29,617 nt of DNA. Source: an uncultured Candidatus Saccharibacteria bacterium (lineage in GTDB: Bacteria > Patescibacteriota > WWE3 > JAUXAW01 > CAYREW01). Shown here piece after piece: positions 1 to 29,617 of this stretch. The notes below the pieces were generated by a model. It made no database searches. It was not told the DNA's origin and was given only the letters and a program-made list of their open reading frames with translations. Location of the stretch: positions 1 through 29,617 of the forward strand of contig CAYREW010000003.1 in assembly GCA_964423535.1 (NCBI GenBank). Reading direction: 5' to 3'. The position numbers were made by a program, and so were the translations under genes. Within the stretch, counting starts at the first letter, position 1; each line of letters begins with the position of its first letter.

Positions 1-43
1 AGGTGCCGAACCGGGCCGTCGATATGGACTCTCGGGCCCGACT

Positions 44-77
<34 letters not shown>

Positions 78-619
78 GCCACAGCCCTTCCTAGAGGTGC
101 TGTGGGATCACTAAGACCAGCTTTCGCTTCTGCTTGATCCGTCAATCTTACAGTTAAGCCGGTTTATGCCTTTGCACTTACAGCGTGATTTCCATCCACG
201 CTAAACCGACCTTTGTGCGCCTGGGATACTCTTTTCCAGGCGACCGCCCCAGCCAAACTACCTCCCAGACGGTGTCCTCCCATCTTGATATAAAGATGGC
301 AGTGAGGCGCAGAAGTCACGAAGGTGGGTATTTCACTGGCGGCTCTGTTCCGACCGAAATCGGAACTTCAAAGCCTCCCCACTATGCTACGCAGCGCAAC
401 CGCTGAACCAACATCAAGTCGTAGTAAAGCTCCCGGGGTCTTTTCGTCCTGCGATGGGTAGGCCGCATCTTCACAGCCAATTCAAATTCACCGAGTCGGT
501 GGTCAAGACAGTGCTCAAGTCGTTAAGCCCTTCGTGCAGGCCGGAACTTACCCGGCAAGGGACCACGCTACCTTTGGACGATTAAGGTTATCGCCGCCAT
601 TCACCAGAGCTTCGATTCC

Positions 620-733
620 CCGCCCGCAGGGCGGGAAATTCCAAATCCCAAAATCCAAATCCCAAAATAAGGAAATTACCTTAATTTGAAAATTGTAAAT
701 TGAAAATTGTAAATTCCCTGTCCTACGGACAGG
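620..733 (-). repeat. Insert in 23S H68 variable arm (114 nt)
   Basis: Replaces about 30 nt near E. coli 1860-1880; hairpins ccgccc-gca-gggcgg and cctgtcc-tac-ggacagg flank an AT-rich 7-mer-periodic core. Confidence 0.85.
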
Positions 734-846
734 TCCTCTTAACTTGCTGGCATTGGGCAGGCTTCAGCCCCTATACATCAGCTTGCGCTTTAGCAGAGAC
801 CTGTGTTTTTGATAAACAGTCGCTTGAGCCATTTCTGTGCCCCCCA

Positions 847-1031
847 CCTCACACTCCGCGCGAGGAAATCCTAAATCCTAAATCCGAAGCTCCAAACTGT
901 TAAATCTAGAGCTGTAAACAAAACCGTTTCAAAATCTAAATACTGCTTGTTTAGTATTTTAAATTTTGTATTTCGAATTTGTTTGGAAATTAGGGTTTCG
1001 TGCTTAGAATTTCCTTGTGCGAAGCACAAGG
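847..1031 (-). repeat. Insert in 23S H63 (185 nt), family A
   Basis: Between conserved H62/H64 flanks; twin terminal hairpins; 147-nt core nearly identical to 2830-2996. Confidence 0.9.
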
Positions 1032-1571
1032 AAGGGCTGCCTTTTCCCAAAGTTACGGCAGTAATTTGCCTAGTTCCTTAACCACCGTTATCTCGCTCGC
1101 CTTAGAATACTCTTCTTGTCTACCTGTGGCGGTTTGCGGTACGGATTTATTATTTCTATAGCTTAGAGGCTTTTCTCGGAGACTTAACGCAGTAGAATCC
1201 CCCGACAAGTCGGAGTCTTCCACAGCTCGCTTTAAACGCAGGTGCGGATTTACCTACACCCACTAACTTGCTGCTTAAACGGCCAACCATATGGCCGCTC
1301 TACTTATCAAGTCCCGTCACCCCATCAGCAAAAATAATAAAGTAACGGAATATTAACCGTTTGCCCATCAGCTACCCCCCACCTGAAGCGGGGACTTGCC
1401 TTAGGACCGACTAACCCTACGTCGACGAACGTTGCGTAGGAAACCTTAGACTTTCGGCGATCCGGATTCTCACCGGATTTACACGTTACTCATGCCGGCA
1501 TTCTCACTTCTTAGCGCTCCAGACAAACTCACATTTGTCCTTCACCGCCCTAAGAACGCTCCCCTACCACA

Positions 1572-1732
1572 CCGCTGCGCAGCAGCGGAAATCCGAAACC
1601 CTAAACCCTAAGAACCAAATAAATACTAAAAACTAAACAACAATTCTTTTTTTTAGAATTTAGTGTTTCTTGTTTTGAGTTTATTTGGAACTTATAATTT
1701 CGAATTTCGTGCTTCCCGATGCTACGCATCGG
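1572..1732 (-). repeat. Intervening sequence in 23S H45 (161 nt)
   Basis: At the classical IVS site near E. coli 1170; ccgctgc-gca-gcagcgg and ccgatgc-tac-gcatcgg flank an AT-rich imperfect hairpin. Confidence 0.9.
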
Positions 1733-1792
1733 TATCCGCGACTTCGGTACAGAGCTTAAGCCCCGTTGAATTTTCGGCGCAGAAATACCAAG

Positions 1793-1825
<33 letters not shown>

Positions 1826-2369
1826 ATGGCTGCCTCTAGGCCAACCTCCTGGCTGTCTAAGTATTTCTACCTCCTTTTCCACTGAGCTCTGATTTAAGGA
1901 CCTTAGTCGGCGATCTGGGATGTTTCCCTTTTGACACATGGAACTTAGCTCCCATGGCCTGACTAGCACACACACTTTTAGGCATTCGGAGTTTGGTAGG
2001 ATGGAATACCTCTCACGAGGCTTCGCATCCTTCCAGTAGCTCTACCTCCTAAAAGCTTAAGTGTACCGCTAGCCCAAAAACTATTTCGGGGAGAGCCAGC
2101 TATCTCCAGGTTCGATTGGCATATTACCACTACCCTCAGCTCATCCAAAGCTTTTGCCTTAGCTAATGGTTCGGACCTCCCTCCGATTTTCATCAGAGTT
2201 CATCCTGGCCAAGGGTAGATCACCTGGTTTCGGGTCTGTACTCAGCTGTCTGCAGTAAACTGCACCCCCTGTTAAGAGTCGCTTTCGCTACGCCTTCGCC
2301 ACTAAAATGGCTTAGACTAAACAGGCTGAATACAACTCGCCGGCTCATTCTTCAATAGGCACAACATCA

Positions 2370-2505
2370 CCTCGCGCGCAGCGCGAGGAAATCAACTTTT
2401 TCTGCCGCCAGAAGCGGCAATCGTAAGAGACCTAAGATTCTTAAGTATCTTACGAGTTTCGACTTACATCGAAACAAGTGAGATTTCCTTGTGCTACGCA
2501 CAAGG
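2370..2505 (-). repeat. Intervening sequence in 23S H25 (136 nt), family B
   Basis: At the classical IVS site near E. coli 550; twin hairpins; 98-nt core nearly identical to 3122-3219. Confidence 0.9.
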
Positions 2506-2556
2506 CTTTGTCAGCTTGTAAGCAAATGGTTTCAGGTTCTATTTCACTCCCCTCCC

Positions 2557-2602
<46 letters not shown>

Positions 2603-2810
2603 GCTAAAAGTATTTAGCCTTGGGCCTAGGTCGGCCCTGTTTCCCACAAGATTTCTCGGGTCCCGTGGTACTCAGGAAACATTGCAAGAAGTTCAGTTAC
2701 CTTTCGAATACGGGGCTGTTGCCCTCTATGGCCTTGTTTTCCAACAAGTTCTTCTAGGTAACTAAATTTGTAACTTCTTTGATATTAAAATCTAGCAATG
2801 TCCTACAACA

Positions 2811-3015
2811 CCTCGCCCTACGGGCGAGGAAATCCTAAATCCTAAATCCCTGCCTGCCGGCAGGCAGGCGAAGCTCCAAACTGTTTAATCTGGAGCTGTA
2901 AACAAACCCGTTTCAAAATATCAACAATAATTGTTTAGTATTTTGAATTTTGTATTTCGAATTTGTTTGGAAATTAGGGTTTCGTGCTTAGAATTTCCTT
3001 GTCCGTAGGACAAGG
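2811..3015 (-). repeat. Insert in 23S H15/H16 region (205 nt), family A plus a 20-bp palindrome
   Basis: Near E. coli 270; same core as 866-1012 plus cctgcctgccggcaggcagg at 2849-2868. Confidence 0.88.
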
Positions 3016-3103
3016 TTTGGGCTTTTCCCTGTTCACTCGCCGCTACTTAGGGAATTTTTTCTTTTCCTTAGCCTACTTGGATGTTTCAGTTCGACTGGTT
3101 CCT

Positions 3104-3236
3104 CCCGCGCGCTGCGCACGAAAATCAACTTTTTCTGCCGCCAGAAGCGGCAGTCGTAAGAAACATAAGATTCTTAAGTATCTTACGAGTTTCGACTCAC
3201 ATCGAAACAGGTTGCATTTCCGTGTGCAACGCACGG
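3104..3236 (-). repeat. Insert in 23S H10 (about 133 nt), family B
   Basis: Between H9 and conserved GAACTGAAACATC; core matches the H25 insert. Confidence 0.85.
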
Positions 3237-3436
3237 CACCCGTGCTTGCACACGGGTAGGTTTCCCCATTCGGAAATCCTCGGATAATAATGCTTGCGGT
3301 AGCTCTCCGAGGCGTATCGTTGTATCCGCCACGTCCTTCATCAGCTTTTAGCGCCTAGGCATCCACCATTTGCCTTAAAATAAACGGACTACCCATTAAA
3401 CAAACACATTAAATATGTTTGTTAATGTTCTGTTCA

Positions 3437-3449
3437 GTTGTTAATGTGC
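3437..3449 (-). promoter_or_regulatory. boxA-like antitermination site before 23S
   Basis: GCACATTAACAAC; 12/13 identical to the leader copy at 7191-7203 and similar to boxA consensus TGCTCTTTAACA. Confidence 0.6.
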
Positions 3450-3529
3450 TAAATAATAATTACACTGAAACACAAAATTTCAGTGCAAGCCTAAACCTTA
3501 AAATAGATTTAAGGCTTAGTCTTCTTTTT

Positions 3530-3659
3530 GCCCTGCCCTCCTACGCATCGCTTGCCTACGGCAAGAAAAGCTTCGGCGGGCATCCTTCGCCCTAAGAACA
3601 TCGGTGGCGAAGGCCATCCTCCGGATGGCCTGCCATCCGAAGCCCGTAAGGGCGTAGGA
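3530..3659. repeat. REP-like palindrome cluster downstream of tRNA-Ala
   Basis: Hairpins cttgcc-tac-ggcaag, cggatggc/gccatccg, gccc-gtaa-gggc; 3621-3664 is identical to 4059-4102. Confidence 0.7.
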
Positions 3660-3734
3660 TGGTGGAGACGCCGGGATTTGAACCCGGGACCCCCACGATG
3701 CAAACGTGGTGCTCTTCCACTGAGCTACGTCCCC
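3660..3734 (-). tRNA. tRNA-Ala(TGC)
   Basis: 75-nt cloverleaf, G3:U70, anticodon TGC, encoded CCA. Confidence 0.97.
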
Positions 3735-3948
3735 TTAATTATCTACAAACAAGCCACAAACCCGCTCCGACAAGCGAAGCTTCGTCTGAGCTACGTCCCC
3801 GTAACAATAATTGGGTGCAAACAAAAACTGCTGGTTTTTCCAGCAGCGTAAAAAACATAACTAAGCAGTCTATAAAACTAAATCGGTTTAAGCACAAAAT
3901 TCCCGAAGAAGAAATACCTGTTAGTTAATTTTCTACGCATGTGTTTAA

Positions 3949-3977
3949 AGATTATCATCCGAAAAAAGCGGTGTCAA
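3949..3977 (-). promoter_or_regulatory. Internal sigma70-type promoter upstream of tRNA-Ala/23S
   Basis: TTGACA-17 nt-TAATCT with a TG extended -10. Confidence 0.65.
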
Positions 3978-3992
3978 TAGCACAAAAAAGCG

Positions 3993-4016
3993 AAAAAAAG
4001 ACGCCCTGTTAGGCGT
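3993..4016 (-). terminator. Putative intrinsic terminator after tRNA-Ile
   Basis: ACGCC-TAACAG-GGCGT followed by C and 7 T; short stem. Confidence 0.5.
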
Positions 4017-4097
4017 TATTGGTTATGTTTTGGATGGGTCCAGTACGCTTGCCCTCCCCCGGATGGCCTGCCATCCGAAGCCCGTAAGGGCGTAGGA

Positions 4098-4174
<77 letters not shown>

Positions 4175-4294
4175 ACAAACCTTGATCAAAACAGAGAAAA
4201 GTGCTCCCGCCTCACCAGCGGGTCGCCGATGCGGCAACTAAACCACTGAGCTACGAGCCCTAAGTATTTTTCCCTTGCAGGAAAAAAACTTATA

Positions 4295-4319
4295 AATGAA
4301 TTCTAAAAAGCGGGAAGAT
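4295..4319 (-). other. 3' arm of 16S processing stem (pairs with 7143-7167)
   Basis: aatgaattctaaaaagcgggaagat is 23/25 complementary to atcttcccgcttttcaaaattcatt. Confidence 0.75.
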
Positions 4320-4936
4320 GACGCAGTGTTTTAAACACTGCAATAGTCCTTTTTGAAGCATGTCAAAAATGACGACAATTATAAAAATTGCAGTTAATGT
4401 CATAAATGACATCGCTTCGTGGAAAAAACTCCCTAGAAAGGAGGTGATCCAGCCGCTCCTTCCAGAACGGCTACCTTGTTACAACTTACCCCTGATCACT
4501 GACCCTGCCTTAGCCCGCCTGCTGGCGGTTTTCGGGCAGTTTCAGCTTTCCTGGGCTGATGGGCGGTGTGTACAAGGCTCGAGAACGTATTCACCGCCGT
4601 ATGGCTGACCGGCGATTACTAGCGATTCCGACTTCATGAAGGCGAATTTCAGCCTTCAATCCGAACTGAGACCGCTTTTGAGGATTAGCTCCGCTTCACA
4701 GCTTGGCTACCCATTGTAGCGGCCATTGTAGCACGTGTGTCGCCCAGGGCATAAGGGCAATACTGACTTGACGTCGTCCCCACCTTCCTCCCCGTTGCCG
4801 GGGCAGTTCCGCTAGAGTGATACAACTAGCAGTAGGGGTTGCGATCGTTATAGGACTTAACCATACGCCTCACGGCACGAGCTGACGACCATGTTACCTG
4901 TTATTACTAACAGCACTGACTATACCATCATCCCAA

Positions 4937-5069
4937 TCGCGCCACGCGCGAAAATACGAAACCCTAAATCCGAAATCCGAAACAAAAAAAGCAGATTATT
5001 AAAAAACCACAATTCCATAAATTTCGTATTTCGATATTCGTGTTTCTTATTTCCGATGCGAAGCATCGG
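4937..5069 (-). repeat. Twin-hairpin AT-rich insert inside intron P8 loop
   Basis: cgcgc-cac-gcgcg and ccgatgc-gaa-gcatcgg flank an aaatccg-periodic core, enclosed by P8 tccca (4931-4935)/tggga (5071-5075). Confidence 0.8.
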
Positions 5070-5159
5070 CTGGGAGTTCGGCGTGTTATGGGTAAAAACC
5101 CATCTTCATTTACCAATAACCTCCGATTAAAGGTCTAGTAAAATCAAGTCGATACGGGG

Positions 5160-5807
5160 CTAAGGAAGCTTACCGTTATTTTGGACCTTAACAGAAAAAG
5201 GCCTTATTGATTTCAGAAATTTTTCTGAAATCTGCCATCCAAAATAGAGACAGTAGGTACCGGAAAAACCGTACTTGTAAATAACTGCCTCATAACCAAC
5301 ACTACCAACTATATCTTTATCCATCTCTGCCTCTCTTCTATTCTTGTACACGATCCTACAGTCAGATTTTAAATCTGAAGATACAGAACCATCGCCATCG
5401 AAACGCCCTCCAAAGAAAGCGCAGATGTCCCCTTTTTCTAGCAAAAAACTAGAACGAAGTTGTTCCCAACTTTTAAGACACCTTAAAAAAGGACGAGAAT
5501 TAACATATAGCTGAAATGCCGGTTGTGTGTGCTTATTACCTTTGCAGATTGAAGATTTAACCGCCTGTAAATTAGACGGTAAAACCTTTTTATTAAAAGA
5601 AATGTCTGTAGGCAAATAGACTCTGAGACGAAGCCGAGACAAAGTAAATTGCCTCAACAACAAATCAGAAAATCGTTCTAATAATGGTACTGAAACCGTT
5701 GTAATCCCTACACTACTGCTCCAATAATATTTGTCAGCACACCATAAACCCAAACAGTAAAAATCACTGTCTGTTTTCGCTTCCCAGCTTCCCACGGTAT
5801 TGTCCAT
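5160..5807 (-). CDS. Intron-encoded LAGLIDADG homing endonuclease (two-motif type)
   Basis: Motifs FYCLGLWCADKY and AFFGGRFDGDGSV; lies in the P6 loop of the intron. Confidence 0.88.
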   Translation of the reverse strand: MDNTVGSWEAKTDSDFYCLGLWCADKYYWSSSVGITTVSVPLLERFSDLLLRQFTLSRLRLRVYLPTDISFNKKVLPSNLQAVKSSICKGNKHTQPAFQLYVNSRPFLRCLKSWEQLRSSFLLEKGDICAFFGGRFDGDGSVSSDLKSDCRIVYKNRREAEMDKDIVGSVGYEAVIYKYGFSGTYCLYFGWQISEKFLKSIRPFSVKVQNNGKLP

Positions 5808-5998
5808 TAGATTTAGAATAAACTAAAACTAGGTTGGAGTCCACCGTTATGAGCCGAATTTGCTCCGACAGTTACCCGTCGGAGGGCCAATCGTCAATTA
5901 GCCATGCAACACCTGTTCCGACACCCCGATATAAAATCGGGGAAACCTCCTTTCAGAGGCGGTCGTCGGAATGTCAAGCCCTGGTAAGATTCTTCGGT

Positions 5999-6036
<38 letters not shown>

Positions 6037-6037
6037 A

Positions 6038-6071
<34 letters not shown>

Positions 6072-6722
6072 ACCGTACTCCCCAGGCGGGATACTTAACG
6101 CGTTAGCTTCGACAATGAGTCCGACAAAATCGAACCCATTACCCAGTATCCAACGTTTAGGGCTAGGACTACAGGGGTCTCTAATCCCTTTCGCTACCCT
6201 AGCTTTCGTACCTCAGCGTCAACATCGGGCCAGAAGGCTGCCTTCGCCTTTGGTGTTCCTCCGGAGATCATTGGATTTCACCCCTACTCCCGGAATTCCG
6301 CCTTCCCCTCCCGTGTTCAAGATAAATAGTTTTCTAGGCCTTTCCCCGGTTGAGCCGGGGTATTTGACCTAAAACTTATCTACCCGCCTACGTACTCTTT
6401 ACGCCCAGTAAGACCGGATAACGCTCGAGGCCTCCGTTTGACCGCTGCTGCTGGCACGAAGTTGGCAGCCTCTATTTAACAGGAGTTTACAACCCGAAGG
6501 CATTCATCCTCCACGCGGCGTCGCTGCGTCAGGGTTTCCCCCATTGCGCAAGATTCCTGATTGCTGCCACCCGTAGGTGTAGGGCCCGTGTTTCAGTGCC
6601 CTTGTGGCCGAACATCCTCTCAGACCGGCTACCCGTCATAGCCTTGGTGGGCCTTTACCTCACCAACAAGCTGATAGGCCGCGGGCCCGTCTCTGAGTAA
6701 AGGGTCTAAAGACCCTCCTTTA

Positions 6723-6884
6723 CTAGTTGAAGAACAAAACAGAGAAAAAGAATTACTAATTACTAATTTCTAATTACTAATGAAGTAACAAAATTGTGCG
6801 TTTCTACAAATAAAACCCTACAGGTTTCATTAGAAATTAGTTATTAGATATTAGAAATTTTTCCCCGCTTAGCTCTTCAACTAG
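6723..6884 (-). repeat. Insert in 16S h9: 11-bp stem plus 140-nt CTAATTW-periodic hairpin
   Basis: ctagttgaaga/tcttcaactag enclose inverted arms of ctaatta/ctaattt and ttagaaa/ttagata units. Confidence 0.85.
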
Positions 6885-7190
6885 ACCATGGTGTATTAGC
6901 CAACCTTTCGGCCGGTTATTCACCTCTCAGAGGTAGGTTCCCACGTGTTACTCACCCGTCCGCGACTATCCCGACACGAGGTCGGGACCGTTTCACTTGC
7001 ATACCTTAAGCACGCCGCCAGCGTTCATCCTGAGCCAAGATCAAACTCTTATAAAAAATACGAGTACTATATCTTAACGATAATACGCTAAAATAAAACT
7101 CTTAGAAATACAGCTGTAATTGACTATACAGCTGGTAAAAAAATCTTCCCGCTTTTCAAAATTCATTACATTAATATAAATTAAAAAGCT

Positions 7191-7203
7191 GTTGTTAAAG
7201 TGC
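7191..7203 (-). promoter_or_regulatory. boxA-like site in rrn leader
   Basis: GCACTTTAACAAC just downstream of the promoter. Confidence 0.7.
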
Positions 7204-7213
7204 GAGCATAGCT

Positions 7214-7243
7214 ATGCTATCAGAAAAGAAGGGCTAGTGTCAA
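7214..7243 (-). promoter_or_regulatory. rrn promoter
   Basis: TTGACA-18 nt-TAGCAT with a TG extended -10. Confidence 0.65.
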
Positions 7244-7271
7244 TGAGTACAAACAGCAATAAGGGGCATAC

Positions 7272-7375
7272 AATTACTAATTGCTAATTACTAATTTCTA
7301 ATTAATAAGGGTTTTTTCCTACTTGAAAGCGCAATCTCACTTATTAGAAATTAAATATTAGTAATTAGAAATTTA
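7272..7375. repeat. CTAATTW 7-mer inverted-repeat cassette at the pth stop
   Basis: Arms 7272-7309 and 7340-7375; same family as the 16S h9 insert. Confidence 0.8.
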
Positions 7376-7906
7376 ATAAATAAACTTACTCTCTATCTCT
7401 TCCGCAACTTCTTTAATTGTTCTGCGAATCAAGACCCGCTGTCCCCAGGGAAACTTTTCCAAAACATAATCTTCCACACTGCCAACAACAGGACTGCCAA
7501 TACCAATCCGAACACGGTAGAAATCTTTTGTATCCAACGCTTTAATTACTGATTCAACACCTTTGTGCCCAGCACTTGACCTGCCTTTCTGGATCACGTA
7601 CTTACCTGCCGGAAAATCAAGGTCATCGTGGACAAGACACAAATTATTAACAGCAATTTGGTATTTTTTAACTAACTGGCGTACAGCCAACCCTGACTTG
7701 TTCATATATGTAAGAGATTTGGCTAAAACAGCGTTTGTGTTTTTCAACTGATAACAGGTTGCTAATTTTTTGTAAACAGATGCATTAAGTTCCCTTCCCT
7801 CTTCACCAGCATTCTGCAACAAATTATCAATAACCATATAACCGATATTATGTCTCGTACCTTTATATTTTTCTCCCGGGTTACCTAAACCAACAATTAA
7901 ATTCAT
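7373..7906 (-). CDS. pth: Peptidyl-tRNA hydrolase
   Basis: LIVGLGNPG, TRHNIG, TYMNKSG, HDDLD, SAGHKG motifs. Confidence 0.97.
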   Translation of the reverse strand: MNLIVGLGNPGEKYKGTRHNIGYMVIDNLLQNAGEEGRELNASVYKKLATCYQLKNTNAVLAKSLTYMNKSGLAVRQLVKKYQIAVNNLCLVHDDLDFPAGKYVIQKGRSSAGHKGVESVIKALDTKDFYRVRIGIGSPVVGSVEDYVLEKFPWGQRVLIRRTIKEVAEEIESKFIY

Positions 7907-7945
7907 ACTCTTATTTTAGCATTTTAAAAACTTAAAGAGAAAAAC

Positions 7946-7978
7946 AAAAAACAGCCTGAATCAAACCAGGCTGTTTTT
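7946..7978 (-). terminator. Intrinsic terminator
   Basis: ACAGCCTG/CAGGCTGT stem with T-runs on both sides, downstream of 8010-8318. Confidence 0.7.
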
Positions 7979-8009
7979 AAGATTATTTCAAGTACGGAAA
8001 AACTGCACT

Positions 8010-8318
8010 TTATATATTAATCTTCTTAGCAATATTACTAACTATAGGTAGTTCATACTCTTCTCCAGAAAGTGCTTTAATAAATCCAACAACCATACCA
8101 ACAAAAACTACCAAATTCAGCAACCAACCAACAATAGGAATAAACCAAAGTAAAACAGAAACACCGAACAAAACAAGGCCCTGCTTAGCATGAAAAGCAA
8201 CAAAAGGATCTTCTTTTTTAAGCACAAGCATCACTATGGAAATTATCCAAACGTAGCTTAACGCAGCCATCAAATTGCTATCTTCAGGCGCTTCTGTATT
8301 TGTCTTTTCTTCAGCCAT
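8010..8318 (-). CDS. Small membrane protein, DUF4870-like
   Basis: AALSY, FVAFHAKQG and YELPIV patterns; three hydrophobic segments; SD AAGGAGGT. Confidence 0.8.
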   Translation of the reverse strand: MAEEKTNTEAPEDSNLMAALSYVWIISIVMLVLKKEDPFVAFHAKQGLVLFGVSVLLWFIPIVGWLLNLVVFVGMVVGFIKALSGEEYELPIVSNIAKKINI

Positions 8319-8466
8319 TATTTACCACCTCCTTAAAAGTAGTTAGTTTAATTATACATGAAAATAAATCACAAGAACATTAAAGCACCAAAACACTAGA
8401 ACAAAGGTACTGAAAAACTAAAGAACTAAAAAACAAATAACAGAAACTTGAAAATTGAAAATTAGT

Positions 8467-11016
8467 TCAATCTTTTTTTCTTACCAGGTAAAATACTTCC
8501 TTCACACCCTCCACTAAAAGCAAATTTAACACGCCAAAACCAGTTAACAACCCCCACTCCCAAAGAAGGAGCGGCTGGGTATGTAAAACAGCTTGAAGAG
8601 GAGGAAGGTACACTGCTGCACACATTAAAACAAAACTGACAGATACAGCAAATATCAAATACCGGTTGGAAAAAAAACTTAACCGGAAAACAGACTGGTC
8701 CAGACTTCGGCAAGCAAAAACATAAAATAAAGAATCAATACCTAAACCAACAAAAATAAAGGTCCTTATTTCCTTTATAGGTACGCCTCTGGAAAGCATC
8801 CAAATAAAAATAGAAAAAAGCAGTAAATCTGTAATTAAACTAATAATTAGAATTATTACCCGCATTTCTGCGTTGAGGAGCGGTGCGTGTTTGGGACGGG
8901 GCTTCTTTTGCATTACCCCGTCTTCGGGAGGCTCAAAAGAGAGAGCAAAGTTAGGCAAACCATCCTCAACCAAATTTATCCATAGTATCTGCGCAGAAAG
9001 CATAGGAAGAGGAAAGTTAAGGAGTAAAGATCCGGTAATAAGCACAACTTCTGTCAGCGAGCCTGAAAGCAAAAAGGTAATTGCTTTCCGCATGTTTGCA
9101 AAAATAGCCCTCCCCTCCTTTACAGCAGCAACAATAGTACCAAAATTACTATCCAATAAAATCATATCTGCTGTCTGTTTTGCCACCTCTGTTGCAGTCC
9201 CGACAACTATTCCAATATCAGCCCTTTTAAGCGCCGGCGCGTCATTAACACCATCCCCAGTCATTGCCACAACCTCACCTTTTTCCTGCAAAGCTTTGAC
9301 AATTGTAAATTTCTGCTCCGGAGTTGTCCGTGCAAAAAGCTTTATCTTGTCCAGCTTGGATACAAGCTGGTCCAATTCAAGATTCTCCAATTCATGACCT
9401 TCTATAATCTGGTCTGGCCTGACTTCCATACCTAATTGTCTCAATACCGCCTCTGCAGTCGCTTTGTAATCGCCTGTTATTGTTACAACTTTAATACCGG
9501 CTTTCCTGCATAGCTCTAAAGATTCTTTTACACCATGTCTCGGAGGGTCGGAAAAACCGACCAAGCCTAAAAATTTAAACCCGCTTCCAATTTCCGTTCT
9601 CAAACTTTCCTTCGCAGCCTCCTCTTTGCGCGGCATTGACTTAATATCTTTTTTATACGCTAGGGCTAGCACTCGAATACCTTCCTCCGCCCAGCTCTGC
9701 GCCACAGACTGCCATGCCTCTTTATCTTTAAAATTCATTTTGCACCAGGAAAGCATTTTTTCCGGTGCCCCTTTTGCATATATAAAGTCATTGCCCAAAA
9801 ACTCAACTGCCACAGACATACTGCGGTTTTTACTGGAAAAAGGTATTTCTGCCAAACGCTTATGCTGGTCATAAATTCTTTCAGCATCTCTGCCGGAAGA
9901 GTTGACTTTTTCCCACAAAGCATGATCAACCGGGTTAGCTAAATCGTTAGCAACAGCAGCTATCTGCAGCATTTTCTCTCTGTTTTCATCTGTAGAATCT
10001 TTATTAAGCGAACTACTCCAACGCACTACTTTAAGATGGCCAACTGTTAAAGTTCCTGTCTTATCTACACAAATCGTACTGGTTGATCCTAAAGTTTCAG
10101 CAGCAACCAGCTTACGCACCAGCGCTGATCGCTTTACCATTCTTTTCATACCCAAAGCTAAAATAACAGTTAGTGCCAACGGCAGACCTTCAGGTATGGA
10201 AGCAACTGCTACTGCTACTGCAATAATAAACATTTCCCTAAATGAATATCCTTGCAAAACACCTAAAGCAAAAAGAATTGCAGCTAAAACCCCAACTAAA
10301 AAACCTAAAAGCCGGCTGAACTTCGCCAACCTTAACTGCAAAGGAGTGCGCTCATCTTCCGTGTCGCTAAGCAGTTTTGCTATTGAACCGTATTTTGTAT
10401 CTTTCCCTGTTTTTAAAACTACAGCCTCCGCCTGTCCCGCCACTACAGTAGTACCCATAAAAATCTGCTCCTGACCACTTTTCTCCACAGGCCTGCTCTC
10501 ACCAGTTAGAGCTGCCTCATTAACTTGTAAATCCGATTCTTTTATTACATAGGAATCTGCAGGAACTTTGTCTCCCAAATTAAGCACTAATATATCCCCG
10601 GGTACAACTTCTTCCAATGTAATCTTCTGCACTTTACCACTGCGCCTCACCGAAACCTTTGTAACTACAGCTTCCTGCAACTTTTCCAACGCTTCAGTCG
10701 CCTTCCACTCTTGTAAAAAACCAATTACTGAATTAATAATAACAGCGCCAAAAATTACAAATGCGTCTGTTACTCCATGAAAAATTAAAGAAACAATCCC
10801 GGCAATAACAAGAATATAAATTAAAGGGCTTCTAAATTGGGAGAGTAAAATAAAAAGTTTACCTTTCTTTTTTTTCCGGGGAAGTGTGTTTTCACCGTAC
10901 TTTAGTAAACGGTGTTCAGCTTCTTTTTGTGAAAGGCCTTCTGCAGAAGTAGACCATTTTTCTAAGACTTCTTTTGTAGATAGATTGGTGTAGTCAGTTT
11001 GTTGTTGGGCAGTCAT
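8467..11016 (-). CDS. Cation-transporting P-type ATPase (type II, Ca2+-like)
   Basis: TGES, PEGL, DKTGT, KGAPE, TGD and GDGVND motifs. Confidence 0.95.
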   Translation of the reverse strand: MTAQQQTDYTNLSTKEVLEKWSTSAEGLSQKEAEHRLLKYGENTLPRKKKKGKLFILLSQFRSPLIYILVIAGIVSLIFHGVTDAFVIFGAVIINSVIGFLQEWKATEALEKLQEAVVTKVSVRRSGKVQKITLEEVVPGDILVLNLGDKVPADSYVIKESDLQVNEAALTGESRPVEKSGQEQIFMGTTVVAGQAEAVVLKTGKDTKYGSIAKLLSDTEDERTPLQLRLAKFSRLLGFLVGVLAAILFALGVLQGYSFREMFIIAVAVAVASIPEGLPLALTVILALGMKRMVKRSALVRKLVAAETLGSTSTICVDKTGTLTVGHLKVVRWSSSLNKDSTDENREKMLQIAAVANDLANPVDHALWEKVNSSGRDAERIYDQHKRLAEIPFSSKNRSMSVAVEFLGNDFIYAKGAPEKMLSWCKMNFKDKEAWQSVAQSWAEEGIRVLALAYKKDIKSMPRKEEAAKESLRTEIGSGFKFLGLVGFSDPPRHGVKESLELCRKAGIKVVTITGDYKATAEAVLRQLGMEVRPDQIIEGHELENLELDQLVSKLDKIKLFARTTPEQKFTIVKALQEKGEVVAMTGDGVNDAPALKRADIGIVVGTATEVAKQTADMILLDSNFGTIVAAVKEGRAIFANMRKAITFLLSGSLTEVVLITGSLLLNFPLPMLSAQILWINLVEDGLPNFALSFEPPEDGVMQKKPRPKHAPLLNAEMRVIILIISLITDLLLFSIFIWMLSRGVPIKEIRTFIFVGLGIDSLFYVFACRSLDQSVFRLSFFSNRYLIFAVSVSFVLMCAAVYLPPLQAVLHTQPLLLWEWGLLTGFGVLNLLLVEGVKEVFYLVRKKD

Positions 11017-11083
11017 TTTAAAAATAGGTTACTTAAGTTGCTTAGGAAACTTACGACGAGGTTTTGCCCGTTAGGAAAAACTC

Positions 11084-12913
11084 TCAATTGTTATTCCTTA
11101 CACCCTGGTCTTTAAACATAGTTTTTAGCTCTTTCAAAGATGTGGCATCTTCTGCTTTTTTATCATCCCTCCAGGATGTCAGCCGCGGAAAGCGAAGAGC
11201 GTAGCCAGCAGTGTGTAACGGGCTTTCCGTTATTTCATCCGCGCTAATTTCGACAATTATATCAGGACTTGACCACACTGACGGTTTCAGCTCTTTGGGA
11301 ACACTGTAACGTGCAGGAGGTTCAGCCGCCTCTGCGTTATCACACCTCTTCTTCATCTCCCTCCACTGCTCATCTGTCAATCCTGTCCCAATTTTACTCA
11401 CTGTTTTAAATAAATCAGCTTCTGAATCGTAAACTCCAACTAAAAAAGCACCAATTCCTAACTCACTGCGCCTGCCTTTGCCGCTGTAGTATCCGAGAAC
11501 AACACAGTCCACAGTGTCAGACAATAAAGAATCTTCACCCTCATACTTAAACTTAACCCAGGAAAAACCCCTTGTACCAGCTTCGTACTCTGAATTACCA
11601 TTTTTTAAAACTAAACCTTCTAAACCTTGCTCAACAGCATTTTCCAATTCCTCAATCAGCTCTTCTGCTGATTCAATTTTTTTGTTCTTAGTAAGCTGTA
11701 AATCCGCATCTTTACCATCAATAACTTCTTTAAGTATTCTTCTACGAGCAGTATAGCTCTGTTTTAACAAACTCTCACCATTTAAATACAAAAGATCAAA
11801 AACAAAATAACGCAAAGGAACTTCAGCGCTTTTCTCCTCAATGCCGTATTTACGCTTCCGCTGCATTGTTACCTGAAACGGGAGATAATTACCGCTTTTA
11901 GGGTCGTAACCTACTGCTTCCCCATCCAAAATTAAACTTTCCGCATTTGTATTTTCCACCACTGCTGAAAGTATATCCGGAAACATAAGGGTTACATCTT
12001 CCAAATTTCTGGTAAAGGCTTTGAGCAAACATCCCCTACCTACACTCTCCTTGTTTTGAAACAAAGTCTGCTCCTCCCCCTCCGCCGGTTGAGATTTATC
12101 CAAATGGACCTGGACTCTTGTACCGTCAAATTTTGCTTCTGCATAAACATGCTTCATCTTTTCCATTATTTCCTCTGCAGTTGGAATACGCTGACAAAGC
12201 ATAGGCAAAACAGGCCTGCCCACAGTAACAGATACCTGCTCTATCCCTTTTTTACCCTTTTTCCGGAAAGTCTTTGCAATATAACCAATATCGGGACAAG
12301 CATTGTAAGCTTGCTCAAGAGGGTTGCGTAAAGATTTGTCTTCTTTCTCCATCCAGGACAAAGCATCTAAAATAGTTTTTTCCCCCAAACCTAAACGCAT
12401 TTTTTCAATTGGTATTCGGACTACGTATTTAGCACTCAAGGAAGATATTTGCGAAAGCAGATTAGCAAACTGTTTGCTTTTGCGCTCAACCGAACCTTTG
12501 CCTTCTACAACGGCGATTTCCAACAGCTTGTTGTGAATATCAAGAACAGTTAAAGACCCTGCTTTTAAAGACCCTGCTTTTGAAGACCCTGCTTTTGAAA
12601 ACCCTGCTTTCCTATTTTCGGAAAGCTTTTCTGCAACTTCACCCAAGTCACCGCGCTGCTCAAACAAATCTTTGACTTTTTCCTGTTCCGTTTTGTAAGC
12701 TTGAGCAATAATTTTCACCATCATTTTTTCACCAAGATTAAATTTCACTGTTTCGTAAAGGGGTGCAACTCTACCGACAAGTAAATAGCAAAGTTTATCA
12801 ATTTCTTCTGCTGAGCTTTTTTCCAATATTTCAGCCAAGATCTCCGTCATTTCGTTGCGGGAGTCAGTTGATTCAAGTTGGTGGAGATAGTTAGAAAACG
12901 TTTTAAATAGCAT
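11084..12913 (-). CDS. lig: ATP-dependent DNA ligase (archaeal/eukaryal-type DBD-NTase-OB layout)
   Basis: Motif I EAKFDG, LDGEAV, VFDLLY, EGLVLK, WVKFK and LRFPR. Confidence 0.93.
   Translation of the reverse strand: MLFKTFSNYLHQLESTDSRNEMTEILAEILEKSSAEEIDKLCYLLVGRVAPLYETVKFNLGEKMMVKIIAQAYKTEQEKVKDLFEQRGDLGEVAEKLSENRKAGFSKAGSSKAGSLKAGSLTVLDIHNKLLEIAVVEGKGSVERKSKQFANLLSQISSLSAKYVVRIPIEKMRLGLGEKTILDALSWMEKEDKSLRNPLEQAYNACPDIGYIAKTFRKKGKKGIEQVSVTVGRPVLPMLCQRIPTAEEIMEKMKHVYAEAKFDGTRVQVHLDKSQPAEGEEQTLFQNKESVGRGCLLKAFTRNLEDVTLMFPDILSAVVENTNAESLILDGEAVGYDPKSGNYLPFQVTMQRKRKYGIEEKSAEVPLRYFVFDLLYLNGESLLKQSYTARRRILKEVIDGKDADLQLTKNKKIESAEELIEELENAVEQGLEGLVLKNGNSEYEAGTRGFSWVKFKYEGEDSLLSDTVDCVVLGYYSGKGRRSELGIGAFLVGVYDSEADLFKTVSKIGTGLTDEQWREMKKRCDNAEAAEPPARYSVPKELKPSVWSSPDIIVEISADEITESPLHTAGYALRFPRLTSWRDDKKAEDATSLKELKTMFKDQGVRNNN
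12552..12611. repeat. 4 x 15-bp in-frame tandem repeat in the ligase
   Basis: Units (a/g)aa(g/a)accctgcttt(t/c), encoding KAGFS-KAGSS-KAGSL-KAGSL. Confidence 0.9.
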
Positions 12914-12941
12914 TGTTTAATTATAGCGTAAACAGCAATAA

Positions 12942-13027
12942 CCTGTTAGACTGCTATATTGTTATCCTGTTACACACCTTATTTATCAAGGTCCGGTTGC
13001 AGAGTAACAGGATACCAGCATAGCAGG
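12942..13027. repeat. Empty TATCCTG/CAGGATA inverted-repeat cassette
   Basis: Left arm ctgctatattgttatcctgttac, right arm gtaacaggataccagcatagcagg, 30-nt spacer. Confidence 0.75.
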
Positions 13028-13081
13028 TTTCCTTACATAAACTAAATAAACCACATCACCGAACTCAGAATCTTGTAAAAA

Positions 13082-13873
13082 TTAGCCTCCCCTGTAATAC
13101 CCCCACAAAGCCTCAAATTGCGCTCTTTCGTGCTCTGCAAGAGTCTCCTCCTCAATAATTACCCCTACCAAATTATCGTGGGAAATATAAGCAACTTTGT
13201 TCATATAAATTTGTTTATCTACGTGGCCGAAAGCTGTTTGCGGATTGCTGGGCATTATTACTATTTCGTGGTTTGCCGAAGCATACTTTTCCTTGTATTC
13301 GCGGACAGCAGGGTTTTCCTCCAAAAGCTCGCGGGTTGGAATTTTTCTACTCTCAACCTGCTCAATAAAATCTTTTAGATAATTTGGATCGGCGTGGAAA
13401 GACTTCTGGACATCTGCACTTCCCTGGCAAATTATTAAAATCTCATCGCTCTTTAGCGCATCGTAATAAACAGTTTCCAAACCGCCCTCTCCTTCAAAAA
13501 AGCGGACTTTCGGAAACTGGGGCTCGTGAGAACGGTGCAGAACACTTAAAAAAGGCAAATCTTTGGAAAGTTTACCTAAATTACGGTCCACTTCACTTGC
13601 TTTTTCTGATAATAGAAGGTGGAGCCTTTCCGGACTTTCCGAAGTAAAATGCTTTGTATTTTCCACTGTAACGCACGAAATTAATCCCTGCTTAACCAAA
13701 TCATCCAGTAAACCGTAAGTTGTGCTACGCGGCACTTTAGAGCGTTTTGCAATATGCGAGGCTGGAGCACTCCCCTCTTCTAAGCATGCCAAATACACCG
13801 ACGCGTGCTCCGGAGTTAAATTTAACTGACGAAAACAATTGCGGATGGATTCTGTCGCCGGCTTCGACAACAC
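13082..13873 (-). CDS. TrmB-family transcriptional regulator
   Basis: N-terminal wHTH (ASHIAKRSKVPRSTTYGLLDDL) and VRFFEGEGG motif; GTG start uncertain. Confidence 0.85.
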   Translation of the reverse strand: MLSKPATESIRNCFRQLNLTPEHASVYLACLEEGSAPASHIAKRSKVPRSTTYGLLDDLVKQGLISCVTVENTKHFTSESPERLHLLLSEKASEVDRNLGKLSKDLPFLSVLHRSHEPQFPKVRFFEGEGGLETVYYDALKSDEILIICQGSADVQKSFHADPNYLKDFIEQVESRKIPTRELLEENPAVREYKEKYASANHEIVIMPSNPQTAFGHVDKQIYMNKVAYISHDNLVGVIIEEETLAEHERAQFEALWGYYRGG

Positions 13874-13951
13874 TTTGATTAATACTATTATAAAAGGTAG
13901 AATACTGTCAAGAGTTGGAACAGTATCTGATAAAGTAAGCGAGGGGGTCCC

Positions 13952-14197
13952 ATGCGGTTACGACTGTTATGCAGATTATTGAAAATAGATTTAGAGTTTA
14001 TAAGGTCGGGAAGTATTTTTGATGGTGAAACAGTACAGTGCCATTTAGAGCAGGTACTTAGCAGTGAAAACTTGGAACAAAACGTACACAGAAATGCAAA
14101 AAAGGCTTCAAAGCTGATCTATTACGGATTTGTTGAGGAACAGGACATTCCCAAACTGGCGAAATTACTAGAAAGTATAATAGCTGAACTTAAGTAA
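13952..14197 (+). CDS. Hypothetical protein (81 aa)
   Basis: Fills an intergenic gap, has a GAGGGGG SD-like site and is followed by a terminator. Confidence 0.5.
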   Translation: MRLRLLCRLLKIDLEFIRSGSIFDGETVQCHLEQVLSSENLEQNVHRNAKKASKLIYYGFVEEQDIPKLAKLLESIIAELK

Positions 14198-14213
14198 GGT
14201 GTGGATTGATTAA

Positions 14214-14257
14214 AGCAGCGTTTGGGCAAAGGTAACCGCTCGGACGTTGCTTTTTTT
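14214..14257 (+). terminator. Intrinsic terminator
   Basis: 14-bp stem with G:U pairs (agcagcgtttgggc/gctcggacgttgct) followed by a T-run. Confidence 0.7.
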
Positions 14258-14330
14258 ATTTCAGCAAAAGGTCTGTAAACCACTCGGTATTTCAAAACAA
14301 ATTGCTATAGAAAGAAATATCACAGCATAC

Positions 14331-14362
14331 TTAGAAATTAGTTATTAGAAATTAGAAATTTA
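14331..14362. repeat. TTAGAAA 7-mer array at the recF stop
   Basis: 14331-14349 is identical to 6830-6848 in the 16S h9 insert. Confidence 0.75.
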
Positions 14363-15469
14363 TTTTCCCAACTCTATAACAACAGACCGCTCCTTAAAAT
14401 ATTTCCGCACAATATCCGGATTTGTAGTCGTCACAATCGTCTGCTGTTTTGGAATCACTTCCAAAATACCGACGCGGTTTTCCGCATCCAGCTCTGAAAA
14501 AACATCGTCTAAAAGAAGTATAGGACGCTCACCAGTAATTTGGGAACGCACCTCAAGTTCAGCAAGCTTTAGAGCTGTTACTGCCAACCTCTGTTCTCCT
14601 CTTGACCCGTACACCGACAAATCGATTGCTCTATTATTCGTTTCAATTTGTGAACCTTCCGTATTCGCGTTAATCCGTGTAAAACTAAAATCGTCACGGT
14701 GCGGACCTAAAATTGTTGTCCCCAGCCGAACCTCGTCTTTTCTTACCTCCCTAAATTTATCCAAATCCAGCACTTCCGGATTGTATTTAAGAAGCAAACT
14801 ATCCAGAACTCCGTACTTATTCTTACTCAACACCTGATTTAGTTTATTTACAAGTTCTGTTCTTCCCCGGGTAATTTTATTTCCCAATTCAACTACTCTT
14901 TCCGTCCATAAATGCCAATCGGTTCCGTTTGAATTTCCTTTCTGCATTGCTTTTAGAAGATTGTTTCTTTGAATGCGTGCTTTCCTATATTTTGAGGCTA
15001 TAGAGGAATAATCAACAGCAACAGCAAAAAGTATAGAATCTAAATAATCCCGCCTTCTGGAAGGCGAACCTAAAATTAATCTTATCTCTTCGGGACCAAA
15101 ATAAACAACCTGAAAATTGCTGGCAAAGCTTTTCCTCTTTCTTCCCACACCCTCTACAACATATTTCTTACGCACTCTGTTTGTATCTTCCCCATCATAA
15201 ACAGCATTTACTCCTAACTGTGTTGCCCCACTTTGCTCTCCCTTTTCCAATACAGCTTCAAGGTGAAAACTTTCGTTCCCGCTCTGAATTAGATGCTCTC
15301 CATGGTGCTCGCTAAAAGATCTTCCTGTTGCCAATAGTACAATTGCTTCTAGAAGATTGGTTTTACCGGCTGTATTGGGGCCGATTACAACAGTCAAATC
15401 AGGACTGAACTCAAAATCAGCCTGATTATAACTGCGGAAGTTGGTTAGAGAAAGCGTGTGTAAATACAT
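14360..15469 (-). CDS. recF: DNA replication/repair protein RecF
   Basis: NFRSY, Walker A GPNTAGKTN, GPHRDD, GSRGEQR, LLLDDVFSELD. Confidence 0.96.
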   Translation of the reverse strand: MYLHTLSLTNFRSYNQADFEFSPDLTVVIGPNTAGKTNLLEAIVLLATGRSFSEHHGEHLIQSGNESFHLEAVLEKGEQSGATQLGVNAVYDGEDTNRVRKKYVVEGVGRKRKSFASNFQVVYFGPEEIRLILGSPSRRRDYLDSILFAVAVDYSSIASKYRKARIQRNNLLKAMQKGNSNGTDWHLWTERVVELGNKITRGRTELVNKLNQVLSKNKYGVLDSLLLKYNPEVLDLDKFREVRKDEVRLGTTILGPHRDDFSFTRINANTEGSQIETNNRAIDLSVYGSRGEQRLAVTALKLAELEVRSQITGERPILLLDDVFSELDAENRVGILEVIPKQQTIVTTTNPDIVRKYFKERSVVIELGK

Positions 15470-15592
15470 TAACTGGAAAAATTATATCAAGAAAAATCTG
15501 AGAATTTACAGCTCAGCGCAGAGAACATGCTGCCAGGATATCAGGATAACAGAGTGGAAAGAAAATCTTGCATAAATCTTATTATTAAAATA

Positions 15593-16567
15593 TCAGTTGT
15601 CTTGACAGACGGGGCAGTAGAATGTTCCTCTTCCTCCTACCTTAATCCTCTTAATTATCCCACCATCGTCTCTTAAACAAGGCTTGTCTTTACGACCGTA
15701 TACTTTGAAATTCTGCTGGTAACTTCCTTTTCCACCGTGCGCATCCCTGTACCACATATCCGATGCCCCCTTTGTTTCTAAACCCTCCTTCAAAACTTTC
15801 TCTACTGCCTGGTATAAATTCTCCATTTGGTTTTCGGATAAGCTCTTTGCAGGGGTTTCAGGATGAATCTTAGCCAACCATAAAGCATCATTAGCATAAA
15901 TATTACCTATTCCAGCAATCCTCTTTTGGTCAATCAAAACTGTCTTAACCATTGCCCTTGTATTGGAAAGTATTTTTTTGAATTTATCTAAGGTTAGGTC
16001 GTCCAGAGGTTCGGGTCCGTATTTTTTTAGCGCTTGTTTAACCTCATCTTCGCCAGCAAGCTTAATGTATCCAAACTTGCGAGCATTGGCAAAACGCAGT
16101 TCTTTCCCTTTAGAAAGCTTTATCCATACCTCAACATATTTATCTTCAGGATCATTCTGGTTGCGGATAAGTAGACGGCCGGACATGCGGAGGTGGCAGA
16201 GGAGAAAAGTGTAATCGCCATCCTGGAACACATCATCCTGAGCTGTCCCACCCCCGTCATTCTGAGCATTACCCCCGTCATTCTGAGCGGAGCGAAGAAT
16301 CCCCTGCAAGTCTTGACCAACATGGGATTCTTCGGCTGTGTTTCTCACAGCCTCAGAATGGCGGCTGTTAGAAGAAAGCACAAAAACAAGGAGCTTAGCG
16401 CGGCGCCCTACACCTGTAAACTGTTTACCGACAATTACCTGCTTCACCTCCTGCGGATCCGGTTTAAGAAGCCGTTTATCCTCCCAAACAACATCCCGGA
16501 CTTCCAGTCCAACTAATTCTTTATTTAACTCGCGTCGTATTGTTTCTACTTCTGGTAATTCTGGCAT
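15593..16567 (-). CDS. mutM: Formamidopyrimidine-DNA glycosylase with an about 49-aa repeat-derived insertion
   Basis: MPELPEVE start, RRAK, HLRMSG, H2TH GIGNIYA; C-terminal zinc finger whose first pair reads CxxD. Confidence 0.95.
   Translation of the reverse strand: MPELPEVETIRRELNKELVGLEVRDVVWEDKRLLKPDPQEVKQVIVGKQFTGVGRRAKLLVFVLSSNSRHSEAVRNTAEESHVGQDLQGILRSAQNDGGNAQNDGGGTAQDDVFQDGDYTFLLCHLRMSGRLLIRNQNDPEDKYVEVWIKLSKGKELRFANARKFGYIKLAGEDEVKQALKKYGPEPLDDLTLDKFKKILSNTRAMVKTVLIDQKRIAGIGNIYANDALWLAKIHPETPAKSLSENQMENLYQAVEKVLKEGLETKGASDMWYRDAHGGKGSYQQNFKVYGRKDKPCLRDDGGIIKRIKVGGRGTFYCPVCQDN
16220..16366. repeat. REP-like GTCATTCTGAG element inside mutM
   Basis: gtcattctgag..gaagaatccc / gggattcttc..ctcagaatggc inverted repeat plus two extra tandem left-end copies. 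Confidence 0.85.
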
Positions 16568-16575
16568 AATATTCC

Positions 16576-16635
16576 TTAACTGTTCTTGCCCTGCACCCTA
16601 CGTGGTGCAGGGTCCACTTCCGGTAATTCCGGCAT
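16576..16635 (-). pseudogene. Relic mutM start: 19-aa mini-ORF MPELPEVDPAPRRVQGKNS
   Basis: ATGCCGGAATTACCGGAAGTG then a palindrome and TAA; TGnTAAAAT lies 6 nt upstream. Confidence 0.8.
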
Positions 16636-16775
16636 ATTGAGATTTTAACATAAGGGTGTAAAGGGTTTTAATTTAGTTCCCTGGGTAACTTAAGATTCTT
16701 AAGTAACTTAGGAGGAAGAACCTTCTGTGCCAAAAGTACTGAAATAGCAACGGTTACGTTGCGCCCTGAAGATCG

Positions 16776-17855
16776 CTACTCAGAAAGAGTACGCCCCGCC
16801 GTTACTAAATCTATAAACCCCTGCATAAAATTATCCTTGCTAAACTTTCTAGCCTCAGCAATACAGTCTTCACTACGATACTTCGAAGTATCGAAGTGTT
16901 CAAGAACAGAGGTGAGACTTTCTACTGTAGGACTGTTGAAGAAAGCGCCTGTCTTACCTTCAATAACAGTTTCCTCTGCTCCCCCGCCGCGGAGCGCAAT
17001 TACCGGTTTGCCGTAACTCATTGCTTCCACAGGCACAATGCCGAAATCCTCCTCGGAAACAGGAAAAATTACTGCTGTGCAGCTCCTATAAAGATTTTCC
17101 AGTTCACTATCGGAAACAAATCCCAGCATTTCCACGCTTGGTCCGGCAAGTTTGCGCAACTTATTTTCCTCTCTGCCTGTGCCAACAACTTTAAGCGGCA
17201 ATCCCAGCTTACTGCAAGCTCTAATTGCAACATCAACGTTTTTGTAAGCGGAGAGGCGCCCGACATACAAATAGAAGTTTTCCATATCATAGGTCCCGTT
17301 TGTCGTATTTGACTTATTCAGGGTAACCACAGGAGGATATATAACAGCATCAACTTCCCTCCCCCAAAACTTTTTAATTCTTTTTGCTGTATTTTTAGAG
17401 TTAGCAACAATAACATCAGGGCGCTGGGCAGAAGAAAAATCCCAAAGGCGAAGTAGATGATCAATTGGTCTCAACAAAGGACCAATTAAAGAGCCGCGCC
17501 TGTCAATTTCGCTAGGATAGTTATACAAAAACCGCGGCGGGGTGTGGCAGTAAAATATGTGCAGCTGTTCGGGAGTAGTTAATACACTTTTAGACCAAAT
17601 TGTGCCGTCGGAGATTATTACATCGTAACCGCGGAGGTCAAAGCTTTCAAAAGCCAGAGGCAAAAAACAAGTGGCAGCTTTACCCAGCTTACCTAAAACT
17701 CCCCCAACCTTGCGAATCTGACTGCTTTCAATTGTTGATTGATTATAAAAAGATGTAAAAACAGGAGCTTTAGGATACATTTCTTTTAAAACTGCCAGTA
17801 CCCTTTCCGCACCGCCGAATTCAGTTAAATAATCGTGGACTAAAGCTACATCCAT
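16776..17855 (-). CDS. Glycosyltransferase family 4
   Basis: VALVHDYL..GGAERV, YCHTPPR and EDFGIVPVEAM motifs. Confidence 0.93.
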   Translation of the reverse strand: MDVALVHDYLTEFGGAERVLAVLKEMYPKAPVFTSFYNQSTIESSQIRKVGGVLGKLGKAATCFLPLAFESFDLRGYDVIISDGTIWSKSVLTTPEQLHIFYCHTPPRFLYNYPSEIDRRGSLIGPLLRPIDHLLRLWDFSSAQRPDVIVANSKNTAKRIKKFWGREVDAVIYPPVVTLNKSNTTNGTYDMENFYLYVGRLSAYKNVDVAIRACSKLGLPLKVVGTGREENKLRKLAGPSVEMLGFVSDSELENLYRSCTAVIFPVSEEDFGIVPVEAMSYGKPVIALRGGGAEETVIEGKTGAFFNSPTVESLTSVLEHFDTSKYRSEDCIAEARKFSKDNFMQGFIDLVTAGRTLSE

Positions 17856-17900
17856 AAACTTATTTTACCATTTAAGCAAAAAAAACTGGTTTGCATCCAA

Positions 17901-17929
17901 TTGACACAAACGTACGTTTATGGTATCTT
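17901..17929 (+). promoter_or_regulatory. TA operon promoter with palindromic operator
   Basis: TTGACA-17-TATCTT; perfect palindrome aaacgtacgttt (17908-17919) in the spacer. Confidence 0.75.
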
Positions 17930-17937
17930 TGCTAATA

Positions 17938-18201
17938 ATGAAAAAAATTCAAAAAATAGGCGCTACAGAAGCCAGAAATGACTTTTTTAATTTACTTACA
18001 AAAAGCTTTAAAAAGAAACAGCCTTATTTAATTGAAAAAGGCAAAATACCAACTGCTTATTTAATACCAGTAACGCTGGAAAAACCAGGAAAAGGGGCTG
18101 GAAACAGCTATGCAGACGAGTTACTAAAACTCAAGGGAAGCTGGTTCTCATATAAAGATTGGGTAACTATTAGAGAGGAAGTGGCTAACAGAGAACTATA
18201 A
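17938..18201 (+). CDS. Phd/YefM-like antitoxin
   Basis: IGATEARNDF..PYLIEK Phd-like N-terminus; start moved to 17938 because ATG 17920 lies within the promoter. Confidence 0.8.
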   Translation: MKKIQKIGATEARNDFFNLLTKSFKKKQPYLIEKGKIPTAYLIPVTLEKPGKGAGNSYADELLKLKGSWFSYKDWVTIREEVANREL

Positions 18202-18212
18202 ACTGCAGCAAA

Positions 18213-18605
18213 ATGGAAACAAACAGCTATCTCCTAGACACATCTGTAATTATTGATTTTCTCCGCAAAGAAAACAAAGAGCAAACCCTTCTGTACAAAA
18301 TAGCAAAAGACAATTCGAACCTGTATATATCATTAATAACGCATACAGAAATCTACGCTGGGAAAAGTGTTTGGGAAAACGAAGACGCGCATCAGGAATT
18401 GGAAACAATTTTCAAAGGTACAGAAATATTGGAAGTAAATAAAGAAATTTCCAAAAGCGCCGGAAAGATAAGAGCGCAAAGCGGTGTGGATTTAATAGAC
18501 GCAATTATAGCTGCAACAGCGGAACAATATAACTTGCCGCTGGTAACATTGAATATTAAGCATTTTGACCAAATTAAAGACCTACAAGTAAAAAAGATTA
18601 AATAA
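18213..18605 (+). CDS. vapC: VapC-type PIN domain toxin
   Basis: LLDTSVIID, E, DAIIAATA and TLNIKHF PIN motifs. Confidence 0.92.
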   Translation: METNSYLLDTSVIIDFLRKENKEQTLLYKIAKDNSNLYISLITHTEIYAGKSVWENEDAHQELETIFKGTEILEVNKEISKSAGKIRAQSGVDLIDAIIAATAEQYNLPLVTLNIKHFDQIKDLQVKKIK

Positions 18606-18645
18606 TTATTGACAGCTCAGTAACTAATATATATTCTAAAAACAG

Positions 18646-19566
18646 ATGAACAAATTATTCTCCTGGATTAAAAATAATAAACTCGCAGCTTTCCTCATTG
18701 CTTTAATTGCCGGTTACATTATCTACAACAATTTTCTTCTTAAACTAGTTTCAACAGCACAATACAGCCCGGCAAACTACAGCAGTTACGGCAGAAGCAA
18801 TCAAATGCTGGATACAGTTTCCATGGAAAAGAGCAGTATTGGTATTCCAACACCGGAAGCAGCTCCAACAACAGATACCGAAGAGCGCATGGTGGTAAGA
18901 AATTCCAACCTGTCCTTAGTTGTCAACAATGTTTCAGAAGCGCAGGACCAGATCCTTAACAGAGTAAAAACACTGGGCGGCTATATGGTCAGCACCAGCC
19001 TTAAAAATCCACAAGAAGCAGCAACAGCAACAATTACAGTAAGAATTCCCGAAGAAAAGCTGGACCAGGCGTTAGAGTACTTCCGCAACGTATCTACAAA
19101 GGTGGTTTCTGAAAATCTTTATGGAAAGGATGTAACAGATGAGTATATTGATATTGATGAACGTCTGGACGCTTACAACAAAACAAAAGTAAAGTTTGAA
19201 ACAATCCTGGAGCAAGCGGAAGAAGTGGAGGATTTGCTTACAGTCCAAAAAGAGCTTATTAATCTACAACAAAAAATTGACAGCCTCAAAGGGCAGCAAA
19301 AGTACCTAGAGCAGAATGCTGCGCTTTCAAAAGTAACTATCTACCTTTCCACCGACGAGTACAGTCTCCCCTACACTCCTTCCGAAACCTGGCGGCCGAA
19401 AGTAATCTTTAAAAAAGCTGTCCGCTCGTTAATTAAAACTCTGCGCGGAATTGGTTCACTGGCAATTTGGCTGGGAGTTTACTCAGTACTAATAATTCCG
19501 GTAATTGTAATTATCTGGCTGATCCGGAAAAGAAAAAAGAATAAACCCTCTAGTCCAGAAGCTTAA
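18646..19566 (+). CDS. DUF4349-like membrane protein
   Basis: N- and C-terminal TM segments, ATITVRIP, DVTDEYID and a coiled coil; TTGACA-17-TATTCT at 18609-18637. Confidence 0.85.
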   Translation: MNKLFSWIKNNKLAAFLIALIAGYIIYNNFLLKLVSTAQYSPANYSSYGRSNQMLDTVSMEKSSIGIPTPEAAPTTDTEERMVVRNSNLSLVVNNVSEAQDQILNRVKTLGGYMVSTSLKNPQEAATATITVRIPEEKLDQALEYFRNVSTKVVSENLYGKDVTDEYIDIDERLDAYNKTKVKFETILEQAEEVEDLLTVQKELINLQQKIDSLKGQQKYLEQNAALSKVTIYLSTDEYSLPYTPSETWRPKVIFKKAVRSLIKTLRGIGSLAIWLGVYSVLIIPVIVIIWLIRKRKKNKPSSPEA

Positions 19567-19654
19567 AAACTTTTCCCCATTCCTATTGCAAGTCTATAGG
19601 TGCTTGAAGTAATATATTTATATATAAAAAACTCAGCAAAAGGAGGAGACTGTA

Positions 19655-20077
19655 ATGTACATAATTACAACCAGCTGTCCGAACTGCTTTGAAGACACTA
19701 CAGTTACATCTCCGGATACACCGCGCTACGAAAGTACACGAAAAACAAAACTGTGCGGAAATTGCGGGAAAGCAATAATTGTAGTTGAGGTCTTCCCTAA
19801 CAACGCAATCTTTGTTATCTACACCGACTTGAGAAACAAAGATAATGGAAGAGAGCACAGAGCAGAACGATGGGTACCGTTAGTTGAAAACAAACCGGCA
19901 AAGGAAGCAGATAATTTGCCATCAAGGTTTAAGCGCTACAGAAAAGCTTTCAATAATAAAGCCTGGCTGGCTTTCCAGACAGATCCGGATTATTATCTGC
20001 AAGTTGATAGGTGGATAGATATAGAGCAGGATTACGAGGAAGAAGAAGAAGAAGAAAAGCAAGCAGTATTAGTTTAA
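19655..20077 (+). CDS. Hypothetical protein with CxxC..CxxC zinc ribbon and acidic tail
   Basis: CPNC and CGNC; strong SD AAGGAGGAG. Confidence 0.7.
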   Translation: MYIITTSCPNCFEDTTVTSPDTPRYESTRKTKLCGNCGKAIIVVEVFPNNAIFVIYTDLRNKDNGREHRAERWVPLVENKPAKEADNLPSRFKRYRKAFNNKAWLAFQTDPDYYLQVDRWIDIEQDYEEEEEEEKQAVLV

Positions 20078-20166
20078 CTAAACTACGTACAGCTTGGACC
20101 TTCGTCCAAGCTCTGCGTAAAAAAAGACGCGCAACAGAATTAGGCTTTCCTACTCTGTTGCGTTTT

Positions 20167-20925
20167 TTATTTGCGGGCAGTAACCAAAACTCTGCGCGGG
20201 AAGCCGAACAGCCGCGTTAAAAATAATGCTGCAAACACCTTAATCCATCCAAATAAAGAGGATTTAAACAGACGCGGCCCCTCAAAGTACTGTACAATAT
20301 TTTTATAACCCACTCCCCTCAAATCTTTTTTTAAAATTAAACCGCTAATCCCTCTTTCCGTAACTGAGTACTTTTTTGATACATATTTTGCATGCGGAGA
20401 TATATAATGGGGAAAGGGAGGTTCATAAATTATAATTTGACCACCTTTTTTTAATGCGTTGTATGCTGATTCCAAAACATCTTTTTGATTGTTGCAGTGG
20501 TGGAGTGAATCGTAGATTAATACTGCGTCAAATTCGTTTTCATAGGTAAGGTTTTCCATGTCGGCAATTGTGAATTTAGGTGGTTTTATTACAACTTTAG
20601 CTGCAGCCGCGTGCGCTGCCTTTGAGGCGGCATACGATGCCGCAGCTACAGATCTACGCTCAGCAATCCCCACCATCCCGGGAGAGATATCCACCCCCAC
20701 AACTTCGTATCCGCAGCGGGCTAAAAATATGCTTGTCCACCCGGGTCCAACTCCTAAATCAAGTATTCTCCCACCGGCAGGAAGATCTAAAACCTGCAAA
20801 ATCGCAGCAAAATCAAAAAAATTGCGGTAATCATTTTTGCACCACGGTTTTACAAGCAAATGCTGATAGCCTTCTTTAGACAGATTTTTTGGATAGTTTA
20901 CTTCACCTTGTTTAGACATATACAC
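20167..20925 (-). CDS. Class I SAM-dependent methyltransferase
   Basis: ILDLGVGPG, VVGVDIS, ADMENL, FDAV, LHH and LKKGG motifs; start GTG 20925 or ATG 20919. Confidence 0.9.
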   Translation of the reverse strand: MYMSKQGEVNYPKNLSKEGYQHLLVKPWCKNDYRNFFDFAAILQVLDLPAGGRILDLGVGPGWTSIFLARCGYEVVGVDISPGMVGIAERRSVAAASYAASKAAHAAAAKVVIKPPKFTIADMENLTYENEFDAVLIYDSLHHCNNQKDVLESAYNALKKGGQIIIYEPPFPHYISPHAKYVSKKYSVTERGISGLILKKDLRGVGYKNIVQYFEGPRLFKSSLFGWIKVFAALFLTRLFGFPRRVLVTARK

Positions 20926-21109
20926 TCAAATTGGGTCACACCGTTAATTGTAATGCTTATTAGATTTAAACTAAAGTGCGGAGATCTGAATAGAGATATT
21001 AAGCTAAGATATTATGATATTAGGATATCATCCCTGTAAACTTGCAGGGAACCACTTTATATGAGACTATATAAGTCGAAAAAGGTGGCTGAAGAAAGGA
21101 GGAGAAAAC

Positions 21110-21373
21110 ATGCCGCAGAAAGCTGTTGTTGTTTTTTCAAATGTGCCTGAAAATGCAACTGGCCAGGATGTTCTTTTATCGCTGAGACAAGTATTAAATG
21201 CTGTTGAATCCGACACTTCTGAAGTAATAAAACCAACTACTGTATTTGTTGAAGGCGAACTTACAAAAGGAAGTGTTATCTTACTTGAGGATTTTCGCAA
21301 AAATCAGACAGTACTGATGTATGGACGAAAAGATAGAAAAACAACAAGCGCTGGAGGAGCATTAGGAGGCTAG
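21110..21373 (+). CDS. Hypothetical protein, paralog of 21776-21988
   Basis: SD AAGGAGGAG; N-terminus KAVVVFSNVP. Confidence 0.7.
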   Translation: MPQKAVVVFSNVPENATGQDVLLSLRQVLNAVESDTSEVIKPTTVFVEGELTKGSVILLEDFRKNQTVLMYGRKDRKTTSAGGALGG

Positions 21374-21374
21374 C

Positions 21375-21794
21375 ATGGACGACAAGTTGAAGATTGCAGT
21401 AATTTCTTCGCGTTTAGCGCTTAGGGCTGAGCGAGGGCAGATGGATTACCCTGCAAGAATCAAAAACACTGCCCAGCAATTGGGAACTCTTACACCCAAC
21501 AAGTACGAAGCCGACATCATTATCCTTATGCACGCAGAGCCGGAAGATGTAGCACAGCTGCGCTCTTCTCTTAGGCGTTCAGAAAGCGCTGGAGCCTTAA
21601 TTGCAGCAGTACTGACAATAGAACAAACACTGGACACCGAGACACTGGAAAAGTTTGAGCACTACGCAGACATCACTTTTACTGACAGAGAAAAGAGCAT
21701 AATGCTTAATCTTAAAAATTCTCTTACTCGAACAGTTGTAGAAAAAAAGAGGAGGGGGGGGGAAGGAGGAAGAGCATGGCTAACAAAGCTGTAA
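21375..21794 (+). CDS. Hypothetical protein, possible degenerate receiver-like fold
   Basis: Coupled to its neighbours; KIAVIS/ADIIILM/LIAAVLT/ADITFT beta-alpha spacing. Confidence 0.65.
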   Translation: MDDKLKIAVISSRLALRAERGQMDYPARIKNTAQQLGTLTPNKYEADIIILMHAEPEDVAQLRSSLRRSESAGALIAAVLTIEQTLDTETLEKFEHYADITFTDREKSIMLNLKNSLTRTVVEKKRRGGEGGRAWLTKL

Positions 21795-21988
21795 TTGTTC
21801 TTTCCAATATTCCGGTAGGAATGACTGCTAGGCAGGTGGAAGCGGCTGTCAACGTTGCTCTACAATCCGCTCTTAGAGGCAGAGCGAATCCGGAAGACCA
21901 GTTTGGACAGTTCTACCAATTCGCAAAGGTTGAACAAGTTACAGTAACGGAAGATGGAGAAGTACTGGACAGTGTTCAAAGACTGTAA
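21776..21988 (+). CDS. Hypothetical protein, paralog of 21110-21373
   Basis: SD AAGGAGG; N-terminus KAVIVLSNIP. Confidence 0.7.
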   Translation: MANKAVIVLSNIPVGMTARQVEAAVNVALQSALRGRANPEDQFGQFYQFAKVEQVTVTEDGEVLDSVQRL

Positions 21989-22005
21989 GAACTATTAATA
22001 CACAG

Positions 22006-22040
22006 CCGGGTAGGCAATAAATTTGCTTATCCGGTATTTT
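22006..22040 (+). terminator. Intrinsic terminator of the three-gene operon
   Basis: ccgggtaggcaa/ttgcttatccgg 12-bp stem followed by tatttt. Confidence 0.6.
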
Positions 22041-22052
22041 CTTGGGCACTAA

Positions 22053-22478
22053 TTAATCCGAATTTTTCACAAATTTATCCAAATCGCAATCAGAGTTTAT
22101 AACCCGCTTATACTCCAAACTCTCTTTACCAAAGTTGGCTACAATAGCTAAAGGCAGTCCTGTTGATCGCAAGTATGCTAAAACCTGTTTAAAAAATTTT
22201 GTGTGGTAGCTTCTTCTAGCTTTTAGCTCAAGAACTATCTTCTCTTCAATAATGAAATCTAATTTGTAGTATCCTATACTTTCATCCTCATACTTTAACT
22301 CTATTGGTGCTTCGCGATTATATTTTAACTCCTGATTGCGCAACTCAGCGGCCACAGCCCTTTAATAGTATTTCTCCAACATAGTAGGACCAAGCTCACG
22401 GTGAACCTTAAACAAAACACCTACTATTTTATAACTCAAATCCGGAAGAATTAGCTTTTTAGAATCATTCGTGTCCAT
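22053..22478 (-). pseudogene. GxxExxY protein (PD-(D/E)XK fold) with in-frame TAA at codon 39
   Basis: Reads MDTND..LGPTMLEKYY*RAVAAEL..YKLDFIIEEKIVLELKA; stop at 22362-22364. Confidence 0.85.
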
Positions 22479-22514
22479 TAGTATTAAATTCGTTTAAATT
22501 AGTGTAAAATTATT

Positions 22515-23537
22515 CTACATTAAAGCCAGCTGGCCACCGTCTCCCTCCCCCTCTTCCCCATTCACTATTCCATTCAACTCTTTAATCAAAGATTTAAATC
22601 CCAGAGGTTCTAAAACTGTCTCTGCTTCTTCTGTATCTATTTCAAAAACAGCATCATCTAAATCAAACTGCATTGGAACATCAGTAACTATTTTAGCCAA
22701 GGTTTTAGATAAAGCTGCCTGCTCCGCCTCCTCCGCCAGTTTTTTTGCTACTGATTTTTTTACCTCTCCCAAATTCTCAAAAATATCTTCAAGCGAATTA
22801 TATTCTTTAAGCAAAGCTGTAGCAGTTTTCTTCCCTATCCCCTTCACCCCCGGAATATTGTCGGAGGAATCCCCTTTTAACGCTTTGTAGTCAACAATTT
22901 TTTCCGGTGCAAAACCGTATTTTTCTTCCACCTGTTCGCGGTTGTAGATAATTGGGTTTGACAACCCCCTTTTAGGCATATAGGCCTTAATTGGACCATC
23001 AACAAGCTGAAGTAAGTCGCGGTCGCCGGAGACGATTAGGATTTCCAAATTATTCGATCTGTGTAGTTGCGACCCTTGTGGTCGCCCTTCTGCCGAGGCA
23101 GGGACAAGCCCTGCCTCGCCGGCAGGCAGGCCTGCAACTACATTTGCAGAGATTGTCCCAATAACATCATCTGCCTCATATCCGGCAACTTCGTAAACAG
23201 GTATTCCTAAACCGCGGACAACTTCGTGTGCAAGAGGAATCTGCTCTTTAAGTTCATCATCCACTTCCGGACGGTGTTCTTTATATGCTGTATATTCTTC
23301 GTGGCGGAAAGTAGGCTCCGGGCGGTCAAAAGCAACAGCTAAGTGAGTTGGTTCTAAATCTTTAATCAGCTTAAACAGCATGCGGGTAAAGCCGAAAACT
23401 GCATTTGTTACAGTACCGTCGGGTGAGGTTAAAGTTTTCGGCAAAGCATGGTATGCCCGGTGGAGCAAAGAATTACCATCAATGAGGACCAAGCGGGTTG
23501 AAATATTACCAGTACCGTTTCTAATTGCTTTTTCCAT
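22515..23537 (-). CDS. Stand-alone 5'-3' exonuclease/flap endonuclease (PolA N-terminal domain family)
   Basis: LIDGNSLLHRAYHA, YKEHR, YEADDVIG, SGDRD and GDSSDNIPGVKGIG motifs; no polymerase domain. Confidence 0.93.
   Translation of the reverse strand: MEKAIRNGTGNISTRLVLIDGNSLLHRAYHALPKTLTSPDGTVTNAVFGFTRMLFKLIKDLEPTHLAVAFDRPEPTFRHEEYTAYKEHRPEVDDELKEQIPLAHEVVRGLGIPVYEVAGYEADDVIGTISANVVAGLPAGEAGLVPASAEGRPQGSQLHRSNNLEILIVSGDRDLLQLVDGPIKAYMPKRGLSNPIIYNREQVEEKYGFAPEKIVDYKALKGDSSDNIPGVKGIGKKTATALLKEYNSLEDIFENLGEVKKSVAKKLAEEAEQAALSKTLAKIVTDVPMQFDLDDAVFEIDTEEAETVLEPLGFKSLIKELNGIVNGEEGEGDGGQLALM
23062..23142. repeat. 81-nt branched palindrome in frame in the exonuclease
   Basis: Outer stem tgtagttgc/gcaactaca; inner gcgacc/ggtcgc, ctgcc/ggcag and cctgcctcgccggcaggcagg. 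Confidence 0.85.
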
Positions 23538-23582
23538 TGTTTGTTCTTTATCCTGCTAACCTGTTATCCTGACAGCCTGTTA

Positions 23583-23948
23583 CTAATCTTTCAGGTTTTC
23601 TCTAGTCATTTTAATTAGATAGTTAATCTCTCTATGTAAACGAGAAAGTTCGTTTTCAAGTTGGTCTTTCTCCTCCTCACTTATTAACTCTCGTCTATAG
23701 CTTACTCTTGTCCAATGCTTAACTTCCAAAACAGAACCGCGCGCATAATAAAAAAACTTGATTTTATCTTTTTTGAAATATCGTCCGTGCCCCTCAGCAA
23801 TATTAGCAGCAGAAGAGTCTATAGACCGAACATACTGCGAACCGATAGTTTTACGAGGAAAATAATCCCATTTAGAAACCTTGTTCCATATATCGTCACT
23901 CAACTCGTTGGAAATTACATAAGCAGGAATATCGAGAAGGCTCTTCAT
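23583..23948 (-). CDS. Four-helix-bundle protein (23S rRNA IVS protein family)
   Basis: Q..RS..S..ANIAEG.GR, KFFYYARGS..E and W pattern; flanked by CTGTTA/TAACAG repeats. Confidence 0.92.
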   Translation of the reverse strand: MKSLLDIPAYVISNELSDDIWNKVSKWDYFPRKTIGSQYVRSIDSSAANIAEGHGRYFKKDKIKFFYYARGSVLEVKHWTRVSYRRELISEEEKDQLENELSRLHREINYLIKMTRENLKD

Positions 23949-24012
23949 GAATTAATTCCTAAAAAACAGGATAACAATCTAACAGGATAGCGCTCTAACC
24001 TGAGCTCAGAGA

Positions 24013-25914
24013 CTATAGCTCATTAGAGTTATTGCTAACCAAGCTTTTGAACTCTTCCTCTTCCAAAGTCTCTTGTTCTACAAGTTGATCTGCAATCTTA
24101 TCTAAGATATCGCGCTTTTCAACTAAAATTTGCTTAGCGCGCTCTAAACAATCATCAAGTATACGCTTTATTTCAGCATCTACTTTATTTGCCATTTCTT
24201 CTGAATAATCCGGGCTGGGGTTAAATCTATACGGCCAGGCATCTTCCTCATCAGGAGCTGAACCGGAAGAGAAAGGACCTAAATTACTCATTCCGTACTC
24301 AACTACCATTTTGCGAGCAATTTTACTTGCTTTTTTCAAATCGGAAGCAGCACCAACAGTCATTTCATCAAAGACTAACTGCTCAGCTGCTCTACCTCCG
24401 AGTAAAGCAGTAATTTGCTCCACCAAACGTGTTTTTGTCTCATTGTAGCGGTCTTTCAGCGGGGGGATCATTGTAAAGCCCAACGCTAAACCGCGGGAAA
24501 CTATAGAAACCCGGTGGACAGGATCCATATTAGGCAGTGAAGAACCAACCAAGGCGTGGCCGCCTTCGTGGTAAGCAGTCATTTTTTTATCTTCTTCCGA
24601 TTGCAAACGTTTCTTCTCCGGCCCCAGCTTAACTTTAGTTGCCGCCTCTTCAATATCTTCCATACTTATAGCAGCACGTTCTTGGCGGGCTGCCATAATT
24701 GCTGCTTCGTTCAACATATTTTCAATATCAGCACCACTAAAACCAACAGTACGGCGCGCTATTTTATTTATATCTACCCCATCCGCAAACGGTTTGCCGC
24801 GCATATGAATCTTAATAATCCCTTCCCTACCCTGAATATCAGGAAGGTCAAGAACAATGCGGCGGTCAAACCTGCCGGGCCGCACTAAAGCGGGATCCAA
24901 AAGCTCAGGTCTATTGCTTGCCCCTAAAACAATTACATTAGTATTCGGCGCAAAACCGTCCATTTCAACAAGTATCTGGTTCAATGTCTGCTCACGCTCA
25001 TCATGCCCACCACCAAAACCAACACCGCCCCGCCTGCGCCCAATACTTTCCAGCTCATCAATAAAAATCAATGCGGGAGCATTCTTTTTTGCATTGGCAA
25101 ACAAATCGCGAACTCTGCTTGGACCAACACCAACAAGCATTTCCATAAATTCAGATCCCGCCATATTAAAAAACGGGACATCTGCCTCATTAGCTACTGC
25201 CCTGGCAAGAAGAGTCTTTCCTGTCCCTGCAGGGCCGACTAAAAGAACACCTTTAGGTATTCGCGCGCCAAGCTTCCGGTACTTTTCTTGGTTCTTTAAA
25301 AAATCCACAATTTCACGCAATTCTTTTTTTGCTTCTTCAACACCAGCAGCATCATCAAAAGTTACTTTTTTATCACCGTCTTTATCATATTCCCGAGCTG
25401 TAGACTTACCTATCTGCAAAATATCTGTACCAGCACCGCGTGCTTGCTTAAAAATCCAAAAAAACAAACCGGCCATCAAAATAACAGGAATTATATTTAC
25501 CAGCAAATCCAACCACAAACCTGCTGGCGAAGGGTCTTTAATCTCTATTATTGCTTTTACAGAGTCCGGCTCTATATTGCTGTCCCTTAGTACTTCATAA
25601 AAAGACTGCTGCGCTTCTTTACGCGCAGCAAACTCTGTACCATCTTTAAGCGTGAAATAAACCATCTCTCCTTGTACTTCTATTTTCTGTACCTTGTTTT
25701 CTTTAACCAAGGAAAGAGCTTCAGAAAGAGGCTTTTCCGACAAAAAGGTGCTGGGGGTAATAAAAGCGCTGACAATCCAAAACAAAAGTAAACCACCAAA
25801 AACAAGTCCAGCAATAATACGCAAAATTTTGCTTTTACCTGAGGGTTTCTTACTTCCTTCTGGAGAGAGATTTTTAATACGCTTTCTTGGTAAATTCGGA
25901 TTGCTCATTGGCAT
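24013..25914 (-). CDS. ftsH: ATP-dependent zinc metalloprotease FtsH
   Basis: Two TM segments, GPAGTGKT, FIDELE, second region of homology, HEGGH; start may be 25908. Confidence 0.97.
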   Translation of the reverse strand: MPMSNPNLPRKRIKNLSPEGSKKPSGKSKILRIIAGLVFGGLLLFWIVSAFITPSTFLSEKPLSEALSLVKENKVQKIEVQGEMVYFTLKDGTEFAARKEAQQSFYEVLRDSNIEPDSVKAIIEIKDPSPAGLWLDLLVNIIPVILMAGLFFWIFKQARGAGTDILQIGKSTAREYDKDGDKKVTFDDAAGVEEAKKELREIVDFLKNQEKYRKLGARIPKGVLLVGPAGTGKTLLARAVANEADVPFFNMAGSEFMEMLVGVGPSRVRDLFANAKKNAPALIFIDELESIGRRRGGVGFGGGHDEREQTLNQILVEMDGFAPNTNVIVLGASNRPELLDPALVRPGRFDRRIVLDLPDIQGREGIIKIHMRGKPFADGVDINKIARRTVGFSGADIENMLNEAAIMAARQERAAISMEDIEEAATKVKLGPEKKRLQSEEDKKMTAYHEGGHALVGSSLPNMDPVHRVSIVSRGLALGFTMIPPLKDRYNETKTRLVEQITALLGGRAAEQLVFDEMTVGAASDLKKASKIARKMVVEYGMSNLGPFSSGSAPDEEDAWPYRFNPSPDYSEEMANKVDAEIKRILDDCLERAKQILVEKRDILDKIADQLVEQETLEEEEFKSLVSNNSNEL

Positions 25915-26056
25915 AAATAGTTGTTCCTGAACAGAGAGATTATAACATAGTAGCTAGTATCTGGTAGATAGTATTTAGAGTGACTTATCCCGTAGCATTC
26001 GGTAGCAGTTGTAGAGGCGCAATTTTTGGCTGGTGGTTTGGCCAAACGCGCAGTCC

Positions 26057-26595
26057 TATTGGGCCCCGCATTCTGCGGGGCCAGATTAGCTCTAAACTCA
26101 CTACGAACCTTCGGTTCTTGTTCGTTAAGAAGCTATCTGGTACCGGTGGCAGGATTTCCAAAGTTCCACTTGACAAGCGCCAGCGCGTCTAGTGGCAACT
26201 TGGACCCCGCTGAAGTGTAACAAAAGCGGGGCGAACCTAATCATTCAACAGCTTATCCAAAGCTTCACCACCTTTATATGCTTTAAGCTCTTTTTCCCTT
26301 TTGAACGCTTCTTTACGAGTTGCATATTCCTCCGTATATATAACAATGAACGGTACTTGATGCTTAATTGAGGAAGTCCTACCGCTGTTGTGCTCTCCTA
26401 AACGATTTTCAATGTTTTGCGTTATACCTATATATTTACGCCCTGTTTTTTGACTTTTTAATATATAAACTGTCCACATTCTAGTTAATTTTGTGTATTG
26501 GGCCCCGCATTCTGCGGGGCCAGATTAGCTCTAAACTCACTACGAACCTTCGGTTCTTGTTCGTTAAGAAGCTATCTGGTACCGGTGGCAGGATT
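26057..26595. repeat. 100-bp exact direct repeat (26057-26156, 26496-26595) including the tRNA 3' 19 nt
   Basis: Copies compared base by base; 439-bp period enclosing the GIY-YIG gene. Confidence 0.93.
26237..26479 (-). CDS. GIY-YIG nuclease family protein (80 aa)
   Basis: VYIL..YIG..RL.EHN..A.KRE.ELK motifs. Confidence 0.92.
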   Translation of the reverse strand: MWTVYILKSQKTGRKYIGITQNIENRLGEHNSGRTSSIKHQVPFIVIYTEEYATRKEAFKREKELKAYKGGEALDKLLND

Positions 26596-26651
26596 CGAAC
26601 CTGCGACACAAGGGTTATGATCCCTCTGCTCTGCCCCTGAGCTACACCGGC
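26577..26651 (-). tRNA. tRNA with CAT anticodon (elongator Met more likely than Ile2)
   Basis: 75-nt cloverleaf, TTCGAAT T-loop, CCA; G4/G5 rather than C4/C5. Confidence 0.9.
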
Positions 26652-26682
26652 AAATTTATATATAAAGTGTAGCATGCCTAAC

Positions 26683-26711
26683 TTGAAGAAAACAACTACT
26701 TATGTTAGAGT
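26683..26711 (+). promoter_or_regulatory. Promoter for the plus-strand tRNA
   Basis: TTGAAG-17-TAGAGT with a TG extension. Confidence 0.55.
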
Positions 26712-26737
26712 AACAGTGCCTCTAAAAGGGTAGATAA

Positions 26738-26814
26738 AGCGGGCGGGAGGTATAGAATCTCGCCAGGCTCATAACCTGGAAGAACCTCGGGGCGGATCCG
26801 AGGGCCCGCGACCA
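26738..26814 (+). tRNA. Non-canonical initiator-like tRNA-Met(CAT)
   Basis: A1xG72 mismatch, GCGGG/CCCGC acceptor, CTCATAA loop and CCA, but T-loop GGCGGAT and no D-loop GG. Confidence 0.72.
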
Positions 26815-26820
26815 ACTTTT

Positions 26821-27195
26821 TTAAAACCCCAACAACTCTACCCACTGTTTCCAAACAGCAGAAACCTCCTCTGAAGTAGAATTTAAACTAAGCACATCCC
26901 CACTATTATCAGTACTGTTGTTATCGGCAATTTTCCGAGGCAAAACAACCATTTTCTCCCCTTCTTTAACCATTTGCAAACGGTTCCGCGCTTCCTGTTC
27001 AACATATTCCAGTGATTTTCGCCAGGAAGCCACCTTTTCTAACCTTTTCTTTTCTTCCTCTTCTGCCTCTACTGCTTGCTCTAATGAATGCAACCGCTCT
27101 TGTGCGGAATAAAGTTTCCACAAAGAACGAGCCAGGCTAACAACCAGGATTAGCCCCACAATTAAAACAAAAAAAGAAAGAAACTTACTTTTCAT
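26821..27195 (-). CDS. Septum formation initiator (FtsB/DivIC) family protein
   Basis: N-terminal TM, coiled coil, EYVEQEARNRLQMVKEGE motif. Confidence 0.85.
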   Translation of the reverse strand: MKSKFLSFFVLIVGLILVVSLARSLWKLYSAQERLHSLEQAVEAEEEEKKRLEKVASWRKSLEYVEQEARNRLQMVKEGEKMVVLPRKIADNNSTDNSGDVLSLNSTSEEVSAVWKQWVELLGF

Positions 27196-27290
27196 TACCT
27201 AACATTATTGTACCAAATTTTTTTACCCCCTAAAAAGTGTTGACAAAAATTTTATAAGAGTGTATAGTAATGACTGATAGAGTAAGACAA

Positions 27291-28151
27291 ATGGAAATAC
27301 AAAATAAAAAACACAAAGAGTTTATTGATAGCCTGAAGGACAAGGGACGGGCAGATGCTACTGTCATTGCCTATGCTAAAGATATAGAACAGCTCATAAA
27401 TTTTGCCGAAGAGCAAGGTATGGAAGGAATCGAAGAATTAAAAACAGAAGATATTCAAGCTTTTCTTGATGAGCTAAAAGAAGAGGATTACACTAAAAAA
27501 AGCGTTTCCAGAAAACTAAACTCTATAAAAACCTTTTATCGTTTTCTTCTAAACAACAATTATGTATCTGAAAACCCGGCCGACCCAATCCCCCATCCAA
27601 AAATTGCGCCCAAGCCTCCACGTATTTTAAGTGAAATGGAATACCGTGCACTCCGTGATGTATCCAGGGAGGATCCGAGGATTTATGCAATTATAGAACT
27701 AATGCTGCAAACAGGTGTCCGTATTGGAGAAGTACGCAGGCTAAAACTAGACGATGTTGATTTTAAAAACAATGAAATAAGAATCGCACCTTACGGTAAA
27801 CATCCGGAAAGAAAGCTGCCGCTTAACGAAAAGGCTGAAGATGCTGTAAAGAGATACTTGGAAGTACGGCCGGAAAGTGATGAGAACACAGTATTTATTA
27901 CTTCCACAGGCAACCCGTTCCTGGTAAGAAACATCCGCGCCTCTATTAACAGAATGTATGAAAAAGCAGGTATTGAAGATGTTATGGTAAACGACCTACG
28001 CCACACATTTATTGCCCACCAATTAATAAACGGGGCACCTTTGACTCTAATTTCAAAACTGGCAGGTCACAAACGTCTTTCCACAACAGAACGCTACTTA
28101 GACTATATTGATACCCCCGAAGAAAAAGAAGAAGAACTGACTGCACTCTAA
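27291..28151 (+). CDS. XerC/D-like tyrosine recombinase
   Basis: SAM-like N-domain, TGVRIGE, NDLRHTF, LAGH..TTERY; promoter TTGACA-17-TATAGT (27240-27268) argues for ATG 27291 over 27270. Confidence 0.9.
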   Translation: MEIQNKKHKEFIDSLKDKGRADATVIAYAKDIEQLINFAEEQGMEGIEELKTEDIQAFLDELKEEDYTKKSVSRKLNSIKTFYRFLLNNNYVSENPADPIPHPKIAPKPPRILSEMEYRALRDVSREDPRIYAIIELMLQTGVRIGEVRRLKLDDVDFKNNEIRIAPYGKHPERKLPLNEKAEDAVKRYLEVRPESDENTVFITSTGNPFLVRNIRASINRMYEKAGIEDVMVNDLRHTFIAHQLINGAPLTLISKLAGHKRLSTTERYLDYIDTPEEKEEELTAL

Positions 28152-28214
28152 CTTACTACCCACCAATATTATCCGTACCCCTAACTGTGGTATTATAAAC
28201 CAACAAATTCTTTG

Positions 28215-28292
28215 GTCATCCTGAGCTTGACTCAGGATCCTAATATTGTAAACACTAATTTTTCTTAGATTCTGAATTAAATTCAGAATGCC
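28215..28292. repeat. Intergenic REP-like double hairpin
   Basis: gtcatcctgag-cttga-ctcaggatc and attctgaatt/aattcagaat; ends related to the mutM insert. Confidence 0.7.
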
Positions 28293-28303
28293 AAAATAAC
28301 AAC

Positions 28304-29557
28304 ATGAATACACAACCGCTAAAAGGCTTTCGGGACTTTTTGCCGAAAGAAATGAAAATCAGAAACTATGTAATAGACGTTTTTAAAAACGTTTTTGAGT
28401 CGTTTGGGTTCGAACCGTTAAAAACACCCTCCCTGGAATATGCAGAAGTTCTTTTAGATAAATACGGCGAAGAAGCTGACCGGCTGGTGTACCAATTCCG
28501 GGACCGGGGAGACCGGCAAATAGCAATGCCTTACGACCTGACTGTCCCTGCCGCCCGTGTGCTTGCCGAATATCAAAATACTATTAATCTTCCTTTTAAA
28601 CGCTACCAAATACAAAAAGTCTGGAGAGCTGATAAACCGCAAAAAGGACGGTACCGCGAAATACTTATGTGCGATATTGATACGTACGGAAGTGAATCAG
28701 TACTCGCAGACGCAGAAATTATTGCTGTTATTTACAAAATAATGCAGAATCTTAACTTTAATAACTTTACAATCAGAATAAACTCAAGAAAAGCACTTTA
28801 CAATATGCTGGAAGAAAGAGTAAAACTTCCCAAAGAAAAGTGGGATACAATACTGCAAACTCTAGACAAACTGGATAAAAAAGGTAAGGCGGAAGTAAAA
28901 GAAGAATTAGCTGAAAAAGGTATAACAACAGGGAAAGCAAAAGATATTGTTACCTACTGGGCTGGTTTGAAACCTATTGAAGCAGACCCAAAGCTGGGAG
29001 AATTAAAAACATATCTTGATACTTTCGGCATTGAGCAAAAATATATTACTTTTACCCCTACCCTTGTTCGCGGTTTGGATTATTACACCGGTACAATATT
29101 CGAAACCATTGTTAAAGACGCTGATATCGGCTCGGTTACAGGAGGAGGGCGCTATGACAATTTAATAAATCAGCTTGGCGGACCAGATATTCCCGCAGTA
29201 GGAACTACTCTAGGGCTCGACCGCATCTGCGATGCTGCAGTAGAGCTGGGGCTGTTCAAAGAACAGGTACAAAACAATTCTACTCTGTTAGTAACTGTTT
29301 TTAACAGCAAATTAGCAGAAAAGTCTATAAAGACTGCCAAAACACTTAGAGAAAAGGGAATGCAAACACTTCTCTACCCCGACACGGATGAGGATTTGGG
29401 AAAACAACTAAAATATGCAAACAAAAAAGAAATTCCTTATGTAATAATTATTGGACCTGAGGAAGCGGAGGAAGACAAAGTAACAGTGAAAAAGATGAAA
29501 AGCGGCGAGCAGAAACTGGTAACGCTTGAAGAGCTGACAGAAAGTATAAATTTCTAA
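28304..29557 (+). CDS. hisS: Histidine--tRNA ligase
   Basis: KGFRDF, YDLTVP, RADKPQKGRYRE, RGLDYYTG and GGGRYD motifs. Confidence 0.97.
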   Translation: MNTQPLKGFRDFLPKEMKIRNYVIDVFKNVFESFGFEPLKTPSLEYAEVLLDKYGEEADRLVYQFRDRGDRQIAMPYDLTVPAARVLAEYQNTINLPFKRYQIQKVWRADKPQKGRYREILMCDIDTYGSESVLADAEIIAVIYKIMQNLNFNNFTIRINSRKALYNMLEERVKLPKEKWDTILQTLDKLDKKGKAEVKEELAEKGITTGKAKDIVTYWAGLKPIEADPKLGELKTYLDTFGIEQKYITFTPTLVRGLDYYTGTIFETIVKDADIGSVTGGGRYDNLINQLGGPDIPAVGTTLGLDRICDAAVELGLFKEQVQNNSTLLVTVFNSKLAEKSIKTAKTLREKGMQTLLYPDTDEDLGKQLKYANKKEIPYVIIIGPEEAEEDKVTVKKMKSGEQKLVTLEELTESINF

Positions 29558-29581
29558 TTTTTAATTACTAATTTCTAATAA
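29547..29581. repeat. CTAATTW 7-mer array at the hisS stop
   Basis: TAA at 29547, 29555, 29562, 29569 and 29576. Confidence 0.75.
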
Positions 29582-29617
29582 ACAGCCTACAAATACTGAT
29601 AATCAAAACCACAAATT

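Follow-up and report, generated by a model that had tools for sequence, protein, structure and literature searches.

A heptamer-repeat hairpin element in loop L8 of a 16S rRNA group I intron from a Patescibacteria genome

How does a hairpin element that shares its stem with a 23S rRNA insert come to lie in a peripheral loop of a 16S rRNA intron, and which of the two, the intron or the element, was there first? The question is raised by the minus-strand rRNA operon that opens the window, by which we mean the whole 29,617-nt stretch of DNA analysed here. The operon consists of the 16S gene (7051-4439), tRNA-Ile, tRNA-Ala and the 23S gene from 3389, and all features of the intron and of the 23S gene located below lie on the minus strand. 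The source genome, that of an ultra-small bacterium, 750 kb in size and 86% complete, derives from a microbial-mat metagenome; the named relatives of the window's RecF are Patescibacteria or Microgenomates. A separately assembled Logan contig, from the probable source run, covers 4600-6036 with one difference, other runs yielding pieces only. This contig argues against mis-assembly, though it is not independent evidence. The explanation that we find best overall, at a probability of roughly 0.7, is that L8 of a mobile group I intron holds a gene-less copy of a heptamer-repeat family with GC-palindrome caps, probably a near-neutral passenger that, somewhat less certainly, entered once and later exchanged sequence with other copies.

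The intron and its extended P8

The 16S gene is interrupted at 4890-5899 by 1010 nt, recognized as a group I intron of the IA type with P7.1/P7.2 from its exon junction (GCATGGCT / GTCGTCAGC), its terminal G at 4890 and its helix pairing. The insertion site after GCATGGCT is what we take to be E. coli 16S position 1060, and the intron is accordingly designated S1060. P1 (GGCT/GGCC, with a U-G pair at the 5' splice site) and P10 (GACGAT/GTCGTC) both form, and P2, P3, P4, P6, P7, P7.2, P8 and P9 also pair, as in an IA-type catalytic core. The 3' strand of P3 (5075-5082) pairs with 5860-5853, and J8/7 with the 3' strand of P7 (the S element) was assigned to 4918-4930 from pairing, the Rfam alignment and homologues. 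In the 5' strand of P7, TCGACT (5147-5152), a compensated U-A pair replaces the usual G-C; this variant (TATCGACT) marks a small clade of introns, most homologues having G-C there. The P6 strands (5792-5786 and 5170-5164) enclose, within L6, a LAGLIDADG homing-endonuclease ORF of 215 aa (5160-5807; Pfam LAGLIDADG_3, 27.3 bits against a cut-off of 22.5), for which 434 relatives exist. Covariation relative to homologues is seen in P7, the base of P8 and P9, and the predicted structure is that of an intact-looking group IA intron. PMC11270868 describes group I introns carrying LAGLIDADG_3 ORFs as common in CPR 16S genes.

At its gathering threshold the Rfam Intron_gpI model misses the intron (13.9 bits against a cut-off of 50), yet its weak match (E=1.2) puts 4931-5075 in the model's L8; L8 inserts of this kind thus break Rfam detection of these introns. 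Rfam matches to miRNA, CRISPR and riboswitch families were discarded as chance.

The segment 4931-5075 is exactly P8 plus L8, from the first to the last P8 base. Its basal helix, assigned from the local ensemble and from comparison of homologues, is formed by TCCCAG (5070-5075) and TTGGGA (4931-4936), the outer pairs having probabilities of 0.95-0.998 in the local ensemble. In a fixed-offset table of 39 S1060 introns, some rows of which are off-register (the P8 of L031, for example, is 18 nt and not 31), the first P8 positions pair in 32/39, 37/39 and 31/39 rows, with C-G/U-A/U-G alternation. The sequence-only reading had placed a twin-hairpin element inside P8, and pairing, ensemble, Rfam placement and the 39-intron comparison all bear this out; the segment does not fold outside P8.

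The element proper is 133 nt (5069-4937) rather than all of 4931-5075, and comprises, in order, a GC hairpin, a heptamer-repeat stem and a second GC hairpin. The first terminal hairpin (5053-5069), CCGATGC-TTC-GCATCGG, has the stem of the 23S helix-45 (H45) insert, carries two compensatory changes relative to the copy in a related intron (L217, see below) and reads GC-GAA-GC on the + strand. The core (4952-5052) consists of an A-rich arm of AAATNCG-type units, an apex and a complementary arm of TCGGATT-type units, which together form a long, imperfect stem. The second terminal hairpin (4937-4951), TCGCGC-GTG-GCGCGA, is a perfect palindrome of 6 bp. The fold as a four-way junction with twin hairpins (-44.3 kcal/mol) and that as a continuous rod (-45.0 kcal/mol including P8) are isoenergetic. 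Among the window copies tested, that in L8 folds weakest (z -3.2 vs -7.7 to -10.4), and folding on its sense strand is favoured by as much as in its shuffles (-9.3 vs -10.9 +/- 2.9 kcal/mol). The 23S copies, unlike it, fold better on the transcribed strand than shuffles predict. On this comparison, therefore, no selection on the RNA fold of the L8 copy was detected.

A genomic repeat family, with RNA loops as one filter

The H45 insert (1572-1732) is assigned to the same family as the L8 element by stem identity and local alignment. In the whole genome the sequence CCGATGC-N3-GCATCGG occurs twice, in L8 (5069-5053) and in H45 (1732-1716), and the stem identity noticed earlier holds, H45 being the only other copy; the sequence is absent from 133/133 other genomes of the class searched, in which rRNA operons are often unassembled. 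Local alignment of the two gave z=9.5, a score reached by 0/300 dinucleotide shuffles, and against four of the window's 23S inserts the L8 element scored above all 300 shuffles (z 4.7-9.5).

The family extends well beyond rRNA. Arrays with a period of seven occur at ~70 places in the genome, mostly outside long ORFs, and heptamer units of the CGAAA type, that of the L8 core, give 35 matches on 18 contigs, copies within the genome being only ~60-80% alike. The genome also has six four-helix-bundle (PF05635) genes, several of them bracketed by heptamer arms. We conclude that the L8 element is a gene-less copy of a heptamer-armed hairpin repeat family, which in its loaded form flanks genes for four-helix-bundle 23S-IVS proteins. 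Since the family is mainly intergenic and flanks such genes, tolerant RNA loops are one filter on it and not its identity.

L8 itself appears to be a recurrent site. A survey of ~80 spans between P7 and P7' in the collected loci found hairpins of heptamers also in L8 of L038 (S1060), of L037 and L057 (site 788) and of L065 (site 516), all Patescibacteria-type introns; among the loci examined this makes at least six introns at three sites with such hairpins, as predicted from their sequences. Additional repeat arrays follow P9 in L037 and L057, and another lies in the P5/P6 region of L243. Solitary palindromes of the type usual in these genomes occupy other short L8s, and in seven introns among the loci examined ORFs lie between P3' and P7'. 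Group I intron loops are thus one more regular landing place for the repeat, and the short IVS-like inserts of Patescibacteria rRNA prove to be copies of a general repeat of the genome, sifted by the tolerance of each RNA.

These results bear differently on three earlier claims. That the family is not specific to rRNA helices agrees with the recurrence in L8 and with the genome-wide copies. That it persists wherever a peripheral RNA loop tolerates it is right as regards L8, but overlooks that the repeat is mainly intergenic and also flanks four-helix-bundle genes. That it is not tied to RNase III sites does not follow, the element bringing its own long stem and the genome encoding RNase III, at 6443-6832 of genome contig C36. 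An RNase III cut in L8 would probably be tolerated by the intron, because trans-spliced group I introns usually break in L8 (PMC3873408).

At the 23S helices that both operons have occupied, the closest relative of the window's operon (L032, see below) carries other cores, and at H45 other caps as well, which shows that contents turn over or are exchanged at fixed 23S sites. The 23S gene of L032 also has, at 3220-3240, a 21-nt hairpin of the cap type (CCTTGTGC stem) standing by itself where the window has no insert; caps can thus occur on their own.

Other repeats and structured RNAs of the genome were also inspected. The genome's most frequent tandem heptamer is of a second class (AATTACT/ATTAGAA), which makes up an insert within the 5' domain of 16S (6720-6885) and an intergenic copy after pth (7260-7375). 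At 23583-23948 of the window a PF05635 gene with short inverted repeat arms on either side lies between ftsH-like and polA-like sequence. The RNase P RNA (genome contig C6:15396-15837, L223) falls below the Rfam cut-off owing to a ~100-nt expansion after P8 and an altered P12 region, and the expansion contains no heptamer array; the tmRNA has no insert.

Age and route of the L8 element

Through a junction-pattern scan of GTDB genomes and look-ups of endonuclease relatives, 38 other S1060 introns were collected. P8 plus L8 is 12-48 nt in 34/38 of them (median ~26) and long in 4/38. The short state, for which the sequence-only reading had proposed looking in relatives, is thus the usual one, and it includes the closest homologue, L032, which has a 17-nt P8 and no element. 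L032 is 97.4-97.6% identical to the window in the 16S 3' exon and 78-95% in the intron. With 34/38 homologues short, the element is younger than the S1060 intron family. The claim that it arrived after the intron can accordingly stand for the family; for this host it is doubtful, a colinear element being present at the same junction in the outgroup of the close clade.

Attempts to enlarge that clade, of which only three independent members were found, returned nothing further: a metagenome locus search gave no relative of the endonuclease, the group I introns turned up in metagenomes by a 14-mer P7 scan lay at other sites, with no further S1060 member of the close clade among them, and searches with shorter endonuclease fragments and with 50%-identity representatives added no close relative. 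No S1060 intron was seen in the 60 nearest genomes or in 25 class members of the phylum sample, which is no proof of absence.

The survey also turned up records of other kinds. L032 (CAYXOX010000212.1), L031 and L044 have rRNA operons of Patescibacteria type that contain S1060 introns, yet they are placed in MAGs of Rhodobacterales (L032 among them) or Gammaproteobacteria and are probably misbinned contigs. L040 and L068 are ORF-less S1060 introns in Actinomycetota-labelled records with high-GC flanks, for which reason the S1060 site may not be confined to Patescibacteria. In the S1060 intron of L096 a 20-bp stem closes an L8 expansion of 232 nt that is of another type, not built of heptamers. 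In L157 and L209, intron 3' cores with the TATCGACT P7 variant run into non-rRNA sequence, these introns possibly lying in phage or protein-coding genes.

The colinear element belongs to the next-closest intron (L217, L221, L222), whose endonuclease is 65% identical to that of the window and whose host 16S exon is 83% identical. It shares the junction, the loop orientation and the 6-bp right hairpin, and the window and L217 elements align end to end at 78% identity with 4 gaps, the indels being apical or of one 7-nt heptamer. They are reciprocal best global matches (score 33.5 vs 19.5 for H45), their cap stems differ by compensated changes, and their divergence equals that of the flanking intron (68-78% identity). 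Intergenic copies in two relatives, however, fit the core no worse than the L217 copy (local scores of 108.5 and 103.5 vs 100), so that colinearity is not proof of descent.

The window, L032 and L217-type introns form one clade at 100/100 support in the endonuclease (HEG) tree, which does not settle the order inside it; the window and L032 are paired as sisters by their pairwise identity. One gain with one loss and two gains are equally parsimonious, and a two-state model gives a probability of ancestral presence of 0.77-1.0 under slow to moderate turnover and of 0.07-0.57 under fast. Because the outgroup of the clade has the colinear element at the same junction, we somewhat favour a single old insertion, in the ancestor of the TATCGACT-P7 clade, that was carried between hosts inside the homing intron and lost in the L032 lineage. 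The weak fold of the L8 copy is what an older copy might show. The intron itself probably moved horizontally, since the HEG is 65% identical between hosts whose 16S exons are 83% identical, as conserved as RecF is in its closest, same-genus-level relative (66%; the rest ~40-46%). If the origin was single, the element would have moved along with the intron.

Under the single-entry reading, the element would have entered L8 once, travelled between hosts inside the homing intron and been deleted in the L032 lineage. It is most likely a neutral or near-neutral passenger: it closes on itself, leaves the intron core intact and would depart from the rRNA together with the intron. Recombination or gene conversion within one genome would exchange ends and cores among copies, in keeping with the swapped cores and with a CCGATGC stem shared here only by L8 and H45, and length would change by slippage of whole heptamers.

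The chief competitor, a credible but less probable account, is that L8 was still short when the intron entered this host lineage and received the element later from the host pool, for example from the H45 insert, with L217 gaining its own copy independently. The empty L8 of the closest homologue and the private stem common to L8 and H45 speak for such a gain, as do the independent gains in at least four other introns (L038, L037, L057 and L065). The short P8 of L032 (CCCGAT...ATCGGG), which matches those of the outgroup introns L063, L031 and L086, may moreover be ancestral. But the L217 copy is the reciprocal best match, at the same junction and with the same 6-bp right cap, and the L8 copy is the most decayed one. 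The shared stem, for its part, has just three free positions at which it differs from the family frame CC...GC, and could have been produced by later gene conversion in either direction.

It is doubtful, but would be of interest, that the LAGLIDADG intron served as a vehicle: carried in L8 among distantly related Patescibacteria hosts, the element would then have passed its private end sequence on to the 23S H45 of the new host. If so, transport in mobile rRNA introns would be one of the ways in which repeats of the IVS type cross lineages; travel in homing introns would offer a testable route for the horizontal spread of a repeat family that has no known transposase.

Active mobility as a non-autonomous, REPIN- or MITE-like DNA element, whose C(GNA)G triloop caps an HUH (Y1) transposase would recognize on single-stranded DNA, we consider unlikely. 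The element does have paired terminal palindromes and multiple copies, as such elements do; both caps are perfect palindromes whose stem changes come in compensated pairs, the left cap has the + strand reading given above, and the genome has three Y1_Tnp genes. Neither a target-site duplication nor a target motif was found, however, the junctions showing no direct repeat relative to the empty site in L032; by inspection, the caps are missing from most intergenic copies; and the low similarity among copies in the genome also speaks against it. No reverse transcriptase (RVT_1) was found in the 86%-complete genome.

A functional extended P8 is improbable, whether it were to stabilize the IA ribozyme or to give RNase III a handle, so that the excised intron would turn over faster and endonuclease expression be held down: the recurrence of hairpins in L8, the compensated caps and the RNase III gene would fit it, but 34/38 homologues do without the element, and its sense-strand folding advantage does not exceed that of shuffles. 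Growth in place from a short P8, by slippage and palindrome-templated repair with no transfer, is largely refuted as the origin, since the end design, the AAGCACGAAA-type opening and the heptamer words are shared with 23S inserts (z 4.7-9.5 for the four window copies) and intergenic copies. In its favour are the CCGAT...ATCGG already present in the L032 P8 and the whole-heptamer length differences of the arms, of which one 7-nt indel separates the window from L217 and which have a parallel in Nostoc P6b (PMC4476775); as the way in which length changed later, slippage is still likely.

Known counterparts and neighbouring features

The element is confirmed as real and correctly placed, and it adds a case to an already known kind of repeat hairpin. 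Its closest precedent is the P6b stem-loop of the Nostoc trnL intron. In the tRNA-Leu(UAA) group I intron of the cyanobacteria Nostoc and Calothrix, degenerate heptanucleotide repeats fold into the P6b hairpin, which varies in length by whole repeats and by inserted side hairpins, and in which repeat classes replace each other repeatedly (PMC3488679; PMC4476775). Here, too, complementary degenerate heptamer arms lie in a peripheral loop of a bacterial group I intron and vary by whole repeats; units of the right arm (TCGGATT, TAGGGTT) are one base off the Nostoc Class I motif TDNGATT. In contrast to P6b of the Nostoc tRNA-Leu intron with its Class I/II motif, the hairpin described here occupies L8 of a mobile, LAGLIDADG-bearing 16S intron, is optional (absent in ~90% of homologues), has two GC-palindrome caps and resides in a Patescibacteria host, so that the parallel is with an unrelated phylum.

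The second counterpart is the intervening sequence (IVS) of bacterial 23S rRNA (helices 25 and 45); that in H45 of Coxiella burnetii has tandem heptamers, terminal inverted repeats and an S23p/four-helix-bundle ORF (PMC4990558). The L8 hairpin is likewise closed by terminal inverted repeats, as a long stem in the form of the imperfect rod described above. It has a sister copy in H45, and PF05635 genes, several flanked by heptamer arms, are present in the same genome. Unlike these IVSs, the L8 copy has no ORF and lies not in a helix of the rRNA itself but in an intron predicted to splice out, where it cannot fragment the mature rRNA. It thus behaves as the P6b hairpin does and is, by sequence, a member of the IVS-associated repeat family, without being a classical IVS.

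Tsurumaki et al. 2024 (PMC11270868) report that CPR commonly have, at IVS sites, short inserts that are uncharacterised and are not introns; in the section consulted, inserts are classed per rRNA site and a short insert nested in an intron loop is not described. In a limited literature search we found no description of heptamer repeats in CPR or of such inserts in CPR intron loops. That L8 accepts a large insert agrees with its known tolerance as an ORF site (PMC3873408), but the cargo here is a non-coding repeat hairpin rather than an endonuclease gene.

Broken and hairpin-associated sequences also mark the spacer tRNAs of this operon. A truncated 5' tRNA copy (minus strand, 4240-4262 and 3780-3804) precedes each of them (tRNA-Ile, 4174-4098; tRNA-Ala, 3734-3660), ending in the D-loop and running into GC hairpins. 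L032 has single spacer tRNAs, and the start of its tRNA-Ile resembles the window's broken copy. This suggests disruption followed by replacement. Finally, a ~45-nt twin-hairpin trailer follows both tRNA-Ala (3613-3659) and tRNA-Ile (4051-4097), and the same trailer is found after the tmRNA gene (genome contig C4:27701 onward).

Follow-up and report, generated by a model that had tools for sequence, protein, structure and literature searches.

The window analysed here, 29,617 nt of contig CAYREW010000003.1 from an uncultured Candidatus Saccharibacteria bacterium (GCA_964423535.1), carries on its minus strand the gene for ftsH (24013-25914; Peptidase_M41, AAA and AAA_lid_3 domains) followed by a gene for a 5'-3' exonuclease (22515-23537; 5_3_exonuc_N and 5_3_exonuc domains), and between these two lies a cassette of 444 nt (23548-23991), in which a small gene is enclosed by inverted arrays of an 8-nt unit. 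The small gene (23583-23948, minus strand) is intact and encodes a 121-aa protein of the four-helix-bundle 23S_rRNA_IVP family (IVP in what follows), with the family motif R..S...N..EG and matches to PF05635 (8.6e-21; 74.6 bits for a cut-off of 33.8, with positions 6-105 of 106 covered) and TIGR02436 (3.1e-23; 82.1 bits for a cut-off of 24). This family was reportedly first found inside the IVSs of Leptospira 23S rRNA; the present cassette is 16 kb distant from the rRNA operon and at no rRNA helix tip (H25/H45 of 23S).

Read in the sense orientation, the stop codon of ftsH (24013-24015) is followed by a perfect 10-nt palindrome without strand (CTGAGCTCAG, 24000-24009), which forms a small hairpin in the predicted fold of the cassette, and then by the 5' arm (23965-23991, minus strand; repeat search), made of ~3.4 units of 8 nt (CCTGTTAG / ATTGTTAT / CCTGTT). 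A leader of 16 nt (23949-23964, minus strand, read from the sequence), in which AGGA, a Shine-Dalgarno-like motif, precedes the IVP ATG by 9 nt, leads from this arm to the start codon. The 3' arm (23548-23582, minus strand; TRF and repeat search), with 4.4 units of the TAACAGGN type, begins directly past the IVP stop codon, contains TAA/TAG stops in each of the three frames and extends to 10 nt before the exonuclease start codon. The two arms are 74-83% complementary over 23-27 nt, are spaced 383-395 nt apart and pair with each other both in the MFE and in the centroid structure; the fold energy of the cassette as a whole is unremarkable (z = -0.66). The first-pass annotation of this DNA had described an IVS-family four-helix-bundle gene bracketed by inverted arms, and its coordinates hold in the profile matches (PF05635, TIGR02436), in TRF and in the repeat search.

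The 444-nt unit is an insertion that this lineage acquired at the ftsH-exonuclease junction, since this junction is empty in relatives. The two host genes are adjacent in 17 related genomes, in 15 of which the gap is only -17 to 107 nt; in one of the other two the junction holds a gene-less periodic hairpin (143 nt) and in the other an armed GxxExxY gene (506 nt), and an IVP gene is found there in none of the 17. Junctions without the cassette, for which a search had been proposed at first pass, therefore exist, and the opposite arrangement, an IVP gene fixed in synteny without arms, was not encountered among these relatives. In a genome of the same genus (G001) the assembly is interrupted within the exonuclease gene and on the far side of ftsH, and neither ftsH nor an orthologous IVP gene was found in it; repeats may contribute to such breaks, which here fall on both sides of the locus.

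Close strains show how the unit changes. A related strain (metagenome run X3) has one additional 8-nt unit in the 5' arm, behind 23978, and on the strain contig L105, whose flanks differ by 2/372 and 6/358 bases, the 5' arm is identical and the 3' arm has one substitution. The arms change by whole units. The L105 allele of the ORF is far more divergent (pS 0.33, pN/pS = 0.16) and carries a premature TGA: the IVP ORF is under purifying selection, judging from this pN/pS ratio, yet is replaced or broken in close strains. Contigs skipping 23548-23991 were found in none of four metagenome runs. The cassette at the orthologous site of the same-genus genome has different arms: either pair of arms is complementary within itself (scores 30 and 39), but there is no cross-complementarity between the two pairs (16-17).

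This arrangement recalls the ORF-bearing IVSs of 23S rRNA genes (Leptospira, Coxiella burnetii helix 45, Xanthomonas, Brucella). In Coxiella burnetii, the IVS is 428-444 nt long, has a 28-bp stem containing variable numbers of tandem heptamers, is cut by RNase III within that stem and carries a decaying ORF (PMC4990558). The cassette (444 nt) shares with these elements the PF05635/S23p family, terminal inverted repeats forming a stem of ~28 bp that encloses the ORF, short tandem repeats, in the 5' portion of the stem, that differ in number from strain to strain (the extra unit in run X3) and the decay of the ORF in some strains. It differs from them in its position between two protein-coding genes instead of rRNA helix 25 or 45, in having regular 8-nt arrays in both arms, with a unit conserved across phyla for the subfamily, and in the many gene-less copies that share its arms. 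Tsurumaki et al. (2024, PMC11270868) reported that the rRNA insertion sequences of CPR bacteria, the same type of lineage, include IVP ORFs in 16S and 23S genes, at scattered positions, together with shorter inserts that lack an ORF and lie at helix tips; that account deals with rRNA genes only and describes no periodic inverted arms or non-rRNA copies.

We consider that 23548-23991 is probably one heritable module, with the design of an ORF-bearing 23S rRNA IVS, located at a protein-coding operon junction. Given that both neighbour genes are co-directional at 66 of 74 loci, the cassette would have no promoter of its own and would be transcribed along with the host operon. In the operon RNA the arms may form a stem of ~27-35 bp, and RNase III, whose gene is present in the genome, could cut this stem as it was experimentally shown to do in the Coxiella IVS; by this analogy, cleavage would release the IVP message and part the ftsH message from that of the exonuclease. 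The host genes would tolerate the insert, since the arms would put stops into every reading frame and an AGGA would be kept ahead of the exonuclease start codon. A search of sequencing runs of any kind listed no RNA run with this locus. Over the arms of 25 cassettes, G:U mismatches are not biased towards the sense strand (39 sense, 30 antisense and 97 other mismatches), so that this comparison does not speak for selection on the stem as RNA only.

The arm family of the cassette is also present in the window without a gene. An ORF-less hairpin (12951-13026, no strand), flanked by the genes for an ATP-dependent DNA ligase and a TrmB-like regulator, has arms of 23 nt (12951-12973 and 13004-13026) that are 87% complementary around a 30-nt loop, with extra units out to 12939 and 13027, and it folds with z = -4.0 on one strand and -5.0 on the other. 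A solo array (15534-15552, no strand; TRF), with 2.4 units (CAGGATAA), has no complementary partner within 900 nt (best score 14). From the letters alone, these had been read as the same arms enclosing 30 nt near 12942-13027 and as a half copy, and both readings are borne out, as are the 10-mers shared at 12960/23562 and 13005/23980. With ≤1 mismatch allowed, the window contains the sequence TAACAGGATA 9 times where 1.78 are expected, a number reached by 0 of 100 shuffles. In the whole genome, CCTG/CAGG recurs every 8 nt in 32 chains, compared with 0 after shuffling, and almost all of these chains are intergenic. Periodic arrays are generally abundant, with 194 of period 7 and 112 of period 8 in the genome (27 and 16, respectively, after shuffling).

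The rRNA genes take part in this pattern. An ORF-less hairpin insert in the 16S rRNA gene (6751-6859, minus strand; 7-nt units AATTACT / ATTAGAA by TRF; fold z = -3.5) has 82 BLAST matches outside the rRNA operon, and its arm family also brackets an IVP gene on another contig (C18); an intergenic hairpin at 7272-7373 (no strand; fold z = -3.2) has the same 7-nt arms around an unrelated loop. The arms of the ORF-less 16S and 23S inserts are common with those of intergenic hairpins elsewhere in the genome, in agreement with the initial proposal that these inserts are empty relatives of the cassette. We rejected the idea that the gene-less copies arose from the loaded copy by simple, recent deletion, as their loops are unrelated to one another and to the ORF, and also the idea of one IVP "master" for each hairpin family, given the large AAACTAAG-type family (48 arrays), which has no IVP gene in the assembled 86% of the genome. 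Hairpins of these families also flank housekeeping genes (rpsL, secY, rpsM, ssb, lepB and parB).

Rehm et al. (2015, PMC4692102) described tandem 7-nt arrays in Xanthomonas and Nostoc, where four units are favoured and the arrays lie between co-directional genes near stop/start codons; these arrays are transcribed, frequently come in convergent pairs and differ between relatives in the number of units. The arrays studied here resemble these in their short tandem units, in the preference for four, in the location between co-directional genes, near stop/start codons, and in the variable number. The published arrays, unlike those found here, are G-rich, were read as G-quadruplex formers and were linked to no gene family, whereas the present units are AT-rich, have a period of 7 or 8 nt and enclose IVP or GxxExxY genes.

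Comparison across phyla ties the arms to the protein. We compiled 78 loci of this IVP subfamily from CPR, Bacteroidota, Ignavibacteria, Chlorobiota, Planctomycetota and Gammaproteobacteria, and found 59 of them bracketed, 54 of these with period 8; the unit is mostly ATTGyTwa (consensus A.81 T.69 T.89 G.81 n T.81) and the modal number of units per arm is four. Five of the eight unit positions are conserved across phyla at 45-55% protein identity, and 5' and 3' arms of different loci are complementary in 55% of the pairs with ≥45% protein identity, versus 1-2% below that identity and 6% when one is flipped. The closest homologues (58-59% identity) lie at other junctions and have related arms. 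The gene is inherited along with its arms, and across phyla this subfamily retains both the unit and its orientation with respect to the gene. Covariation of arms and protein as a general rule was discarded, as it is confined to the present subfamily; in the second IVP subfamily that was sampled, only 4/38 pairs at ≥45% identity have arms in common. The promoter element of Bacteroidota is TAnnTTTG, and we also discarded the arm unit as such a promoter: it is one T short, it is present in CPR and Gammaproteobacteria as well, and the downstream inverted copy would be needless.

What the protein does with these repeats can be framed in two ways. To our knowledge, no catalytic activity is known for IVP. 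The profile of the subfamily matches PDB entries 2GSC and 2RLD, each deposited with five chains, and 2GSC is described as a homopentameric ring (PMC4990558). We tentatively propose, while doubting it more than we believe it, that IVP acts as the specificity factor for its family of hairpins, in the form of a ring that would read about four to five 7-8-nt units, one per subunit, and so would control or propagate its own cassette and the gene-less hairpins, rRNA inserts included. A related reading, which we regard as unlikely, has the IVP oligomer bind the units of its arms, one per subunit, either in RNA or in single-stranded DNA, with the arms operator-like, in self-regulation and in trans action on gene-less hairpins. 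Recognition of this kind would suit the five conserved unit positions, which exceed what pairing alone needs, the way in which arm sequence follows the protein subfamily with its orientation to the ORF kept, the modal four units per arm, the five-chain structures, with the ring of 2GSC (PMC4990558), and the purifying selection on the ORF; it is harder to reconcile with the divergent arms of the second subfamily (4/38 pairs share them) at 50-65% protein identity, with large arm families such as the 48 AAACTAAG-type arrays, which lack an IVP gene in the assembled part of the genome, and with the persistence of arms in strains whose ORF is broken.

A second cassette lies next to the first. At 22047-22504 (minus strand), a GxxExxY/PDDEXK_3 gene (22101-22442), matching PF13366 at 6.8e-32 and interrupted by one TAA, lies between inverted flanks. 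This cassette is missing in the same-genus genome G001 (an empty site), and a contig of metagenome run X2 lacks it also, with 22034 joined to 22534; as a candidate for a target duplication, the empty site offers only a weak TTCT match. The first-pass annotation had gone further, seeing a mobile system with gene-bearing and non-autonomous members. Loaded and empty copies with one arm family and filled and empty sites agree with this, but recent movement is not seen: the six IVP paralogues of this genome are 18-30% identical with different arms in each, no near-identical loaded copies exist within the genome, no transposase was found in the cassette, and 3 of 5 IVP loci are syntenic in a same-genus genome at only 70-82% coding-DNA identity, so that movement is rare at best. 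The term "mobile" would accordingly apply in the sense of filled versus empty sites.

Known mobile and repeat systems were compared with the cassette. REP/REPIN-RAYT and NTS-Ssn share with it a small gene framed by a short repeat with many gene-less copies (the Ssn nuclease acts on its own NTS repeat; PMC11893778) and differ in having single palindromes instead of tandem-array arms. The cassette ORF is not a Y1 enzyme, and the two RAYT-like genes of the genome (contig C7) are framed by other, non-periodic hairpins. As for a MITE with terminal inverted repeats, there are no near-identical copies and no cassette transposase, and the empty copies share arms, not loops. Likeness to an integron cassette is lacking, as the cassette is single and has an arm at either side; the tyrosine recombinase closest to it (27270-28151) lies 3.3 kb off, past ftsH and a tRNA gene. 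Avd is said to be a related four-helix-bundle family that binds nucleic acid (a mention occurs in PMC10053308). No template/variable repeat pair was found at the cassette and no RVT_1 match in the genome (86% complete), and strain differences are not adenine-specific; a DGR link was therefore rejected.

A MITE/REP-kind DNA transposon, with the arms as terminal inverted repeats cut by an enzyme in trans (RAYT/IS200-like Y1 or the GxxExxY nuclease) and IVP as a passenger, seems to us quite improbable. The filled and empty sites of the neighbouring GxxExxY cassette within the genus, the different cassettes at the ftsH-exonuclease junction in different lineages and the two Y1 transposase genes flanked by their own hairpins would all fit it, and a separate 170-200-nt structured repeat, with one copy pair 99.4% identical, indicates that some element moves in this genome. 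The hairpins of the RAYT genes belong to a different family, though, neither a clear target duplication nor any other repeat can be seen beyond 23548 and 23991, no two loaded cassettes of the genome are near-identical, cassettes occur in many phyla without a linked enzyme, and a passenger role leaves unexplained why arms track the IVP subfamily.

The arms are also strongly enriched at IVP genes, and in this sense are specific to them. In this genome a bracket score of ≥26 is reached at 3/5 IVP loci and at 17/906 other ORFs (p = 9e-5), and only 4/222 small ORFs reach it; in 25 related genomes, 19/27 IVP loci are bracketed versus 2/45 neighbour genes (p = 3e-9, with relatives not independent), and bracketing arms occur at 10/15 stand-alone GxxExxY genes, which is the enrichment beside both gene kinds that the first-pass annotation had suggested looking for. 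The null consists of unrelated flanks, replacing a cross-locus null that was inflated because the arms of different loci are homologous. That a small gene came by chance to lie between two generic intergenic hairpins (terminator-like or SSR/G-quadruplex-like) is very improbable, even with periodic-arm hairpins common in the genome, also flanking the housekeeping genes named above, and with gene-independent, four-unit-preferring heptamer arrays published from between co-directional genes (PMC4692102), since so few non-IVP ORFs reach the bracket score, two complete hairpins surround rpsL while the arms of the IVP gene, which lack a partner nearby, pair solely with each other across the gene, homologous cassettes of other phyla share the arms, and the units here are not G-rich.

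Returning to the proposed heritable IVS-like module, what is new here is an arm unit conserved across phyla, one junction with three kinds of occupancy, and unit gain together with ORF replacement at the level of strains. The nature of rRNA IVSs and the role of their conserved ORF form a question standing since ~1990 (PMC4990558). In six phyla or more, the same gene-in-hairpin design occupies ordinary operon junctions, with gene-less hairpins in intergenic spacers and rRNA helices, which links three things described separately: IVS elements, short arrays between co-directional genes, and IVP genes in cas and other operons. For annotation, this means that IVP cassettes split operons. The question also becomes testable, as cultured carriers exist among Pedobacter, Hymenobacter, Pontibacter and Solitalea strains. 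If the proposal of a hairpin-family specificity factor were true, the rRNA sites of classical IVSs would be one particular target of a widespread element made up of protein and repeat.

The genome analyzed here (750 kb in 81 contigs, 41% G+C, 86% complete) comes from a microbial-mat metagenome, and the window, which is one entire contig (C3) of this genome, starts with an rRNA operon (1-7051, minus strand) that is enlarged by inserts and contains a LAGLIDADG ORF within the 16S gene. This operon, the small genome and the nearest protein hits all suggest an organism of CPR/Patescibacteria type. The gene of interest encodes a 121-residue four-helix-bundle protein (IVP; 23583-23948, minus strand), a clear member of the PF05635/TIGR02436 family, and is flanked by ftsH (24013-25914, minus strand) and by a 5'-3' exonuclease gene (22515-23537, minus strand). 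The stop codon is directly followed by an array of 4.4 8-nt units (23548-23582), and another, of approximately 3.4 units, is found 5' of the start codon (23965-23991), from which it is separated by a 16-nt leader; these two arrays (the arms) are inverted complements of one another. Arms of this type also enclose a 30-nt loop in an ORF-less copy (12951-13026) and occur as a solo array (15534-15552). Every feature of the cassette described in the first-pass annotation (gene, arms, loop copy and half copy) is thus present. Chance is excluded as the origin of the arm recurrence in this genome, since the arm 10-mer occurs 9 times in the window (1.8 expected) and the genome has 32 chains of the 8-nt core, against none in the shuffled sequence.

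Further features were also noted. Within the exonuclease gene, the summed contig depth rises about 10-fold (89 versus ~8) over ~90 nt (23074-23164), with many loose ends and, in one strain, a 21-nt deletion at 23110, which suggests either a short stretch common to many other organisms or a community repeat. In the ATP-dependent DNA ligase gene, four copies of a 15-nt unit (12550-12610, 95% matches) encode, in frame, a five-residue repeat. Contig C22 (12.1 kb) has, near its end, a perfect 1186-nt repeat in two tandem copies (9748-12112), which may reflect a real tandem duplication, an artefact of assembly or a circular element that was read twice.

Seventeen related genomes (same order or class) have ftsH adjoining the exonuclease gene and lack the IVP cassette at this junction. 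In 15 of the 17, the gap is gene-free and ranges from -17 to 107 nt, with the two genes overlapping or at most 12 nt apart in eight of these; in one of the other two genomes (L049) the gap consists of an AT-rich periodic hairpin of 143 nt, and in the second (L025) a 506-nt gap is filled by a GxxExxY gene that has inverted arms of its own. An IVP gene at the junction is restricted to this genome, where the gap is 475 nt, and to its close strains, and the IVP gene and its arms are an insertion there. In the same-genus genome G001, the assembly breaks on both sides of this site. The window contains a second cassette (22047-22504) with a GxxExxY/PDDEXK_3 gene broken by one TAA, which is cleanly absent from G001 and from a contig of metagenome run X2, of the same study.

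The association between arms and IVP genes is not restricted to this junction. Five loci of this genome carry IVP genes, six in total, all of them, by eye, within inverted periodic arms, of a different family at each locus. When a bracket score (the complementarity between two 150-nt flanks) was computed for every ORF of the genome, IVP loci ranked 6th, 9th and 18th among 912 ORFs, and a score of at least 26 was reached by 3/5 IVP loci versus 17/906 other ORFs and 4/222 small ORFs. Other high scorers include rpsL, secY, rpsM, ssb, lepB and parB. The highest score in the genome (75) belongs to rpsL and is due to two complete hairpins flanking this gene (contig C5, 5323-5433 and 5915-6031; ~115 nt each, 7-nt AATTACT/ATTAGAA family, in opposite orientation); the arms of IVP genes, by contrast, lack a partner close by and pair solely across the gene. 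When the threshold was set at the 99th percentile of mismatched flanks used as a null, it was exceeded in 25 related genomes by 19/27 IVP loci versus 2/45 neighbouring genes, a contrast whose p-value is overstated because the relatives are not independent. Stand-alone GxxExxY genes are bracketed in 10 of 15 cases, and a CGAAT motif is abundant in their arms and common to the armed GxxExxY genes of relatives, one of which occupies the ftsH-exonuclease junction of genome G026. Terminal arms, for which the first-pass annotation had suggested testing beside both gene types, are enriched there. The spread of IVP genes among the relatives sampled is very uneven: some families of the class have 3-10 copies in each 0.6-0.8-Mb genome, and two others (f5 and f16) have none in the 12 and 14 genomes sampled.

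The closest homologues of the IVP protein (58-61% identity) are found at unrelated junctions (pilin/prenyltransferase and sortase/radA-like), with visibly related arms. A scan of the subfamily, with one genome per species, gave 80 loci (78 usable) from Patescibacteria, Bacteroidota, Ignavibacteria, Chlorobiota, Planctomycetota and Gammaproteobacteria, including loci in the cultured carriers Pedobacter jeongneungensis, Hymenobacter caeli, Solitalea longa and Pontibacter saemangeumensis. Of the usable loci, 59 have bracketing arms, with a period of 8 nt in 54; the 5' arm unit on the sense strand is ATTGyTwa, the mode is four units per arm, and the median distances from the 5' arm end to the start codon and from the stop codon to the 3' arm are both ~14 nt. 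Both neighbours are co-directional with the IVP gene at 66/74 loci, a raw count that includes the background strand bias of the genomes. When loci were compared two by two, complementarity between the 5' arm of the first and the 3' arm of the second was seen in 55% of the pairs whose proteins are at least 45% identical, versus 1-2% of the pairs below 45% identity and 6% with the arms flipped. Arm sequence tracks the IVP protein in this subfamily; the tracking is weaker in a second IVP subfamily that we sampled, where arms are in common for 4/38 pairs.

The arms also occur without the gene. Arrays of period 7 and 8 are ~7-fold above shuffle in this genome and form intergenic hairpins of several arm families, the members of one family having arms in common and different loops (alignment A1). 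The 16S insert (6751-6859) and inserts in two 23S helices have arms in common with intergenic hairpins on other contigs, which supports the earlier proposal that the ORF-less rRNA inserts are empty relatives of the cassette. In four cultured Bacteroidota genomes and one from Patescibacteria, the 8-nt arrays of the IVP subfamily are found at dozens of sites; of the 17 sites inspected, most have no IVP gene. Outside the periodic-arm type, a structured repeat of 170-200 nt with GTATTCG...CGAATAC ends (predicted fold of -71 to -96 kcal/mol) is present at seven or more sites (C10:7016-7190, C23:10909-11080, C23:6390-6588, C18:258-451, C53:1980-2176, C38:2536-2743 and C20:6004-6166); the 99.4% identity of one pair of copies points to a MITE-like element that was active recently or to a structured RNA in multiple copies. 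Contig C7 carries two RAYT/IS200-like Y1 transposase genes (3458-4228 and 13573-14343, 256 aa each), each framed by its own simple, inverted REP-like palindrome (AAACAGAGC...GCTCTGTTT and AACCAAAAT...ATTTTGGTT).

Comparison between strains and within the genus allowed us to follow changes in the cassettes. In one strain (run X3), the right arm has one extra 8-nt unit; arms change by gain or loss of whole units. In a close-strain contig (L105), the flanks show 2/372 and 6/358 differences from the window and the arms a single one, whereas the ORF interior has a pS of 0.33, a pN/pS of 0.16 and a premature stop, a pattern that is the signature of an allele recombined in after long purifying selection. 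Of the five IVP loci, three have syntenic counterparts in G001. At the first, downstream of parB (G001 C15:10603-10896, orthologous to C18:4515-4913 here), the G001 gene is inverted, running opposite to its neighbours, and is broken by two stop codons, as would be expected if the segment between the arms had inverted or if the site had been refilled independently. The second has a single IVP gene in G001 versus two here, and at the third the proteins are only ~50% identical, the G001 arms being self-complementary and not cross-complementary with those of this genome. Cassettes therefore persist at their sites for long, yet their internal turnover is much faster than that of the surroundings.

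The first-pass hypothesis of a mobile system is partly supported: the cassette was inserted at a junction that is empty in relatives, but a transposase, a clear target duplication, a reverse transcriptase and recent loaded copies were looked for in this genome and none was found for it. The cassette has the design of the Coxiella burnetii IVS (PMC4990558), this genome encodes RNase III and the arms pair with each other in the predicted RNA fold; for these reasons we favour a mechanism in which the cassette would be co-transcribed with the host operon and then processed by RNase III at the stem. All three reading frames would be closed by the arms (here all within the 3' arm), which would also leave an AGGA upstream of the exonuclease start. 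No strand bias of G:U mismatches was detected in the arms.

IVS elements with an IVP ORF in rRNA (PMC4990558), CPR rRNA inserts with such an ORF (PMC11270868) and IVP genes inside cas operons (PMC3936711) are in print, as are heptamer arrays of four units between co-directional genes, often in convergent pairs, which were interpreted as G-quadruplex formers (PMC4692102). In the literature searched, we found no publication joining IVS, IVP genes in operons and heptamer arrays, and none describing arm units that are conserved along with a subfamily of IVP. What is new here is an arm unit conserved across phyla in fixed orientation to the gene, a single junction (ftsH-exonuclease) occupied in three different ways, arms common to rRNA inserts, intergenic hairpins and loaded cassettes within one genome, and strain-level unit gain and ORF replacement. 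The IVP gene and its arms are one inserted, heritable module of IVS type, a finding which generalises a long-unexplained element and is testable in cultured bacteria.

Follow-up and report, generated by a model that had tools for sequence, protein, structure and literature searches.

According to a review of T-loop conservation, U54, pseudouridine 55 and C56 are universal and the eukaryotic initiator is the one special case; U54, pseudouridine 55, A58, U8, A14 and G18 are treated there as near-universal features of tRNA (PMC7912444). The eukaryotic initiator tRNAi-Met departs from T54 by carrying a purine-purine A54:A58 pair (PMC7912444). In the anticodon stem, the middle G30-C40 pair is the functionally essential part of the rule of three consecutive G-C pairs in Escherichia coli, and the au/GC/GC stem is a known natural variant: mycoplasma and alpha-proteobacterial initiators of the au/GC/GC and au/GC/gu types, in which the first and/or third G-C pair is replaced and G30-C40 kept, sustain E. 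coli (PMC5389676). As to formylation of the initiator, a 2025 survey of reference genomes treats fmt and def as conserved throughout the bacteria, endosymbionts excepted (PMC12690207). Our search of the literature returned no description of A18/G55 tRNAs, of aberrant initiators in CPR bacteria, or of the loss of fmt and def in CPR.

Here we describe a tRNA gene in a 29,617-nt stretch of DNA (the window) from a bacterium of the WWE3 class of the Patescibacteria. The gene very probably encodes a functional initiator tRNA that is used unformylated and whose remodelled elbow is held by co-evolved tertiary contacts. It is apparently the only initiator of this bacterium, and it lacks all six of the bases U54, pseudouridine 55, A58, U8, A14 and G18. 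The source genome (G000) is a 0.75 Mb assembly of 81 contigs, 86% complete; a sister genome of the same genus (G001) is 94% complete.

The tRNA gene and its fold

The gene occupies positions 26738-26814 of the forward strand (77 nt, CCA encoded). It matches a covariance model at 94.6 bits with identical ends and is 100% identical in the sister genome. Its acceptor stem is formed by 26738-26744 and 26804-26810, with A1 standing unpaired opposite G72 (26810) and followed by G2-C71 and C3-G70; the 3' strand runs on through the discriminator A73 into the encoded CCA (26804-26814, with ACCA at 26811-26814). Positions 26745-26757 hold G8, G9, the 5' strand of a 4-bp D stem with A11 paired to U24, and a 7-nt D loop, UAUAGAA, which contains U14, an A in the place of G18 and a single G (G19). 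The anticodon arm (26763-26779) has a 5-bp stem with A29-U41, G30-C40 and G31-C39, and a 7-nt loop CUCAUAA (26768-26774) with U33, A37 and the CAT triplet at 26770-26772. A variable loop of 5 nt leads to the T arm (26785-26803), in which a 6-bp stem (26785-26790 with 26798-26803) closes the loop GGCGGAU (26791-26797), read as G54, G55, C56, G57 and G58. Of the usual tertiary core, U8:A14, G18-psi55, G19-C56 and T54:A58, only the equivalent of G19-C56 is kept. The cloverleaf is the minimum-free-energy fold of the element (-36 kcal/mol, z = -2.78), equalled by 3 of 200 shuffles. A first-pass annotation made from the letters alone had described the same cloverleaf with the same odd bases (the T loop, the 6-bp T stem, G8 and U14, A opposite G at 1:72, and A29-U41), and all are present in the sequence as read.

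The same annotation had listed both CCA and a promoter. The CCA stands; the promoter is only a weak TTGAAG-17-TAGAGT match (26683-26711, forward strand) picked out by eye at 8/12, below the threshold of the scan and not conserved in the sister genome, where the upstream flank is entirely different. The promoter and terminator scan around the gene returned no convincing upstream promoter and no terminator, and its sole promoter match nearby overlaps the tRNA body. A run of six T at 26817-26822 on the forward strand, 2 nt past the CCA end and uncalled by the scan, is a possible transcription stop. A coding explanation was rejected: the sole overlapping ORF, of 49 aa with a TTG start, is on the minus strand; the genuine gene next to it stops at 26821; and conservation ends at the ends of the tRNA.

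The first-pass annotation had held that standard tRNA finders may miss the gene, and ARAGORN and the Rfam tRNA model do. ARAGORN at default settings makes no call at 26738-26814, the neighbouring tRNA-Met being its only call there; it recovers the gene only with thresholds lowered to 90%, among some 12 extra calls. The Rfam tRNA model (RF00005) gives no match at its gathering score of 29 bits, and a search of the 501 nt from 26500 to 27000 at E<=10 assigns no family to the element on either strand, its only matches being noise over the neighbouring tRNA. The Rfam model also misses all 77-nt G8/U14 relatives tested, and ARAGORN misses the G54 forms among the class initiators. Genomes carrying the present form would thus be annotated as having no initiator tRNA, and tRNA counts would be understated in the lineages concerned.

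Comparison with described tRNAs

The gene carries the marks of a bacterial initiator, CAU, an unpaired 1:72, A11:U24, G2-C71, C3-G70, A73-CCA and G30-C40, and shares every one of them with E. coli tRNA-fMet of the metZWV/metY type. These identity elements, together with the GGCGGAU loop, bear out its original description as an initiator-like tRNA without the T-psi-C signature. In many members of the class the acceptor stem is nearly identical to that of E. coli tRNA-fMet, and A11:U24, the anticodon arm and ACCA are also common to both. The differences are equally plain. At 1:72 the present tRNA has A opposite G where E. coli has C opposite A; its anticodon stem is au/GC/GC, not three G-C pairs; U8, A14, G18, T54, psi55 and A58 are all missing; the D loop has 7 nt and the T stem 6 bp; and the lineage is without formyltransferase or deformylase.

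Base frequencies were counted over 59 distinct initiator sequences of the WWE3 class, drawn from related genomes and hence non-independent. In this set 1:72 is unpaired in 52 sequences and G30-C40 is invariant (59/59), while 11:24 is A:U in 40, U:A in 16 and G:C in 3. The run of three consecutive G-C pairs at 29-31:39-41, which the present tRNA lacks, is complete in only 2 of the 59.

The replacement of a G-C pair in the anticodon stem with retention of G30-C40 is shared with the mycoplasma and alpha-proteobacterial variants, which to our knowledge keep a canonical elbow. With eukaryotic tRNAi-Met the tRNA has in common a purine-purine pair at 54:58 and use without formylation; tRNAi-Met, however, pairs A1 with U72 (A1:U72), has 5 bp in its T stem and has kept psi55, G18 and G19; the two are of unrelated descent, so that the parallel is one of design only. 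In bacterial tRNA-Sec, acceptor and T helices of 8 and 5 bp give a stack of 13 layers that helps to exclude EF-Tu. The present tRNA likewise has a 13-position acceptor and T coaxial stack rather than one of 12, but divided as 7/6, in a molecule with a CAU anticodon and without a long variable arm.

Conservation and covariation of the stems

A BLAST search against 40 relatives (G001-G040) found, besides the identical copy in G001, homologues of 76-88% identity in 8 other genomes of the class, with similarity starting and stopping at the ends of the tRNA. A covariance model built from 10 homologues (R1) has a match in 128 of 134 genomes of the WWE3 class, and in 119 of them a single match of at least 54 bits. 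Pairing is kept in 96.7% of the pair cells of the 10 aligned homologues, with double-sided changes at 8 pairs, a combination of pairing and covariation reached by none of 500 shuffles; registers slid by 1-3 columns are at most 53% paired. Pairs 2-6 of the acceptor are invariant in this alignment and 1:72 is unpaired in 7 of the 10. An alignment of 16 distinct sequences with six-bp T stems gives 97.9% of pair cells paired, with 10 pairs changing on both sides. The 6-bp T stem is itself 100% paired in these sequences, and 4 of its 6 pairs, the outermost included, change on both sides. Pairs 2:71 and 3:70 are invariant in both alignments.

The element at 26738-26814 is thus a conserved gene, neither a chance fold nor a decaying one, and its alignments indicate clear purifying and compensatory selection on the tRNA. 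Intact pairing had earlier been taken to argue against simple decay; the conserved orthologues, with compensatory changes in all four stems, agree with that reading. Covariation in relatives, put forward as a check, extends beyond the stems to the tertiary pairs.

A rewired elbow

The tertiary positions change in matched pairs across the class. At 18:55, an AG D loop goes with G55 in 34 of the 59 sequences and a GG D loop with U55 in 24; the single apparent exception results from a chance GG elsewhere in the D loop. Position pair 54:58 is U:A in 51, G:G in 6, A:U in 1 and C:A in 1, and 8:14 is U:A in 46, G:U in 12 and G:A in 1. C56 and its D-loop partner G never change in the 59 sequences. The matched swaps also hold in 95 further distinct sequences, among the matches listed by a pattern scan, and in a phylum-wide sample. 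The scan covered 185,579 species genomes and yielded at least 120 matches, which serve as examples and not as a distribution. Some TPA MAGs carry organism labels ("Gammaproteobacteria", "Saccharibacteria") that seem untrustworthy, and these labels were set aside.

The states form a nested series. In forms of 74-75 nt A18:G55 stands by itself; G8:U14 and the 6-bp T stem come next, and G54:G58 is added last, in the form found at 26738-26814. Judged by its bases, the present gene is the most derived form, combining G54:G58, G8:U14, a 7/6 acceptor/T stack and A opposite G at 1:72. Both states of 18:55 are found within families f13 and f16, and the switch therefore happened more than once. The matched swaps, together with the covariation of the 6-bp T stem, indicate that the elbow has been kept but is built differently, and the contact geometries of A18-G55, G54-G58 and G8-U14 are predicted from the covariation. 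The initiator variants of the class can be seen as natural "double-mutant cycles" for three contacts of the elbow and core, and the gene at 26738-26814 also links the rewired initiator to a formylation-free lineage.

Two initiator-like genes of family f9 (L069 and L070, in G013 and G023) end in ACAA or ACTG and combine U1-A72 and G8:U14 with a TTCGATT loop; their T arm pairs uncleanly in the register of the model.

Identity of the initiator

ARAGORN reports 24 tRNAs in the whole source assembly, one CAU tRNA among them, and all 24 have GG D loops, GTTCRA T loops, U8 and A14; CCA is encoded by all 25 tRNA genes seen in this genome. A canonical tRNA(CAU) lies beside the present gene on the minus strand (26577-26651; called by ARAGORN, 64.5 bits in Rfam). 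It has G1-U72, C2-G71, C11:G24, GG and TTC loops, and G29-31:C39-41, and is read as the elongator tRNA-Met because its G1-U72, C2-G71 and C11:G24 are of the elongator type. An exchange of roles, in which this neighbour would be the initiator and the present gene an elongator tRNA-Met or a lysidine-type tRNA-Ile2, could appeal to the three G-C pairs and canonical loops of the neighbour; it is nonetheless the least probable of the alternatives considered here, given the elongator-type pairs just named and the unpaired 1:72 and A11:U24 of the present gene, whose acceptor stem we take to be that of E. coli tRNA-fMet. The tRNA-Ile2 version is also opposed by the distribution of TilS (PF01171), which at the curated cut-off was not found in the source genome or its order and passes in a single one of 21 genomes (the source genome and 20 relatives), and by the presence in class members of tRNA-Ile(UAU) genes, which adjoin the initiators at L028 and L035. 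With TilS not found in 20 of 21 genomes and tRNA-Ile(UAU) present in the class, no Ile2(CAU) is expected and only two CAU tRNAs are; AUA in the WWE3 class is probably read without lysidine.

A decaying initiator pseudogene, with a working canonical tRNA-fMet hidden in the unassembled 14% of the genome, would fit an assembly of 86% completeness in 81 contigs with only 24 detected tRNAs, and a gene that fails both ARAGORN and Rfam. We regard it as very improbable, if slightly less so than the exchange of roles. The 94% complete sister genome has an identical copy, and no second initiator is seen there; orthologues in several families show the same odd features, and their stems and tertiary pairs carry compensatory changes. 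The first-pass annotation had raised the question of another tRNA-fMet elsewhere in the genome; no canonical initiator was found in G000, G001, G002, G008, G016, G019, G021 or G026. Canonical initiators score 56-66 bits with R1, so that one present would have been listed, and the second-best R1 matches in G000, G008, G019 and G021 are tRNA-Gln or tRNA-Lys. A tRNA-like RNA with some other role, whether carried by a mobile element or phage, used as an integration target or mimicking a tRNA, is also improbable, though a little less remote than a pseudogene. In its favour, G55-type initiator-like copies do occur outside CPR beside a canonical initiator (Verrucomicrobium sp., Euryhalocaulis). Against it, the present gene is the only initiator candidate in its genome, nearly every genome of the class has one copy, the usual neighbour is the elongator tRNA-Met, and every element needed for charging and for use in the P site is kept. 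A working initiator, apparently the only one of the source genome, is by far the most probable reading of the gene.

The class initiator usually adjoins the elongator tRNA-Met, and the arrangement of the two differs between the closest genomes. They are divergent in the source genome, the elongator lying upstream on the minus strand, and in tandem on one strand in the sister genome (L002/L226), where the elongator lies about 160 nt downstream of the initiator at a contig end. The difference is a local rearrangement.

Formylation and tRNA-processing genes

Neither Fmt (PF00551) nor Def (PF01327) was found in the source genome or in any of 8 relatives of its order. Among 41 WWE3 genomes (the source genome and 40 relatives) the two are absent together from the same 21 and present together in the other 20, and the absentees include the whole order of the source genome and genomes that are 95-100% complete. 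Because both are missing, from near-complete genomes too, the initiator is very probably used unformylated, and in a lineage without Fmt and Def the gene at 26738-26814 is better called an initiator tRNA-Met than a tRNA-fMet. The lineage most likely starts its proteins with unformylated methionine, and the co-absence suggests that free-standing CPR lineages initiate without formylation. With both genes missing in about half of the WWE3 genomes sampled, the class offers a natural system for formylation-free bacterial initiation.

Other genes that act on tRNA are distributed unevenly. TruB is absent in G000 and G001; of the 7 relatives with non-U54 initiators 6 lack it, whereas in the class as a whole 96 of 134 genomes have it. 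Of 21 genomes (the source genome and 20 relatives), 18 have no class II CCA-adding enzyme (PF01743), the source genome and its order among them, and in two of the three genomes that have it (G011 and G013) the initiator genes do not end in CCA. The source genome carries MetRS (G000:C23:9190-10335), IF2, Pth and a bacterial RNase P RNA resembling type A. IF3 was not found in its assembly and is present in all 20 relatives searched, which makes the absence an assembly gap. The RNase P RNA (G000:C6:15396-15837) is divergent: it matches the type-A model over the full length, but with 81.6 bits where the gathering score is 100.

A possible route to the rewired initiator

The conserved identity elements suggest that MetRS would charge the tRNA through its CAU anticodon, that the unpaired A opposite G at 1:72 would keep it out of the elongation pathway, and that G30-C40 would license it for the ribosomal P site under the control of IF3. 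Covariation indicates that the L-shape is kept by alternative contacts: A18 with G55 replaces G18 with pseudouridine 55 while G19-C56 is retained, the purine-purine G54:G58 takes the place of T54:A58 and G8:U14 that of U8:A14, and the T stem, lengthened to 6 bp, gives the 7/6 acceptor/T stack. Only an initiator, we suppose, could drift so far, as it would never bind EF-Tu or enter the A site. With several enzymes that read the elbow or upper half of tRNA (TruB, the CCA-adding enzyme and Fmt) missing in the lineage, that constraint too may have been escaped. Escape from EF-Tu, the A site and the elbow-reading enzymes would let the initiator core be rewired while the 24 elongators stayed canonical.

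This argument from relaxed constraint is not clean. G54:G58 is found in the Fmt-positive genomes G015, G016 and G021, which rules out a strict tie between that pair and the loss of Fmt. Loss of TruB is likewise rejected as a sufficient cause of G55: many genomes with A18:G55 (f4, f5, f16) do have TruB, and f8, without TruB, keeps a canonical TTC T loop.

A more far-reaching proposal, which we consider speculative and rather unlikely, is that in formyl-free WWE3 initiation the body of the tRNA (54:58, A18:G55, G8:U14 and the 13-layer 7/6 stack) might itself discriminate initiator from elongator, converging on the T-loop marking of eukaryotes, with the longer T stem replacing the 1:72 mismatch as the anti-determinant for EF-Tu. 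Positions 1 and 72 are paired (U-A or U-G) in 8 of the 19 relatives without Fmt and in 1 of the 16 with it. They are also paired in 9 of 16 forms with six-bp T stems. Coming from related genomes, these counts are no more than suggestive.

Related records and the wider window

Among the matches listed by the pattern scan, G55-type initiator-like tRNAs outside CPR are always additional to a canonical initiator of the genome. These extra CAU tRNAs have a 4-nt D loop, an anticodon stem of 6-7 bp and an NGC T loop, with the canonical initiator elsewhere; those listed include L150/L219 (Verrucomicrobium sp. BvORR034), L109, L123, L130, L151, L152, L180, L190 and L200, and, in Acidobacteria, L138, L147, L174 and L204. 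In several records of the Microgenomates type (L118, L155, L165, L186, L207, L176, L181 and L185) the 3' half of an initiator, from CATAA on, is preceded by sequence other than a tRNA 5' half, as would be expected if the initiator gene were interrupted, by an insertion or an intron, within or beside its anticodon loop.

At the other end of the window, the rRNA genes lie within positions 1-7051, where a 16S model of 1478 positions is matched over 2613 nt and a 23S model of 2526 positions over 3389 nt. The oversize matches indicate that the rRNA genes of the source genome carry large insertions or introns. The spacer between them holds tRNA-Ile and tRNA-Ala.
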